Of a stretch of DNA of 63,855 nucleotides, positions 1-63,855 are shown one piece after another. The DNA is from a virus (lineage: Duplodnaviria > Caudoviricetes). Each line of letters opens with the position of its first letter. Position 1 is the stretch's first letter. The stretch lies in IMG/VR virus record IMGVR_UViG_3300022698_000087, positions 1 to 63,855 of that record; one strand, given 5' to 3'. The notes under the pieces are model-generated. The model was not told the DNA's origin. It ran no database searches and saw nothing but the letters and a program-made list of their open reading frames with translations. A program made the translations under genes and the position numbers.

Positions 1-99
1 GACCAAGCGAAACCGCCGAAGAAGTCCTTGTGCTCTGCCTTAAAGGCTTCTGCGTCCTCGTGCTTCTCCAGCATGGCGTCTATGTGTCCACATGCCGTC
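1..99. repeat. Terminal overlap identical to 63757-63855 (circular assembly; genome ~63,756 bp)
   Basis: Exact 99-nt match of both window ends; a minus-strand ORF reads through the junction. Confidence 0.97.
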
Positions 100-209
100 A
101 ATACTTGCTGATTGAAGAGGACGCCTCCGCCATACAGCCCCTTGCTATTGGACTTTATGGCCTGCGTCAGTTTGTATAGTGACAATTCGTTGTCAAAGTT
201 GAAGTTCAT
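100..209 (-). CDS. 5' part of junction-spanning hypothetical protein (continues into 63330-63855)
   Basis: ATG at 209 (MNFNFDNELSLYKLTQAIKS...) in frame with 63330..63830; promoter just upstream. Confidence 0.8.
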
Positions 210-239
210 TTGCTCATCTCCGTGCTCTAGTATACTTAA

Positions 240-268
240 AGTATACTACATAAAACGGTCTGAGTCAA
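240..268 (-). promoter_or_regulatory. sigma70-type promoter TTGACT-N17-TATACT
   Basis: Near-consensus hexamers, 17-bp spacer, upstream of ATG 209. Confidence 0.85.
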
Positions 269-452
269 ACGACTTTCTCAAATCTGTCATGAAAATGTTC
301 GCAGGCCCGATAAAACGAATCGTCGATCATTCGGAGCCAAGATTCGAGAGGATCTGTTCCCCCTATCGTTGTTAAATCAAACACGGAAATCTCAAAGGGC
401 CCACAGCGAAAACCGCTGAAGGCCCCCTCGACACATATGATGTTTGCAGGAT

Positions 453-671
453 CTAGCATGGGCATACGCTCACATTCAGAAAACATGATGGGTCCGGAAC
501 AATGCCAAATAGCTGTTTACACTCATCCAAAGTGACTTCCCGAATATGTCCTTCAAAAGGATTGTCATCCTCTGCAATGAACACCCTACCGGAGAATTGG
601 AGAGTTATGCCATTCTTCCAGATATCTACCGCATCGTGTCCAGAATCTCTGGATAGTACTATTGTATGCAA
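453..671 (-). CDS. Hypothetical protein
   Basis: Tightly packed ORF after 676..1638. Confidence 0.6.
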   Translation of the reverse strand: MHTIVLSRDSGHDAVDIWKNGITLQFSGRVFIAEDDNPFEGHIREVTLDECKQLFGIVPDPSCFLNVSVCPC

Positions 672-675
672 TGTA

Positions 676-1638
676 TCATCCCCTCATGTTGCGACGGAGA
701 AAGGCTTCGACACGTTTCCATCCGTTATCGACGCCACCGCTCAGTTGTTTGTTGCGGACTGCCTGAAGCATGTCACGAACGCTTGAGAATGAGATCTCTG
801 CACCGTTGAGGCATATCTTGATGTTGTCCTCTACGAGGGACATTTGGCTGGCAAAGAATGTTCTTGTATTGCCGTCACTAAACCTTATCGTATATCGAAC
901 GGATCGACGTGATTTGTTGATTGTACTATTCACAATTACGCCGACAGTTCGTACACCGTCACGTTTCACTTCTACCGAGTCGCCTACCCTATATGTGTGA
1001 AGGCGTTTCTCGATAAGGTCCGGCCCGATCAACTCATATTGGAGATCGTCTGTAAAAATGCAGTAGCCGTGGTCCTTCTTTGATACGATGGTCCCCGTGA
1101 TTGTTAGGTTCTTAAGCACGCGGAGCTGGACGCGGTCGAATGGCTGAAGTTCGTGCTTCCATTTGTCTTGTGATGAAACAACACACTTCTCTGACAGATG
1201 TGCAGTTATCATATCAATCAGTGGATTTTTTGATAGCATCTGTTCCAACACCCATACGCCCCCGGTCCTTATTCCCTCAGACAGATTCTTGATGTCCCTG
1301 AAAGGAATGTTTCGCATTGCACCGCCTTTGAGCTTGACCACCGCCATGGCCGTGTCGGCCTTAATGAAGGTGCGAACTATTTGGCCATCCACCGGCCTAC
1401 CGTGGAAGCATGTCACTTTGTCATCAGGCCGCATAGAGCAGATCTTCTTAATGATGTCACTCTGGCGAATCACCGCGTGGGTGAACAGCTTCGTGTGGTC
1501 CATCAGAAGCGTAATCACCGGATTATCCGTAACATAGTTGTGTACTCCAATGACAGTTCCAACTCGGATACGCGGCTTTGATCCATCACGAAATGCCACG
1601 CGGGCTCTAACTCGGTCAAACACTTGTAATTGGTACAT
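676..1638 (-). CDS. Protein with ~4 tandem SH3/KOW/Tudor-like beta-barrel repeats
   Basis: Repeated starts LQVFDRV, MRPDDKV, LQPFDRV, YRVGDSV, each followed by G.V/I beta strands; GGAG SD. Confidence 0.55.
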   Translation of the reverse strand: MYQLQVFDRVRARVAFRDGSKPRIRVGTVIGVHNYVTDNPVITLLMDHTKLFTHAVIRQSDIIKKICSMRPDDKVTCFHGRPVDGQIVRTFIKADTAMAVVKLKGGAMRNIPFRDIKNLSEGIRTGGVWVLEQMLSKNPLIDMITAHLSEKCVVSSQDKWKHELQPFDRVQLRVLKNLTITGTIVSKKDHGYCIFTDDLQYELIGPDLIEKRLHTYRVGDSVEVKRDGVRTVGVIVNSTINKSRRSVRYTIRFSDGNTRTFFASQMSLVEDNIKICLNGAEISFSSVRDMLQAVRNKQLSGGVDNGWKRVEAFLRRNMRG

Positions 1639-1778
1639 TGAATCACTCTCCTAAAGGGAGGGCCTGCCGTTCCAGGCCCACTCTTTACCATTCGGTACTT
1701 CTGCCGATCACGGCGAAGCGTCGTAGGGTCGCATGTAGTTGAATGTTCCCCGTTGGATTGACGGCAACGGATAGGTTT

Positions 1779-1991
1779 CTAGTCTGAGTCTTCCACTGTG
1801 ATAATGTCCCCGATGTCGAGATCCATCTCATCACAGAAGGTTTCCAGATCATCGCAGAAGGCGACGACTGTTCCGGACTGGACCAGCTCTTCCAGATCAC
1901 GACCGTCAGAGCTGTGAGTATCAAGAACATCATCGGGGTCAACCTCTTTCGCATACCACTTTCCCGTCATTAGGGTTAGCCGATACCACAT
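1779..1991 (-). CDS. Small acidic hypothetical protein
   Basis: ORF with GAGGAG SD, very acidic. Confidence 0.65.
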   Translation of the reverse strand: MWYRLTLMTGKWYAKEVDPDDVLDTHSSDGRDLEELVQSGTVVAFCDDLETFCDEMDLDIGDIITVEDSD

Positions 1992-2007
1992 ATTATTCTC
2001 CTCTCAA

Positions 2008-2661
2008 CTACTTGTAGATCTTCAGGGCGATTTGTTTATTGTTGTCCAACAGGAACTGCGTATGGCAGATGCTACATTGGACTTGCTCATAACGCTCATT
2101 TGTTCGTTCCTTGACAAACATTTGAGCGTGCTTATCGCATTCAGGACAATTTCCCTCGTTAATCTCGTCAAACATCTGGCTCGATGTGAACTTAGGGATT
2201 TTCTTCTTCCTGAAGATCCTGGATAAGAGGCCCGGCTTCTTGGTATCTTTGACTTCCGGCCAGATCCCCTTATTGAGGACGGCCAGCATTCGAGCCTCGA
2301 TACCCGAATAGTCGCCACTCACCGTGACTTCATCGTGAAGCACTGTCACTTTGGCCTCAATATCGCTCTCTCTGAGCAACTTTCGGACACGTTCGATCTG
2401 TTCCTCGGCCGCAGCCACCTGGATCATAATTGCTGTTTTGGTGTCCCGTTGCGTGCGGTCAATGGCCTGCTCCTGGAATGCCGTAAGTCCACGTCCGTAG
2501 GCACTATCGGCCCCGATACCTTGTCCGTACATCGCAGCCATGCCTGCCTCCTTCATCGGCACCTTACAGTCGGCACACTTCGGGTTTTCCATAGTGAAGT
2601 AAGTACACCAATCTTTGCCGCCCACAGCGATTTTACTTGGTAGAAAATGCTTACAGTTCAT
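2008..2661 (-). CDS. Hypothetical protein with Zn-ribbons and PolA motif C/A-like segments
   Basis: CxxC pairs at both ends; central VLHDEVTVSGDYSGIEARMLA. Confidence 0.6.
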   Translation of the reverse strand: MNCKHFLPSKIAVGGKDWCTYFTMENPKCADCKVPMKEAGMAAMYGQGIGADSAYGRGLTAFQEQAIDRTQRDTKTAIMIQVAAAEEQIERVRKLLRESDIEAKVTVLHDEVTVSGDYSGIEARMLAVLNKGIWPEVKDTKKPGLLSRIFRKKKIPKFTSSQMFDEINEGNCPECDKHAQMFVKERTNERYEQVQCSICHTQFLLDNNKQIALKIYK

Positions 2662-2962
2662 CTTGGGCCTCTATTAGAAGAGCAAGTCCTTGTTCAAGAT
2701 CTCGGTTGCCGGTCCCAACACCGCGAACCATGGACGGACTACAAGTCACGCCAACCATCTTGGTTTTGCAGGTCTTACAAATCGGGGTAAACGGAACGTT
2801 CTGTTGAAGAACCCCACCGCATCCAGGACATGACCAGATTGCCGCCTCTTCGACCTTGATCTGATTTGAGATCTGTCCGCAGAAGGGGCAGATCATGTCA
2901 CCAGCTACGGTAACGGCATGTGTGGTTTTAATCTCTCGTTTGCAATTGTCACAGTGTTTCAT
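2651..2962 (-). CDS. Double Zn-ribbon protein
   Basis: Four CxxC pairs; start moved to ATG 2962 (AGGAGAG SD, downstream of promoter). Confidence 0.7.
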   Translation of the reverse strand: MKHCDNCKREIKTTHAVTVAGDMICPFCGQISNQIKVEEAAIWSCPGCGGVLQQNVPFTPICKTCKTKMVGVTCSPSMVRGVGTGNRDLEQGLALLIEAQDEL

Positions 2963-2984
2963 ATCATCTCTCCTAACTATGTAA

Positions 2985-3013
2985 AGTATACCACAAGTAT
3001 ACAACAGATGCAA
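2985..3013 (-). promoter_or_regulatory. Promoter TTGCAT-N17-TATACT
   Basis: Same architecture as promoters at 6926 and 8149. Confidence 0.8.
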
Positions 3014-3032
3014 GCGAGAAATTAAAATTCAG

Positions 3033-3254
3033 TTATCGGACGCATGGTCTACTTGCCTCCATTAGCTTGATGGTCACAACTTTGTGTTCTCGAAAGTCTG
3101 TCCCCACAAGCCCGGCCTGCTGCATGGCGTCCCAGCTCTTTCTGAGACTATCGACCGAAGGCCACAGCCACCTGCCGCCCTCGTTCTGGACCCAGATTTT
3201 GCCGGAGACGCCATGTCTCAAGGCATACATAACAGATTGCGGGAGTTTGTTCAT
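3033..3254 (-). CDS. Hypothetical protein
   Basis: ATGA overlap with rtcB stop. Confidence 0.65.
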   Translation of the reverse strand: MNKLPQSVMYALRHGVSGKIWVQNEGGRWLWPSVDSLRKSWDAMQQAGLVGTDFREHKVVTIKLMEASRPCVR

Positions 3255-4453
3255 CCCTTAACAGAGACCAGCGGCCGCAGGATGTACTTCATTCTACACA
3301 GGTCCGCTTGATTTGCCATGACCTCTTCAATGTCTTTGTAGGCACCTGGAGCCTCGTCCAGCTTGTCTGGCGTAGACATGTCACACGCAACGCCAGCCGT
3401 CTCCAGCATCTCTTGCTGGAGATCTATGTCCAGTTTGTTCTTGGCGTCGGTTCGTGACATTGACCGACCGGCCCCATGGGACGTAGATAGATAGGACGCG
3501 ACATTTCCAGTGTGTTCCACAATATATGAAGTACTTCCCATAGATCCGGGAATGATTCCCAGGTTTCCTCGGTAGGGTCCGGCTACTCCCTTCCTGTGGA
3601 CAATGAGATTGTCTCCCATATGGTTCTCAACGCTGGCGTGGTTGTGACATATGTCAATAATCGATCCCCGGTCCACCTCAAGACTTCTGTACCTTGGCTT
3701 CAGTGCTTCAATAACTCGGCATAGAATGTGCTCACGATTTCTACGGGCGAACTCGATGCACAGCTCCATGTCTCGAATGTATTTCTTGAAGTATCGACTG
3801 TCCTTGTGAAAGAACGCTAGATCCCACGACTTTGGAATCGCCGAGAAATTGATGTTATTCTCTTCGGTGGCAATCCTATTCCAGTGATTGCAGGTCTTAT
3901 ATCCAAGGTTTCGAGATCCACTGTGGATCATCACCCACAATGTGTCTTCTTGGTCAGCCTGCACTTCGATGAAGTGATTGCCACCACCAAGAGTCCCCAA
4001 TTGATAGCGGGCCCTATCTCGTTCTTCCTGATAGACTGTCCCCATGTCACCATGCATTGGCATTTCAGTCCAATCACACGGCTCTTCGTTCCAGCTCTTT
4101 CCTACCTTGACATTGGCCAGGATTCTCTCACGAATGTCCCGCCGCTTGTCGTCCGACAACCGAGACCCTCTGGGCATTCCCTTGAGCCTGCAAGCGATCA
4201 TACCACAACCAATATCAACACCCACGGCGTTGGGCACAACTACGTCCTTTGTGGCCAGCACGCAGCCTATCGGCATACCGTAGCCACCGTGAGCGTCAGG
4301 CATAACGGCGATGTGCTTTCTAGCAAAGGGCAGGCTTTGGAGGTGCATTATCTGATCTCTGCACTTATCGTCCAGAGTTTCTGGATTCACCCAAAATAAT
4401 GCGTCCCACAAGGTGTTCCCGTATGCAGGATCTGCTATCCACTTCGTTATCAT
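3251..4453 (-). CDS. rtcB: RtcB family 3'-phosphate/5'-hydroxyl RNA ligase
   Basis: Motifs MPDAH, GVDIGCG, GTLGGGNHFIE, HSGSR, HN, HRKG, PGSMG, SHGAGR, DEAPGAYK; ATG 4453 with GGAGG SD. Confidence 0.95.
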   Translation of the reverse strand: MITKWIADPAYGNTLWDALFWVNPETLDDKCRDQIMHLQSLPFARKHIAVMPDAHGGYGMPIGCVLATKDVVVPNAVGVDIGCGMIACRLKGMPRGSRLSDDKRRDIRERILANVKVGKSWNEEPCDWTEMPMHGDMGTVYQEERDRARYQLGTLGGGNHFIEVQADQEDTLWVMIHSGSRNLGYKTCNHWNRIATEENNINFSAIPKSWDLAFFHKDSRYFKKYIRDMELCIEFARRNREHILCRVIEALKPRYRSLEVDRGSIIDICHNHASVENHMGDNLIVHRKGVAGPYRGNLGIIPGSMGSTSYIVEHTGNVASYLSTSHGAGRSMSRTDAKNKLDIDLQQEMLETAGVACDMSTPDKLDEAPGAYKDIEEVMANQADLCRMKYILRPLVSVKG

Positions 4454-4758
4454 ATTTCTGCCTCCGTATTGTCGCGTATTTCTCTTAGCTTCTTCATCGC
4501 CCGAATAACTCGTTTGCCTCCGTCTGGATTGGAACATTGATGAGGAACTTCCTTTAGGATGTTCAGAGCCTCATCGATTCCAGTCCGCACTTCAGAGTAA
4601 AGTAGATTCAGAATCTTGGCTTTCGCCCTAATTTTATCGATCTCTGTATCATGTGTCCTATCAATAGAAACTCTGGACTGGACGTCGAGCTGAGCCTCCA
4701 CAAGTAGATGCCCGGCAACGCGGACGGTTCCTGTTCTGATGAACCTATGAACTTCCAT
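4450..4758 (-). CDS. Hypothetical protein
   Basis: ORF coupled to rtcB start. Confidence 0.6.
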   Translation of the reverse strand: MEVHRFIRTGTVRVAGHLLVEAQLDVQSRVSIDRTHDTEIDKIRAKAKILNLLYSEVRTGIDEALNILKEVPHQCSNPDGGKRVIRAMKKLREIRDNTEAEI

Positions 4759-5020
4759 GTCGTCTCCCCCTGGCAACCTTTGCTCCCCAGTCTAGCACCT
4801 TTGTGGATACGGTCAATGACCAATCCTCAGCATTGTAGCCCATGAACAAGGCCACCGGAACAATTACCACCATGGCCAGATCGATCAAGGTGATAACTAG
4901 CATCACCAGGGCCATCAAGAACGTCAGACAGGCGAATAGAAGGCATCCAATCGCCTGCAACACTAGCCTGTATTCGTACCAAAGAAATAAGGCTATACAA
5001 CCATAGAGCAGGAGGGACAT
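4745..5020 (-). CDS. Small membrane protein
   Basis: Long hydrophobic segments. Confidence 0.6.
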   Translation of the reverse strand: MSLLLYGCIALFLWYEYRLVLQAIGCLLFACLTFLMALVMLVITLIDLAMVVIVPVALFMGYNAEDWSLTVSTKVLDWGAKVARGRRHGSS

Positions 5021-5478
5021 ATGTCTTTCCTTAAATGAAGGATCATTGTGCGATGTAGGCGCCTACATTCATCGCATTCGCACACGTGCCAATCGTCGAT
5101 AGGTGTATCGACTTCATCATTGTGGCGGTTTCGATACTCCAAGAAGCTTCCGATTGCATCGGCCGGTGTCGGGAAGCGATTGTATGTGTAGTGGCTATTC
5201 CAGTGCAGGCACCACGTGTCGTCCTCTACCCTGTAGAGACTTCCCTCGTGCGATTTCACATCTTGGCCCTGAGCAAGAGCCAATGCCCCCATAATTCGCC
5301 ACAGCGATGCTAGTGCATCATCATGGTCTGGATACGCAACCATCATCATTATACGCTGCTCACAATGAAGCGGCATACCTTGAAATGGGTGCAGGTAAAA
5401 GTCTACCTGATATATCGGGAATTTCTGTTCCATATCTTCTACTCTCATGGTGGGGGCCGAAGCCCCCACCGGCCTCAT
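4993..5478 (-). CDS. Hypothetical protein
   Basis: ORF in operon; start uncertain. Confidence 0.55.
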   Translation of the reverse strand: MRPVGASAPTMRVEDMEQKFPIYQVDFYLHPFQGMPLHCEQRIMMMVAYPDHDDALASLWRIMGALALAQGQDVKSHEGSLYRVEDDTWCLHWNSHYTYNRFPTPADAIGSFLEYRNRHNDEVDTPIDDWHVCECDECRRLHRTMILHLRKDICPSCSMVV

Positions 5479-5490
5479 GGTTTGTCTGTC

Positions 5491-5841
5491 CTACTGGACC
5501 TTCTTACAGCGAATCTTCCTTGTGACTCCGGTCACGTGAGACCGCTGGCACTTGAATCGCGTGTGGCTGCAGTCACCAAGGACGCCGCTTACGTGAGGCT
5601 TACCATGGGGACATCCCATTTCGGCACACTTGTCGGTTGCGGCTTCGCAGATCACGAGCACTTCCTTGGAGGCCTTCTTGATGAGACGCAGGCCAGAGGA
5701 GAAGATACGCTGCGTGCCGATGGATGTACGCACTTCAACGATTCTGGGGCTCGTCATTTTCTCGACAACAGCCTGCACCGGTGCGTCACCAGCTACGATA
5801 AGAACCAAATCACCTTTGCTGAACATCTCAGTTCTCCTCAA
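5491..5841 (-). CDS. Hypothetical protein (KOW-like start, Cys-rich C-terminus)
   Basis: FSKGDLV start; Cys/His cluster. Confidence 0.55.
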   Translation of the reverse strand: MRRTEMFSKGDLVLIVAGDAPVQAVVEKMTSPRIVEVRTSIGTQRIFSSGLRLIKKASKEVLVICEAATDKCAEMGCPHGKPHVSGVLGDCSHTRFKCQRSHVTGVTRKIRCKKVQ

Positions 5842-6274
5842 TTAGTCCGTGCTCTCTCGGAGAATCACAACCAAGCAATTCTCCCTTCAGGTTTTCCAAG
5901 GCCTCCTCAATTGGTATGAGAAGGGTCAAGGCCATATCTCGCGTCCACTCATAAGTGTACGCCGTGACGTTGCTTCGCTTTCTATGGTAGGAGCTGGTCA
6001 AGTGACCAAGCTTCCTAATGGCCTCTAGGGCCTGTGCCTGTCTCTTGGCACCTATTCGATCAAACTTGTCCATCAGTGACTCTTCAGACCCATCTGTTCC
6101 TTCGCACTGTGATGGAGTCACAAGCGTAGGCTGCTGCGGCACATCGACGTCTGCCGGTGCCTCCTGGGCCTTTTTGCTGAAGTCAACCATGGACCATTTG
6201 CCACATCCAGATTCACTTCCTGTACAGTCATCAGTGTAGTGGCCACATGATAGACATTTGGTTGCAATGCTCAT
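5828..6274 (-). CDS. Hypothetical protein
   Basis: Coupled ORF with N-terminal CxxC. Confidence 0.6.
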   Translation of the reverse strand: MSIATKCLSCGHYTDDCTGSESGCGKWSMVDFSKKAQEAPADVDVPQQPTLVTPSQCEGTDGSEESLMDKFDRIGAKRQAQALEAIRKLGHLTSSYHRKRSNVTAYTYEWTRDMALTLLIPIEEALENLKGELLGCDSPREHGLIEEN

Positions 6275-6474
6275 AGCTCTCTCCAGTTGATGATTCCTTC
6301 GCCCGCCAAGGCTTCCCGAATGTCTTCGTCATCATGGCTAGACCCAGGAAGACTGATGGTTGTTGTTTCTTCGTAACCTGCCGCATAGGTGACTTCCAGT
6401 GTCACTTCGTGGTGCATCCCTGCGGCCATCTGCCGATCATAATCGGCGTCTGCTTGTCTGTCGTCATCCACCAT
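6271..6474 (-). CDS. Small acidic hypothetical protein, first gene after the ncRNA region
   Basis: AGGAGAG SD. Confidence 0.6.
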   Translation of the reverse strand: MVDDDRQADADYDRQMAAGMHHEVTLEVTYAAGYEETTTISLPGSSHDDEDIREALAGEGIINWREL

Positions 6475-6495
6475 TTCTCTCTCCTGTTCTCTGAC

Positions 6496-6722
6496 CTACT
6501 GTAAAGTCGTGGGATGATCCAAACTGGTTTGGTCCATGGACCTTTCCAGTTTGGACTATCGGCCTATCCCGTATGGCCGGTCACGGGGTTTGACTCTTGG
6601 TCCTTGACCCATGACAATTATCGATTGCTGCCCCCTTTACTCTCCAGCTCCGAAGAGCTTTGTAGGCGTGGACAGTCTCTAGTTGACGCCTCGTTGTTCG
6701 GTCTGAGAACCTACAGTAAAAG
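6496..6722 (-). ncRNA. Putative structured ncRNA (~225 nt)
   Basis: Closing helix UACUGUAG/UUACAGUA, AGCUC-UUCG-GAGCU hairpin, UCCAAACUGG/CCAGUUUGGA helix, CGGCC hairpin whose loop GGGAU matches downstream AUCCC. Confidence 0.55.
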
Positions 6723-6723
6723 C

Positions 6724-6882
6724 TGGCTCCGGAAGGTAACGATCCTTCATCTTCCTAGCCTCATGCGTGACACTGACTGGCAATCAATGTCACGATCCCT
6801 GCCAGATCAAAGAAAGCTTAGCCATACTTTCAAAGACTTTGGGGCAAGAGGCTAGGCCGCATTGCCATAATGCTACGGAGCC
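6724..6882 (-). ncRNA. tRNA-like RNA with anticodon loop replaced by ~85-nt structured insert
   Basis: Acceptor GGCUCCG/CGGAGCC+A, U8A9, D-arm GCAU-UAUGGCA-AUGC, extended stem CCUAGCCUC/GAGGCUAGG, T-arm GAAGG-AUCGUUA-CCUUC. Confidence 0.75.
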
Positions 6883-6892
6883 GTTAATGTCA

Positions 6893-6904
6893 TTTTCAAA
6901 GAGC
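6893..6904 (-). promoter_or_regulatory. boxA-like antitermination element GCTCTTTGAAAA
   Basis: Resembles rrn leader boxA (GCTCTTTAACAA); lies between promoter and tRNA-like RNA. Confidence 0.6.
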
Positions 6905-6925
6905 TTTGTTCCTCACTACACCTAA

Positions 6926-6954
6926 AGTATACACGATATTTTCTTTAGATGCAA
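6926..6954 (-). promoter_or_regulatory. Promoter TTGCAT-N17-TATACT driving the ncRNA locus
   Basis: Near-consensus hexamers with 17-bp spacer. Confidence 0.85.
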
Positions 6955-6979
6955 GTGAAAACTTTGAGATTCACAACTT

Positions 6980-7216
6980 TCAGTTATCGGACTGAAGATC
7001 CTGAAGCTCCTCGGTTGTTTTTGCTCCAGGCTCATATACGAATAGGTATTGCTTCAGGTGGTCAAGATCTCGATAGGTATGGGTCACTTCATTGTGTCCC
7101 ACATGATCGTTCGTGATCCGAAGTTGATTGGTCCCCGCTACTTCGTAGATGATGTATCCCCACTGGCCCACCATCCATCGAACCTCATGTAGTGCCATGG
7201 CCTGTACGTTTCTCAT
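6980..7216 (-). CDS. Hypothetical protein
   Basis: Coupled ORF. Confidence 0.6.
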   Translation of the reverse strand: MRNVQAMALHEVRWMVGQWGYIIYEVAGTNQLRITNDHVGHNEVTHTYRDLDHLKQYLFVYEPGAKTTEELQDLQSDN

Positions 7217-7794
7217 AATCCGACTCTATTTATCTTGAATTGCCTATACAGCTCCATGGCAAACTTGTTCCCAATAAACTTTGTAACCATCTGCAGATGA
7301 ACTAAGCAGAAGATCGGCCCGTGTTTTTGTCCCCATGTCACAAGGTGAGCAAGCTCATGAATAGCTTGAAACTTGTCAGGGGACTTACCGAACTTCAATG
7401 TGAACGTCCCTGTGGCACGGTTCCTGCTGCAACATGCAGAGCCCGTTGTTCTTCTTCCGCTATATCGTACTGCAAAAGATACTTCACCGAAGTGAGTACA
7501 GAACCAAAGGCCTCTCACTATTTCCTTCAGGAACAGACTGTTTTCAGTAGGAGAGATCTGTGGGACATCAATCACTTTACGAAGGGCCCACTCTGATCTA
7601 TACTCTTTGATGCGTTGGAAGTCACGAGTCACCATTGGATACTTCGTAGCATCCCAAAGCGTCTTACAGTCCAGGTCGCTGTTTGTTATATACACTGCCT
7701 TATCCCCAAGGTATATCCGCTTGTTCGGTTCATGGTCTTTCCCTTGAACGCCGAATCTAGTAGCTTCTGGAAGTTGCTTGCAATCTGTTGGCAC
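7213..7794 (-). CDS. SprT-like/zincin metallopeptidase domain protein
   Basis: HELAH...HGPxF motif; start uncertain. Confidence 0.65.
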   Translation of the reverse strand: MPTDCKQLPEATRFGVQGKDHEPNKRIYLGDKAVYITNSDLDCKTLWDATKYPMVTRDFQRIKEYRSEWALRKVIDVPQISPTENSLFLKEIVRGLWFCTHFGEVSFAVRYSGRRTTGSACCSRNRATGTFTLKFGKSPDKFQAIHELAHLVTWGQKHGPIFCLVHLQMVTKFIGNKFAMELYRQFKINRVGL

Positions 7795-8105
7795 CAGTGT
7801 TCTGCTAGTTCCGGATAGTCTTGGGAACTGTCAGTCCTTGGCACTACCGAGATTGACGTCAGACCACAGTACTCGTAAACAATCACTTCTGCATGATGAT
7901 TCTCAAGCAGAATATGCTCGTCATTGCTTGCCGAACGGTCGCAGGAGAAGAACGACGGCCATCTGGTTTCAATCAAGTCCATGATGTAGTCGATCTCTTC
8001 TCTCCACATATCCGCAGCAAGTGGATCGTCATCTTCGCACCAATCGGAAGAATCAATGTGGACCGTGATTGCCGCGTCATGATTATAGTATACGCCTCTG
8101 GGCAT
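7686..8105 (-). CDS. Hypothetical phage protein
   Basis: ATG 8105 (MPRGVYY) with GGAGAG SD downstream of promoter. Confidence 0.65.
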   Translation of the reverse strand: MPRGVYYNHDAAITVHIDSSDWCEDDDPLAADMWREEIDYIMDLIETRWPSFFSCDRSASNDEHILLENHHAEVIVYEYCGLTSISVVPRTDSSQDYPELAEHWCQQIASNFQKLLDSAFKGKTMNRTSGYTLGIRQCI

Positions 8106-8148
8106 TTTACTCTCTCCAAAAGATGTGTTTCGTTCTCCATCTACGTAA

Positions 8149-8177
8149 AGTATACTACATAGATTAAATCTATGCAA
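8149..8177 (-). promoter_or_regulatory. Promoter TTGCAT-N17-TATACT
   Basis: Near-consensus, 17-bp spacer. Confidence 0.85.
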
Positions 8178-8188
8178 GTAGAAAATAT

Positions 8189-8220
8189 AAAAAATGCCGA
8201 GGCCCAGATGGGCCCCGGCA
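8189..8220 (-). terminator. Intrinsic terminator
   Basis: GC hairpin TGCCG(G)GGCCC-ATCT-GGGCC(T)CGGCA followed by T-run on minus strand. Confidence 0.75.
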
Positions 8221-8250
8221 CCGGAGGATGAGAAATGAGAGGGGAAGTGC

Positions 8251-9069
8251 TTAAAGAATGTCCAGAATCTCCTGGTCGAGATCCAGAACAGATTCGGCAT
8301 ATCCTATAACAGCACAATCAACAAGCCATTCTACATTGATGCCGACAAGTTTTCCATCTAGAAACATCGGGCCCCCACTGCATCCTGGAAAGGATAGCCC
8401 CTGATACAGAATGTAATTCTGGTTGTTTGTGTCTTTTTCATTTGACACCCGGCCCCACGTCATGATAAAATGCTGCTTCCACAAGTGCCCAGGAGGACAT
8501 CCAAAACAAATGATCTTTTCCCCAAGGTCCGGCCGTTTCATCGTCAGGTCCGCCCACACATCGCTAGAGCCGTCTATAATGACGGCCGCTAGATCATTGT
8601 CCGTGTCAAGCACGACTCGGACAATGTTCCACGTCTGGCCAGTGTATGCCGTCACAGCTCCAATTCCCCCGATGGTGAATAGCTTGGCCACATGTCTTGC
8701 CGTCAGCACAACATTATCGGACACAAATACTCCTGAGCCCATACCACCACCAAAGGCAGTCTCTATTCTAATAGAGACACACGGCCCTCGCAGCTGCTCG
8801 TATGTCAACCCGCCGTATCCATCGTCCGATAAAGAGTCCAACCCACCCTTTAGAGAGTCCAACCCACCCTTTAGAGAGTCCAACCCACCCTCTATGTCCT
8901 TCAAAGCGTGAAAGCTGGATAGGGCCCACTGGCGAGCGTTGTGGGATCGAAACTCGTTCTGGCTAGTTCTGATCTTCAGTTCCTTGACGTCTGCCTCCTG
9001 CCACGATGCCATCACCACCAGCAATCCCAGTACCAGTGTAATCAGAATGTTTGTTGCGGTCCTCATCAA
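8251..9069 (-). CDS. Membrane-anchored trypsin-like (S1) serine protease
   Basis: N-terminal TM; GSG, LTARHV (His), DLA (Asp), PGCSGGP (Ser). Confidence 0.85.
   Translation of the reverse strand: MMRTATNILITLVLGLLVVMASWQEADVKELKIRTSQNEFRSHNARQWALSSFHALKDIEGGLDSLKGGLDSLKGGLDSLSDDGYGGLTYEQLRGPCVSIRIETAFGGGMGSGVFVSDNVVLTARHVAKLFTIGGIGAVTAYTGQTWNIVRVVLDTDNDLAAVIIDGSSDVWADLTMKRPDLGEKIICFGCPPGHLWKQHFIMTWGRVSNEKDTNNQNYILYQGLSFPGCSGGPMFLDGKLVGINVEWLVDCAVIGYAESVLDLDQEILDIL
8833..8891. repeat. 21-bp tandem repeat x~3 (GGLDSLK) inside protease gene
   Basis: AGAGTCCAACCCACCCTTTAG units; core at 8838, 8859, 8880. Confidence 0.95.
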
Positions 9070-9168
9070 TAATTCTCCTCATGTCTTCTGATATAGCTTT
9101 CCTTGTTGACTGCCGCAGCCGTCGCCAATTCATCCACAGAAAGACGACGGCCCTCAGTGACGCCCACC

Positions 9169-9522
9169 TCACTTGTTCCATACCCTGCAGTGTGCCAATC
9201 GATCCAAACCAAACGACGGGCACTCATAAACAGGAGTCACCATGTCGTTTTTCACGACGAGGTCATATAGAGCTTTCGCTTTCGGACAGTTCGCCTCAGA
9301 TCCAGGCTGGAACTTGTTGCACACATAGCACAAACAACTGTCGCGATGTGTACCCTTGAGATCACTTCGTACCCATACGAATTTTCCGTGATGCTGATAT
9401 CGTTCGTAGTTGGTTGTGTTCTTCGTCGAGGACACTATGGCCCGAACAATTCGTGTAGTTAGTATCACAATGCATAGTCCAAGGACAAGCACCGCACAGC
9501 CAATGTCAAGAAGGGAGGTCAT
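9169..9522 (-). CDS. Membrane-anchored Cys-rich hypothetical protein
   Basis: N-terminal TM, CLCxxC motif; GGAG SD. Confidence 0.6.
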   Translation of the reverse strand: MTSLLDIGCAVLVLGLCIVILTTRIVRAIVSSTKNTTNYERYQHHGKFVWVRSDLKGTHRDSCLCYVCNKFQPGSEANCPKAKALYDLVVKNDMVTPVYECPSFGLDRLAHCRVWNK

Positions 9523-9539
9523 ATTTGGCTCCTAAATTA

Positions 9540-9593
9540 GGCTTGGCGGACGAGGGTTTATCCCCAAGTGGGCTCTTCTCATCCACCAAGCCA
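9540..9593 (-). other. Long intergenic RNA hairpin
   Basis: GGCUUGGUGGAUGAG/CUCGUCCGCCAAGCC, 15 bp with G-U pairs only on minus strand. Confidence 0.6.
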
Positions 9594-9609
9594 CATTCCT
9601 TTGATTCTA

Positions 9610-10317
9610 TTAGAGGGTTGCCTGTGCTTCCTTGACGGCCTTTCTCGTTTCCGGCAGCTGTCCGTCCTTCAGCTGTTTGATGAGCTGCTTCGCCGCGTCT
9701 TCGCTCGGTTGGGTGTCGATGATCGTCTGGATGTTTCCGACGAGCTGTGTCACCGCCGTGGTCTTGATCTTCAACTGATTACTCAGAGCGGAAATGGTTT
9801 CCTGCAGGGCAGCTTCAGCTTCCTTTACCGCAGTGCTGACGGCGTCGGCCTTCTCAGCTTCCGCGTCTTCCTGGGTAATGTCGCCGGATCGCTTACGAGT
9901 CAAGCCCAAATAGCCAGCACCAAACGTGCCAAGGCCTAATATGCCCAGAGAGACGAGGCCGGTCTTTGCATTGAAGAGAAAGTCATGATTTGCTGTGGCC
10001 AGTTCCAGATCGGTTGTTACGGTGTTTGTAAGGATCTGGTCTTTCAGGTGTTTTGTCTCGGCCAGTTGTTTTAGTTCTTGGTCTGTAAGGGCGATAGCAG
10101 CTTTGAGATCGATTTCGAGCCGCTTAACATCGGCCAAGCTCGAATAGCCAAGGGGATTCTTGTAGTTTTCGCCGTCACCTAGACCGGCATCCTTCACATA
10201 GTTGATTGCGTCTTGGTCAGTCCGGCCCGGTGCCATCATCTCTGACAGTGTGCCGATGCATCCCGCCGAAATCATGGCGATAACCAATGCGGCAATTGCT
10301 AGTACTTTCTTCATCAC
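9610..10317 (-). CDS. Putative lipoprotein with internal TM helix and coiled-coil tail
   Basis: MMKKVLAIAALVIAMISAG-C lipobox; TM GLVSLGILGLGTFGAGYLGL. Confidence 0.65.
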   Translation of the reverse strand: MMKKVLAIAALVIAMISAGCIGTLSEMMAPGRTDQDAINYVKDAGLGDGENYKNPLGYSSLADVKRLEIDLKAAIALTDQELKQLAETKHLKDQILTNTVTTDLELATANHDFLFNAKTGLVSLGILGLGTFGAGYLGLTRKRSGDITQEDAEAEKADAVSTAVKEAEAALQETISALSNQLKIKTTAVTQLVGNIQTIIDTQPSEDAAKQLIKQLKDGQLPETRKAVKEAQATL

Positions 10318-10778
10318 TCAGGTCTCCTAAATAACCCTTCAACTACTGATTCAAGTGCAGCTACGTAGCCGCGTTTTCGTTTGATATATTCCCGATGAGC
10401 CTGTACTCTTAGATCCAGATTAGGAATGTTGTTGATGATCGATCTGGCCGCGTTGTATCTGGAGTCTAGTGCATCCTCCTCCATCTGCAATTTGGCGTAT
10501 TTGAGTACGTAGGTTTTCTCCGTACTGGAGATCCCCTCAATATTCATTGCCTTGTTTATCTGATCCTCAGTAGTTCGGCATATGATCTGTTTTCCAGATA
10601 CCAATGTCACACTGAAATCATCAAGGTTGGATGGAGTCTCATCCTTATCCTTGTCATAGTGAATCTCAAGGATCTCAGGCACCTGAGCATCCGCTATGGA
10701 CTGAGCAAACACGTCCGGAGTATCAGAGTAGACCTTGATTGTCTGTCCGTCCATAAAGATGATATCTATGGCTATCAT
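10314..10778 (-). CDS. Hypothetical protein
   Basis: Coupled ORF. Confidence 0.65.
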   Translation of the reverse strand: MIAIDIIFMDGQTIKVYSDTPDVFAQSIADAQVPEILEIHYDKDKDETPSNLDDFSVTLVSGKQIICRTTEDQINKAMNIEGISSTEKTYVLKYAKLQMEEDALDSRYNAARSIINNIPNLDLRVQAHREYIKRKRGYVAALESVVEGLFRRPE

Positions 10779-11009
10779 TTAGTACTCCGTAGTAACATCC
10801 ATATCGACGCATTCGCCAAGCTCTGGAAAGAGGACGTCTACATCAGAGTGACCATGGATCTCTGTGAATGCGTATTCAAGGATGCGGCGATGTGTGTCTA
10901 TCAATTCGCCACCATCTTGACCTTCTACTGCACATTTGACAAGACATCCACTTTCGATGCGTGCCATGGCTGTGCCTCTTACGAACACGATTGCAATTGT
11001 AATATTCAT
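10779..11009 (-). CDS. Hypothetical protein
   Basis: Coupled ORF, GAGG SD. Confidence 0.55.
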   Translation of the reverse strand: MNITIAIVFVRGTAMARIESGCLVKCAVEGQDGGELIDTHRRILEYAFTEIHGHSDVDVLFPELGECVDMDVTTEY

Positions 11010-11024
11010 AGTGTCCTCAGTATA

Positions 11025-11252
11025 TCATTTCGTTGTGAGTCTGTCAACAACTTTCATTACATGTTTTAGGCCCATACTGGGAAGTTCTGACATGAATCCC
11101 AGCCAAGTCTTGTGGCACTTTAGGCACTTCCGAACAACTGCTCCATGGCTGTTTGGGACCACGCCGTAGTCCTCTGGAGTTACCCTCACAGGCACTCCAA
11201 GCTTTCCTTCACAGTGTCTACATCGTAGGGTGTAATCTCCTGGCGTTGCCAT
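11025..11252 (-). CDS. Zn-ribbon hypothetical protein
   Basis: Two CxxC; GGAGAG SD. Confidence 0.6.
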   Translation of the reverse strand: MATPGDYTLRCRHCEGKLGVPVRVTPEDYGVVPNSHGAVVRKCLKCHKTWLGFMSELPSMGLKHVMKVVDRLTTK

Positions 11253-11260
11253 GATCTCTC

Positions 11261-13648
11261 CTAAAATGGTGGCTCGTTAATTGACTCCGGGACATCCTGC
11301 CATACTGTCTTGAATCCGCTCACATGGTCCCAGGACTTTCGGCATTCACACAGGCTAGGTATTACAAAGCATCTGGGCTTTGTGCAGAAGTTAAGCCCGG
11401 TCTGTCCGCCCTTCCCCGGCATTGGGCTTTGACCTATGGTTTTGATCTCGGGGTAGCCCGCAGGGAGAACTCTCTTCATGAAGCGAGTTAGTCTGTTCAT
11501 CGAACATCGGTTCATGTAGTTCCCTGCGAACGTTTTGACAAAGTCGATGAGGTCCGCAAGTAGTTCGGTCTTAGCAATGATTAACTCCCACTCCTCGTGA
11601 CGGTTCAACACTTTACCTTCGTGAAGCTTGTCGTACCACCACGCCTCTTCTGGCGATAGATTCAACTGCTTCTGCTCCTGCAAGGCCTCGGTGTTTGGAG
11701 GCTCGCGGAGATCTACCTGCGTGACATCGTAGTTCATCAGGTAGTGAAGTAGGGCCTCATATCCGCCGTTGTTGAGCTGCTCATCGATAGCCTTGAAGTA
11801 CTTGGCATCTTTGCGGTGCTCTTCACTAACATCCAACATGCAGAAGCGTCGGTCATCCATCGCCACCGGAACAACCCACTCATTGTTGGACGCCATAATG
11901 AGATGAATATAGTTGGGAGATGCTTCTGCGTCGATACCCTTCTTTTCTACAATGATGTGCTCTTCTGTGATTATGGCTTTCAGAATACCTTCACTCTTCT
12001 TATCGCCCGCGAAGAACGCCTCATCGGCGAACAACACAACACAGTCACGCAGGTGGGCGTTGAATGATCCAACCAAGTGCTTGGAATTACTGATTGGAAC
12101 AAAGTGCTGGCCGAATAGATGTCCTACTTTCTTAGCGAAGAAGCTCTTACCAGTTCCCTGCTTTCCTCGAAGAACGATAGCAGTTCCGGCCGGTCGATCT
12201 GGATGCTGCACTGCGTCCGCAAGCCAAGCCATGACATATTTGAAGTAGCCCTCATCCTTTCCGCAAATATTGTCTCGAATGTGGTCCAGGAATAGCCCAC
12301 AATCTCCTGGTCTTGCTTCACAAGTGAACCCACGCCACAGGTTGAATGTCCCTGGGATTTCACGGCCTGGGACGAATACTATCTGGTCAAACTGTCTGCG
12401 GTGCTTGTGGAGCAACCACCACTTTCCCTTCGGCATAAACGTATCTTTACCGTCCTTGTCGGTTCCCACCTTGACATGTTGGTTCATGTATCTATTCTGG
12501 AAGTCGGCGAAGGTTTGTGTCTCTAGCTTTGGCCGTCCGAATGCGTGGTCGAACTCTTCGGAGATAACTCTGCACTTGCCACCCATCGATGAAATGACCG
12601 CGTGACGCTCATTAAGCTCCATCAATGATTTATCAACTGCACATTCCTTGGCCCGTTGGATCTGGCGAAGGGCGTAGGTCTCAGCACGTCCCTTGCACTG
12701 AAGCACTGACTCAGAGATTCCAAAGTCTTTATCTGTGATGATGGAGTAGATAACTTCATCGGATATCTGAGCACGTACCAGCTCGCACACTACGCAGAAT
12801 AGGGTTTCACTTCGTGACGTGAACCGTGTAGGATTATCTGGATCATGTCCCTGGGCAATGAGCACCTTAACCCACGGCTTTACTTCATCACCCAATTCGT
12901 CGAGGTCTTCAATTCGACGTATGTTTCCGGTGTCCACTTGCGGGGCCAGCTCTGACGTACCTCCAGAAAACCCAGAGGAGGCGGACATCTGCACATCCTG
13001 GGCTTTGGTGAAGTCTTCCAGAGGATAGGAAATGCTTTCATCAAAATGAACCAGTGCTGCCATGACTTCTGTTCGGCCCTTCTTACGCTTCTTTGCGTTT
13101 GGCCGATTCATTGTTCCAGGCAGTCGCATGATTCTGTCGATGTTGTGACAGCTGTCCCCTCCCAGGAGGATCTCCAGCTGCATATTGTATCTCTTGGCGT
13201 CCTCAGCCCTTTCAAGATTGCCATCGATAATGATGGGCTCCTCTAGCCTCCAGAACGCCTGATAGCCTCCACCGGAGAATATGACACAGGTGGGGACGGG
13301 CTTGAATTTCCTGATGCTTTCAAGGATTCGCTCTTGCTCAGCTTTGATGTCTTCACCGGCCCGAGGATCTACATCGACATGCAGGTACTCTACTGATTGG
13401 ATATTCTCTCGTGATGACTTCTTGTTCATGACCCCTATTGTGGGGTTTACTGAGAAGTAGATATTATGGGCTTGTCCCTGTGCGGTTAACCAGTCTTCTA
13501 ACTTCTGTGAGTCTTCTGCATTGAATGTGACTGTGTTGAGACGACCACCATCTACTGGTATGGCTGTAATTGTCCATGGACCATTAGGACGAAATTTCTG
13601 TAGGAACTCAAGAGCCTGTGACATAGTCAACGATATCCTTAACGTCAT
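11261..13648 (-). CDS. Bifunctional DNA primase (RepB-like/AEP) - SF3 helicase (DUF5906-type)
   Basis: LHVDVD, SGGGYQ, RIMRLPGT primase motifs; Walker A GKQGTGKS, Walker B FADEA, ASN..DDRRF. Confidence 0.9.
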   Translation of the reverse strand: MTLRISLTMSQALEFLQKFRPNGPWTITAIPVDGGRLNTVTFNAEDSQKLEDWLTAQGQAHNIYFSVNPTIGVMNKKSSRENIQSVEYLHVDVDPRAGEDIKAEQERILESIRKFKPVPTCVIFSGGGYQAFWRLEEPIIIDGNLERAEDAKRYNMQLEILLGGDSCHNIDRIMRLPGTMNRPNAKKRKKGRTEVMAALVHFDESISYPLEDFTKAQDVQMSASSGFSGGTSELAPQVDTGNIRRIEDLDELGDEVKPWVKVLIAQGHDPDNPTRFTSRSETLFCVVCELVRAQISDEVIYSIITDKDFGISESVLQCKGRAETYALRQIQRAKECAVDKSLMELNERHAVISSMGGKCRVISEEFDHAFGRPKLETQTFADFQNRYMNQHVKVGTDKDGKDTFMPKGKWWLLHKHRRQFDQIVFVPGREIPGTFNLWRGFTCEARPGDCGLFLDHIRDNICGKDEGYFKYVMAWLADAVQHPDRPAGTAIVLRGKQGTGKSFFAKKVGHLFGQHFVPISNSKHLVGSFNAHLRDCVVLFADEAFFAGDKKSEGILKAIITEEHIIVEKKGIDAEASPNYIHLIMASNNEWVVPVAMDDRRFCMLDVSEEHRKDAKYFKAIDEQLNNGGYEALLHYLMNYDVTQVDLREPPNTEALQEQKQLNLSPEEAWWYDKLHEGKVLNRHEEWELIIAKTELLADLIDFVKTFAGNYMNRCSMNRLTRFMKRVLPAGYPEIKTIGQSPMPGKGGQTGLNFCTKPRCFVIPSLCECRKSWDHVSGFKTVWQDVPESINEPPF

Positions 13649-14036
13649 TCGTCACGAGCACAGCCAATTGTCTATGAACCTCTTGGTTCTTTCCAGGCTT
13701 CGCGACGTAGTTGCACGCAGTATCAGCGTCGAATAGTAACCATTCCCGCGTCTTCGCAACATATAGAACAAGCCAAGCCCGTCCATCACTTATGCCTAGC
13801 TTGTCCAGGGCGTAGGCCCTACGCCTAAGCCACACTCTTTGTTGCGGGGAGAAGTGGGGGATGCGAATCGTTGTTGCTTCTTTGACCGGCCAATCCTCTA
13901 GGTATTTACATTCAATCCAACCACCGATGTACTGAATGTCAGGAGTGCCGGGATATGCAGGATTCTCAACGCTTGTAGCGTCTCGACCTGCCACATTCAG
14001 TGCTTTTACGAGAAGTTGTCTTTGTTGTTGTTCCAT
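13608..14036 (-). CDS. PD-(D/E)xK nuclease (VRR-NUC/resolvase-like)
   Basis: VEN...GTPD...WIECK...QxxW. Confidence 0.75.
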   Translation of the reverse strand: MEQQQRQLLVKALNVAGRDATSVENPAYPGTPDIQYIGGWIECKYLEDWPVKEATTIRIPHFSPQQRVWLRRRAYALDKLGISDGRAWLVLYVAKTREWLLFDADTACNYVAKPGKNQEVHRQLAVLVTNDVKDIVDYVTGS

Positions 14037-14310
14037 GATTAGCGGAGTCTAAGTCTCCACCTGTATGTCACGACTATTCTACCCATCTTGCCAGTCACTA
14101 CTGATCGACCTTCCGTTTGTAGTCTAATGTGTCTTCTCGATGTTCCGATTAGGAACCTAATCCTTGGTCTCTTTCTACATAGATGACCGTCGATTTGATC
14201 CCTGCCCACGCAAAATATGAGCATGAGCCCAAACAAGCATATTGAGAGTCCGAACCAAATTCTCTCAGCACGAGAGTCATTTAGACTCCAAAGATCCAAT
14301 GAAATCTTTA

Positions 14311-14715
14311 TCATGATGTTTCCCTATATTCGCCATCAGCGGTGGGCTCATAAAACACCAATGTCACCAGCTCATGGGGTAGGAACCCGTCGTACACTTT
14401 TCGCATAACGGAATGCAGACCTGTAAATGTCCGGCACTCAGGGTCGTGCTCAAGCTCAAGCATCTTTCCATAGTGGATCAGGTCATTGAACGTCATCACT
14501 TTGGTGTCAAAGACGATTGCTCGCTCATCTCCGTCAACCAAAAATGGTTCGTATCCTTCGCTGCTTGCATCTCGAAGAACGATCTCCTCTCCAACAGTGA
14601 GGGTTGACCACTTGAGTCCTTTGCGTACCGTTAGATTGACACACGATTTGCCGTGGCCTGGAATATCCACAGGCTCGTGATTGTGAACATTGTTTTTGAA
14701 GAATAGTTGTCTCAT
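14311..14715 (-). CDS. ASCH/PUA-like domain protein
   Basis: TVRKG..W...GEEI, F.DL...EHD...L..VY....VTLVF pattern. Confidence 0.5.
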   Translation of the reverse strand: MRQLFFKNNVHNHEPVDIPGHGKSCVNLTVRKGLKWSTLTVGEEIVLRDASSEGYEPFLVDGDERAIVFDTKVMTFNDLIHYGKMLELEHDPECRTFTGLHSVMRKVYDGFLPHELVTLVFYEPTADGEYRETS

Positions 14716-16664
14716 CCCATTGAGTCTCCCCAGTTGGTTCCGATCTCGATATCGACCTTCGACGGCACAACGAGCGGAACACAGGTTCTCATTATTTCAG
14801 CCATTTCAGTAGCAGTCTTCTCATCTTCTATTGTTGTATCAATTTCATCATGTATTTGCAACTGAATTCTGTAATTATTCTCATCCATGAGAACCATCGC
14901 CAGCTTCGTTTGATCTGCGGATGAACCCTGAATCAGGTTGTTTAGGGCTTTTCTCTCCATTCCTGCACCAGGAGGATAGTGGATATGCCGTCCGAGAATG
15001 GTCTTAATGAACCGCCTATTCCAGGCAACTCTCTCCACTCTTCGCTTAATGTCATCCAGGAATGGAACCTTCTGGTTGAACTCCTCAAGGAAGGCCCTCC
15101 CCTCTGGGCCTGCAACCACTCGTTCGATACCCTTGATGATTGCTACCTCGGTTGAGAATCCACAGCTACGACACATCTTCGCTTGGCCCATACCATAGGT
15201 CAGGCCCAGAAAGACGGCCTTGGCCCGCTTCCGAAGCTTCGCGAACAACTCTGGGTTATCGGCCTTTTTGATTCCGAAGGCCATTTCGGTGGTCATGTCA
15301 TGCCAATCGAATCCCTTATGAAAGCCGTCTACGGCGGGCTGTGTGCCTCTACAGCCTGCAATGTGTGCGTAGTGTACAAACATTCGTGGCTCTTGCTGGG
15401 AGTAGTCCATAGCGGCCCACAGGCCCCCCTCGTCTGGAAGGTAGATAGATCGCCACATCTTTCCCAAAATGGGGTGTCTGGATGGCTGCTGCTGCAGATT
15501 AGGGTCACAGGAGGACAATCGACCGGGGCCAGCTCCAACAACGTTATCACTGTTGTCATTCTGTCGTCTAAGCTGGTTGAACGTAGTATGAATTCTTCCA
15601 TTGACTGCATGCTTCTCAATTGAAGCAGCGAATGTATTCCGCACTTTGTTGTATGATCTTGCTTCTAGTATCGCTTTCACTACGGGGTGCTTCTTGTTGG
15701 GCTCTAAGAACTCTTTCTTTACTGAAGGCTGGCCCTCCGGAAACTTTTCTGATGGATCTGTCCGACCATATGGCACCCCCACTGCATCCAGTGCTGCAAC
15801 TACGAGTTTAGGCTTTGTTATTTCGTCTAAGGCAATCTTGACACCGGACTTCTCGTAGATGACCTTTAGAAACTCCAGTTCCTTTTCGATGGTCAGAGCC
15901 TTAACCTTCTCTAGTTGATCGAAGTCGATTCTTATCCCTCGACGTCTCATCTTTACGAGAACAGGAAGCACCCTACACTCAAGGTTGTAGATCCCCCAAA
16001 GATCCTGATCGTCGATGATCTTCTCTTGCTTACGAAGTATCTTCAGCGGTAGATCTCCATCGTCTTCCGCATAGGGCCCAACGTAGCGAGCCGGAAGTCT
16101 CCAGAGATCTTTCTTGGGGTGTAGGCCGTAGGCCTTTGCTGCTCGATTCAGGAGATCTTCATTCTTACCAATGAAGCCATATTTCTTTGCCTGTGTGTCG
16201 AGGCCATAGGATAGTTGGTTCTCATCAATAAGGGGCTCTGCAACTTGAATGTCCTTGAACTTAGCACTACGAAATACTATTCCCTCCTCAGCCATGAAGT
16301 CAAGATCATATCCGAGGTTTGCTCCACAAATACATCCCCTGTAGTCTCTGGATCGGTCCTTCATGTACTGTAATACATGGACCGGATTCATGTTGTCACC
16401 ACCGTCGTGACGTATAGGGAGATACCACTTCGGCCCATCTTCAATAGCCAAACTGATTCCCACAATATAGGCACCACGGCGAACGCCGGGCCCCAATGTT
16501 GTTAGCTGTTCATCCCTTGTCTCCGTATCAATACCAATCCTTTGGATGCCGTCCCACGACTGCGGAAGATCCGACATCTTTGGTGCCCTCCATGGACTTT
16601 CTGGTTTGAATAGCGGAACTTGCCCAGGACACCGATTCTTAAATTTTGCTGCCCCTCTAGCCAT
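14712..16664 (-). CDS. Family A DNA polymerase with 3'-5' exonuclease
   Basis: Exo DTET, NLGYD, YAEDD; motif A DYSQQEPR, motif B RKRAKAVFLGLTYG, motif C IHDE. Confidence 0.95.
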   Translation of the reverse strand: MARGAAKFKNRCPGQVPLFKPESPWRAPKMSDLPQSWDGIQRIGIDTETRDEQLTTLGPGVRRGAYIVGISLAIEDGPKWYLPIRHDGGDNMNPVHVLQYMKDRSRDYRGCICGANLGYDLDFMAEEGIVFRSAKFKDIQVAEPLIDENQLSYGLDTQAKKYGFIGKNEDLLNRAAKAYGLHPKKDLWRLPARYVGPYAEDDGDLPLKILRKQEKIIDDQDLWGIYNLECRVLPVLVKMRRRGIRIDFDQLEKVKALTIEKELEFLKVIYEKSGVKIALDEITKPKLVVAALDAVGVPYGRTDPSEKFPEGQPSVKKEFLEPNKKHPVVKAILEARSYNKVRNTFAASIEKHAVNGRIHTTFNQLRRQNDNSDNVVGAGPGRLSSCDPNLQQQPSRHPILGKMWRSIYLPDEGGLWAAMDYSQQEPRMFVHYAHIAGCRGTQPAVDGFHKGFDWHDMTTEMAFGIKKADNPELFAKLRKRAKAVFLGLTYGMGQAKMCRSCGFSTEVAIIKGIERVVAGPEGRAFLEEFNQKVPFLDDIKRRVERVAWNRRFIKTILGRHIHYPPGAGMERKALNNLIQGSSADQTKLAMVLMDENNYRIQLQIHDEIDTTIEDEKTATEMAEIMRTCVPLVVPSKVDIEIGTNWGDSMG

Positions 16665-17040
16665 GAAACCTTTCTAGGTTCGACCTGTTTACATTTATCA
16701 GGTATCCGTATTTGTCGATGTGAGATGTCATCCGTCGAACTATTGTCGGCCACCCATGCGTTTCTCCATGTGCATCCAAATCAAGGGCGTTTATTATATC
16801 AATGACGTCGGAATAGGCTGTCTTGGTCAAATCAATGGAGAAGCACTCTGGCATGGTGCAGGGTTGACGTTTGGTGAATACAGGCCGGTTTCTGTCATCA
16901 AGGCTGCAGCGTCCTCCCTGAAGGAACACACAGTCTTCACATGTAAACAGAGTCTTTTGGTTCTGTTTTCTTATCGCTGCTCGTATGGCTAATCGTATTA
17001 GCCTCGAAGTATCATCACACTTTTCAGATTCAGCCCCCAA
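16657..17040 (-). CDS. Cys-containing hypothetical protein
   Basis: Coupled ORF. Confidence 0.55.
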   Translation of the reverse strand: MGAESEKCDDTSRLIRLAIRAAIRKQNQKTLFTCEDCVFLQGGRCSLDDRNRPVFTKRQPCTMPECFSIDLTKTAYSDVIDIINALDLDAHGETHGWPTIVRRMTSHIDKYGYLINVNRSNLERFHG

Positions 17041-18205
17041 GCACTACCTTCACTTTCTTTGCTGCCCGCGTCACTGCTGTGTACAGCCATTTGCTTCGAT
17101 CTTGTTCATTGAATACTCGGCTTTCGTCGAACACAATTACACTGTCCCACTGGCTGCCTTGTGACTTATGCACAGTCATTGCAAATCCGAACTCAAACTC
17201 CTCAGCTTCCTTGCGAACCCACGGAGGAAGTGACTTCCCAGACCGATCCAGGAAGTGATGCTTATGTGCTGTCACCGCCACATACTCTACCCCCTCTGGG
17301 TCTTTTAGCACCAGATCGATGTACTTGTCCTCAGTGTCCAAACATTGGTCCACAACCCAAATGCTTCCATTCAAAAGACAAGCTTCATGATTGTTGCGTA
17401 GACATACGACGCGGTCATTCTCTACAGGAAGATCAGATCCACAACCACGGAGAGCCCTTACTTTATTGTTGGTTGCTCTTTTGGTTGCGTTCGTGCCCAC
17501 CAGGATCTGGTCATATGTCATTACTTCTTTTGGAGATACTGATCCCCAAGGAACCAGCATGCCTCCGTCAGGAGATAGGTGGTCTCCACGTCTTATCTTG
17601 GTTGCCAGATCAATGATCGGATTTCCTTTGGCCTGTCGATGTATCTCAGTCAGCATAAAGTCTGGCTTTGCGTTGATAAACCACCCGGTGCCATATACCG
17701 GAGGAAGTTGAGCTGGATCTCCCAGAACGAGTACCTTAGTTCCGAACGACAGAAGGTCTTCTGCCATTTGTTGGTTGACCATAGAGCACTCATCTACAAC
17801 AACTAAGTCGGCCCGCTTCACCTCACTATCCTGATTCAGTACGAAGTGCGGTGCCTTCAGATTTGCCTGCTCTACTTCTATTTGCTGTTCAAGCGAATCC
17901 CTAAGCTCTTTGTCCTCTGTGTTCTCTAACTTATCCATCAGTTCCCGAAGCTTGAGCTGACTTTTCTCTTTCGGGGTATAGATGAGCTTGTGGATGGTGA
18001 ATGCCTCACAGCCTTTTTGCTGCAAGACGTAAGCTGCTTTTCCTGTATACGCACAGAACAACGTTCGGCCGGATGTCGCGACATGCTTGGCTAGGGTTGT
18101 CTTTCCTGTTCCAGCGTATCCGAATAGCCGGAACACCGGCTGGTCAGTTTTCATCCATCGATTGATTGCATCGATAGCTTGATTTTGCTGATGTGATAGG
18201 TTCAC
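17030..18205 (-). CDS. RecD/Dda-like SF1B helicase
   Basis: GYAGTGKT, TIHK, VDECSMV, GDPAQLPPV, TVHKSQGSQW, YTAVTRA. Confidence 0.93.
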   Translation of the reverse strand: MNLSHQQNQAIDAINRWMKTDQPVFRLFGYAGTGKTTLAKHVATSGRTLFCAYTGKAAYVLQQKGCEAFTIHKLIYTPKEKSQLKLRELMDKLENTEDKELRDSLEQQIEVEQANLKAPHFVLNQDSEVKRADLVVVDECSMVNQQMAEDLLSFGTKVLVLGDPAQLPPVYGTGWFINAKPDFMLTEIHRQAKGNPIIDLATKIRRGDHLSPDGGMLVPWGSVSPKEVMTYDQILVGTNATKRATNNKVRALRGCGSDLPVENDRVVCLRNNHEACLLNGSIWVVDQCLDTEDKYIDLVLKDPEGVEYVAVTAHKHHFLDRSGKSLPPWVRKEAEEFEFGFAMTVHKSQGSQWDSVIVFDESRVFNEQDRSKWLYTAVTRAAKKVKVVLGG

Positions 18206-18268
18206 AGTATCACCAAAGAAATAGGAGGGCCCAGGGGCCCGAAGGCCCCCAGGTTAGGAGAGAGCGTC

Positions 18269-19114
18269 TTAGAAGGGAGCAGGCTTGTCGCAGTCCTCTT
18301 CGCCGCCAGTGTTCTGCTTGCCGTGATCGACCTTGGCCTGACCACTGCTCACTTGATCGCGGAAGTCCTTACCTGCCAGGACAATGGGGTTGTCCGGGGC
18401 CATGAGGGACTCTTTGACGGAGTTACCGACCGGATCGATGCGGAAGTTAAAGAAGTCGCCCTTTGCATTGCTGTCGGAAACCGACCGGACCTTCAGCTGG
18501 AAGGCGAACAGCGGAGGACGGCCTTTGACCTGCATCATCGGGGTCATGATTCCCTTGTAGGCCTTGATCTTCGTGCTGCAGAAGGCAATCATGCACGGTG
18601 AAGTGTCTCCGGCCTCATCGACGAGGAGTCCGTACATATAGTAGGTCTCGACGAGGTCATGGGGGACGCCATCAGCCACCGGAACGGTGTACTTGCCGAA
18701 TTCCTTCGAGGCTTCCTTGGCCGAACGGACAACTTCGGAATCACATTCGTGAATGGCCACAAACCCGCCGCTATCTTTCTGCCGGTTCTTCCATTCAACG
18801 AACACATGCTCGGTGTAGCACGGGACGAATGTCACGCCGGTTTCGCCATCATACAGATCCCGACTGGCGGTGTTTATGAGCTGGCCAGCTTCGGCACCTT
18901 CAATGAACTCCGGTTTCGACTTCATAACCTGCGGACTGTTGACCTGGAGGATCGCCAGGAACGGAATCGTGCAGTCCTGTGTGCTTGTGTTCTCGAAGCC
19001 TTGGCCCGCCATGTCACCGTAGTCAAAGCTACCGCCGACCGCCAGGGCCGTGTTCTCATTCTTTTTCTTTGCCAAATCTGTTGTTTTCTTTGCTGCCATA
19101 CTTGTGTTCTCCAA
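18269..19114 (-). CDS. Putative ssDNA-binding/annealing protein
   Basis: GFEN..IPFL.ILQ.SP motif, acidic tail ending PF, replication-module position. Confidence 0.6.
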   Translation of the reverse strand: MENTSMAAKKTTDLAKKKNENTALAVGGSFDYGDMAGQGFENTSTQDCTIPFLAILQVNSPQVMKSKPEFIEGAEAGQLINTASRDLYDGETGVTFVPCYTEHVFVEWKNRQKDSGGFVAIHECDSEVVRSAKEASKEFGKYTVPVADGVPHDLVETYYMYGLLVDEAGDTSPCMIAFCSTKIKAYKGIMTPMMQVKGRPPLFAFQLKVRSVSDSNAKGDFFNFRIDPVGNSVKESLMAPDNPIVLAGKDFRDQVSSGQAKVDHGKQNTGGEEDCDKPAPF

Positions 19115-19132
19115 TTGGTTGCAACGGATTGG

Positions 19133-19708
19133 TTACTTCTTACTCTTTATCTCGACGACATCAACGCAATGCACGCCGAAAATATCCAGAGGGACTTCCT
19201 CTCCGGCATTAAGTCTCTTTGTGACAAACGATTTCACTGTGGACCCATGCACATCCAAATCCACAGAATGGTTGGGCCATCCTCGGCCGATGAGCTTCAG
19301 AAGTTTTTCCACCTTTTCAGCCTGAGTCTTATTGAATTCAATAATGACTCTTCGCTTTACCATTCCACCTTGGCCGTTATCGTCGAGCCACTTAATGGCC
19401 ACAGGCTTTCGGTCTTTGGAGATGTTGGTGAAGACCTTGTTGGTTAGCTTCAGAGGGAGACCGCTGGTTGTGCGAAGCTCAGTCTGACCTACAGACATGA
19501 ATAGTTCAGGAAGCTGCTCCTCAGCGATTCCTCTACGCTGAGACTCCAGTTTCTTCAGCTCCAACTTTTTACTGGCGATGTCCTTATCTAGTTGATGCAT
19601 CTCATCGGCAAGCTTTGAGATCTTGCCGAGGACATCAGTAGAATCGACAGTGTCTTCCTGCAGAGCGGAATAATCATACATCGGTATTTCGTCTTTCTTA
19701 CTGGCCAT
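19133..19708 (-). CDS. Conserved replication-module protein (coiled-coil N-terminus)
   Basis: LPE.F...G..WL...G.G..VK...VH.STVK pattern typical of genes between SNF2 helicase and SSB. Confidence 0.6.
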   Translation of the reverse strand: MASKKDEIPMYDYSALQEDTVDSTDVLGKISKLADEMHQLDKDIASKKLELKKLESQRRGIAEEQLPELFMSVGQTELRTTSGLPLKLTNKVFTNISKDRKPVAIKWLDDNGQGGMVKRRVIIEFNKTQAEKVEKLLKLIGRGWPNHSVDLDVHGSTVKSFVTKRLNAGEEVPLDIFGVHCVDVVEIKSKK

Positions 19709-19729
19709 GTTCTCTCCTATTTGAGTGGC

Positions 19730-21202
19730 TTATGATCCAAGTATATCTGTTTCTGCGTCATATGTCAATAACCATTTTCGGATTTTTCCATCGACAACCA
19801 CAGATGCATTGTCGAACTTGGTCCGAAGGGATTCAATGATATCGATATCCTTGGTATTATCGGCCACAATATCGATATATCGAACACTCTGGGTCTGTCC
19901 GGCCCGGTGATTTCGGTCTTCGCTTTGATGGCGTTCTTTCATCTTGAAGCTGTTCGAGTAATAGATAGTTGTCCTGGCCTCGTTCAAGGTGTGACCTTCA
20001 CCCATACTATCAGGCGTTGCCACAATGAACTGAACATTCTCGACAGGTTCAGTCTTGAATCTGTATTTGTTGTCCTCTCGCTTCTCCTCATCTATCGATC
20101 CATCCCACCGAACTGCCTTATCTCCAAGCATTTCGCAGATGAGATCAATGTCCTTGATGAACCTAGCCCAGATGATTGCTTTGTGTGGAAGATCCTGCGT
20201 GATCTCATTGAGCATCTTGAGTCGAGGGTTGTCCTTCTCAATCATGATGCATTTGTCCTCTTCGCCGGTGGGAAGATATCCGCAGGCTACTTGCTGAAGC
20301 CTAAGCAGCCTTGTGATGGCTAGAGGAGTGAAGATCATCTCTCCGTCTACCTCTGCCATGAATTCCTCCTCAAGCTCTCTGTAGATCTTCCACTGCTTGG
20401 CAGTCATCTCGAAGCCCGCATAGGAGTAGAGTTTGGGGGGAAGGTCAAGAACATCTTCCTTCAGGACACGTGACGACATAGAGCTTACCAGTTGAGTAAG
20501 AAGTTCCATGTTCTTATATCCGACCAGCACATCGTACTCGCGGTCTTGAGCCCCGTTGTACCCCTTCTTCCACTCACCAAAGAAGGTCTTGAAGCACTGG
20601 AAACTACCAAGTCCGTACTCGGTCTCAGACCAGAACTTCTTGTTCAGGAATCGGAACTGAGTGTAGACATCGAACGGAGTATTGGTGATGGGCGTCCCAC
20701 ACAACGTTCGCTTGTATTTTGCATAGTCACCAGATGCCAACACGGTTCGTGTCACCTTGGCCGAGGGGGTCTTAATTCGGTTCGATTCATCGGCGATGTA
20801 GAGGCAACGATGCTTCGACAGAAACTTCCGAGCCAACTTCTTACCAGCCTCCGTCTTAATTCCTGGGTATGACATCGCCAAGATCGGAAGTTTGTTAGTG
20901 GTGAAGAGGATCTCCCATTCCTTCTGATGCTTCTTGGTTTTGGCTTTCTTTGTATGAAACGCTACAGCCTCATAGTCTAGTGACAAGTGGTCCGGGATCT
21001 CGTATCTGACCCAGTTGGTGTGAAGCCCGGAGGGGGCGAGGATGAATAGGGCGTCTATCTCTCCGGCCGCATGAAGCTTCTCGGCGGTTGCAAGGCCGAG
21101 CCACGTCTTGCCAGTACCCTGTTCCCAATGAATGGCTCGAACAGCATCCAAGCCGTGCTCATTAAGCTCTTTTAATTGATGACTGAATGGTTTTGTCTTC
21201 AT
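19730..21202 (-). CDS. SNF2-family helicase
   Basis: EQGTGKT, DESN, GTPI, RLQQ, QSEDRNHRAGQ. Confidence 0.9.
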   Translation of the reverse strand: MKTKPFSHQLKELNEHGLDAVRAIHWEQGTGKTWLGLATAEKLHAAGEIDALFILAPSGLHTNWVRYEIPDHLSLDYEAVAFHTKKAKTKKHQKEWEILFTTNKLPILAMSYPGIKTEAGKKLARKFLSKHRCLYIADESNRIKTPSAKVTRTVLASGDYAKYKRTLCGTPITNTPFDVYTQFRFLNKKFWSETEYGLGSFQCFKTFFGEWKKGYNGAQDREYDVLVGYKNMELLTQLVSSMSSRVLKEDVLDLPPKLYSYAGFEMTAKQWKIYRELEEEFMAEVDGEMIFTPLAITRLLRLQQVACGYLPTGEEDKCIMIEKDNPRLKMLNEITQDLPHKAIIWARFIKDIDLICEMLGDKAVRWDGSIDEEKREDNKYRFKTEPVENVQFIVATPDSMGEGHTLNEARTTIYYSNSFKMKERHQSEDRNHRAGQTQSVRYIDIVADNTKDIDIIESLRTKFDNASVVVDGKIRKWLLTYDAETDILGS

Positions 21203-21467
21203 GCATATACCTTTGCGTTTAAGATTGTTTGAATTACTCCGTTTTCTTCAATGATGAAGATGTAGTTTCCAACTTCATTGAAGTCGAAGTCCAAGGCAAA
21301 GATTCCATCCTCTAGGACAAACGGAGAATGCTTTGTCACTTGGTTATTTCCAGGGTGGTGCTGGGGGCCGTAGACTCTGATTGATATAGTTGTGGTCTCT
21401 TCGTCTACGGCCGCGTACACCAGCCTGTCATACCCAGGTCGATATGTGGCTCTCTGGAACCTCATAT
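21199..21467 (-). CDS. Small beta-rich (Ig-like) protein
   Basis: ATG adjacent to upstream stop (MRFQRATY); GIF.L.F.F...GNY strand pattern. Confidence 0.5.
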
Positions 21468-21835
21468 TACCCGAAGTGTCCCCCGCCTCCTGAACCGCCA
21501 GCAAGCAGCGTATCAATCTTCGATTCGACCGTCGCGACGTTGCCGCCAATCGACTCAAGGGAATAGCTGCCCACGATAAACTGCTTCACCAAATTTAGCC
21601 CAGTGTCGTCAACGAACGCCACAGACCAAATGCCGTCTGCGTCCGGGGCGAAAGACCCAGCGACAATCTTTGTTGATCCAATCTGAGTAAGCCCAGATCC
21701 GAGAGTTAGAGCTGTGCCAACCACAGCGTCGGCTTCGTCGTAGACAGTTGCCGTGGGATTGTCTGTGCCAGGATTTCCGTTGATTCTGACCCGAAAGTGA
21801 ATAGTGTCGCCTACCTTATACGTCTTCACAATCAA
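21467..21835 (-). CDS. Ig-like domain protein, possibly virion-associated
   Basis: YKVGDT...F.PDADGIW.V; Gly-rich tail. Confidence 0.5.
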   Translation of the reverse strand: MIVKTYKVGDTIHFRVRINGNPGTDNPTATVYDEADAVVGTALTLGSGLTQIGSTKIVAGSFAPDADGIWSVAFVDDTGLNLVKQFIVGSYSLESIGGNVATVESKIDTLLAGGSGGGGHFG

Positions 21836-22263
21836 AACCTTTCTTCATATGAGAATTTGTGGCCGCTGCTACGCCGCAGCGTAACCATTGTCTCTGCAAG
21901 CATGTCCAGTTGTTGTTCTACGTGAAGATCGTTCTGAATCGAACTCATTGGGCCCTTATCATAGCTCCACTCATCCCATGCCGCAAACGTGATATGAAGT
22001 AGCTCATGGACCAACGTCTTCTCTTGATCGATGTCAACACATCCCTCGTACTTGGTTTTAGGGTCGGTGATCTTCACAGTGCATTGGCGTCTGGCCAAGT
22101 TCCATGACGCCTTTCCTGCAGCAGTAGAGTCACCACCTTGATCGATCATCTTCATTAGATGAAGATCAATACTCCAATAGTGAAGCCCAAGTTTTTCCTT
22201 CCAGTAGGCTACAGCCTCCTGAAGATCTTGGATCGATAGATCGGTATCTGCCATATCACTCAC
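21832..22263 (-). CDS. HExxH metallopeptidase-like protein
   Basis: W...LGL..W, TLVHELLH. Confidence 0.65.
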   Translation of the reverse strand: MSDMADTDLSIQDLQEAVAYWKEKLGLHYWSIDLHLMKMIDQGGDSTAAGKASWNLARRQCTVKITDPKTKYEGCVDIDQEKTLVHELLHITFAAWDEWSYDKGPMSSIQNDLHVEQQLDMLAETMVTLRRSSGHKFSYEERF

Positions 22264-22577
22264 ACTCCGTAGAATTTGTAGTAGATTAGTAGAATGAGCC
22301 AGATCGTATTCATCGCAGTGATGAAGTATGTTGCTCTAAGGCTCCACTTCTGAGCTATGGATTTGTAGTAGTAAAGGTTCCAATAGCCCCAAACGGCGAA
22401 GAACGCGACGGCATAGATATTTACTCCAGCAACACTTCTATCGTGCAGTACCTGCATGATGTGCATGACAATGAAGAATCCGCCAGACAATTCAAACACA
22501 CTGTTGATTTGGTCAGATCGGCCTCTTCCATCCACGCTTTTCTGCTTGTTTCCATGCTTCATCGATGCAGACATCAT
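22260..22577 (-). CDS. 3-TM PQ-loop/SemiSWEET-like membrane protein
   Basis: Three hydrophobic helices with DRSVAGV loop; start uncertain. Confidence 0.5.
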   Translation of the reverse strand: MMSASMKHGNKQKSVDGRGRSDQINSVFELSGGFFIVMHIMQVLHDRSVAGVNIYAVAFFAVWGYWNLYYYKSIAQKWSLRATYFITAMNTIWLILLIYYKFYGV

Positions 22578-22692
22578 ATTCCTCTCTAGTAATTACTCCA
22601 GACAGCAAGTTGTAATTCAAGTCGTACACTTCGTGGGGGACAGACCGTCGTCTCGGCGTGTCCCCCTTGCCACCAGCCCAGGCCCCACTCAT
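22513..22692 (-). CDS. Small hypothetical protein
   Basis: GKGD.PR motif, ATGA overlap with upstream gene. Confidence 0.55.
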   Translation of the reverse strand: MSGAWAGGKGDTPRRRSVPHEVYDLNYNLLSGVITREEYDVCIDEAWKQAEKRGWKRPI

Positions 22693-24344
22693 GCTCTGTA
22701 CTTTCCTTTCCAAACAGTGATAATGGTACGCTTACCGTTCGGGTACGTCACTATGTGCGAGTGAGACCAGCTTGACGGACCCCTATTGTACCACACATCA
22801 GACTTGATGTCAAACGATACTCCTGCAACGTATAGCCCATCATGGATTCCTGCCTTATGCAGATGACCTACGTTGGCCTTGCGTCCCATTCTACTCAGGT
22901 TCGACGGATTCCCTCGGGCTCCATCGGGGCCAAGATGTCCATGCATTCCGCACTCAATATTCGCTTCTGTGATTAGCAGGCTTTGGTCTTCCCTCAAGAA
23001 CGTTGCGATACTCTCTTCCAGCCCTAACATTCTGCAAGCGTGCTCTAGGACATGGAACTCTCTGCCGTAGGGATCGGCCTCCATGGCCTCATATACAGCG
23101 GCGTTGAGCTTCAACCACATTACTGCATTTTTTGGATCGTCTAGGCCGTCTCTACTGTCCAACCAACGCTCAATCCAGGGTCGGTCATGGTTGGCGTCTA
23201 CAACATAGGTGTGGCAAAAGTCTCGATATAGGCCGCGAAGGTGGTCATTGCATAACTGGAACTCTTTCTTAATGTCACTCCATCCACCAGATCGGATGAA
23301 GTTGCGAAACCGCGTATGAAGTGACTTACGTGACCAGTGGTTTGTCACTGAGCCTGCCATGATATCATGAACAAACTGAAACTTAGGGCGAAGCTCATCC
23401 AGCATTTTCTGAGAACACTTGTTGACACTCTCGTCTAGAAGCATTAGAGCGTGAGAATCTCCCCACGTGATGGCCTCAATTCGATCATTCTCATATACTA
23501 CGCCGCTCTCAACTACAACGTCAAGGTCGTATATTGTGCCATCATCTGTAGCGTTCAATTGACGCAGCCACCAATTTCCTTCACTATCTACCTCAACAAT
23601 CACAGCACCATAGCAGTGATGGAACTCCGCCTTCAGTCCTTCTCGCTTCTGAATGTAGTTACGCTGAGTGACGGTCCCTGTTGTGTAGTTGAATTTGGTG
23701 TTCTCTTTCCGTCCTGTAGCTATGGACTCCATAGCAAACTTCACTTGTGGAAAGATGGCTGAGGATCGGCCAGTATAAGACTCGAAGCCTGTTAGCGGTC
23801 GAACCGCCGTAGGGAGAATGTTCATTTCTCCACACCAGTATAGGTCGTTGGCAATGAGATAGCGTTCGTCCACAATGTATGGAACGATATTCTGGTCGTA
23901 CCAGAGTGATTCCTTATCCTTGGACTTGCCTCGCTTCACCGACTTCTTGCCGAAGGCGTTCTGGTTATAGCTAAATGTCCCCACCATCAACCGGGCATCG
24001 TAGTGTTCTGCAAGGGCCAACAAGTTTTTCCACACAGGAATATGCACGTGCGTATTGTTCTGAGCACTTGTTAGGATGTAACGCTTGATTCTACCTGCTC
24101 TAGGAAAGCGACACTTTACAGCTTCGACTCCGTGGACACTTCCGTCAACGAGTTTCTTGGTCCGATCTATTCCCGCTTTCTTTAGGTGGTGGTAGATGGA
24201 GGCTCTACCTATACCTAAGTCCTTAGCAGTGGCCTGAATGTTGCCTCCATGCTTCTGATACGAATTAACCACCTGTTCCATTGTCACCCTTGACATGCCG
24301 ATCCTTTCATATTCAATGCGGGATAATCTACAATTCCAATCCAC
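22689..24344 (-). CDS. T5 A1-like protein (N-terminal HTH + metallophosphoesterase-type nuclease)
   Basis: ~550 aa; LTSAQNNT, TTGTVT.RNY, WGDSH, HD, NHD, HGH.GPDG.RG, GH.H, GPSSW motifs. Confidence 0.75.
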   Translation of the reverse strand: MDWNCRLSRIEYERIGMSRVTMEQVVNSYQKHGGNIQATAKDLGIGRASIYHHLKKAGIDRTKKLVDGSVHGVEAVKCRFPRAGRIKRYILTSAQNNTHVHIPVWKNLLALAEHYDARLMVGTFSYNQNAFGKKSVKRGKSKDKESLWYDQNIVPYIVDERYLIANDLYWCGEMNILPTAVRPLTGFESYTGRSSAIFPQVKFAMESIATGRKENTKFNYTTGTVTQRNYIQKREGLKAEFHHCYGAVIVEVDSEGNWWLRQLNATDDGTIYDLDVVVESGVVYENDRIEAITWGDSHALMLLDESVNKCSQKMLDELRPKFQFVHDIMAGSVTNHWSRKSLHTRFRNFIRSGGWSDIKKEFQLCNDHLRGLYRDFCHTYVVDANHDRPWIERWLDSRDGLDDPKNAVMWLKLNAAVYEAMEADPYGREFHVLEHACRMLGLEESIATFLREDQSLLITEANIECGMHGHLGPDGARGNPSNLSRMGRKANVGHLHKAGIHDGLYVAGVSFDIKSDVWYNRGPSSWSHSHIVTYPNGKRTIITVWKGKYRA

Positions 24345-24895
24345 TTATCTAGTGCTGATGCGATCCAATTAACAGCACCACCCTCGAAGAATACATAGTC
24401 GAGGTGATTCCAAGGACGTGGCACCAATATGGCCGCTCCTCCAGCCTTTGACCAACGATAAACATTATCACTATTATCATCAATCAAAAGATCGTGGAAG
24501 CCGTGGGCAAACTCTTCCTTCGGAATGTGAGTGGGCACTATTCGGTGACGCAGCTCAGGGACATTGTCCGTCACCCACTTGGCTTTTCCGGTGTACGACC
24601 CGTCATTGTCCATAGGCTTTGTGAGAAGCCGCACATCTTCGGGCCTGAATCGATCCCACATCACCTGTAGGATCTCTTTCCCATCCACCATCCAAGGCAG
24701 GTTTGCCCAGAAGGCTGCGTCGCAATGCTCGCTTGCTTCTTTGTAGCTGGTGTTCGCTAGTGGAAAGAAGTCAAAACAACGTCCCCATGGCCACTGCTTG
24801 AGACCGCCATATGGGATGTCCATGGCTTTACATATTCCAGTGACGAAGTCTGCAAGGACTCCATCACAGTCGAGATTGATTCCGAAGTCTTGCAT
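24284..24895 (-). CDS. HAD-family 5'(3')-deoxyribonucleotidase
   Basis: DCDGVLADF, FW.NLPW, LT.P, K..W, LLIDD, PWN. Confidence 0.88.
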   Translation of the reverse strand: MQDFGINLDCDGVLADFVTGICKAMDIPYGGLKQWPWGRCFDFFPLANTSYKEASEHCDAAFWANLPWMVDGKEILQVMWDRFRPEDVRLLTKPMDNDGSYTGKAKWVTDNVPELRHRIVPTHIPKEEFAHGFHDLLIDDNSDNVYRWSKAGGAAILVPRPWNHLDYVFFEGGAVNWIASALDKWIGIVDYPALNMKGSACQG

Positions 24896-26064
24896 TAGTC
24901 GTCATCTCCAATAGAGTGGAAGTTACTGCACTTACAGATTCTGATACCTTCCTTGTGAGATGTGCATCTATCAGAATAGAGACAATTCAGACACAGGGGC
25001 CCAATGCATACGCTTGCCTTCACACATGTTTGGCATGAACCACTGCTTCCCTCCGCATCTTTATCGAGAGCCCACTGGGGACACGTGCCTTCTCCAGGAA
25101 TGAATTGTCCGGCGTTGACCCTCAAAGCTCGGTCGCTGTAGTACTTTTGCTCCAGGGTTAAGCCGCGATCACCATGTTCTACCATGTCTGGAACCACTTC
25201 GTCGGCTTCGTATGCTGCACAACCATGGGTAGGCCCAGGAGGATCGTATGGGCATGGCAGATCCGGGCCGCGTCTCTTGCACATGTCACACAAGTTGAAT
25301 TGATTCTTAGGATACTCAAAACTAGGCTCGATCACTTTCTTGTCGGTGATGCGAATAGGCCTGTCGTCTACCCAGTTGCCCATCACTATGCTGTCCACCA
25401 ACACCGACATGCAGGATATGAACTTGGTCAAGTGACATAGACCACTATCAGGGTCTATGTCTGTGCCTGAAAGGAAGTCAGTGATGTGGCGAATACCTGC
25501 GTCGAAATATACGCTGCATCGTACGCCTGCGTCTCGGTAGTTGTGGCGTCCGTACTTGCGTCCACCTTCCATCATTCCTATAGCGGCTTCCAGAATAGCC
25601 CTCCAAGGAAGGACATGCCATGGCACCTTTGTCATGTCGATCTTCGGAACCGTGAACGTTGGCACGCAGTTATCACTGTGAACGAATGGCTCTACACATT
25701 TCGGATATGCCTGAACCACCTTTTCCGCCAGCTCATTCAGCGTCTTGACATGTAGCCCAGTGCTGCTTCTTCTGTCATGGTCGAGCCGACCTTCCATCAT
25801 AAGCAATCGCATAAACGCCACGTTTGCCATTGCGTCAGTGATGGTAGAAACATCATCATTACCTTCCCAGAAGGTAATCATTTGGCCGATGGCAATACTT
25901 CCCATCTCACAAATGGAGCTGTGGCCATCATTCATGAGACAGTCTAACCTTTGATTTTGAATGCTCTCAGCCATAAGTGCCGCACAATGTGAACTAAAGC
26001 AGCTCATTGGAACCTTCTTGATTCCAAGGGCATCTTTGGGATTTGTTGCCTTACTTTCGTGCAT
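24895..26064 (-). CDS. DUF5664 (dATP/dGTP diphosphohydrolase-like) protein, duplicated domain plus Cys-rich tail
   Basis: TNPKD.LG..KVP; EGGRKYGRHNYR...RH...G.DIDPDSGLCHL...DDRP. Confidence 0.8.
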   Translation of the reverse strand: MHESKATNPKDALGIKKVPMSCFSSHCAALMAESIQNQRLDCLMNDGHSSICEMGSIAIGQMITFWEGNDDVSTITDAMANVAFMRLLMMEGRLDHDRRSSTGLHVKTLNELAEKVVQAYPKCVEPFVHSDNCVPTFTVPKIDMTKVPWHVLPWRAILEAAIGMMEGGRKYGRHNYRDAGVRCSVYFDAGIRHITDFLSGTDIDPDSGLCHLTKFISCMSVLVDSIVMGNWVDDRPIRITDKKVIEPSFEYPKNQFNLCDMCKRRGPDLPCPYDPPGPTHGCAAYEADEVVPDMVEHGDRGLTLEQKYYSDRALRVNAGQFIPGEGTCPQWALDKDAEGSSGSCQTCVKASVCIGPLCLNCLYSDRCTSHKEGIRICKCSNFHSIGDDD

Positions 26065-26236
26065 CAAGTTTCTCCCGTCGTGATTTCTCTGTGAGGATCT
26101 TCCGGCCAAGAATCAGTTGTGCTTTTCGTGCGGCCTTGAGCCCTAATGTTGCCATGAAGTCTCGATAAACTCTTTCCGCCGCAGCTTCAATCTGCGTATT
26201 GTCAACGTGTGGCATTTCTCTCTCCAGGACGTTGGT

Positions 26237-26470
26237 TTACTGTGCCAGGGCCTGTCCAATGGCCAGAAATGTGCCTCCAGCAATCGCCACTACCAGAATG
26301 CCGACGATTATCATTACGGCCTTAGTTCCTGCCGACTGAGCCAAGTTTCTTAGGGCTCTGAGGAAGTGCATATCCTCCTGCACCTTGATAGGATCTGACA
26401 GGTCGAATCCAAGTTTGGTTAGTGTTGATGTTACTGCCGTTTCAACTACCTGCTCTGTTTGAGCATCCAT
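26237..26470 (-). CDS. Small protein with C-terminal TM (holin-like candidate)
   Basis: LGFD...P...Q.D..FLR + one TM; own promoter. Confidence 0.45.
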   Translation of the reverse strand: MDAQTEQVVETAVTSTLTKLGFDLSDPIKVQEDMHFLRALRNLAQSAGTKAVMIIVGILVVAIAGGTFLAIGQALAQ

Positions 26471-26502
26471 GTCAGATCCTTTCAATATTCAATATGTTCT
26501 TC

Positions 26503-26531
26503 AGTATAGCACTGTCAGAACACAATGTCAA
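26503..26531 (-). promoter_or_regulatory. Promoter TTGACA-N17-TATACT for nucleotide-metabolism/replication genes
   Basis: Consensus -35, 17-bp spacer. Confidence 0.85.
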
Positions 26532-26717
26532 GCACTTTCTTGCTGCTTCCTTCTTCTCCGTATCTTCGGTTTAACGGACCCCTCGTCCACGGCCTTTTTC
26601 ACTCTCTCAACTGCTTCAAGAGCCAATAAGCCATGTGATTTTAGGACCATATCACAGACCCCCATTACTGCCTTGATTCCGCTGTCTTCAAGAATCGTCT
26701 TCATATCATCTCTCCAA

Positions 26718-27581
26718 TTACGATAGTAGAACTGTCACGGCACCTGCGTCGGCGTCGTTATATACAAATCTAACCGCGTCATCATCAGAGTCACTCCAAA
26801 TGAGAAGTTCTCCAGCTGATGGTGAAGGCTGTGATGATTGACGAATGCGTCGAGGATGAAACTCAGCAGAGCCAACGAAGGATAAGTTGCCCGTAGAGCC
26901 AACGGACAGATAATTCGTCGTCTGATCTCCGAAGCGACAATCCCCAAGCACCTCAAACACCGCGTTTGGAATGCACATGATACCAACCCTTCCAGTGGCC
27001 GCATCTGTTCGGAATAGGTTACTCTTTCCGCTTGTTCCTTCAACCCTAACGTCTAGATCTTGAGCGTTCTCGTTTACTACAATGAACCCACTGTTCGGTA
27101 GGCACTTCAGAAAGCTATAGAAGGTTGATACGTCGTCACCTTCAGCCGTAGCTAGTTCGGAATATTCCAGAGAGTATTCGTCAGTACCACCGGTATGATA
27201 TGCAAACATTCTCCATGCTCTGCCAGCACCGATAGCATAGGTCTTAGCATCAGGGCCATCATAATAACCCCTAATGATTTTATTCCAGTTGTCCCCGGAA
27301 TAACAAATCTCGGAAGCTGCCGGATAGTCACTTGCATCAGTGAACATGTTGATTCCTGTATGCTCATCTGTGTCGCTATCCTTGCCCCGAACCGCAAGCT
27401 GAAACGATCCCTTCAGACCGGTAATAGCTCCTGTGCCTATGTTGAGAGCTACACCGGCGAATGTGGGCACTGTCGTTTCCTTGAATGTCCCGTCGTCATT
27501 GAACACGGTCTCGGTCAGCCACGTCTTCAGTGCCAGATCCCAAACGTCTGGGTTACTTCCATTTGTGGGGTATGTTGCCAT
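26718..27581 (-). CDS. Tail fibre / receptor-binding protein
   Basis: End of tail module; GRVGI...P....EV.G fibre-type motif. Confidence 0.6.
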   Translation of the reverse strand: MATYPTNGSNPDVWDLALKTWLTETVFNDDGTFKETTVPTFAGVALNIGTGAITGLKGSFQLAVRGKDSDTDEHTGINMFTDASDYPAASEICYSGDNWNKIIRGYYDGPDAKTYAIGAGRAWRMFAYHTGGTDEYSLEYSELATAEGDDVSTFYSFLKCLPNSGFIVVNENAQDLDVRVEGTSGKSNLFRTDAATGRVGIMCIPNAVFEVLGDCRFGDQTTNYLSVGSTGNLSFVGSAEFHPRRIRQSSQPSPSAGELLIWSDSDDDAVRFVYNDADAGAVTVLLS

Positions 27582-27583
27582 TG

Positions 27584-30445
27584 TTATCTCCCAAAGAGGC
27601 CTGAGCCGAAGGTGCCGATTCCAAAACCGCCACTGGCTAAAGCGTACAGGTTATCAAAAATCAAGACGGCGTAGGCGTCGTCACTACTGGACGGTGCATC
27701 TATCCGAAGAAGCAGCTCGTCACTTGTGGTTGAATCGGTATGTCTTACCTCAATGATGTCCCCGGCAGTCACTCCGGCCAAATTACCGGCCGTGTTTCCT
27801 GCGGCAATTACAGTCGTCAGCGTACCGCCGTTTACCTTCACCTGAAGATCTGAGGCAATGGCCCCTTCCAGGCTGAATGCATAGGTGCCTGTTGTTGGGG
27901 CCGTGTATTGCTCTGACAGCTGACCAGTGTCGATAATGCCTAGATACTGCTCACCTGTAAGCTCTGATGTCACAGACACAAAAGCCTTTGTTTCCTGCAG
28001 AGCCTCATAAGTGACAGTGCTATAGACATGCTTTGTTGCAACTGCAACTGTCATCTCAGTAGGAAGCCCATCGAAATACCGAATAAGCTTCGTCCTACCT
28101 GGGCCTGTGATGGATGCAGCTCCACCATTCCAGGCCCCTGTGATGACCGCCACGGCCCCATCGTATATCTTCACGGCGTATTCCGTCGTATTGGCTGAAG
28201 GAAAGTCTCCGTTGATTGTGGAGGCGTCCACGCCTAACTGAGACAGCTCATCATAGATTCGGTAGTCTCTTCGATTGAAATCCAGCGACACACCTGAATC
28301 GATGCTGATACTTGTTGGCCACAGAACACTATTGATCTCCAGCTCGGTCGGAGGATAGGGTCTACGCTCTCTGTAGTCCGTCGTAACCTGCATAACCACC
28401 AGATCCGGGTCCGTCGTGCTAACCTCCTCATCCTCATCGTCATATGGCAACAGGCGAACGTCAACCGTCGTGTCTGGGTCTACCACTGTGGTCATCAATG
28501 GCATTTTGCCCAGAAGGGTGACGGTCTCGCCTTCGATGTGTGAGGTAGGAGCTGAGTCCAGCATTCCTCGGTAACACCCAGAGAGGCGTATTCCGTCCGT
28601 GATCGCGGTCGATGATTGAAAGGCCACGAACTCATCACCTATCTTGACCAAATTGTATAGATTATTTCCTATATCATAATCTGACGCAGTATCTGTGGCC
28701 ATCCCGGCGTTGTTTGGATCGACCATGATGATGTCGATGGTTGTGTCGTCTTGAGCAATGGCCGAATCAAGGTTGGCCATGATAACAAAGTCTGATGACT
28801 GACCCGCGTCATAATACGTCCCAGCCGGAGGAGACCCATTACGCTGTTGAATGTAGTATCCAGATTCTCCCTGCTTCGTGGACTGCCCAGAGGTTAGAAC
28901 TCGGCCTTCCGTGGCAAGCTCATCTCTACGGCTAATGGCGTATGGTGCTTCTATTGCTAACTGCTCATCCTCATCGAATGGGATAAGGTCTGTTTCAATG
29001 AACGTCCCTGTTTTGGATGTCACCCCGAACGAACTATCGGTCCAATTGAATACATCTTGAACAACTGAGATGGTTATGGTCTGCGAATCATAAGTGCCGA
29101 AATCCACCTCTGTGACACGCATTGGTAGATCTGTGATAACTACTTTTCCATGAGAGAAGTTGAACAGCAGAACTTCCCCCTTATGCGTATCATGCAGAGA
29201 TCGATCCACAACGAATCGGCCCTTGCTTAGAGGATACGATGCTGCCCTAAGCTCTCTCCAAGCTATGGAGCTGGCCAGGGCCTTATCCTTAACACCATCA
29301 AGCTTAATGGTTAGGGGAACTATCTGTCCCTGGATAAGGATATTGGCCTGATCTTGGGCGGGCTGATAGTTCCAATCATAGGCGTCCGTCAGAGACCGGT
29401 CCCTGAACTTAACTCGAACACTGTTTGGTGTGCCGTGCCATGTTGATCTCTGAAAATCCATCACTTGTTTAATGTTGGACGCATCGAGACTTCTCAAAGA
29501 ACCGATGGAATAATCTTCTCGGACAAGCGTACATCTCCACTGGCCCGTATATGGATCTTGCCAGAACGAACCCGCAATTTGCTTCTCAATCATTGCCAGA
29601 AGCTCATCGCCAGTCATCTCACTTGATGCAGTGTAGGAAAATCCATTCCCTTCACTGTAGAGAGTATCAGCTACAGATCGAAACTCAGCCTTATTTACTG
29701 ATATGTCACCATCAGAAGCATAGCCCCACCGTGTATTCGTGAGCACCTCGTATCCCACCTCCATGGGATTGGCGTCGTCCGAATTTACTATTGGATAAGT
29801 GCAGGCAAGATCGGTAGGAATGCGTTGCACCTCGAATGACCAAGGCTTCACTGACGGACTCTTCCCGATATAGCCTTGCTCAAATACCACATGAGCAGTG
29901 CCTCGATATGCTGGACATGGATCTTGAAACGTATCTTTATAGGTCCAACCAATACTTAGTGGAAGCAGTGATACTAGCTTTCTTCGATCCCTCTGAGGCG
30001 TAGACAGATAGGTAGAGACATTCTGAGTCGAGTTTCCTGGGTAAAATGTCACGTACCCCTTGACACCACCTCCCTTGATCCAGAAACGAGTCTCTGTAGA
30101 TAGGCTGCCCTCCCACACCAGCTTATCACCGATCCAGATCTTGGATAGTGTCACCGGGCCCTCACAGATTGCCATCTGCATTCCAACGTAGTACTTATAT
30201 CCGACAGTCTGTGATCCTCCAAAGATGCCGGACGATTTGGTGATGGCCTTTTTGCTGAAGTCACCATACCAAATGACATTGGGCCCCTCTATTCTACTTT
30301 TGCCCCACTGCTTAGGGATGATGCGTCCGTGTGTCGCTGTTGGGAAATCAATATCCTCAAGCTTTGCAGAGGGGATCTTCACCTTTGCAGCAAGAAACTG
30401 CATTGCTATCTGGGCACCAACGAAAAGTAGGGCAAACCAAAACAT
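27584..30445 (-). CDS. Tail tip / central fibre hub protein (GTA-like Phage-tail_3)
   Basis: PTA..GR.IP..WG, PNVIWYGD, GYKYY.G, PAYRG, DANP; start ATG adjacent to upstream stop. Confidence 0.85.
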   Translation of the reverse strand: MFWFALLFVGAQIAMQFLAAKVKIPSAKLEDIDFPTATHGRIIPKQWGKSRIEGPNVIWYGDFSKKAITKSSGIFGGSQTVGYKYYVGMQMAICEGPVTLSKIWIGDKLVWEGSLSTETRFWIKGGGVKGYVTFYPGNSTQNVSTYLSTPQRDRRKLVSLLPLSIGWTYKDTFQDPCPAYRGTAHVVFEQGYIGKSPSVKPWSFEVQRIPTDLACTYPIVNSDDANPMEVGYEVLTNTRWGYASDGDISVNKAEFRSVADTLYSEGNGFSYTASSEMTGDELLAMIEKQIAGSFWQDPYTGQWRCTLVREDYSIGSLRSLDASNIKQVMDFQRSTWHGTPNSVRVKFRDRSLTDAYDWNYQPAQDQANILIQGQIVPLTIKLDGVKDKALASSIAWRELRAASYPLSKGRFVVDRSLHDTHKGEVLLFNFSHGKVVITDLPMRVTEVDFGTYDSQTITISVVQDVFNWTDSSFGVTSKTGTFIETDLIPFDEDEQLAIEAPYAISRRDELATEGRVLTSGQSTKQGESGYYIQQRNGSPPAGTYYDAGQSSDFVIMANLDSAIAQDDTTIDIIMVDPNNAGMATDTASDYDIGNNLYNLVKIGDEFVAFQSSTAITDGIRLSGCYRGMLDSAPTSHIEGETVTLLGKMPLMTTVVDPDTTVDVRLLPYDDEDEEVSTTDPDLVVMQVTTDYRERRPYPPTELEINSVLWPTSISIDSGVSLDFNRRDYRIYDELSQLGVDASTINGDFPSANTTEYAVKIYDGAVAVITGAWNGGAASITGPGRTKLIRYFDGLPTEMTVAVATKHVYSTVTYEALQETKAFVSVTSELTGEQYLGIIDTGQLSEQYTAPTTGTYAFSLEGAIASDLQVKVNGGTLTTVIAAGNTAGNLAGVTAGDIIEVRHTDSTTSDELLLRIDAPSSSDDAYAVLIFDNLYALASGGFGIGTFGSGLFGR

Positions 30446-31239
30446 TATAGTCCCTCGAAAGGATTCCCAGCCAAGTATGGACATCCGTCAAAGTTATCTG
30501 TATTAGAGAACTTTGATAAGCATGTCTCAATTGTCCTATCACATCCAGCAAAGACATCCACAGACTCAGCCAATACCGTAGAATAGAATGGAAGGGACAA
30601 AGTCAGGACATCTCCTGTTTGATCGATAATTAACCTATGATCCTCAACGCCCAAAGCGACGTATCCTCCTGTAGCCCATCCTGTGCCTTTCGATGCAGAA
30701 AGCCCAGGGACGGTGATGGTACGTCCAGACACAGCCGACACGTTGCCTGTGAATTTATAGGACGACTTCAGGATCGTGCAGCCGGTGCTGAATAATACAT
30801 GGTTGCAGGTGTTCTGAAAAGTCCTATCGGTGATTGACTTACTGTAGGCACTTGCTGATGGGATGACCATCAGGTCAGCACTTGACATGTCATTCGTAAA
30901 CATCACATTCCTGATCTCTCCAGTGAAGACCATCTGAACGTCACTCGGGAGAGATCTGTGATATGCATGAATTGCCAAGTAGCATAGGCTACTTGGGCTC
31001 ATGTTCAAAAACATCACAGGAAAGTCATGATCGGACGGAAGTGTTACCCTAACTTCCTCTGAAGCTTTGGATGTGATCGATCCTCGCTTGATCTCAAGAG
31101 GCTCATAATCATATCCGCCATATGAGATCGCTGCCTCGACAGAGTTATGGACGAAGAACGCCTCGCTACCCACCGTGAGGGTATAAAGCTCTACCTTACT
31201 TCCACCAGCTGCCGAAGCCTCTATGTCCGAAAAGGCCAT
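30445..31239 (-). CDS. DUF2163/BR0599 baseplate hub (Fe-S tail tip) protein
   Basis: C.H.L....C and GCD....C..KF.N..NF.G.P. Confidence 0.85.
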   Translation of the reverse strand: MAFSDIEASAAGGSKVELYTLTVGSEAFFVHNSVEAAISYGGYDYEPLEIKRGSITSKASEEVRVTLPSDHDFPVMFLNMSPSSLCYLAIHAYHRSLPSDVQMVFTGEIRNVMFTNDMSSADLMVIPSASAYSKSITDRTFQNTCNHVLFSTGCTILKSSYKFTGNVSAVSGRTITVPGLSASKGTGWATGGYVALGVEDHRLIIDQTGDVLTLSLPFYSTVLAESVDVFAGCDRTIETCLSKFSNTDNFDGCPYLAGNPFEGL

Positions 31240-33716
31240 TACGTGATTACCTCTTTAACTGCCACCATGCACTTTGATTGTCCAAGTGCATTATAGTGTA
31301 TCAAAACAATGTCATCTGTGTCAAGCCTAACTTCGGATAAAAACTCGATTCTGTTGATATCATCCACGGCGATATCGTATGGCCATGCAGCATCAACTGT
31401 AATCTGCTCCTCGGCGGTACTGTTCTCTACGCTGGCGGTAATCTCTCGATCAAGGACTGTGCCGTCTACGAGATGAACTCGAATATACTTCTTAGATTCT
31501 CGTTGATATGCGTTAAGTGCATATCCAACATTGTCCATAATCAACGCCGTACTTCCTATGGATAGATCTTGGTTTGGAAGTAGATCCTTCGAGAATGTGG
31601 GAATGTAAAATGTCACCCACCTACCCTTCAGGCTGTGAAGAAGTTGTCTAAGCTCCCAAAGCTCTTGGCGGCTCTTGGTGACGAAGCCCTTAACACTGTT
31701 TCTTTTTGAGTGACCCCATAGATCATACTGTGAAAACACGCCCGTCGTATTGTCTCTGGTGTACACTCTAGTCTCGAACACTTCCTCCAGAGATCCATCA
31801 ACTACATTAGGTCCGTCCAGCAAGACCTTTCCGCCAAACGTATTCCATGCACCTGTGTCTGCAATGTCATTCTCCGTGGCTAGGGTGTATACCCTAAGCT
31901 TCACTTGCTGATCGTTATTCAGTGATTTCACTGATGGAGTGGTTGGCTCTACGTATGCAGCCATGAGAGGCATCACTTGCGTGCCAATAGCGTGTGAGTT
32001 AGTCACCGCAGAATCAAGTTCGATGGTGGTAGAGGTCATCGACACAATTTCTCTTGTGTCATACGTATACTTATCCGTTAGGACAACAACGTATCCACCT
32101 ACGTAGAAGTTGGCGTAGCTTGTTGTATTTACATTGATTGTTGTTGTCGTACCAGCAACCGCCGCTGAGGTCAAGAATGACGGCTCATGCCATGCCGGGA
32201 CAGCAACGATCTTTGATTGCCTATCATACAGGAACAGCTCCATCCGTCTGCGGTCTTCCGAGATGCTCATCTCGAACATCCCTCTAGGGTACTGTCTTCC
32301 TGATGTTCTTTGCTCCGTCCCATTGATCTTTTCGATGATCTTCGTATCAAACTGTATGTGCTCCCTGAGCGGAGACTCCGGTCGAATCGGAAGAAGCACA
32401 ATCCTAGTACCTGTGATTGTGATGGTGTACTCTTCTCCAGTTGACAGCGTAAGAGTGTAGGTCGAATCAATTCCGAATCCACCAGAGAGACCGACGTTTA
32501 CAATGAATTGAAGTCCGCTCTGAGAATCGATATTAAACGGAGTTGCAGGGACGCCTGTCACAGTGACACCTGTTGCTAGATCTGACGTAATACTGGATAC
32601 CGTTATCGCATCATTCCTATCTGCGTTGTACAGCTCACAGTTTATCGTCGTCGCACTGATGATGTTGCCGAGAGCCTGAACCGTTCTGGGTATAAGGTGA
32701 GCGTGCTCAAACCATTGGGCATCAATGGCATCGAACTCACCACCAGTATGTTCGTTTTGATCCATTGCGGTTTGATCGATATGCTCATCTGACCCAAGCC
32801 CAGGGATCTCGGCCATCTCTTGTGGTCTTGGGGCCGATCCTACTGAGATTCCTCCTATGGCTATGCCCGCATCCCATCCAGTACCATCAGCTGTATCAGG
32901 ATCATCCATCAATGTCCCAACGTTGTAGATCGAACTGGAGTCTGGAGCTATAGTCATAACTCCTTCACCAGAGAATGTGATTACAGGTCTGTAGGTGACA
33001 TTGGGGGCGACGATCATACTGCCAGTTCCCGTGAATGTAACCGCCACATACTCCGTCGAACCGCCTCCTGGAGGATCTACCGGGGGGTCATCACCTGTGT
33101 AGGATGGACTACTTACCTCAGTGAGGGTTGCCCCACCCATCTCATCAGTCCCATCTGTTCCAAGAATGTGGTGAGCTTGAAGATTGGCATACTGAATATC
33201 CTGTGGATTGGTTCCAGCTGCCAATGATGCGATCTCTGCCCCGGATAGAGCAATGTCCCACATCGCAAAGTGAGCAAGCTGACCCGTGTAGTAAACTCCA
33301 GGAGAGCTACTTCCATATCTGCATCCAAGGCTCACATGTGTTGTAGATCCAGCTGCCTGTGACGTTGTGGTCTGAGCGTAAGATGCACCGTCTAGGTACA
33401 CCTCTCTATTGTTATCACTTGTAAACACCACAACAGCACAATGCCAAGTGCTGTTCTGAGGATATGGTGACGCACAGAAGGTGTATGCCCAACCTGAATT
33501 GTATGAGGCAACCGCGATTGGATAATTAGGACTCTGATCTCCACGCAGCTGACATTGGTTCTGCTTATTACTGCCATCGTCGTCAGAGACCATGATGGCA
33601 TTGCTGCTGCTTTGTGAAACATCAGATGTCTTAAACCACACCAGTATCGTCTTTGGATAGGCGTTTACTGGTGTGGTTCTATATGCGTAATTTGATCCGC
33701 TAAGAACTAAGGACAT
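31239..33716 (-). CDS. Distal tail-like virion protein with N-terminal LamG/ConA domain
   Basis: WH..V.....YLDG...G.LA..A.W..ALS..EI (LamG); C-terminal EQR, L.G....F..P, RLD.D. Confidence 0.75.
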   Translation of the reverse strand: MSLVLSGSNYAYRTTPVNAYPKTILVWFKTSDVSQSSSNAIMVSDDDGSNKQNQCQLRGDQSPNYPIAVASYNSGWAYTFCASPYPQNSTWHCAVVVFTSDNNREVYLDGASYAQTTTSQAAGSTTHVSLGCRYGSSSPGVYYTGQLAHFAMWDIALSGAEIASLAAGTNPQDIQYANLQAHHILGTDGTDEMGGATLTEVSSPSYTGDDPPVDPPGGGSTEYVAVTFTGTGSMIVAPNVTYRPVITFSGEGVMTIAPDSSSIYNVGTLMDDPDTADGTGWDAGIAIGGISVGSAPRPQEMAEIPGLGSDEHIDQTAMDQNEHTGGEFDAIDAQWFEHAHLIPRTVQALGNIISATTINCELYNADRNDAITVSSITSDLATGVTVTGVPATPFNIDSQSGLQFIVNVGLSGGFGIDSTYTLTLSTGEEYTITITGTRIVLLPIRPESPLREHIQFDTKIIEKINGTEQRTSGRQYPRGMFEMSISEDRRRMELFLYDRQSKIVAVPAWHEPSFLTSAAVAGTTTTINVNTTSYANFYVGGYVVVLTDKYTYDTREIVSMTSTTIELDSAVTNSHAIGTQVMPLMAAYVEPTTPSVKSLNNDQQVKLRVYTLATENDIADTGAWNTFGGKVLLDGPNVVDGSLEEVFETRVYTRDNTTGVFSQYDLWGHSKRNSVKGFVTKSRQELWELRQLLHSLKGRWVTFYIPTFSKDLLPNQDLSIGSTALIMDNVGYALNAYQRESKKYIRVHLVDGTVLDREITASVENSTAEEQITVDAAWPYDIAVDDINRIEFLSEVRLDTDDIVLIHYNALGQSKCMVAVKEVIT

Positions 33717-34102
33717 TAGTCAATTTCCACAGTAAGATCACCAGCAGGAATCTCTATATTCACACCTGTTGTGACAGCGATGGATGATAGGCTCAGATCT
33801 GCTAAGGAAATCACCATCAACAGATTTCCAGACGTCAACGCATCATACAACGCGAAGTGTGTGATGGTCCCCTGGTTTCCAGTTGCTATGTCGAATGTGA
33901 TGTCTGCATCGTTCGTGACATTCTGACTATCTCCTGGAAGAGACGTAAGGGTATACGAACCAAACGCCTCTCTGGCGTACCCATTACCTGTTGGCTCCGT
34001 GAAAGAGGACTCGGTCGCCGCTGTACCATAGGCCACATACACCGTAAAGTCAGTGAACATTGTATCTAGAAGATGATGCTCCATGTAGTCTGAAAAGCTC
34101 AT
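33716..34102 (-). CDS. Virion structural protein
   Basis: SDY.E..LLD, E..G.GYAR, ITHFALYDA.TSGN. Confidence 0.75.
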   Translation of the reverse strand: MSFSDYMEHHLLDTMFTDFTVYVAYGTAATESSFTEPTGNGYAREAFGSYTLTSLPGDSQNVTNDADITFDIATGNQGTITHFALYDALTSGNLLMVISLADLSLSSIAVTTGVNIEIPAGDLTVEID

Positions 34103-35133
34103 TATGTCACCTTATTGTAAATGATTCCCATGTTCCAGGACTCTTGGTTATTGTTGAGGATTCGAGCCTTCCTTACTCCAGGAAACGCCATCCAAGTTTC
34201 ACCGCCAACAGCAATCTCTTCATCTGGATCAATGCCGTCCAAATGAATCATCCCGACATTCTCCATCTTTCCGAGATAATACCAGTTCTGGCTTCCACTC
34301 CCTGCATCACCATCTATGTAGAAGAAGTGGTTGGGAATGATCGGAATGAATCCATTCTGAAGATCCGGAACCATCCATCCAAATTGTCTAACCGCAATAC
34401 CATTTCTAATGTTACATGAAATACGAACACGGTCAGTTCCACCTCTATCTGTACCAAGCAATGCGTCGGAGGAGCTTGCATTACAGCAATGTCCCCACTT
34501 CCCTCCACTTGGCTGACTTGGAAGACCTTCACAATGAAGCGTGGCCCCCGCATCAATGCCATAGTTATACGTTCCACCTGTTGGATAGTATCCTCCATCA
34601 GTTAGAATGCTGTGGGGAACGCCGTTTGGTGCGTCATACTGACCAAAGTTGTCTTGAGGATTCCAGTGGTGTCCGCCACACCATGCTCCTCCGGTCCACG
34701 TCCCATGCTTCGTGATCTGCCCAAACCCGAAGTGCCGGTAAAGCCCAGGAGAGAATTCGAGGACGATATGAATGGCGTAGGGATTGGTGTAGGCGAAGAA
34801 GTGGTACGCCGTGAATGGTCCTGCCCCTATGTTGTTAACGTTTCGACCAGAGTAGATATTGGCCAGAACCGAATTTCCATTCCCTGAGTCGTCTGCCTGA
34901 AGCCACGGAGTTTGGGCGGACCCACCAGCATACCCCAACGCCTGATACATGGCGATGTGGTCGGTGGTATCCCAATAGAATGTCACATAGACATCATCGG
35001 CCGGTCGGCTAATGGACAGGAAGTGATTCACTGCATCGTAATTATCTACGGTGAATCCATTGGCAGCGACGAACGTTTGAAGATCGCTCATTAGATCAGT
35101 TTGGTCTGTGGCCGTAGATGTCTGATATGCCAT
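34102..35133 (-). CDS. Virion structural protein (YuA-like tail module)
   Basis: MAYQT.TA start, YRHFGFG motif; position after tape measure. Confidence 0.7.
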   Translation of the reverse strand: MAYQTSTATDQTDLMSDLQTFVAANGFTVDNYDAVNHFLSISRPADDVYVTFYWDTTDHIAMYQALGYAGGSAQTPWLQADDSGNGNSVLANIYSGRNVNNIGAGPFTAYHFFAYTNPYAIHIVLEFSPGLYRHFGFGQITKHGTWTGGAWCGGHHWNPQDNFGQYDAPNGVPHSILTDGGYYPTGGTYNYGIDAGATLHCEGLPSQPSGGKWGHCCNASSSDALLGTDRGGTDRVRISCNIRNGIAVRQFGWMVPDLQNGFIPIIPNHFFYIDGDAGSGSQNWYYLGKMENVGMIHLDGIDPDEEIAVGGETWMAFPGVRKARILNNNQESWNMGIIYNKVT

Positions 35134-35134
35134 A

Positions 35135-36877
35135 TTACTCTTCCTTTATCGCGAAGAAGTAGTTTCTGTTTGTCTTGTTGCAGTTAGAGAAGGCTCTGTA
35201 CCTTGTGGTCCCAATGATGATTCTGCTCTCAGATGTCACGATCCCTGCCGGATTGAACTTAAATACTCCACGCATGTTTCCATACATCTTACTATCATAG
35301 TAGTTTATGACCGTACACGGAATCAACGTGAATTCCCCATTCGGCCCCTTTAGGGCGTCTTGATTGGAGGATATCGTGACATCATCTGTGAATATTGACG
35401 CCCACGTCTGATTATCATTTCCATACCAATTGTTTGGAGCAGCCTGTGCTGAGTAGTCACATCCTGCTCCTGGTTGGATCTTACCCGCAAGATTGAATGT
35501 TGTAGGAATACCGCTGCTTAGATACCAGTTCTGGATAATCTTCCAGCTCCCATCGGGAGAACGCAAATGTCCCGGCCCGACGTTTGAGCTTGATGCTCCT
35601 GGATGATCCATTCCAGCGTAATCAACACCAGAGTAATCATAAGGATATCCACTTACGAGATTACCAACCAACAGCTGTGAGTAGGCGTATTCACTATCAG
35701 TTAGATAGGCATCTAACTCTCCAAGATACATGTTCGGATATACTGAACCAACCTTGAAGGCACCTACGATTCTTGTATCCTGCACCGATATCCAGTAGCT
35801 GATGGATGCGGGGACAGTGCCTCCCGATAGTGGAACATAGCACGCTTTCGGACTGGAACTTCCAGGCTGCTCATCCCACGGCGTAGAAAGAGAATTGAAC
35901 CCCGTGAACCCGCACAGCTCGTACAGGTAAGCGTCGTCAGGAGATGTCACCTTAAAACCACGCCACCCCAAGTACTGGTCGGATGTAGTATTGTGGATCA
36001 TCAAGTACTTGGTTTCGTAAGTGTCGTCATCCCACGCCATAGTGAGCGTCAGACCAGATCCAGTTCCACCGGATGTAGCAGCTGCATTACTAGGGGTGGT
36101 GCTGTATTCACCTGCGGTGATAATAGTGACGGCCGTAGGTACACCAGCACTTACCGTATCAATTCTAACCGTGCAAGGATCTGTGTATGTCCCACCCACA
36201 ACTGTCACTATGTCATTCTCTGTGTATCCAGTTCCAGCCGCAGAGATCACAGCAGCTGTTGCCTCCTGCTCTTCATAATCCACCAATACCTCCCACGCCG
36301 TATCAGTGTATGTCACCGTGAACTTCGCCCCGGTGCCAGAGCCGCTGGAGGTATTCTGGCTGACTGGATTACTGGCCTGCGACGTATACACACCTGAATC
36401 TGAGATATGCACCCCAGTAATGATGCCGGTCTCTGAGCTAAAGGTCAGATCGACCGTCAGGCTCGTGCCAGATCCATCGGTAGTCGTAGCCACAGGATTA
36501 CTGGGTGTTGCCGAACAGATCCCTGGGTTATTGACCTGAAGCCCAGTGACGACTCCGCTGGATTCCGATGTCACCTCTAGCTCCGGTGTGACACTGTACG
36601 TACCTGAATCAGGATAGATCTTGTCTCCAACCGAATAACCAGATCCGCCAGCGTTAACCGCAGCCACAGTCACAATGTCACCAGAACTAATTGAGATCAC
36701 TTCAAGCTCGGGCTCGTGATATTTGGTGCCACTTGCCAACGTTATTGTATCACCGAGGGCATAGTCGGTTCCTCCGTCATACACTGTAACAGCAGATATA
36801 TGGTCATCCTGAACCAAATTGCTGAGCTGATCCAGCATGTCCTGATAGTCCGTAGCTGTTCCCTTGAACCAAGCCAT
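35135..36877 (-). CDS. Virion structural protein with three inserted beta-rich 'GG.GY..GD' domains
   Basis: MAW.KGTA start; three repeat units. Confidence 0.75.
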   Translation of the reverse strand: MAWFKGTATDYQDMLDQLSNLVQDDHISAVTVYDGGTDYALGDTITLASGTKYHEPELEVISISSGDIVTVAAVNAGGSGYSVGDKIYPDSGTYSVTPELEVTSESSGVVTGLQVNNPGICSATPSNPVATTTDGSGTSLTVDLTFSSETGIITGVHISDSGVYTSQASNPVSQNTSSGSGTGAKFTVTYTDTAWEVLVDYEEQEATAAVISAAGTGYTENDIVTVVGGTYTDPCTVRIDTVSAGVPTAVTIITAGEYSTTPSNAAATSGGTGSGLTLTMAWDDDTYETKYLMIHNTTSDQYLGWRGFKVTSPDDAYLYELCGFTGFNSLSTPWDEQPGSSSPKACYVPLSGGTVPASISYWISVQDTRIVGAFKVGSVYPNMYLGELDAYLTDSEYAYSQLLVGNLVSGYPYDYSGVDYAGMDHPGASSSNVGPGHLRSPDGSWKIIQNWYLSSGIPTTFNLAGKIQPGAGCDYSAQAAPNNWYGNDNQTWASIFTDDVTISSNQDALKGPNGEFTLIPCTVINYYDSKMYGNMRGVFKFNPAGIVTSESRIIIGTTRYRAFSNCNKTNRNYFFAIKEE

Positions 36878-36879
36878 AT

Positions 36880-39333
36880 TTACCTCGCGTTAGATTTTTT
36901 CGTTTCCATAGTGTTGACGATGATGTTCTGGCCTTCTGAGCTTCTCATTGCCGCGTAGGCCTTCTCCATGCTGTCAACAACAATGACATTGATGTTCTGC
37001 TGATTTGCTTCTCCGCTGCCGCTCTGAGGCCCAGAGATCTGGTTGTTGGGGATGATTGTGCCGGGCGATGCTGGCTGAAAGACCTCAGGCCCTCGCTCTC
37101 CTACCACGACCGGCATGGCCGGAGTCACGTGACCCCCTAGTGCCTTTCCACCCATCTGACTTCCTAGCGTTCCAAACGCTTTTCCAAGAGGGCCACCTAT
37201 GGCGTTACCTAGAGCCTGGAAAGCCTTCATCAACATCATCTGAGCAAGCAATCTACTAAGATCCGCAATTAGAGAGGATACAAAGCTCTTCCAGTCCATC
37301 TTACCTGTAGCCACAAAGTTGGCCAATGCTGAAGTCATATTATCAAAGGCATTCACCACAACATCTTCAGCCGTAGAAGCGAAGTCACTAATGGTCATCC
37401 CTGCCTTTAGGAATCCACGCTCGATTCCGTCTACTGCAACTGTGGACGTTTCAAGCATCTCATACTTCAGCTCACGCATCTTCAACGTGTACTGATCGAA
37501 GTCAATTATACGCTTATCCTCTGGACGCTGTGACATCTCAGTCCACAGATCATTGAGAGCCTGCACTTCACCAATAAGACGTCCAGCATCACCTGTCATC
37601 TCTTTAATCAACTGACTCTGCACCGGAGTCGGAGACCATCTACCTTCATTTCCACCAACAGGTCCACCTGTATTTCTGGACTCAGCCAGCTTGTCAGCTC
37701 TTCCTAGAAGGTCATCCACCCCTGATCGAACGAGCGTAGACATATTGAACCCACGCATGAACGCTTCGCCTAACGTCTCTCCACTCTTCTCAACCTTGAA
37801 CTTGAATCTACTCATTGAGTTTTCTGCTGTGGCATCTTCGATAGCGTTTCTCATATGGTCCCCGAAGTTTCCGAAACCATCACGAGCTGCATTCTTGAAT
37901 GACAAAGCTGCCTGATCTGAAAACCGTCTTGCCTCTGTTAGATTCCCAGCCATCGCCTGCTTCACAGCGGCCGATAGTGCGATGAGGCCAGCCTTGATGA
38001 ACTGCATTTGCACAGAGAACGCTCTTCCAATTGCATCGAACACAGCAACGATAGAATCCTTCACCCACTCGAAGCCGTCGATCATGAGATTCCATGCTTC
38101 CCGTGCTCTGTCGGGAATGTTTTGGATTACCGCAACAACAACCTGACCAGCACCCACAAAGAATCCAATGAACTTGTCAATGAACGAAGCGACATCCTGA
38201 AGAATCAGCGACAATGTCACTTCGTATTCAGTATTAAGATCTCCGGCATCCATAATTCCAGATATCGAATCCCTCAATGCCGCGTACAGTGTCTTGGCGT
38301 TTTCCCCAAGAACTGTCATTAGGTCCGCCAGAGTGGCAGAAGAGTCATTGGCGATTTTGATCTTATCCGAGTATACAGCTATGGCCGCTGCAGCAGTCAA
38401 GAATAGAGCAGCAAGGGGATGAGCCCGAAGAAGTACTGTACTGAATAGCTTCATCTGTGCAATCACTTGAATTAGATTTCTGAGGAGCACCGTTCCCAGA
38501 ACGGCACCAGCTACTGCTGCCACCCTCCCCAGAAGATCCATATTATCTGCCGCCCACAGAAGAGCCTGTGCAATTCTTGGTGTGATCTGATACGTCTGAT
38601 CCAGTTCTCCAACAAATCTTATGATAGATGACCGAAGAACAGTCATTGCCTGATTGACCGTTGGGATAGTCTTGGCAAATCTGTCTGCAAGGCTTTTCTC
38701 TGCTTCATTGAACGCCTTAATCAATTCCTTTGATGTAAGCCTACCTTGGAACCCAAGCTCTCTAAGCTCACCTCGTGACACTCCAAAGTGATCCTTGATG
38801 ACATCAACAACGATGGGAAGCTGTTCCATGACAGCTCGAAGTTCGTCACCACGTAGAGCGTTCGACGCCAACGCCTGAGAGAACTGAACCATACCCCACT
38901 GAGCTTCGCGAGCAGTTACACCGGACAGGATGATGGCGTGGTTCAATTGAGTAGAGAACCTAACAACGTCATCCATTTCCATGCCCATTTGCTTTGTGTT
39001 GATTGCGACTCGGGAGTACATGTCGATGTTGGCCTCCATCGACGATCTAGTGTCACGACTCATCTTGTACACTGCATCCATAGCGGCATGCAGCTCATAA
39101 TTTCCTTCGGTGACAACGCGGAGCCGGTTAAGCATTGTGGCATACGAATCTGCAAGAAGAATTGTATCCTTCAGCACCTTCGCAGATATCAAACCACCAA
39201 GCACCGTCTTTAGTCGGCTCATTTGGTTTGTGGTTTGGTCTCCAGCCGTACCGATATCCTGGATGCGACGCTTGACTACGCGAGCACCATCCTCGCGAAT
39301 CTCAATTAGAAGTAGCTCTTTGTTATCAGCCAC
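36880..39333 (-). CDS. Tape measure protein
   Basis: Tape_meas N domain (QFSQAL...LRGDEL.AVMEQ), C-terminal GG.V...VGERGPE; GTG start. Confidence 0.92.
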   Translation of the reverse strand: MADNKELLLIEIREDGARVVKRRIQDIGTAGDQTTNQMSRLKTVLGGLISAKVLKDTILLADSYATMLNRLRVVTEGNYELHAAMDAVYKMSRDTRSSMEANIDMYSRVAINTKQMGMEMDDVVRFSTQLNHAIILSGVTAREAQWGMVQFSQALASNALRGDELRAVMEQLPIVVDVIKDHFGVSRGELRELGFQGRLTSKELIKAFNEAEKSLADRFAKTIPTVNQAMTVLRSSIIRFVGELDQTYQITPRIAQALLWAADNMDLLGRVAAVAGAVLGTVLLRNLIQVIAQMKLFSTVLLRAHPLAALFLTAAAAIAVYSDKIKIANDSSATLADLMTVLGENAKTLYAALRDSISGIMDAGDLNTEYEVTLSLILQDVASFIDKFIGFFVGAGQVVVAVIQNIPDRAREAWNLMIDGFEWVKDSIVAVFDAIGRAFSVQMQFIKAGLIALSAAVKQAMAGNLTEARRFSDQAALSFKNAARDGFGNFGDHMRNAIEDATAENSMSRFKFKVEKSGETLGEAFMRGFNMSTLVRSGVDDLLGRADKLAESRNTGGPVGGNEGRWSPTPVQSQLIKEMTGDAGRLIGEVQALNDLWTEMSQRPEDKRIIDFDQYTLKMRELKYEMLETSTVAVDGIERGFLKAGMTISDFASTAEDVVVNAFDNMTSALANFVATGKMDWKSFVSSLIADLSRLLAQMMLMKAFQALGNAIGGPLGKAFGTLGSQMGGKALGGHVTPAMPVVVGERGPEVFQPASPGTIIPNNQISGPQSGSGEANQQNINVIVVDSMEKAYAAMRSSEGQNIIVNTMETKKSNAR

Positions 39334-39757
39334 GGAGCAACCGTCCTTCCCTAAGCACCGCTTTAGCTGCAGCAATCGCAAAGTTGGTCATCCCAGCCCT
39401 TGCCTGCATAGATGACCCTCTATCCAGATCAAAGATATAGCTCACTGGATTAGCGATATAGATGTTTCCTCTGCCTATCTTCCAGCCCTTAATAGCGTTC
39501 GCAGCGTTGGTCAACGCCTCTGCACTGGCCACCTGCCTATTTGTGTCCACACTATCTGTGGCTGGAGGATCGGTGTGCTTTCTTTTCGGAGATCCAAATG
39601 ACGCCTTCCAATTGACCATGGCATTGCCAGTCTTGACCGGCGTCCTCATGATGGCCTCAGATGCTGCAGCGATTGCGGCCTCCCTGATGACTTTACTTGT
39701 GTTTGCCATCATGGTATCACTGACTGCGTTCATTCTGCTCAGAAAGCTCTTGGCCAT
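39326..39757 (-). CDS. HK97 gp10-like tail completion protein
   Basis: TPVKTG....W, I.N...Y...L..G.S.QA. Confidence 0.8.
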   Translation of the reverse strand: MAKSFLSRMNAVSDTMMANTSKVIREAAIAAASEAIMRTPVKTGNAMVNWKASFGSPKRKHTDPPATDSVDTNRQVASAEALTNAANAIKGWKIGRGNIYIANPVSYIFDLDRGSSMQARAGMTNFAIAAAKAVLREGRLLRG

Positions 39758-39763
39758 GGTGTG

Positions 39764-39792
39764 ATTATATCACATATTATAGGACTTTACAA
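39764..39792 (-). promoter_or_regulatory. Late promoter TTGTAA-N17-TATAAT with GTCCTATAA in spacer
   Basis: Consensus -10; only 6 nt between -10 and ATG. Confidence 0.7.
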
Positions 39793-39794
39793 GC

Positions 39795-40130
39795 TTAATC
39801 TTTCTTTTTCCTGGCCACGTGTTTCAAAAATGCTTGATCCATCAGCCGGATATGATATTGCATATCCTCCGACTCTTCCTCATCTAGTTCATGCTTTCTA
39901 CAGAATTCATCTATGTAGAAAGAAGGTATGGGGGCCGGGCCCCACCCCATTGGCCTACAAGTGTTAAGCTCCAAGAACGCCTCAAAGTATAGCTCCAGAC
40001 CGTGTAACAGGTCTGGAGCGTTTTGGATACGTTCAGGGAGCGGTTTCTTCCGCAAGAAGCACTCCCGGATCAGTCTCTTCTCTACCTGACCTAGATCCAG
40101 GTAATAGGTCAGGCAGTCAATCAGTTTCCC
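39795..40130 (-). CDS. Tail assembly chaperone, -1 frameshift extension (gpGT-like)
   Basis: -1 frame open from GGGAAAC: KLIDCLTYY...PERIQNAPDL. Confidence 0.85.
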   Translation of the reverse strand, partial: GKLIDCLTYYLDLGQVEKRLIRECFLRKKPLPERIQNAPDLLHGLELYFEAFLELNTCRPMGWGPAPIPSFYIDEFCRKHELDEEESEDMQYHIRLMDQAFLKHVARKKKD

Positions 40131-40555
40131 GAATCGACTTCGTTGATCTCGGCACGGAACAGAGAGATATTGTCCGCCGTCTTGACGATGTCTTGGAAAA
40201 GATTCTGTTGGGCAGCCAATACGGCCATACAGTTCTCTTCATTGAATGGAAGCTCAATATCGGCATCATCATCGTTCTTGGTGATGATGTCTTTGGTGAA
40301 GCCCTTCCACCCAAGAATGACTGTTCGAGCATAGGCCTTCTGAAAGATCATAGTGAGGATTTCCTCATTGATGGTCTCAGTTTGGATAGCCCTTCGGTAT
40401 GGCTTGCACAGCCGAGCCATTTCCTTTGTGAATCTCTTGTTGGAACCACCGGCCCTAGCCACCCGAAGCTCGACGCCTGGGGCATACTCTATGATAATTC
40501 CTTCCTTCTCGACCGTATCACTGGTCTCATACATCTTACGCAGCGGATTACTCAT
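40121..40555 (-). CDS. Tail assembly chaperone (gpG-like)
   Basis: ARAGGSN, GW.G motifs; ends in slippery site. Confidence 0.85.
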   Translation of the reverse strand: MSNPLRKMYETSDTVEKEGIIIEYAPGVELRVARAGGSNKRFTKEMARLCKPYRRAIQTETINEEILTMIFQKAYARTVILGWKGFTKDIITKNDDDADIELPFNEENCMAVLAAQQNLFQDIVKTADNISLFRAEINEVDSGN

Positions 40556-40577
40556 TGTTAATCTCCAAATCAAAGTA

Positions 40578-40599
40578 GGGCCCAGGGACGTCCTGGGCC
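40578..40599. terminator. GC hairpin after tail tube gene, identical to 43883-43904
   Basis: GGGCCCAGGGACGTCCTGGGCC. Confidence 0.6.
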
Positions 40600-40615
40600 T
40601 GTTGGTTAGTTTTGG

Positions 40616-42154
40616 TTAGGCGGCGGCGTCCGGCAGATAATCCCAGAACATCATCATGAGCGTATGGTCCATGCCATCGATGGCGAGCGATCCAATCGAC
40701 GCTTCATGGGACAATGGCAGCTTGATTGATTCGTCCTTTGTCACATCAAGTGTTCCATCACCAAGGGAGAGTAGAGGGATGTCGAAGGATACGCCACTGT
40801 TTTCCTTCGTGAAGTGGATATCCATAGTGACATCGCTGTTTGCTCTAACCGCAGCAATTGAAGCAACATCAACGAAGAACACAGTGACATCACCAGTGAC
40901 CTGGAAGTCACCGTGTGTGGCGTCAAATGCTCCCAATGTTCCAATGGCCTTATCCATGCTGATATTGTTGTTGATGGTTATGTTCAGCTCTTCAGCGAAT
41001 GCGAACAAGGGCGTAGGATTGGAATCAGTATCACTCACCACGGCCATGTTGATTCTTGGCACGTTGCTTGATGTGTTAAACGCCTTCTCCTCCACAGCTG
41101 AGACTCTGGTACCGCTCTTGATACCCACGGCACCGGTTCTTGTTTCGTGGTCCGTTGCCATGAATGCAAGGTCAATCATGACTTTATCCGAGGTAGGAGT
41201 ATTCACCGTCAGTTCACTCGGAACTGCTCCAACAAGGTACTCAGCCTGAATCTGAGTCGGCTGCGAATTGTCGGGGGCCCCCAGCTTTCGTTCAATGTTG
41301 TATGTTCTGCGAACAATGCTGGTAACGGCTCCTGTCTCATTCTTCAGCACTCTCGGGAAGAAGATCTGAATGGTCTTACCTGCACCGGCGTCAGTAGCTA
41401 GATCTTCCTCTGACTTGTCTATGACAATCTGATTTGCCGCGATGGATCGAACTCGGCATCGTCCCATGCCGCTGGTGTCGAACTGCGTCGCTGCAGAGTC
41501 ACCACCAATGTAGATGAATTCGCCAGGGACGAGTCCAAAATCGGTAAGGTCTTTGGTGGTTGTAGTCAAAACAGGAAGATCCCCGGACGAATCAACTTCG
41601 AGATCTCCAGAGGAGAATTGATAACCTACCTGAACAAGCGTGGCCGTCGCCGGAGGAGTCTCATCAACCACAGTCTCATTGACTGTGAGTGATCCAGAAG
41701 CAGCTGCCGTGACAAGCTTCAAACCATTATTGCTTGCGTTCGTGAAATTGGCTGCGTGAACTAAATCCCCAGCCTCAAATACATCCAAGCCGGATGCAGC
41801 TTCGTAATCATTGCCGGTCCCATCAACATTCGTGATTTCGCTGGACCCACCAAACTCAACCTTCGTGCGAAGGTCGGCGAAGAAGAAACCCTGCATCAGA
41901 TCCTGAAGGCCCTTCTGAACCAAGTCATGATTCATGGTCCCAGCAGCGTCCAGGTCAACGATTGTCCCCTTACGCTTTTGTCGGTCAGTCCGGAACGTGG
42001 TACGAGTCACTTGGGTGATGGTGCCACCGAAATCCGAAAAGGTATTCACGTCCAAGGGACGCCAGACGGGAGAGCCCGGCAGTGTCCCAATGCTGGCCTC
42101 TTCAGCATATGCGGTAGCCACCACATTTGAATTCATCTTATTCACAGCTGCCAC
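40616..42154 (-). CDS. Major tail tube protein
   Basis: EE...G.LP..P.W, RQ..KG...DLDA; 512 aa; precedes chaperone. Confidence 0.85.
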   Translation of the reverse strand: MAAVNKMNSNVVATAYAEEASIGTLPGSPVWRPLDVNTFSDFGGTITQVTRTTFRTDRQKRKGTIVDLDAAGTMNHDLVQKGLQDLMQGFFFADLRTKVEFGGSSEITNVDGTGNDYEAASGLDVFEAGDLVHAANFTNASNNGLKLVTAAASGSLTVNETVVDETPPATATLVQVGYQFSSGDLEVDSSGDLPVLTTTTKDLTDFGLVPGEFIYIGGDSAATQFDTSGMGRCRVRSIAANQIVIDKSEEDLATDAGAGKTIQIFFPRVLKNETGAVTSIVRRTYNIERKLGAPDNSQPTQIQAEYLVGAVPSELTVNTPTSDKVMIDLAFMATDHETRTGAVGIKSGTRVSAVEEKAFNTSSNVPRINMAVVSDTDSNPTPLFAFAEELNITINNNISMDKAIGTLGAFDATHGDFQVTGDVTVFFVDVASIAAVRANSDVTMDIHFTKENSGVSFDIPLLSLGDGTLDVTKDESIKLPLSHEASIGSLAIDGMDHTLMMMFWDYLPDAAA

Positions 42155-42164
42155 GGCAAATCTC

Positions 42165-42590
42165 CTAATCTACAATAAGTTCATACTCGAATTCGGCAAG
42201 AACATCTGATTTGTACCAGCCACCGTCTTGGCCTACTTCTATTTCAGATATCCGCCTAAACCAAATGTCACTATCCGTTGACGCTCTCAATGCTGTTGCA
42301 AATGCATTCGAGAGCGTATCGCTCTTCACTAGCCCATCACCGTAAGTGGTGAAGATTTCAATATTCAAAAAGCCAGTCTGGCGGTGCTTACTTCCGCCGT
42401 CCTTGCGGGCAAGAGAGGATCGATCTCCTACTCTATGCCTGACCGTCGCACGAATCCAATCGACTGATGTGTCGTCTGGCCTCTGATTCTCGTTATCGTC
42501 AAAGAACATGTTGGTTATGGACTGAGCTGTCGCCACGGTTTCAACCAAAGCAAGCATCCAATCTCTAGCGTCAGCTCTTGAAGATATCAT
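42165..42590 (-). CDS. Tail terminator-like protein
   Basis: Position, W.R..V.H, G...I.IF, W....V...F.Y. Confidence 0.7.
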   Translation of the reverse strand: MISSRADARDWMLALVETVATAQSITNMFFDDNENQRPDDTSVDWIRATVRHRVGDRSSLARKDGGSKHRQTGFLNIEIFTTYGDGLVKSDTLSNAFATALRASTDSDIWFRRISEIEVGQDGGWYKSDVLAEFEYELIVD

Positions 42591-42599
42591 TCCTATATT

Positions 42600-42974
42600 T
42601 TACTTTCTCACTTGCAAAATGTAAAGCAAAATATCGGACCCTGACGTGATTTTATCAACACCAACCACATTCCAGGATGATGTATCCAGAGAGTCCACAA
42701 CCTTGAATCCGGACGTAATATCTAGTGTATCACTAGGAATTACTAGAACCTTTTGATCCCCTATCCGAACATGATCCCCATCGATCTGCCGTTCCTTGTA
42801 TCTGACGAAGACTCCGTACATGTTTACAGGAGTACCATCAACCTTACCTCGCCATGCTTTGCCAGCTACTGCCGCAGACCCAGGATGGTAGAGGTTGAGC
42901 GTCCTGCCCTCCTCCTGGATCAACTCCTCAACCCATTGCCACTCTTCAGGAAGTGCCATATCACGCTCTCCCAA
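42600..42974 (-). CDS. Head closure/head-tail joining protein
   Basis: IDG..V..GD, LY.LQVR; position. Confidence 0.7.
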   Translation of the reverse strand: MGERDMALPEEWQWVEELIQEEGRTLNLYHPGSAAVAGKAWRGKVDGTPVNMYGVFVRYKERQIDGDHVRIGDQKVLVIPSDTLDITSGFKVVDSLDTSSWNVVGVDKITSGSDILLYILQVRK

Positions 42975-43479
42975 GTGTGCGTCTTGGAGACTCCAGAAGC
43001 TTAGTCTTTTTCATCTTCCCATCGGCAGCTGGATACGCTTTCCACGGAGTCTTCGATGGGCTTACATACTCCGTTTCTCTTTCAATCACGTCGGCTTTTC
43101 GTCTGGTTCTCTTGACCTGTCGGCCAGATCCATCCACATTGGACGCAGGATACAACGACCCACTCAAAGCAGGCAAGGTATACTCAGCACAGGCCTCTTC
43201 CAGTTCAGTTGGATAGCCATCAAGTTCCCATCCAGTGTTGGGGTCGTAGACCCCAGATCGCGGACACTCGGTGGATTGATCCGAATCCTCCCGAGAGCCC
43301 GCGAACGTCCATCTGGAGTCCATGTAATCCGTTGCCCTGACTATCGCCTGTTGGATTTCCGTATCCGTGGCGGTATAGGCATTTCCTCTCGTGTCGTGAT
43401 AGTCCTTAAAGAACGCGACCGAGATATACGCCGTAGCGTCTGATGCTGGATTATCTGGATCTTGAACTACGAAAGCCAT
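42961..43479 (-). CDS. Head-tail adaptor (DnaT-like family)
   Basis: A.AYISV, A..RATDY.D, G.R....Q....PR. Confidence 0.8.
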   Translation of the reverse strand: MAFVVQDPDNPASDATAYISVAFFKDYHDTRGNAYTATDTEIQQAIVRATDYMDSRWTFAGSREDSDQSTECPRSGVYDPNTGWELDGYPTELEEACAEYTLPALSGSLYPASNVDGSGRQVKRTRRKADVIERETEYVSPSKTPWKAYPAADGKMKKTKLLESPRRTLGRA

Positions 43480-43856
43480 GTTCTCACAACCTCAACAACC
43501 TCGTCCTTTGTCACCGTGGGGTCTTCCATCAACTCCGCGATGTCTTTGATTTTCGGATGAGCAGTAGCGTGTTTATCCACCCACTCCTCTTTATCGATTC
43601 CATTGCAGGCCTCGATGATCTTCATCTGTCGTTCGTTAGGCTCTTTCGCTTCAGGCTCTTTCACTTTCGGTGCCTCTTGCACCTTCGGGATCGATACTTC
43701 CACTTGATAGCATCTCTCGAAATATGTGGTGATGCCAGTGATCTCAGTGGGGGAGCCGATGAACTCACAGTGGCCACCTACAAACTGATAGCCATTCAAC
43801 TTGATTGTCTTCCCCTCCATAGGGCCAGTCAGGGTCATGCGGATTTTGGTATTCAT
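43467..43856 (-). CDS. Head-module hypothetical protein
   Basis: LTGP..GKT..L.GY.F..G; position. Confidence 0.65.
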   Translation of the reverse strand: MNTKIRMTLTGPMEGKTIKLNGYQFVGGHCEFIGSPTEITGITTYFERCYQVEVSIPKVQEAPKVKEPEAKEPNERQMKIIEACNGIDKEEWVDKHATAHPKIKDIAELMEDPTVTKDEVVEVVRTWLS

Positions 43857-43882
43857 TTAACAGTCTCCAAGAATAAGTAATT

Positions 43883-43905
43883 GGGCCCAGGGACGTCCTG
43901 GGCCC
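43883..43905. terminator. GC hairpin after decoration genes
   Basis: GGGCCCAGG-GACGT-CCTGGGCCC. Confidence 0.6.
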
Positions 43906-43918
43906 TTGATCTCAGTTC

Positions 43919-44491
43919 TTAGTGACCACTACCGAGCTTGTACAACAGTTGAGGGGTGGCAACCTGGACAAGCGTAACACTCAACGCAGCACCGGCCGCA
44001 CCTTCATGGACCAGCGTAGTAAAGAACTCGCTGAAATTGATGGTGGGGTCGCTCCAGGTCGTCGGCGGCAGAAACTCACAAGTGACAGTGCTATCACCGA
44101 TGCCGTCCGAAGTCTCAGCAATGGTCAGGACATTGGTGCCCGTATCGTACGCGGCACCCGCGATGGAGTCCGTCGCATTCAGGGCGGTCACAAGCAGAGC
44201 ACCGATAGTGTCGGCGGTAGCACTTTCGGCACCGGTGACAGTCACGGTCTCCACAGCAGCACCTTCGTCATCAACGATAGTGATCTTGGCCCGCCAGCCT
44301 TCCAGGTCGGCAGCATCGGCCATAGCCGTAGCCGTGGCAGCGGCCCAAGCAGCGTCGCTGGGCAGGGCCACAGAGGCCTTAGCCACCTTCAGGGCTTCGG
44401 CTGCGGTATGGGCCACAACGATAAACGTGTCTTTACCTTCTTCAAGAAAGGTCTTCGCAGTCGCGGGCAATTGTACGTGATATAGTCCCAT
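43919..44491 (-). CDS. Putative capsid decoration protein
   Basis: Ala/Thr-rich, after MCP; ATG 44491 with GAGGAG SD. Confidence 0.65.
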   Translation of the reverse strand: MGLYHVQLPATAKTFLEEGKDTFIVVAHTAAEALKVAKASVALPSDAAWAAATATAMADAADLEGWRAKITIVDDEGAAVETVTVTGAESATADTIGALLVTALNATDSIAGAAYDTGTNVLTIAETSDGIGDSTVTCEFLPPTTWSDPTINFSEFFTTLVHEGAAGAALSVTLVQVATPQLLYKLGSGH

Positions 44492-44516
44492 TTGGGTCTC
44501 CTCTATTTCGTGGTTA

Positions 44517-45803
44517 TTAGTTCTTGAACTGGCCGATGATCCTGTTGCTTGTCCCCGTTGACAAGATGTCGAACGAAAGATTGTCAGTGGCCGAACCTTC
44601 TGAAGTGACTTCGTCAATGAACTCAGAAGTCAGATCATTCTCGGCAGCATCAGCAACTGCAACTGTCAACGTCTCATCGCCGATATTGTCGTATGCATCC
44701 CAGGCCAGCGTAAATGTGGCCTCAGATCCAGATCCACCAGTGACCGATACGGGATTCGTAGGGACGACGGAGTACGCCCCAGCCTCAGACACCGTGACGG
44801 CCGTGATGGCTCCATCAGTGACTTCTGACACGGTGAGCGTTGCGGGCGTGGTGGATGTACCCCCAACTACCGTCAGTACATCGTCAACTTCGTAACTTGT
44901 CCCACCATCTGCCACTGCACTCACCGCCGTCACAAATTCGCCCCAGGTCGCCGTGATAGTGCAGCCTGTGCCATTCCCACCGGTGGTGGATACGGGGTTA
45001 CTCGGGGTTGCCGAATACTCTCCTGGCTCAGTGACAGTGACGGTCAAAACTTCACCCGAACCGCCAACAGTAGCGACCGTGACAGTGGATGCTGTGGTAG
45101 CAGTACCACCGGACAGAGTCAGGACATCATCAACCTGATACCCAGTGCCCTGAGTATCACTCACAGCAGCGGTCAGCTTATATGCCCAGGTGAGCGTTAG
45201 CTGGCAGCCGGTGCCCCCGCCGCCCGTAGTGTCGGCGTCATTCGCCGGAGTCGCCGTGTAGGTTCCTGCCTCGGTGATGGTGACTCCAGTGACGGCTCCA
45301 TCTGTATCGACGGTCGCTACGGTGACTGTAGCCGCCGTGGTGGAGGTGCCACCGGAAACCGTCAGCACATCGCCAACCTCATACCCATGACCACCATCGG
45401 CGATTGCGGATACGGCGTCAACGGCTATCTCATCATTACCAAGACCGACAATCAGGGTGCCTGAGATCTCGTTGACAGCATCTACCGTCCACGTAGCGGT
45501 CAGCCCTTCGGCCACCAACAAGGCAGTCAACGCTTCAGCAACCTCTTCCCAGGTGTCACCGCTTACGGCTGTGTACTCTACGCTTACCCCGCCCCCTGTT
45601 TCGACGGAGAACGTAATGCCGCTCAGATTCTGAGGGATCGCCGTGATTGTAGCGTTGTCCCACACTGTATCGTTGTCATTAGTTCGAGCAGCCTTTACCA
45701 GGGCCAGGGCGGCGGTAGAGTCCACGGCCTCGACAATGACCGTAGTGACGCCGTCAAAGACCAGCGACTGGGCAGCAGCAGCTAGAGAGATGTTGTAGAG
45801 CAT
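44517..45803 (-). CDS. Paralogous decoration protein with three inserted beta-rich repeats
   Basis: ATG 45803 (MLYNISL); three ~80-aa 'DGG.GY.V.DVLT..GGT' units. Confidence 0.7.
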   Translation of the reverse strand: MLYNISLAAAAQSLVFDGVTTVIVEAVDSTAALALVKAARTNDNDTVWDNATITAIPQNLSGITFSVETGGGVSVEYTAVSGDTWEEVAEALTALLVAEGLTATWTVDAVNEISGTLIVGLGNDEIAVDAVSAIADGGHGYEVGDVLTVSGGTSTTAATVTVATVDTDGAVTGVTITEAGTYTATPANDADTTGGGGTGCQLTLTWAYKLTAAVSDTQGTGYQVDDVLTLSGGTATTASTVTVATVGGSGEVLTVTVTEPGEYSATPSNPVSTTGGNGTGCTITATWGEFVTAVSAVADGGTSYEVDDVLTVVGGTSTTPATLTVSEVTDGAITAVTVSEAGAYSVVPTNPVSVTGGSGSEATFTLAWDAYDNIGDETLTVAVADAAENDLTSEFIDEVTSEGSATDNLSFDILSTGTSNRIIGQFKN

Positions 45804-45825
45804 CGGAATCTCCAGACAGAAAGCA

Positions 45826-45850
45826 TGGGAGGGACAATGTTGTCCCTCCC
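45826..45850. terminator. Hairpin after major capsid gene
   Basis: TGGGAGGGACAA/TTGTCCCTCCCA inverted repeat. Confidence 0.65.
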
Positions 45851-45862
45851 AATGACCGGTTC

Positions 45863-46780
45863 TTAGTTCGTGATGCCGTCCGCACAGGCGAGGCCGAGCT
45901 GGCTGAACAGTGCCAAGCCGCAATACCACTTGATACGCCAGATGTGCTCATCGGCGTCTTCCTTCTCGCCCACATCGACAACATGCAGACCGTAGGCATT
46001 CTGGGCGGTCAGGCCCATCAGACCGGTCTTACCATCGCCGTCATCGAAGACCCCAGCGAAGATCGTGGTCAACGCGGTTCCGGACCCCTTCGTCTGGGTG
46101 ATCGGGATGTAGTCATTCCGAAGAATGGGAACGCCCGAGTAACTGGGGACATTCCGGCCGCTGGGCAGCGTGAACACTTCCAGCATGGTGACGCCACCAA
46201 GGGCACGCAGCAACGACTTGTACGAACGGATAGTCCTGGCGTGCATCAACATGTAGTCAACGTCGCCGTCCTTGGCCGTAACAAGGTCCAAGGTCTCATC
46301 CATGATCTCAAAGCTCAGAGCCGAGCCGTTGGCACCGGTCGTCGCCTTCTGGCTGGTAGCACACAGGTTAATCAGACCATTGAACTGATTCGCAGCACCA
46401 GTGCCGTTGATGACCTGATTCTGGAAGTTACGACCAGCATTCTTGGCCTTCGACGCGATCTGGACGCCCGTCTGGCTATTCATGGACGAACGAGTCGCCT
46501 CAATCATGCCATCCACCTCGGCGTCACCGATGATCTTAACCAGGGTGCTAGTCACCTGGGTGAAGGTCGCGGCGGACTTCGCCGTGATGGTATCACCAAC
46601 ACCGGCACTCTGGACGTCACCAAGAGCGTTCTCTCGGTTGTAGGCCAGTGCGTTGCCGTCGATGCCAGTAAAAGGCATGAGGTCGTACATGTGGTTGACC
46701 GTGATAATCGACTCAATCAGACCGGCGATAAGCTCATTCTCTGCAAGCTTAGCGGATTCAACTAGGGTAACACTTGCCAT
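45863..46780 (-). CDS. Major capsid protein (HK97 fold, YuA/M6-like)
   Basis: MASVTL.ESAKLA...YNREN...WRIKWYCGLALFS..GLACADGITN; follows scaffold. Confidence 0.92.
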   Translation of the reverse strand: MASVTLVESAKLAENELIAGLIESIITVNHMYDLMPFTGIDGNALAYNRENALGDVQSAGVGDTITAKSAATFTQVTSTLVKIIGDAEVDGMIEATRSSMNSQTGVQIASKAKNAGRNFQNQVINGTGAANQFNGLINLCATSQKATTGANGSALSFEIMDETLDLVTAKDGDVDYMLMHARTIRSYKSLLRALGGVTMLEVFTLPSGRNVPSYSGVPILRNDYIPITQTKGSGTALTTIFAGVFDDGDGKTGLMGLTAQNAYGLHVVDVGEKEDADEHIWRIKWYCGLALFSQLGLACADGITN

Positions 46781-46884
46781 TGCTATTGACTCCTCAGCAT
46801 GTTAGTTCGCAATTTCTTCAAGCACATCGAAGACCATCGCGGTCATGGCCAAGGGTCGCCCTTGCCGGTGCTTCCATTGTGGGT

Positions 46885-46914
46885 ATTATAACATTTATCG
46901 GACCTGGAAGTCAA
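46885..46914 (-). promoter_or_regulatory. Capsid promoter TTGACT-N18-TATAAT with GTCCGATAA in spacer
   Basis: Near-consensus hexamers; overlaps a 15-bp inverted repeat. Confidence 0.75.
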
Positions 46915-46947
46915 GAAAAAATCTTACTTCCAGGTCCGATTTTTCTT

Positions 46948-47763
46948 TTAGTCTCTGCGTCCCGGTTTTCCTGCCAGACCGGCAGCGATACCTGCCGAAA
47001 TCTTATCGGCGGGAGTCATGTTTTTGGTATCTCCCTTTCGAGGAGCCAAGGGGGTCTGTCTGGTATGGGCACCACCACCCTGTGAGGCCTGCTTGGACGG
47101 AAACAGCTGACGATACTCATCCTGGCCAGACATTTCCATCAACAGCTCATCAGGACGCATCAGCTCGCCAGCCCGCTCCGTGGTTTTGGAGTAGCGGGGC
47201 TGACCATTGGCATCCACAACAACCACCTGCGGCTTACCGTCGATCTCTTGGACCTGCATCTGCTGACGGACGAATGGAGCTACCAACTTCGGTGACAGAC
47301 CGGGCCACGTTGTAGCTGCGGCCATGACACTGGTATCCATCATGTAGGAGTGAAGCTCAGACCTTGCCTTACCAAGTTCTGTCTCATGGTTCGAGTTAGC
47401 CGCAGCCAAGGCCTCTGCATGCTGCTTCTTGATTGTATCGATACGAGCAGCAACCTCCTGTTGGCCATGAGACGCCTTGCTGGTTAGTTCTTCAATCTTG
47501 GCCTTCACGGACTCAGCGATTGTGGCCGGATCACTGCCGAACTCTGACAATGCGGACAAATCTACGGCACTATCCTTAGCAGACTTGTTCTCGTTTCTCA
47601 GTCGCTCAATGACGGCCTGTTGCCCAGAGAGCACAGAGATCGCCGTGGCGGTGATTTGGTCGTCACGGAGTGTAAACTCGCCGCTGTCTGCGTCCTCCAC
47701 ATAGAAGACCTGCAGATTAGTGTCCACTTCACTCAGTGACTTGATTTTCTTCGGTATTCTCAT
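46948..47763 (-). CDS. Capsid scaffolding protein
   Basis: Coiled-coil, LF....GGG, ends DKISAG; between portal and MCP. Confidence 0.8.
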   Translation of the reverse strand: MRIPKKIKSLSEVDTNLQVFYVEDADSGEFTLRDDQITATAISVLSGQQAVIERLRNENKSAKDSAVDLSALSEFGSDPATIAESVKAKIEELTSKASHGQQEVAARIDTIKKQHAEALAAANSNHETELGKARSELHSYMMDTSVMAAATTWPGLSPKLVAPFVRQQMQVQEIDGKPQVVVVDANGQPRYSKTTERAGELMRPDELLMEMSGQDEYRQLFPSKQASQGGGAHTRQTPLAPRKGDTKNMTPADKISAGIAAGLAGKPGRRD

Positions 47764-49186
47764 CTTCTGTCCTTTCACTAGAGGTACGGATTACATGGCG
47801 TGGTCGATCCCCGACCACAAAGTCTTCTGACAACAAGCCTCTACGTTGAAGCTCATACAAGTACTCTTCGGTTGTGATTGCACCACGTTCCCAAGAAGTG
47901 TAGAGTGTTTGAAGTTCTGCAGCTTCCGGCGACGTGAACTCTGTGGGAATTGTTCCTTTACCTGTGTGATTTGACTTCATCCAGGCTGACATCATCCAGA
48001 ATGCAAAATTCATCGCATCATTGAATCTGAAAACACAGTCTTGAAGCGGAGATGTCGCCTCAGTTGTGTCGAGATTTCTTGCCGAAGCAGATTCGCGGTC
48101 TGGTCTTTCTTTTGTGAACTCCGCTCCGTAAGACTGCATCCTCTTTTCAAGATCGGCAAGATCTTCACGACCGGCCTTTATGGCGGCTCCCTTATGCTCC
48201 ACGTAGTAAAACCTTGCAGTGGGGTCCGGAGTATATAGCCACTCTTTTGGTCCAATGACCAAGTGACCTTCCTCATCATCACCACCAGAACATGCAAGCA
48301 TCGGAAACCGCGACACCGTCAAGATCGAGATCTGGTCCGACATTGACTGCCAGTGACGTATGTTCAGATCAACAAGATCATCAAGCGGAGATCTTCCTGT
48401 CATGAATCCAGTTCTGTCCGCATAGAATGTCACCATCGGAATGAAGTCGATGTCCATCGCCCAAGTCTCATTGATGTACCACTCTTCACTCTCATCTTGA
48501 CGCCAAATATCCACCCTGACTTTCTGAACGAAGTCAGGATCTTCTTCGGTCCCCATGTTGATGTAGTCAAGCTCAAGGACTCTTATTTGCTCTGAGACAA
48601 CTTCTTCCCACCCATCCAGCTCAACAACGTCTTCCTTGATACGCACATGGGTCAGGATCTCTTTACCATCACGACGTGACGCCAACGCAAAGATTACCTG
48701 CTCGGGCATGATGTGGACCAGATAGGGACGAATGCCAAGAGCGTCGTCGTCAGCCAGCGTTCGTATGGTGTACGGATCATCAATTCTTGGGAACTCTACC
48801 AGGACGTGACTAAACGCTTTAGCCACACCATCGCGGAACCAACGTCTTGCGAACACATCGATATTGTTGCCGTTGAGATCGACATCGTCCATCATGGGAA
48901 CCAAGTGAGGAGAAAAGTCCTCGGTAAACTGCACCTTCGATGCAAACGGACGTCCTACCCAACTGCGGAGAGTTAGATCGGTCATGTTAAATAGGACATT
49001 TCCCCTTATCCGCTCCTCATAGTGCTTCGGAGACTCATGCTCATGCCTTGGTGCCATACGCTCCCTTGCCTCACGCATAGGATCAGTTCCACCAAGAACC
49101 GTACTCATCTTCAACCACTTGGGGGCCATTGCGTTGTAGGCCATGCTAGGAGTAGAGACATCAGCCTTTTGCTTTTTCTTCGCCAT
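47729..49186 (-). CDS. Portal protein (DUF4055-type)
   Basis: GT..MR, RPY, IP.V, PL.DL..LN.RHW; follows terL. Confidence 0.88.
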   Translation of the reverse strand: MAKKKQKADVSTPSMAYNAMAPKWLKMSTVLGGTDPMREARERMAPRHEHESPKHYEERIRGNVLFNMTDLTLRSWVGRPFASKVQFTEDFSPHLVPMMDDVDLNGNNIDVFARRWFRDGVAKAFSHVLVEFPRIDDPYTIRTLADDDALGIRPYLVHIMPEQVIFALASRRDGKEILTHVRIKEDVVELDGWEEVVSEQIRVLELDYINMGTEEDPDFVQKVRVDIWRQDESEEWYINETWAMDIDFIPMVTFYADRTGFMTGRSPLDDLVDLNIRHWQSMSDQISILTVSRFPMLACSGGDDEEGHLVIGPKEWLYTPDPTARFYYVEHKGAAIKAGREDLADLEKRMQSYGAEFTKERPDRESASARNLDTTEATSPLQDCVFRFNDAMNFAFWMMSAWMKSNHTGKGTIPTEFTSPEAAELQTLYTSWERGAITTEEYLYELQRRGLLSEDFVVGDRPRHVIRTSSERTEDENTEENQVTE

Positions 49187-49187
49187 A

Positions 49188-50687
49188 TCACCATGTCCTC
49201 TGTATGATTGAACGTCGGGTCCATCTCAAACGATATCTCCAAGCGTCACCTGCATGATCTTCGACCTTGGCATTAACGTCGTCTAAGTCTTTATCATCTC
49301 TAGGCAAGCACGGAACTGTTCGCCTAGAATCAGCACATCTCTCACAAACAAATATCCCAGGATTCTCTCGCATTCCATCTTCAGGTATAGCACCCTTTAG
49401 CCTCTCACGAATCTGTTGCCAGCCGTGCTTACGAGATCCTTTGGACTTGTCTACAGCGTCCCAATAGATTCCTTCTTTCTTCATGTCACCGGCCACAGTC
49501 TTGGCCCCGTCCACCAAAGCAAAGATCTGACTATCTGCCGGTCCCCTCTTGATGCGACCACGAAGGCCCATTTCCTTTTCTCTAATCCGAATCTGACGAG
49601 CGATCTCTCTGGAAGTCATGTTGAGACCTTCGTTCTCATCTCCGTGACTTCCGTAGTACTCATCAAACAAGAACAGGTCTCCTTTGACAGTGCCAATCTT
49701 TCGTCCATACAGCTCAATAGGCTCACCACTACTTTCGGCCCACCAACAGACCGCGAACGGCTTGGACTGCCCGTGGTCGTAGGACCGATTCAAGAACCAT
49801 CCACTCTTGCGTAGTAGGATGTATGGAATGTTCTGAATCACATGAATTCTCTCATTCCACAGATCATCGAACATGCCACCAGAGGTGATGTCCCAGTCTC
49901 CGTAGACCCATGCACGCAGCTCGGCCTCATTACGTGCAGCGGCTCGAAGCTTCTGCACGTAGTCTGGTTGTGACATCAACAAGATCTTGTTCTCAGAAAG
50001 CGAGCTTCTAATGGCTACTCGCGGAGGCTCGATGTCACCTGCCTTGTTCGTTGCGTCACGAATAACTTCACCGATTAGCATATTGCCCGCCATCGGAAGT
50101 CGGAATCTTCTCTTGACCCAGTTATGCCCAGGGCCGTAGGGGTTCGTGGTCGCCCTAATGCGGCAAAGCTTCGCGACCTGTGGGTGCGTTGATCGGCACA
50201 AAGAGTGAAGGGGCGTATAGCATTCACTGTCAGGCCATGTGGTCAATTCTTCAAACGCCATCCACGAAAACGAGTGACCGTGATAGCTCCAATACTCCTG
50301 GGGCCGCTGTATGTGTCGAAACTTGAGAGTCTCACCAGTGGGCCATGTCCATGTTTTGGCCTGCTTGTTGTACTCTGCCTGTGGCCATATCTTCTTGATC
50401 CACTTCAGAGATTTATTGATGACATCATCAAGCTCTGGAAACGTTCTTCTGAATAGGATTCCCTTCCACTCTTCGCCGAATCCAATACCTACGTGACGTA
50501 GAAAGTCCATCAAGAGGACGTCTGTCTTACCTCCACCACGGTTTCCGGCAAGCAACGCCTCATAGATCGGACATCGTAGAAACGCTTCCTGACTTCCAGG
50601 CTGTGGAAACCAAATGGCTGGAGTGCCATTGATGTATGCACGGAGCATACCATCCTCATCGAGTTTCCAGACAACCTGCTCTGCCAT
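49188..50687 (-). CDS. terL: Terminase large subunit
   Basis: PQPGSQ, GNRGGGKT, FEELT, TTNP.GPGH.WVK, GDW, nuclease DHG ... EDH..DA.RY. Confidence 0.95.
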   Translation of the reverse strand: MAEQVVWKLDEDGMLRAYINGTPAIWFPQPGSQEAFLRCPIYEALLAGNRGGGKTDVLLMDFLRHVGIGFGEEWKGILFRRTFPELDDVINKSLKWIKKIWPQAEYNKQAKTWTWPTGETLKFRHIQRPQEYWSYHGHSFSWMAFEELTTWPDSECYTPLHSLCRSTHPQVAKLCRIRATTNPYGPGHNWVKRRFRLPMAGNMLIGEVIRDATNKAGDIEPPRVAIRSSLSENKILLMSQPDYVQKLRAAARNEAELRAWVYGDWDITSGGMFDDLWNERIHVIQNIPYILLRKSGWFLNRSYDHGQSKPFAVCWWAESSGEPIELYGRKIGTVKGDLFLFDEYYGSHGDENEGLNMTSREIARQIRIREKEMGLRGRIKRGPADSQIFALVDGAKTVAGDMKKEGIYWDAVDKSKGSRKHGWQQIRERLKGAIPEDGMRENPGIFVCERCADSRRTVPCLPRDDKDLDDVNAKVEDHAGDAWRYRLRWTRRSIIQRTW

Positions 50688-51049
50688 TACTTATCTTCAA
50701 TCAAGATGGAGTACTTGAAGTTCTCGCATGTTTCGCAATCTAGTGTTTCACAGAGCTTCATGGAGCACTTTTTAGTTCCAGAGAATCTGTATCCACAATT
50801 TTTGCATTTCGTGTCGGGCGGACTCACCAGCCACTTCTTTACGGCCTCCATACAAACTTCCGGAGAGATGTTGTCTCCGTATCGCTCATTCAATGTTTCA
50901 GCGGCGGCCGCGACTCCCACCAGGGCCACATCCTTGTCGAAGCGACACTCAACCATCATCTTGACATTCGGCTTCACCTTGCTGCACACATACACTGTCA
51001 ATCCTTGATGTGTCAACTCTAGCTCCAGCATACTGTTTCTCCCACTCAT
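50687..51049 (-). CDS. Hypothetical protein with C-terminal Cys cluster
   Basis: Between terS and terL; overlaps terS 3' end. Confidence 0.5.
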   Translation of the reverse strand: MSGRNSMLELELTHQGLTVYVCSKVKPNVKMMVECRFDKDVALVGVAAAAETLNERYGDNISPEVCMEAVKKWLVSPPDTKCKNCGYRFSGTKKCSMKLCETLDCETCENFKYSILIEDK

Positions 51050-51485
51050 CAGGGTCCAAGGACGTTTGGACTACAAGAACGCCAGCTTTGACGTTCGCAT
51101 CAACGGATACATGTTCACGATATTTGGGGTTATTGGCCTTAGCCAAAGCCAACAGCAGTGTGTCACTGTACTGTCGCTCAGTGGCAACAAGCTTACCCTT
51201 GAAGTAGATCCCCTTGGGCACCCCGTTGATAGCACGATCATGAACTGCAGCATCAATCAGCTCAGCATATCCACGCATCGCGGCCAATTCACGCTCTTTC
51301 AGCTCATCATCTGTACGCATCAAATAAGACATCCGGCCAGGGTCCACTCCAGCCATCATGGCAGAGTGTCTCTTTCTCCCTGACGTCTCCAAGTGCCCCA
51401 AATACAGCTTAATTTGGGCCTCTGTGATGTCCGGAAGGGCCGGAAGCTTCTTATCAACGTCGATTTTTACTGGTAATTTCGTCAT
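50949..51485 (-). CDS. terS: Terminase small subunit
   Basis: HTH-like N-terminus, RA..GV...YSD.LL..L.KA..P.Y. Confidence 0.8.
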   Translation of the reverse strand: MTKLPVKIDVDKKLPALPDITEAQIKLYLGHLETSGRKRHSAMMAGVDPGRMSYLMRTDDELKERELAAMRGYAELIDAAVHDRAINGVPKGIYFKGKLVATERQYSDTLLLALAKANNPKYREHVSVDANVKAGVLVVQTSLDPDEWEKQYAGARVDTSRIDSVCVQQGEAECQDDG

Positions 51486-51494
51486 TCTGCGTAG

Positions 51495-51523
51495 ATTATA
51501 GGACATATCGACGCAGAAGTCAA
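51495..51523 (-). promoter_or_regulatory. terS promoter TTGACT-N17-TATAAT; GTCCTATAA overlaps -10
   Basis: Near-consensus hexamers, 17-bp spacer. Confidence 0.8.
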
Positions 51524-51530
51524 GAAAATT

Positions 51531-53039
51531 CTACTCTAAACCCTCGATTCTGACATTTCCCGTCAATTCGACGGTCTTTATGCGTCCCCGGTCGTTCTTC
51601 TGATACATCCAGACCTTTCCGAGGTCCGTATCCGCCGTGTGAGCCGTTGGAATGTGCTCGTCATCAACGAAGATCTTGAGTCCTTTGCTGATTGCGGCCA
51701 TCTCACTGAATCCTGGGTCTGTCTTGATTGCTGATATTCTCATCAGAATAGCTCCAACTGTTGGCCCACCTTCACCTGTACTGGTCTAAGGGCCTTCTCT
51801 CTGTTATCAATGAATTCCTTCCGCTCCAGAATGATCTCTTCACTTGCCCGCACTACGCCCAGGAGGGCTCGTTGGTGATTCTTCGGGATCTCCGGGCCGT
51901 GGGCATAGTGCAGTGTCTCATCCATGAACTCCTGGTCTGTCATTCCCATATACTTCCACGGGAACACGTCCATATTGACGTTTAGACCGCACGGCCTGCA
52001 GTGCTTGGAGATGAACTCAGGAGTCAGGAAGTCGAATCTTGACATTTCTTCCTCATGGCCTCCCGGCAGATCGGACTATGTCCCTCTGTCAGGCTTACCT
52101 TGAGCCCGCCATCGGCTTCATAGTTTCGGCCGCATGCCGGACAGATGTTTACAGGCACCTTCTTATACGGAAACCTGAGCCACGGATATAGGTCGTTTAT
52201 ATTCATTCCGGATGATATACAATTTGGTGGGAGATTTCTTCCGTTCCGTCATCGCTCAAGACATGGATGTCACTTCCTGGGGCCGCTGGCGGCACACAGT
52301 CAATCTCCTCTCCGTAGCCTGTTGATACCGTAATGGCCCGACTCCCATCATCCATCGCAGCACTGATGCGAACGTCCTCTACATATTTTACGAGTTTTGA
52401 TCCATCCTGATAATAGATTCTCAGAATCATTCTCTTGGTCTCCTATAGATTGCATATTCGTGGGGCTTCAACGCAGCATCAACTGCTATTGGAATCCCGA
52501 ATACCGCGTCACATGTTGTCATTGTTGATGACAGTGACATCAGCTCAGGCATGAGCCTCCACCCCACCACGATCTTGAAGGGCTCTGTGACATCGTCGTC
52601 CAGAGCCTCTGCAAGATCGTTGAGCAGCTTGTCTCTAGTTCTGAGCGGCGGCATAGGTCTTCGACTTCAGGACGATATCCACCAGGGCTACCTCTATGTG
52701 TCCCATGTTCTGGATCACGTCTTCTGCGGCGATCTCGATCACTTCCGGCTCTCCGTCAGGCGGTGCCAGGATGACCTTGAACTTGTCACCCTCGAATTGG
52801 TAGATGAGGCGAACACTGCGTGACATCAAGAACATCATGACGCCGGACCAACGCTGATTCACGCCTTGGACTCGCTTGAGCAGCTCCAGGATCATCTTCG
52901 GCCAATTCGACCAATACTTCTTGCGGATCGCGTTCTCTTGGGCCAGCATATTCGGCTCAACCACGTTAAGCTCTTTCTTCTTCTGGTTTCTCTTCCTTGC
53001 CAGTTTCTGCCTGTCTACAGGATGTCTGCGTGGGTTCAT
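51531..53039 (-). CDS. Run of six small coupled hypothetical genes (51531-51743, 51743-52045, 52024-52206, 52203-52430, 52427-52654, 52635-53039)
   Basis: Overlapping start/stop codons, same strand. Confidence 0.6.
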
Positions 53040-53533
53040 CTCTTAACTCCTACAAAGTATATCTTTCTGACGATGTTCTTCGGTGGCCACTCCAGCTTGA
53101 CGCCTACGTTTAGCATCGTAGCAGTGACATCCATCCCCATCGCCTCGGGACATTCGGTCATTACTAGGTTCAGGCGAGTGTGATCTTTTCGGTGCTCTTC
53201 CATCCATGCATCACAGTGTTGTCGCAGGAACTTCCTAACTGAGCCTTGCCAGTAAAGACAACACTCCAACTGCCGTTTGCTCCAAAGTGGATGTAGTGTC
53301 TGCATTCTTCTGACGTGGGCACCAAAATTGAACTCTGCCCATAAAGCCCAGGAGGGCGACGTTGTGTCGAAGAACTCGTGCCATAGCGGAGCGTCCGGAG
53401 GACATGTGGCCCGCTTGCCGTAGTTGGGGCATCCCTTTGGGTGATTCGGATAGGGCCTGCAGCACAATCCACGGATGTGGGTCGGATGCAGGATCACCTC
53501 AGTCAGTTGTTTGGTGCGGAAGGTGCAGTCCAC
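53036..53533 (-). CDS. DUF2284-like Cys-rich metal-binding protein
   Basis: CPNYGK...CPP and PEAMG.DV; likely GTG start 53533. Confidence 0.75.
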   Translation of the reverse strand: MDCTFRTKQLTEVILHPTHIRGLCCRPYPNHPKGCPNYGKRATCPPDAPLWHEFFDTTSPSWALWAEFNFGAHVRRMQTLHPLWSKRQLECCLYWQGSVRKFLRQHCDAWMEEHRKDHTRLNLVMTECPEAMGMDVTATMLNVGVKLEWPPKNIVRKIYFVGVKR

Positions 53534-53615
53534 TATTCTTGATCCTTTTCGTACCAGTCCAGTACTACGGTCATGGCGTTGTTGTCGGCCCCCAGGTATC
53601 CTACCACTCTCTTTG

Positions 53616-54239
53616 TTATTGACATAGTTTGAAGCTTTCAATCCCAAGGTCGTAAAGCCACTTGTCGAGATGTCTGCTGGCAACGTAGTCAGCCAAGTGG
53701 GTAAACTGTGCCACCTTACTGCAGCTCAGGTAGATCGATTCCTGATGAGTAATCTCGTGTGTCCACTTTCCCATGTGGAGTTTCACTGCGTTGAGAATGC
53801 TAATATGGGAGGACTGCGAAATCAAATCCCTCACGTTAGGGTTCTCTTGAAGATATCTGTTGACCGTGTCGGCACAATAACGGCCGTGGCCTCGTCTGGC
53901 AGTGAGATGGTCCGGAAATGATTGAGCCTCATCTGACACACTGCCCCGCTTGAACATGTCGTGGAGCAAGACGGCACAGATAATCTCATCTCTGGACTCA
54001 GCATCGTCCTCATGCCACCCCTCAGAAAGAGAGGTGGCAAATCGGACGGCCAGTTTTGTATGAAGGACCAGACCTCCAGGCCTAGTACATGCTTCAGGAT
54101 GCTTTCCAGTGCTGCTCGCTGGGATGGTCCAGAAATAGGCAGGACATAGATCGTCGAAGATACATTCGACCCATGTTCTCTTGAAGACGGATTGGATGCT
54201 CAGTAGCTCTTCTCTGAACACATCTTTCGCGTTAGGCAC
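53616..54239 (-). CDS. HD-domain phosphohydrolase
   Basis: PASSTGKH, GGL..HT, LLHD..K, HMG.W, HLADY; GTG start with AGGAG SD. Confidence 0.85.
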   Translation of the reverse strand: MPNAKDVFREELLSIQSVFKRTWVECIFDDLCPAYFWTIPASSTGKHPEACTRPGGLVLHTKLAVRFATSLSEGWHEDDAESRDEIICAVLLHDMFKRGSVSDEAQSFPDHLTARRGHGRYCADTVNRYLQENPNVRDLISQSSHISILNAVKLHMGKWTHEITHQESIYLSCSKVAQFTHLADYVASRHLDKWLYDLGIESFKLCQ

Positions 54240-54240
54240 T

Positions 54241-54594
54241 TTACGCTCCTTTACCTGTTCCGCTGCATCTGGTGCAGGTTGTTTGACCGACGGTTTTTCT
54301 ACCACCACACACCGGACATACGCCCGGCACCAGGACTCGCTTGCTGTCGATGGTCTGACCATCGTTATCCATGAAGAAGACTCGATCCCCGTGGTACAGC
54401 CTGACCTGAATGCCGTGGAACTCATCATCCAGTAGCGGATAGCATTGGAGAACAACGAAATCGTCTCCGGCCTCGTGGTTCTTCCAGACCGCTCTCTCCA
54501 GCTCCATAATCTGCTTGTCATTCCGGTGGTCGTCTTGAATCTTCACAAACATCTGCATTCTCCTGACTATGGTTTCTACTATCTCTACAGGCAC
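54241..54594 (-). CDS. Hypothetical protein with C-terminal DnaJ-type CxxCxGxG finger
   Basis: CPVCGG...CTRCSGTG. Confidence 0.6.
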   Translation of the reverse strand: MPVEIVETIVRRMQMFVKIQDDHRNDKQIMELERAVWKNHEAGDDFVVLQCYPLLDDEFHGIQVRLYHGDRVFFMDNDGQTIDSKRVLVPGVCPVCGGRKTVGQTTCTRCSGTGKGA

Positions 54595-54623
54595 TTACCC
54601 ATATATCTCTCATTCATTCCCTA

Positions 54624-54652
54624 ATTCTACCACATTCATGTTCGAGGGTCAA
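54624..54652 (-). promoter_or_regulatory. Promoter TTGACC-N17-TAGAAT
   Basis: Near-consensus hexamers. Confidence 0.7.
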
Positions 54653-54691
54653 TGGCTATTTTATAAAATAATTGTGGATAGAGAATATCCA

Positions 54692-55064
54692 TTATAGGAC
54701 TTTTGGGGTTGGTTGATTTTTTTGAAATTTTGAAACTCAAAACCTCACGCAGTGGTGACGGGTGCCAGGAAGGGGCGTCCGATAATTCATGGGGGGAAAG
54801 GCCCCTATACCCGTTATTATCGGACCATAAATCCTCGATCTAATGCAATGAGCGATGATATTATCGGACCACAATGAGTGGCCTCGGTCGATGGTTATAG
54901 GACGTTCGATATTATAGGACGTGTGTTATGGGACGTCGATATTATCGGACGTGGTAGGTCCGATAACAAGGGCACAACATAACCTGTCTTATCGGACGTT
55001 GGTTATAGGACGTGCCAGCTGGCTGGTCCGATAATAAATCACGCACCACCTGGACGTCCGATAA
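54692..55064. repeat. Array 1 of GTCCNATAA motif (13 copies, both orientations)
   Basis: Copies at 54692, 54777, 54817, 54861, 54895, 54912, 54926, 54942, 54958, 54989, 55003, 55026, 55056. Confidence 0.92.
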
Positions 55065-55085
55065 TAAATTCTGATGGCCAAACGT

Positions 55086-55122
55086 TCGGCCCGCGTTGGT
55101 GGGTTAGTCCAACGCGGGCCGA
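55086..55122. terminator. 14-bp GC hairpin closing the 55.1-57.4 kb gene island
   Basis: TCGGCCCGCGTTGG/CCAACGCGGGCCGA. Confidence 0.7.
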
Positions 55123-55151
55123 TGTGAGAAAGGAAGTGCTAAGCCAGTGGA

Positions 55152-55700
55152 TTAGGCTGGCGGATTTGCTTCTTTCACGTGGTTGAATTGATCTTGTTCG
55201 ATGTCAACAGGCTTATCATGAATGTATAGGTGGCCTTGTCCATCTACTTGCACGCTTGCGGATATCAGGCTTTCGACATCGACGAAATCTTCTGGCGTGT
55301 CGCCGTATTCGCTACACGTTAGAGCGTGATCGTGTCCGATCTGGTCTGGATGTTGGCGGTATTTGGGCCATTCACATATACAACCACTGTAGAGATAGTC
55401 GGGCCCATTCGCTCCGGCCGGAGTCTGTTTGTAGTCAAGCCAAACGCAATGGACGCCAAGCACTTCCCGTAAACGTTCCCAAATCACAAGCACCACTTTC
55501 GGGTCTACGTCCGATAAGATGTCAATTCGACATCCTGGCTCTACTCTGTTCATGTTTCCGCGTTTCACGTGAACGCTTGACCACATCGGGGTTACATTCG
55601 TGACAAGCCGATAGCTTGACAGAATAACGGCCGAACGTCTGGCGATTTCCATTGGCAATGTGTTCATTGTCGGAACACTGAGAAATAGTCTACTCTTCAT
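55152..55700 (-). CDS. Hypothetical protein
   Basis: 182-aa ORF with SD-like AAGGG. Confidence 0.65.
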   Translation of the reverse strand: MKSRLFLSVPTMNTLPMEIARRSAVILSSYRLVTNVTPMWSSVHVKRGNMNRVEPGCRIDILSDVDPKVVLVIWERLREVLGVHCVWLDYKQTPAGANGPDYLYSGCICEWPKYRQHPDQIGHDHALTCSEYGDTPEDFVDVESLISASVQVDGQGHLYIHDKPVDIEQDQFNHVKEANPPA

Positions 55701-55798
55701 GGGTTGCCCTTTCTACTGTGGTTTGGTTTCTTGCTATCAAGTGGCCTATGGCGTCCATACGATGGACGCCACAAGGCACACGATAGAAAGGGATTTGT

Positions 55799-56023
55799 CT
55801 AGGCGTCAAGCCACGAATCGATAACGCTCTTGGCTTGCGTCTTGTTGTCGAATTTGCCCATGAATTCGTCGGCCGAATTCCAGACGACACACATAATGCC
55901 ATCGTCCAACGTGTATCCACGGTAGGACTCAGAATCCGGGCAATTGTCTTTCATGAATTCGCCCATTGTTGTTCCAGTCTGGCTTGCGTTCTTGGCGTCG
56001 AAATCTGTTCTGTAATCGTCCAT
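55799..56023 (-). CDS. Small acidic hypothetical protein
   Basis: ATG 56023 (MDDYRTDF) with GAAAGGG SD. Confidence 0.6.
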   Translation of the reverse strand: MDDYRTDFDAKNASQTGTTMGEFMKDNCPDSESYRGYTLDDGIMCVVWNSADEFMGKFDNKTQAKSVIDSWLDA

Positions 56024-56124
56024 TGTTACACCCTTTCTCACATTAGGCAAATCAAAGTTGCTAACACTAGAAACCCCATTTGCCTTGCCGATATGTTGTT
56101 GAATATCATTGTTCCCATACTTAT

Positions 56125-56152
56125 AGTATAATGCACACTTGGAAAGATGCAA
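56125..56152 (-). promoter_or_regulatory. Promoter TTGCAT-N16-TATACT
   Basis: Same hexamers as other early promoters. Confidence 0.65.
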
Positions 56153-56160
56153 ACGGAAAA

Positions 56161-56403
56161 TCAGATTTTTCCAGACATTACGGCTGCATATTCAATGAAA
56201 TTACGTTTGTGATAGTGTAGGGCAAGCCGATACATGGCTTTACGTGCAAGCCTTGTGTAGCTATGTGGTTTCATCCTATCAAAGAACATTCGGCACACTT
56301 GACGATTTGACGTCCCAACGTGAACACGTCCCATAAACCATTCAACCATCGGAGCATTCGCCTTGACCGTCTCTACTGTTATTATCGGACGTTTGTGTTT
56401 CAT
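56161..56403 (-). CDS. Small basic hypothetical protein
   Basis: Coupled ORF. Confidence 0.6.
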   Translation of the reverse strand: MKHKRPIITVETVKANAPMVEWFMGRVHVGTSNRQVCRMFFDRMKPHSYTRLARKAMYRLALHYHKRNFIEYAAVMSGKI

Positions 56404-56406
56404 GGC

Positions 56407-57027
56407 TCAGTCTCTCCATTCTGGGAATACTGGCGTTTCGCATTTGATTTCGCGATAGACTTGCAAGAACGATCTATCACGTAATCCATTTTTCCGTCTA
56501 ATGGCGTACCATATGACGGCTTGATATCCAGCTGGCGTTGCGTTGCATCGTCTGGCGTCTTGGCGAATCTTGCGTTCAAGTCTGGCGTATATGCTTGGCG
56601 TCAAGGCCTTGTGCTTTATGCCGTACGCTCTACAAATCCAAACGTCAATTGTTACAACGTCCAAATTGCCCTTGAGATTTGCAGCAAATCGAGAAACCTT
56701 AGGGCCATGTATCGGCTTGCGTTGAAAAGATCGGAGCACGTTGTCCAAATGTGCTGGCATTAGCGAGCCAAGCACATCGGCCAATTTCTCTGGCTTGGCG
56801 TCACGATTCAAGTAAGCTTGCATAATCTCTACGGACATTCTCCAATTCTTCTTTACCGATATTCTTGGCGAAGTGCTTGCCAGGATATCGACGAACGTTT
56901 CCCAGTATGGGCCCCATAGACTTTGAATAAGTGCTTTGGAGTCTTGATACCACGTTAACGCCGAATAGTCGATTTCGTCAAGCTTGCATCTAAGACGCAA
57001 GCGAATTTTCTGTTTCTTCTTTGCCAT
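56407..57027 (-). CDS. Helix-hairpin-helix DNA glycosylase-like protein (DUF7178-like)
   Basis: WY...LA.TSP..SV..N, GPKV..F..N..G....VTID.W..R, QA..W. Confidence 0.55.
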   Translation of the reverse strand: MAKKKQKIRLRLRCKLDEIDYSALTWYQDSKALIQSLWGPYWETFVDILASTSPRISVKKNWRMSVEIMQAYLNRDAKPEKLADVLGSLMPAHLDNVLRSFQRKPIHGPKVSRFAANLKGNLDVVTIDVWICRAYGIKHKALTPSIYARLERKIRQDARRCNATPAGYQAVIWYAIRRKNGLRDRSFLQVYREIKCETPVFPEWRD

Positions 57028-57367
57028 TACTTAAGGCCCCCGCTCATAAAGTTTTCCCATTGAATCCGCAAAGCCTTATGGTATTGGCGTTTTGTGAGTC
57101 TTTCACCACATCGGCCACAGTAGTATCTTGATAGGCCAAATCTAGTAGTCCTTAACCCTGGCCGATGATATAGAAATAGGCAAATTAGTCGTTTCATCGG
57201 TGGGCCCCCTAGTTGTTCTGCAGAACGCGGATAGTGTCCGCGTATGACTTTTCACAGGCTTTACTTGTTTCGTTGGCCCAACGTCCACAGGAAACCGCAA
57301 GCCATATAAGGAATAGAAACCCCATTCCAACGATTGCCATCTTTGTTATCATTCTTGCGTTGAACAT
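57027..57367 (-). CDS. Two tiny ORFs (57209-57367, TM-containing; 57027-57197, CxxC)
   Basis: Hand-translated; below ORF-track cutoff; first has GAAAGGG SD and a promoter-like TATACT at 57408-57413. Confidence 0.5.
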
Positions 57368-57507
57368 CGGTTTTCCCTTTCTAATGTGGTTTCGTTTCTC
57401 TACTTACAGTATACACAATATGAGCAAGAAAACAAACATAGACAGAAAAATTCTATTGACGTTTTCCATATAATAGGATACACTGGAGAAGATGCACCAA
57501 AATAATG

Positions 57508-57668
57508 TTATCGGACTATGGAACCAATATGGTCCGATAATGTCTAATGTTATGGGACCACGGAGGTCACTTGTTATCGGACGTTGGCTGCGTGCATGTT
57601 ATCGGACGTGTGACTGCGGGCAGGTTATCGGACGTGTGACTGCGGGCAGGTTATCGGACGTGTGACTG
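57508..57668. repeat. Array 2 of GTCCNATAA motif (7 copies; last three in a 26-bp tandem repeat)
   Basis: 57508, 57532, 57550, 57574, 57599, 57625, 57651. Confidence 0.92.
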
Positions 57669-57688
57669 TGTTAGATAGACATCAAACA

Positions 57689-57848
57689 CCAACCCACCCT
57701 CTGCAGAAGCCAACCCACCCTTTGACAAGGCCAACCCACCCTCAACCCACCCTTCGCAGGTGCCAACCCGCCCTCTAAGGCCGCGTCCAGAAGCCAACCC
57801 ACCCTCTGCAGGCTCCAACCCACCCTCAACCCACCTTCAATCCGCCCT
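57689..57848. repeat. Iteron-like array of (C)CAACCCACCCT (9 copies incl. variants)
   Basis: 57689, 57710, 57731, 57743, 57763, 57794, 57815, 57827, 57838. Confidence 0.9.
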
Positions 57849-58135
57849 TGAAGCTCTGAGGCCCAGAGGAGCACGCAGAGCACGTGTCGCCGGGTATTTG
57901 AGCCCAGTCGGTCGCTATCTGCCAGGGGTAGATCAACTTTGTGATCCAAAGCTTTCAAAAGTGGTTCTTGGTTGTACTCCATAAGTATAGTATTTATATA
58001 CTCTTAACAACTTATCAACAAATACAACATTTATTTAGTCAGTAAGAAACTACAGATCCACCAACAACCTCGCGTGTTCCTGGGCCCTGAAAATCCTCCG
58101 AAGTGAAAACAAAGTGGTAAAAGTTGTCTTCTTGT

Positions 58136-58230
58136 TAAGTCCTTCAACCATAAGCACTTAGTCGTCATTACTAAGAACCACTTTTTCAAAAAGCTGTCCA
58201 CTACGTAAGTCCTTCAACCATAAGCACTTA
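58136..58230. repeat. Two identical 25-bp imperfect palindromes TAAGTCCTT-N7-AAGCACTTA, 70 bp apart
   Basis: 58136-58160 and 58206-58230. Confidence 0.9.
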
Positions 58231-58423
58231 CATTTTCTCTACTGCACAGCTAGGCAAAATACAATCGTCATAATCGTTACAACCATATCTAATCGTCACA
58301 ATCGATACTGAAATAATCACTACAATCGATACAATCGGAAATGCCATAATCCATACAACCGGCACAAATAGAAAAAGACCACCAGTTTGGTAGCCTTTTC
58401 GTAATCGATACAACCGCTACAGA

Positions 58424-59151
58424 TTATATAAACCAGTTCGGAAGCTCCTCCACTTCGCCACTGGCCAGTCCGCGAATGGCCATGAATCCAGATCTAGCAA
58501 CCGTTCGGGGCTTCCGAGACTCCCTGATGGGGGCCTCGGCTTCACATCCCGTCCACGCTCGATCTAGGGCCTGGAGCGTCTTGTACCACACTCTTTTCGT
58601 GTAGCAGTTCATCCAGTACCATCCCTCGCGGTGCCTGAGAGCGTAGCAGCCCTCTGTGACCGGCCACGCGGTCATTTCCGACATCGTATGGCCCCGCTCG
58701 TTGACCAGCTCCAGATCGTCCCACAGGAGGCCCTGCTTGGCCATCATGCCGGAGACCTTCAAGGCCACAATCGCCCGATCTCTGGATTGGTAGCCGAGCA
58801 CGGCTCCTTCCTTCCTCGGACCCGGCGTGAACACGTCGCCACCCTTCATTCTAAGCCACCACATTAGGCATCTCCAGACCAAACACATTTGATATTTGAT
58901 ACGGGCACATCTTCGTCAATCCACCATGCGTTCCCAAACTTGTTGTGATGGTCAGGAAGCTTGTGACAATTGTTGGGGCTGTATCCGTGAACCGAATAAA
59001 TCACCCTACGTTGAACCTTGATAGCCCAAGCCATCGCGGCGGTTATGGAGTCGAAGCCGCGTACAGGCTTTAGTATTGCGTCGGTTTTTCGATACCTCCA
59101 AGCTAATTTACCTGTAGCTACATGGTACAGTGTTAGCGGTTTGCCGTCCAT
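58424..59151 (-). CDS. Two hypothetical genes (58424-58864, 58864-59151)
   Basis: Coupled ORFs. Confidence 0.55.
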
Positions 59152-59443
59152 ATCGTCTCCTCTTCAGATTCTCAGCGAATGTCACAAGCTCCAGGTGCTC
59201 CGGATTGCAACAGGCTCGATTGTAGCAAGTATGGTCCACCGTGAGACCGGTCGGCATGTCACCAACGAAGCAGGCCCACGACACTCGATGCACGCGGTGA
59301 ATCCGACCGTCGTACCAGATCTTCCCGTAGCCGTGTTTGTCAAGGCAGCGAGCCCAGGACCAGCAGTCACCGTCAATCCGGAGACCGGCCAGCAGGCGAT
59401 AGACCACACTGGGCTCCCAGATCCTTGTCACGGCGTCGATCAT
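59108..59443 (-). CDS. HNH endonuclease (HNH_3 type)
   Basis: CW.W......GYG....HRVSW...VDH.C.N..C.NP.HL. Confidence 0.9.
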   Translation of the reverse strand: MIDAVTRIWEPSVVYRLLAGLRIDGDCWSWARCLDKHGYGKIWYDGRIHRVHRVSWACFVGDMPTGLTVDHTCYNRACCNPEHLELVTFAENLKRRRYGRQTANTVPCSYR

Positions 59444-59670
59444 CCTATGTGTGCCTCCGAAGCGAGGACCGGGGGACGCCATTCGATGTAGTGCGTAGGT
59501 TCCCACTGTCTCGTTGCTATTTTGAAGGTAAGGCCATCAGCAGACACACAGACGAAGTATTCCCCGTCGCTCTTCCAGTATCCAACCACGGCAATGTCAC
59601 GGCCTTCGCAGCCCAGCAACACAAGTTGGCCGGTCTTGGCCAGATCGTCAATCGGTTTCCAGTCCATCAC
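59440..59670 (-). CDS. DUF551-like protein
   Basis: W.PI.....G..VL ... PTHY. Confidence 0.65.
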   Translation of the reverse strand: MMDWKPIDDLAKTGQLVLLGCEGRDIAVVGYWKSDGEYFVCVSADGLTFKIATRQWEPTHYIEWRPPVLASEAHIG

Positions 59671-59694
59671 TTGTTCTCCCAGTATTCTCTCAGC

Positions 59695-60300
59695 TTAACC
59701 TAGATAGACACGTTCTTTCTTGCTGTTCACGATGAAGCTTTCCCACCTCTCCGGGTCGAAGTATGAATTGGCTCTATGAGCCCACGCCGGATAGGATGGA
59801 ATCATCTTAGGCTGTCGATTTTGAGACGGAGACATCGGATGAATGTTGACGAGACCGCCACCCTCGTAGGTGCGTAGCTTCTGCATATAGCGATCATACT
59901 GCTCATCGGTGTAGAGACGGACTCCCCGGAAGTAGAAGTGATAGCAGGCCTTAACAAGTACCCTGCGTAGGCTTTCGTATCCGATTGCGGCCTCTTGGAT
60001 CTGGCGACGGGTCCAGTAGCTCTTGCATACGTTGTCCTCCATGTCACCAAGGATATTGAACTGAGCGAGCATGTAGTGCGTAGGCGTCCAGTCAGGCCCT
60101 TTGCCGTGGTCGTCCTGCCACCAGCCAGACAGATTTGTCGATACGCATCCCTGGGCGTTGATGTCGAATGTGGTTTCTTGTGGCCCCACCCAGCGATAGA
60201 GTCCTATATTGGTTACAGCACCAATAGTATTGACGCCGACAAGTATGATCTGGCGTCCGTCTTTCGGTGCTTCACTTATCGGGTAGCACTTGTGCATCAT
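59695..60300 (-). CDS. DUF551-like domain fused to NAD-ligase subdomain Ia-like helix pair
   Basis: PISEAPKDG...PTHY; then Y.FY..G....TDEQYD ... P.SP.Q. Confidence 0.55.
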   Translation of the reverse strand: MMHKCYPISEAPKDGRQIILVGVNTIGAVTNIGLYRWVGPQETTFDINAQGCVSTNLSGWWQDDHGKGPDWTPTHYMLAQFNILGDMEDNVCKSYWTRRQIQEAAIGYESLRRVLVKACYHFYFRGVRLYTDEQYDRYMQKLRTYEGGGLVNIHPMSPSQNRQPKMIPSYPAWAHRANSYFDPERWESFIVNSKKERVYLG

Positions 60301-60474
60301 GACTATCTCTCCTTTACTATGTGGGCTCCCAACCGGTCATCAGTCCAATTGGGAGCCCTCGACGTATTTTAATAAGCAAATGAGGTCGTGGCTACCGCAT
60401 GATAAGCTCCTCCAAAAGGTTTCGACTTTCTCTTCATCACTCGTCCCTAATTGTACCAGAAAGGCCAAGGGATG

Positions 60475-63337
60475 TCAAGAAGTTTCTTTCCACTCCCACG
60501 GCCACAGCTTCACGGCGTATCCGTCGTCCCCCATGACCCAGGTGCCTCGGCGACCATTGACCTCCGGCAGGGTGGTCATCTCTCGACCGTTAGTGAGCCC
60601 GAAGTTCATGCCGTGAATGTCGATATCGCGTGTCAAGATTATCTTCTTAGCATGAGCCATCGCAGGGACGCCATCCACAAATATCGCAGGCCATAGGAGA
60701 ATCTCCGCATCCTTCAGCGGCTTCTCCGTCAATAGTTGGTGAGCCACATTGGGGGCACTCTCCGTTGATATCCTCTTCTCGATACTCCATTGAATTACAG
60801 CAGCTCATTTATTCCACTCTCTCCTCTCTATGACGAAGTGTCTCCCATGCTTTGCTCGAATGTCACGGGCTACTCTGTTCATATAGGTTGTCTGTCTGTT
60901 TAGTGCGGCCTTTGTTCCTTCAAAGGCGATGATTCCTTCTCTAGTCACAGATCCTACTCTGATGAATCCAGCCGCCATTAGCCGTTCGTAGATTTCGTGC
61001 TTAGCATCTTCGCATGCAAAGTCATAACTATGCCACTCCGGATGTTCCCCCGACCTATCAAGCTCATCGCAGACATTCCAAGCCTCATCAATCTTATCCT
61101 TAATGTCCTGTAGCTCAGGAACTCCAGGAAGTTTGAACAGCACTGAGATGTGATTGAAAAGGTCACACCCGATCATTTCTCCGGAGGGACAGATCCAGCC
61201 GAATCCAGTTTTGTAGATCTCATCAGTATTCATTTGAACGGTAACTCCTTCCAATAGTGCATGTCGAGCTGTGTAGGACATACTGTTTCATAATCGCACC
61301 ACGTCTTCTCCAGATCATCAAAGTAGACGGCACCCGCAGTAAGGTCGTCCCCACGAAATCCACATACAGCAATGACAGTACCATCCTTCGGGGCTTCCTT
61401 CATCGGCTTCCATGCCAGTATCTTCTCAGCGTCCGCACAGTTTTGAATGGCCACGGCCACCTCCGTCCGCATGACGATAGATTCGATAGGCATTGGCGGA
61501 ATGGTGTTACTGTTCACTGGCAGAAGGAAGATCTCCACCAGCTTCTTGTCACGCATCGATGTATCACGCAGTACGATCTTTAGCATGGTGTGAACTCGCA
61601 ATCATCGTGGTACTCTCGCAGCCAGTCCATGATTCTGTTCCGGTCATGCTCACATTGACATCGGAAGATGATTTTGCCGTCACAGGCTATGCCATAATTC
61701 AGTGGCTCTTCGGTGCGGACGTATCCAAATGGAAGACCTTGTTCGTCCGTGATATGGGCGGGTACACCTAACCAGGGAGTACGTTCCACCCAGGCGGCTG
61801 CATCCTCTAACGCCATAGCTAGAGAACGATCAGGACGTTTTGAGTCCTCAATCTTCAGTGTGATTGTCACAAGTTTCATCGTAAACCTCCAACGATAATG
61901 TCGTCGAACATCTTAAGCTTCACAGTTCTCAAGCTCTCTCCTTTCAATGATCTCTGTTTCGGTCAGTCCACAGACGCGGCACTGTCGAATCCCAGTACAT
62001 GGAATGCGTCCGGTGTACGGCATGTGCTCGTGCTTGCACTCATACACCTCAAAGATGAATCCGTAGGTGGTGACGAACGATTTGCCATCCTGAAGAGATC
62101 GTACATCTTCTCCAGCGGCCTTATACGCTGCTAACGCCGGGCTTACCGCCCATTGAAGGCTGTAGTCCTGCAGGCGTCGTCCTTCTCGTCTCCAAACGAC
62201 AAACGGCTTCATGCTTTTACTTCTCTTCACGGTGCTACTCCTAGAATGGCTTCCACGTCAGTCGGTCTAAGATCCAGCTGTTTACCGACCATGTAAATCT
62301 CTGCTCAAGTCGTTTTCTATGTCCCAGCTCCTCGATAGTTCGGAACACCTTGATGTCCCTCGGCCGGAAGCAGTGGATACACCAGCCATCAATAATCACT
62401 CTTCGGCATTCTGGACATATCTTATACAGATTGTTCTTTAATGATGCCATTGAATCTAACCTCAGTCTCACTTCCTCGATGTTCGGAGTCGGCAAGCAGC
62501 CTTCCTGCCGCAGATGCCACGTGGGCCGGAAAGATGACTATCTCCTCACCGTCAAGCTCCTCAGTGGCCGGACGCATGGAGTCATGGATCAGCTGCTTCA
62601 GATCCTCGACGATATGCCCAGAGCAGTAGCCAGCGGCCTTTAGCGTCCGCCAGACGTCCCTCAGTTCCGAAAGCTGATCGGCAGAATCACAGCTGAAGTT
62701 CATACTTCGCTTCGCAAGGATCGACTCTGCCATATTGCGTTCGGCCTGAAGATCTTCATGGTTTGCCGTGGTGACATCTTCCAGAGCCTTATCGATTTGC
62801 TGCATTCGATAACGAATGGCCGCACTCGGCAGCTTATGAAGCTTTTCACTTATTGCACCCCAGCCTATCTTCATCACATCACCCCCACAATTTCGTATTC
62901 GTTTCCACCCGTGTTGAATTTGGCTCCCACGTGAAGGGACATCGGAAGCTTGTGCATGGCCACATATCCATCCTCTGCCCACTGACCAAGATTATACCCA
63001 GTCAGTTCACGAAGATACAGCAGCTTTCTGGACCGGCCGTTGATTCGGCAATGTATCCGTGTCTGAAATCTCACTAGCTTAATCATCAGTTCCTCCACCA
63101 GCACGAAGTTGCTATTCCACTAATGCCCATCCCATATGCCTCTTTCGTTCGGTCGATGTGGTGGTTCTCCATGATATGCATAGTCGTGATTCCATCCACG
63201 TCTCTTTGCATTGTCACCACATGCTGGTGTTCGTCCAGCAACCCCTTACAGGCCTCTTCCTCCATGATGGCAATCAGGAACACCTTACCTCCAGCACAGG
63301 TTCGCTTGAACATTAGACCAGCGTGTGGTTTAGCCAT
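60475..63337 (-). CDS. Run of small early hypothetical genes (60475-60747, 60805-61281, 61230-61601 DUF551-like, 61580-61879, 61913-62230, 62241-62495, 62422-62874, 62874-63104, 63086-63337)
   Basis: Contiguous/overlapping minus-strand ORFs; no recognisable domains except W.P...APKDG. Confidence 0.55.
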
Positions 63338-63855
63338 TCATCACCTCACAATTCTCGCAGGCACTTCCGTCCCCCATGGCATGCTCACACGTCACGCAGG
63401 GAAGACCATCTTCATCAATGTCCATATCCTTCTCACAGAAGGCGTCCAGCTCTGACAAGGTCACGCCGGTGCCGTCCGCGTAGATGTCCTTCGGATCTGT
63501 CCACTCTGGAAAGTCACCATAGGCGTCCGTCTTGTGCAGCTTGCCGTCTATGCCGACCTTCCAGCCACAGTCCGCGTCGCCCACCTGGGCGTTCTGGATG
63601 GCGTCGTCAATCTCACTGGGCTTGACTGCAGGAATACCTGCAAAGAAGGTCTCTCCGACGAAGTCGTGGGCCGTCAGGCCAACACCCAGGAGCTGATACA
63701 TATCCAGCAGATGAGCACAGCTTTTGCCCCGTGCCTTCCGCCAGTCTGTGTAGTACGACCAAGCGAAACCGCCGAAGAAGTCCTTGTGCTCTGCCTTAAA
63801 GGCTTCTGCGTCCTCGTGCTTCTCCAGCATGGCGTCTATGTGTCCACATGCCGTC
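63330..63855 (-). CDS. Hypothetical protein (3' part; starts at position 209 across the junction, ~212 aa)
   Basis: Open frame continuous through terminal overlap. Confidence 0.75.
   Translation of the reverse strand, partial: TACGHIDAMLEKHEDAEAFKAEHKDFFGGFAWSYYTDWRKARGKSCAHLLDMYQLLGVGLTAHDFVGETFFAGIPAVKPSEIDDAIQNAQVGDADCGWKVGIDGKLHKTDAYGDFPEWTDPKDIYADGTGVTLSELDAFCEKDMDIDEDGLPCVTCEHAMGDGSACENCEVMNG
63757..63855. repeat. Second copy of 99-bp terminal overlap
   Basis: Identical to 1-99. Confidence 0.97.

Follow-up and report, generated by a model that had tools for sequence, protein, structure and literature searches.

A non-decoding, tRNA-shaped phage RNA with a structured module in place of the anticodon loop

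The window analyzed here, a stretch of 63,855 nucleotides of phage DNA, carries a gene for an RNA that has the body of a tRNA and, instead of an anticodon loop, an 85-nt structured module (Table 1). We give about an even chance to the reading that this gene produces a stable, non-decoding, tRNA-shaped RNA which would act as a natural "tRNA scaffold" with an exchangeable module. Comparison with homologues shows that the acceptor, D and T arms and the contacts between the D loop and the T loop at the elbow are kept by selection. It also shows that the module differs between phage lineages and, as judged from aligned sequences, is as conserved as the body within the L062/L118 pair of lineages.

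Results

A tRNA body with an extended anticodon stem

An earlier note, written from the sequence alone, had proposed that this locus encodes a genuine tRNA-shaped RNA which lacks an anticodon and has a structured module. The fold, the homologues and the covariation bear this proposal out, and every structural element that the note had listed was found in its place when the sequence was read and folded. U8 and A9 are both present in the sequence. The cloverleaf is the unconstrained minimum-free-energy fold of the RNA (-68.7 kcal/mol, z -5.18), and none of 200 shuffled sequences folded as stably. A strict descriptor of a cloverleaf plus insert, run over 908,386 bases, retrieved the window site, one homologue and no others. 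A looser descriptor gave 23 matches over 3.26 Mb of real sequence and 8-11 in shuffles, and a relaxed cloverleaf descriptor used in another run was too noisy (264 real vs 181 shuffled matches). Shape alone is weak evidence because the looser descriptor also matches shuffles; it is the homologues and the covariation that make the window RNA more than a chance fold. The 19 matches of the 23-match run that lie outside the family were checked, and 18 lack a tRNA-like T loop; the descriptor match in L080, which has such a T loop, overlaps an ordinary tRNA. The window RNA scores 179.7 bits with model R1 and 114.5 bits with model R2. Two other matches to these models were rejected, one to R2 at 57114-57249 of the window (16 bits), where acceptor pairing is not convincing, and one to R1 at L027 7303-7409, which merely spans two adjacent tRNAs.

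Table 1. Positions of the RNA gene, its parts and its neighbors in the window
Feature	Position	Strand	Basis or remark
tRNA-shaped RNA, 159 nt	6724-6882	minus	fold, covariation and model scores
Acceptor stem, 7 bp, GGCUCCG/CGGAGCC	6876-6882 with 6725-6731	minus	sequence and fold
Discriminator A73	6724	minus	no CCA encoded after A73
D arm, stem GCAU/AUGC, loop UAUGGCA	6859-6873	minus	sequence and fold
T arm, stem GAAGG/CCUUC, loop AUCGUUA	6732-6748	minus	sequence and fold
Extended "anticodon" stem, 9 bp, CCUAGCCUC/GAGGCUAGG	6848-6856 with 6754-6762	minus	sequence and fold
Module in place of the anticodon loop, 85 nt	6763-6847	minus	sequence and fold
Hairpin H1, GAAAGU[AUGGCUAA]GCUUUC	6812-6831	minus	sequence and fold
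Hairpin H2, 10 bp, GUGACAUUGA/UCAGUGUCAC	6767-6793	minus	sequence and fold
CUGGCA	6800-6805	minus	complementary to UGCCAG in the H2 loop
UGCCAG in the H2 loop	6777-6782	minus	complementary to upstream CUGGCA
Promoter, TTGCAT-17 nt-TATACT, then TTA	6926-6954	minus	recurrent motif, conserved in relatives
boxA-like element, GCUCUUUGAAAA	6893-6904	minus	inside the ~37-nt 5' leader
Element 2, conserved block CGAACAACGAGGCGUCAACUA..CUGUCCACGCCUACAA	6659-6700	minus	same untranslated leader
First protein-coding gene of the unit, 67 aa	6271-6474	minus	no family match
rtcB, 428 aa	3251-4537	minus	Pfam RtcB E 3.5e-97; PHROG 1075; predicted same transcription unit

Homologues and covariation

Three homologues were found in related phages (L062, L118 and L123), giving a family of four. 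Across these members 96.6% of the pair cells of the core cloverleaf are paired and 11 of the 22 core pairs have changed on both sides, a result that none of 500 shuffles attained; controls with slid pairing gave 32-46%. The first 5-6 pairs of the extended "anticodon" stem (helix 3) co-vary across the family. At the elbow, the equivalent of G19:C56 is GC in two members, AU in one and GU in one, and the equivalent of 54:58 is UA three times and AU once. The L062 and L118 RNAs are 81% identical without gaps, and the coding DNA of these phages is 68-80% identical. The D arm recurs identically in genuine phage tRNAs, the tRNA-Asn of L200 and a CUA tRNA of L195, indicating that the body is tRNA-derived.

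This origin, together with the lack of the RNA in some close relatives and one U.C mismatch in the acceptor stem of L118, would fit a decaying tRNA pseudogene broken by a random or mobile insertion. However, compensatory changes keep all stems in four diverged copies, the tertiary pairs of the elbow are kept, L062 and L118 align without gaps and the inserts are highly structured. We therefore regard a pseudogene, which was already disfavored, as extremely improbable; the covariation check that the earlier note had proposed returned co-varying stems in four homologues, as opposed to a decayed tRNA.

Wider searches did not enlarge the family. A corrected D-arm pattern search gave 18 loci, comprising two known family members, some genuine tRNAs and chance matches for the rest. 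The region had no blastn match in 50,697 phage records, the exact 33-nt 5' part of the RNA had none in IMG/VR, and the contigs of 70 primase relatives contained no family member.

A structured module that differs between lineages

At its base the module continues the 9-bp stem with U.U and then UGC/GCA into a branched insert, which includes the motif GAUC-UGGCAGG-GAUC. Every family member has an extended stem opening into two hairpins, and the sequence of the window module is not common to L062/L118 or L123. L062 and L118, the single pair to which the conservation of the module refers, differ at 13 of 69 module positions vs 15 of 71 body positions and share a 31-nt invariant stretch in which loops and the junction are included. 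All three substitutions in their hairpin H2 keep pairing. Their pair statistics alone are weak, with 28 of 500 shuffles attaining the observed pairing, and hairpin H1 of L062 has two non-standard pairs. Word searches found a 24-nt word of the L062/L118 module only in L062's own contig, and a 17-nt word of the window module in one unrelated ORF, a chance match. A tmRNA-like tag frame in the module (AUG GCU AAG ... UGA) was discarded, as it is not conserved among the homologues.

The earlier note had drawn a kissing loop or pseudoknot from the CUGGCA and UGCCAG segments. The 6-nt complementarity is real, with a chance of arising randomly that we roughly estimate at ~4%, but the homologues do not keep it in this form. 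The hairpin loops of the window module can pair mutually or with the junction (UGGC/GCCA or CUGGCA/UGCCAG), and L062 and L118 both have a self-complementary GUAC in both hairpin loops; on this basis a compact fold of the module, or a loop-to-loop linkage between copies of the RNA, is conceivable.

Promoter, leader and a variable gene slot

The promoter and boxA-like leader that had been ascribed to the RNA gene are supported by sequence, recurrence and conservation, with a putative function for boxA. The window has four copies of the promoter motif TTGC-N-TATACT, each of them on the minus (coding) strand, where 0.2 copies are expected and none of 100 shuffles attained four. The promoter is also kept ahead of the homologous leader in four relatives (L061, L062, L072 and L118); its -35 hexamer agrees with TTGACA at three of six positions, and it is absent from the list of a simple sigma-70 scan. 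The boxA-like GCUCUUUGAAAA agrees at 10 of 11 positions, including C4, with GYTCTTTAANA, the gamma-proteobacterial boxA consensus as given in bioRxiv 10.1101/091223, the mismatch being G for A at position 8; the rrn boxA is UGCUCUUUA (PMC2724277). This element is kept in L061, L062, L118, L072 and L123, with or without an RNA gene after it. Element 2, further along the leader, is 79-90% identical to its counterparts in L061/L074 and L123, has a long invariant run in the three-way alignment and is probably a separate RNA element.

In sister phages, the slot between the promoter with its boxA-like leader and the first gene of the operon is occupied by ordinary tRNA genes or by other RNA elements, or is empty. 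The L118 copy of the RNA adjoins true tRNA-Ile and tRNA-Gln genes, both without an encoded CCA. In L072 the promoter and leader are followed directly by the homologue of the 67-aa gene, with no RNA gene between. The RNA is accessory, because the relatives L061/L074 and L072 do without it.

The RNA follows the promoter and precedes the first ORF, within a leader that is not translated, as would be expected of mere processing punctuation. In that reading the body is only a signal for RNase P and 3'-end cleavage, which would part the leader from the mRNA downstream or from adjacent RNAs, the arm is free to vary in length and the insert is functionless. The inserts do differ among lineages. Some tRNA-shaped RNAs of related phages, moreover, have an anticodon loop of only 5 nt (L123 17604-17675) or 4 nt (L150 14690-14764), which shows that this phage group can dispense with the arm. 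Nevertheless, we consider this explanation unlikely: the insert folds very stably, the L062/L118 insert is conserved like the body and has a 31-nt invariant run, unlike neutral filler at 68-80% coding identity, and L072 expresses the same operon without such an element.

rtcB and other possible partners

The rtcB gene lies downstream on the same strand with no obvious terminator between, as the earlier note had observed: its start was measured at 2187 nt from the window RNA, and a scan of that strand between the two revealed no terminator-like site. The functional link and the co-occurrence that the note had suggested did not survive the comparison of related phages. The gene is clade-wide, occurring in six of seven close lineages, and is full length in three RNA-less lineages (L061/L074, L072 and L064/L076), whereas L123 retains the RNA and has rtcB cut down to a 70-aa remnant. 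Among 58 rtcB-anchored loci of other phages, none contained a family member, and 24 had tRNA genes within 6 kb. There is no specific coupling between rtcB and the RNA. No phage gene in the flanks compared tracks the presence of the RNA. The candidates g7213 and g5828 also have homologues in RNA-less L072, and a ligase-like ORF is found in L062, L118, L061 and L072 and is absent from the window and L123.

With its L-shape determinants intact and its anticodon loop absent, the RNA could be imagined as a decoy that mimics the tRNA body and occupies an anticodon nuclease or a tRNA-sensing defence protein; such a decoy would be uncleavable because it has no anticodon loop. This reading is a special case of the tRNA scaffold in which the class of partner is specified. 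Phages of this group invest in the repair of tRNA, judging by the frequency of rtcB and of tRNA genes at rtcB loci given above, and a defensive role fits the description of phage tRNAs as countering tRNA-cleaving defences in PMC11555353. Against a decoy, literature searches found no such RNA decoy, and the RNA and rtcB are uncoupled. Mimicry of anticodon loops by the module loops was also rejected, since a single loop, UUGCCAG of H2 in the window RNA, agrees with the pattern Y-U-NNN-R-N and the CCGUACA loops of L062/L118 do not. Altogether we view a decoy as a rather remote prospect.

Comparison with known RNA classes

The RNA is like a tRNA in its elbow contacts and in its cloverleaf, which includes the acceptor, D and T arms, and departs from one at the anticodon, where a stem of 9 bp + 3 bp leads into 85 nt with no 7-nt loop. 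The database checks that the earlier note had asked for confirmed that it is absent from Rfam 15 and uncalled by ARAGORN: a tRNA search of the window with ARAGORN gave 0 genes, and the RNA had no Rfam 15 match at gathering score. At E <= 10, positions 6500-7200 gave only spurious miRNA and IMES matches on single hairpins, and none to the Y RNA models. Neither ARAGORN -m nor Rfam detected a tmRNA, and each of the four members has C-G or G-C at 3:70, in agreement with the earlier remark that the G3.U70 pair of tmRNA is missing. Likewise, no Ro60 gene had been visible, and no Ro60/TROVE domain was found in the 77 of 94 candidate ORFs scanned (E <= 0.01 or <= 1e-4), the 17 left out being mostly short or overlapping. 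The Rfam models of self-cleaving ribozymes and group I introns gave no match.

In archaeal and eukaryal tRNA splicing RtcB serves as the ligase, and here it is encoded 2.2 kb downstream. An intron-bearing tRNA, from which an endonuclease would remove the insert and phage RtcB would join the halves into a working tRNA, is worth weighing. Conserved "introns" have been described in the tRNAs of Lak phages (bioRxiv 10.1101/356790), and ARAGORN with its intron option calls the window RNA as tRNA-Ser(UGA) with an 86-nt intron and that of L123 as tRNA-Pro(UGG). But the anticodon calls disagree between homologues; of the remaining members, one is called, as Pro(CGG), only at a lowered threshold and L062 is not called. 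The "intron" would sit at position 32, not 37/38, and the window call has A at the U33 position. The stem has 8-9 uninterrupted pairs that run beyond the expected start of the loop, with co-variation of the extra pairs. There is no bulge-helix-bulge motif, no match to a group I intron, a ribozyme or any other intron family, and no member of the splicing endonuclease families among the 77 ORFs scanned, and in L123 rtcB is lost and the RNA retained. On these grounds an intron-bearing tRNA was rejected as very improbable. The RNA is not a tRNA, a tmRNA, a YrlA RNA, a ribozyme or a convincing intron-bearing tRNA.

Nearest known systems

The earlier note had spoken of a new class, which overstates the case: the family is new, but its kind had already been glimpsed, because RNA1 and RNA2 of phage T5 and the "tRNAs with enigmatic introns" of Lak megaphages precede it. 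The T5 RNAs (NC_005859, RNA1 at 30501-30644 and RNA2 at 32959-33083) are annotated as "tRNA-like stable RNA with unknown functions". Comparison of the folds shows that they resemble the window RNA in size (125-144 nt), in having an acceptor stem, a D arm and a canonical T arm, and in a lengthened anticodon arm with extra structure and no 7-nt loop. They have no detectable sequence or profile similarity to it, and in the T5 region model R2 matched only true tRNAs at E <= 0.05. A long variable arm sets RNA1 further apart from the window RNA. Both T5 RNAs lie in a large tRNA cluster, whereas the window RNA, the sole tRNA-like gene of its genome, is placed downstream of a boxA-like element in the leader of an operon.

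YrlA RNAs are often encoded near rtcB in bacteria, and their Ro-binding stem is formed by the ends of the RNA; in the window RNA the ends form the acceptor stem, the reverse topology. As characterized in Chen et al. 2014 (PMC4201824), these YrlA-type bacterial Y RNAs are non-decoding RNAs with a tRNA-like module. The tmRNA resembles the window RNA in its tRNA-like ends and in a long helix that replaces the anticodon arm and connects to a structured, possibly pseudoknotted domain; the window RNA differs in lacking G3.U70, in its full D stem and in a module of only 85 nt. The T4 species 1 and 2 RNAs (rnaC and rnaD) are described as small, stable RNAs from the phage tRNA region (PMC3014915; PMC9697503). 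T4 rnaC ends in a canonical T arm and scores only 6.5 bits with model R1; unlike the window RNA, neither rnaC nor rnaD has a complete cloverleaf with a D arm. The Lak genes, compared here by their description in Devoto et al. (bioRxiv 10.1101/356790), are oversized phage tRNA genes with conserved inserts that could not be classified in Rfam; they have an assignable anticodon and are read there as containing introns, whereas the window RNA family has no consistent anticodon. Finally, engineered tRNA scaffolds, as outlined for the Ponchon/Dardel approach (PMC3753655), express recombinant RNA in E. coli. In these the RNA of interest is grafted onto the tRNA anticodon stem and is thereby processed and stabilized by the cell. 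The window RNA has the same layout and would be a natural counterpart of this artificial design, with putative processing. In the literature outside subscription journals, we found no paper on this RNA family or on a natural phage tRNA scaffold.

Discussion

If the RNA is a natural tRNA scaffold, host tRNA-maturation enzymes would excise it from the untranslated leader, with RNase P acting at the 5' end, followed by trimming of the 3' end and addition of CCA. We infer the last step because CCA is encoded neither in the window RNA nor in the neighboring true tRNA genes of L118. The tRNA body would supply processing, folding and stability. The module would be the working part and most likely binds a host or phage protein, and the whole RNA may act as a tRNA look-alike that is unusable in translation. 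The boxA-like element would stop RNA polymerase from terminating in the ~450-nt untranslated stretch. A tRNA-like element that is only a processing signal would likewise conserve its tRNA body, which counts against the scaffold.

A broader proposal is that unrelated phage groups use the tRNA body as an expression platform, on which host enzymes would cut, CCA-cap and stabilize grafted modules that serve as exchangeable effectors. Such modules might bind host or phage proteins, for instance trapping tRNA-directed defence enzymes, and the window RNA would be one cassette among them. We hold this generalization to be doubtful.

For decades the annotations of T4 and T5 have included non-decoding tRNA-shaped RNAs to which no function is assigned. 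The locus described here adds a small, clean family in which the body and the elbow are under selection and the module is exchangeable between lineages, and sister phages with and without the RNA gene are available for comparison. The attractive idea of an RNA and RtcB "system" has been removed as unsupported. If the module is the working part, phages would exploit the tRNA-maturation pathway of the host to make stable effector RNAs. The RNA would then be nature's form of the "tRNA scaffold" used in the laboratory and may help to explain what the T5 and T4 RNAs do.

A non-decoding, tRNA-shaped RNA behind its own promoter

The 63,855-bp window is an entire IMG/VR virus record bounded by direct terminal repeats, and among its genes are those for a family A DNA polymerase, helicases, a primase, a tape-measure protein, a terminase and RtcB. 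The best named matches to the primase, at ~50% identity, come from Pseudomonas siphophages, PaMx11 and Ab18 among them. The RNA lies in a 505-nt gap on the minus strand, flanked by ORFs 6980-7216 and 6271-6474, and all the sequence details listed in the earlier note were found at this locus.

Unconstrained folding of the RNA produced the cloverleaf with its insert at -68.7 kcal/mol (z -5.18), and none of 200 shuffles folded as well. A strict descriptor (7-bp acceptor stem, 4-bp D stem, anticodon stem of at least 7 bp with a 25-220-nt insert, and 5-bp T stem with a 7-nt loop) matched twice in 908,386 bases: the window RNA and its homologue in the related phage locus L062. Because looser descriptors were noisy, shape alone is insufficient as evidence. 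No recognised RNA family was found in the window: ARAGORN called neither tRNA nor tmRNA, Rfam 15 gave no match at gathering thresholds, and a search of 6500-7200 at E <= 10 returned only junk matches.

The motif TTGC-N-TATACT occurs four times in the window, always on the coding strand (0.2 expected). This recurrence supports the promoter upstream of the RNA, which a generic sigma-70 scan did not pick up; the motif is kept in relatives and probably marks a class of early or middle promoters belonging to the phage itself. Promoter and boxA-like leader are common to all close relatives. The leader GCTCTTTGAAA departs from the published gamma-proteobacterial boxA consensus GYTCTTTAANA (bioRxiv 10.1101/091223) at one of 11 positions and keeps the critical C4. 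Antitermination at the leader would suit the ~450 nt of untranslated RNA ahead.

Coordinates of the RNA locus, its homologues and associated features
Feature	Locus	Coordinates	Strand	Remark
Promoter-like motif TTGCAT-N16/17-TATACT	window	2985-3013, 6926-6954, 8149-8177, 56125-56152	-	motif match
Promoter TTGCAT-17-TATACT	window	6954-6926	-	first item in gap
boxA-like leader GCUCUUUGAAAA	window	6904-6893	-	second item in gap
159-nt tRNA-shaped RNA	window	6882-6724	-	third item in gap
~250 nt more non-coding sequence	window	3' of 159-nt RNA	-	last item in gap
Homologue	L062	16841-16980		141 bits
Homologue	L118	6654-6793		103 bits with R1
Homologue	L123	17298-17436		51 bits with R1, 123 bits with R2; identical sequence again in L189
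Weaker candidate, 153 nt	L107	17869-18021		18 bits
Weaker candidate, 122 nt	L105	3718-3839		21 bits
tRNA-shaped RNA, 4-nt 'anticodon' loop	L150	14690-14764		
tRNA-shaped RNA, 72 nt, 5-nt 'anticodon' loop	L123	17604-17675		
Element 2, conserved non-coding	window	6627-6712	-	just 3' of tRNA-like RNA
Element 2	L061	15284-15385		
Element 2	L123	17446-17598		just 3' of tRNA-like RNA
After leader	L072			first ORF directly, nothing between
After leader	L061/L074			terminator-like hairpin, element 2
After leader	window			tRNA-like RNA, element 2
After leader	L123			tRNA-like RNA, element 2, second tRNA-shaped RNA (72 nt)
After leader	L062/L118			long hairpin RNA, tRNA-like RNA, tRNA-Ile(GAU), tRNA-Gln(UUG)
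Long hairpin RNA	L118; L062	6478-6575; ~16745-16835		between leader and tRNA-like RNA
Trailer motif (G)CUUUUACUGUAGG	window	6709-6722, 6494-6507	-	
Trailer motif	L123	17437-17450, 17676-17690		
Long-arm tRNA-Asn(GUU)	L003; L005; L046; L200	5351-5436; 5028-5114; 3829-3913, 3921-4008; 1446-1528		
ORF with weak ligase match	L062; L118; L061; L072	17314-18204; 7140-7952; 19094-19936; 10016-10873		

Homologues and covariation of the tRNA body

We searched primase-anchored loci (9 viral, the best 80 of 481 metagenome and 70 genome-contig loci) with two covariance models, R1 built from the window RNA and L062, and R2 built from four members. Three further members were found; the 70 genome-contig loci contained none, nor did 58 loci anchored on rtcB in other phages. 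Presence was judged in seven close lineages with a primase at least 57% identical and enough downstream sequence: the RNA was found in four (window, L062, L118, L123) and was missing from three, represented by L061 and L074, by L072, and by L064, L075 and L076. The candidates in L107, L105 and L150, all more distant primase relatives, are possible, weaker examples of the same idea; in the L150 RNA the acceptor, D and T arms are well formed and the T loop is canonical.

The covariation among homologues proposed as a check in the earlier note is seen in the core stems. In the four-sequence alignment A3, pairing across the 22 core pairs reaches 96.6%, and both sides have changed in 11 of them; none of 500 shuffles matched the alignment on any of five measures, and sliding the partners by 1-3 columns lowered pairing to 32-46%. 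The acceptor, anticodon and T stems are variable with compensating changes, and the D arm with its flanks (UAGCAUU..G...AUGCG.CC) does not vary among the members. Tertiary contacts at the tRNA elbow are retained too: the equivalent of G19:C56 is G-C, A-U, G-C and G.U, and that of 54:58 is U-A in three members and A-U in one. These pair counts, indicative for four related sequences and no formal test, fit the prediction for a selected L-shaped tRNA body. The window D arm recurs letter for letter in real phage tRNAs (the 83-nt tRNA-Asn(GUU) of L200 and a CUA tRNA of L195); therefore, the body is tRNA-derived.

With its intron option, ARAGORN proposes tRNA-Ser(UGA) for the window RNA, interrupted at position 32 by an 86-nt intron, tRNA-Pro(UGG) for L123 and, at a lowered threshold only, tRNA-Pro(CGG) for L118; for L062 it gives no consistent call. 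We rejected an intron-bearing tRNA gene as very improbable because the assignments conflict among homologues, position 32 is not a canonical intron site, the window call lacks U33, and the extra stem pairs that would need to be 'loop' co-vary. The earlier note's description of an anticodon-less, tRNA-shaped RNA with a structured module is supported. We conclude that the gene is real and under selection and encodes a tRNA-shaped RNA that does not decode.

The module

The window, the L062/L118 pair and L123 carry modules of unrelated sequence. The lengthened anticodon stem runs for 9, 8, 8 and 5 pairs before its first interruption in the four members, and beyond it every member opens into two hairpins. 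L062 and L118 are 68-80% identical in coding DNA and 81% identical, without gaps, in the RNA (28 differences in 140 positions; 13/69 in the module and 15/71 in the body). A 31-nt run spanning the junction and one loop is unchanged, all three substitutions in hairpin H2 keep pairing, and hairpin H1 in L062 has two non-standard pairs. Since the module is as conserved as the body and contains this invariant run, this single sequence pair speaks for selection on the module.

Part of the window module (GGCAGGGAUCGUGACAU; 6787-6807, minus strand) is repeated exactly over 17 nt, in the same sense, at 35233-35253 (minus strand) within a 580-aa ORF (35135-36877). The within-genome E-value is 6e-4, and the repeat may be chance.

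A slot for RNA cassettes

The contents behind the shared leader vary by phage, and the site is therefore a slot for RNA cassettes. Element 2 comprises an invariant ~42-nt block (CGAACAACGAGGCGUCAACUA..CUGUCCACGCCUACAA) forming a hairpin, then a variable hairpin, then conserved GGAGAGUAAAGGGGCAGC; its window and L123 copies are 90% identical, exceeding the tRNA-like RNA's own identity. In the second tRNA-shaped RNA of L123, too, the three arms other than the anticodon arm are well formed and the T loop is canonical; ARAGORN at default settings called neither it nor the L150 RNA, and one of the two folds at z -4.0. Encoded CCA is absent from the two true tRNA genes of L118, as from the tRNA-like RNA, which is consistent with a shared maturation route.

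The long, near-perfect hairpin RNA of L118 and L062 has a 16-bp stem around ~50 nt (z -7.1); the two copies are near-identical by eye, with conservation far above their surroundings. The trailer motif stands 3' of each RNA unit and, in L061, behind the terminator-like hairpin; it is a possible signal for processing or termination.

rtcB and other genes

The earlier note tied the RNA to rtcB. The gene (3251-4537) belongs to the same predicted unit, and, as the note had stated, no terminator-like site was found between the two on scanning. Full-length rtcB is present in the window, L062, L118, L061/L074, L072, L063 and L064/L076. In RNA-bearing L123, a 70-aa C-terminal remnant ORF (20776-20988) matches only window RtcB residues 360-428, and rtcB was apparently lost in this lineage. 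Because rtcB is full length without the RNA in L061/L074, L072 and L064/L076 and a remnant in L123, the two are not specifically coupled, and the suggested rtcB 'system' is unsupported. Ro60 was absent, as the note had it, among the 77 of 94 candidate ORFs scanned, as were CCA-adding enzyme, RNA ligase and splicing endonuclease families.

Among the 58 phage rtcB loci (L003-L060), 24 carry at least one tRNA gene no more than 6 kb from rtcB, often right beside it; Pro(UGG), Gln(UUG) and Asn(GUU) are recurrent types, and a tmRNA gene is present in one other locus, L045. A long variable arm, unusual for tRNA-Asn, is seen in phage tRNA-Asn(GUU) genes of 83-88 nt, several of them close to rtcB. L107 has a tRNA (13438-13512) whose anticodon loop spans 8 nt; ARAGORN calls it with a 4-base anticodon (UAAU), and it may read quadruplets or be unusual in another way. 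A 296-aa ORF 3' of the tRNA cluster weakly matches ATP-dependent ligases (PF01068, E 0.002, below the curated cut-off) and is missing from the window and L123. The window also encodes a 404-aa protein (24895-26109, minus strand) with a dATP/dGTP diphosphohydrolase N-terminal domain (PF18909, E 1.2e-20), a domain linked with nucleotide-pool editing in modified-DNA phages.

Relation to known phage RNAs

RNA1 and RNA2 of T5 (NC_005859) are annotated as 'tRNA-like stable RNA with unknown functions'. Like the window RNA, each folds into a tRNA body whose anticodon arm is expanded, but unlike the window family they do not match R2. T4 rnaC and rnaD, described as stable RNAs of unknown role in the tRNA region (PMC3014915; PMC9697503), are less tRNA-like than the window RNA, and conserved 'enigmatic introns' are described in Lak phage tRNAs (Devoto et al., bioRxiv 10.1101/356790). 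Our search of the openly available literature found no description of the four-member family and no function for any such RNA. The proposal of a new class is thus not supported: the four-member family is new, but its kind was first glimpsed in T5 RNA1 and RNA2. As the most likely mechanism we favour a natural tRNA scaffold: enzymes of the host would mature the RNA, which would display an RNA module specific to the phage lineage.
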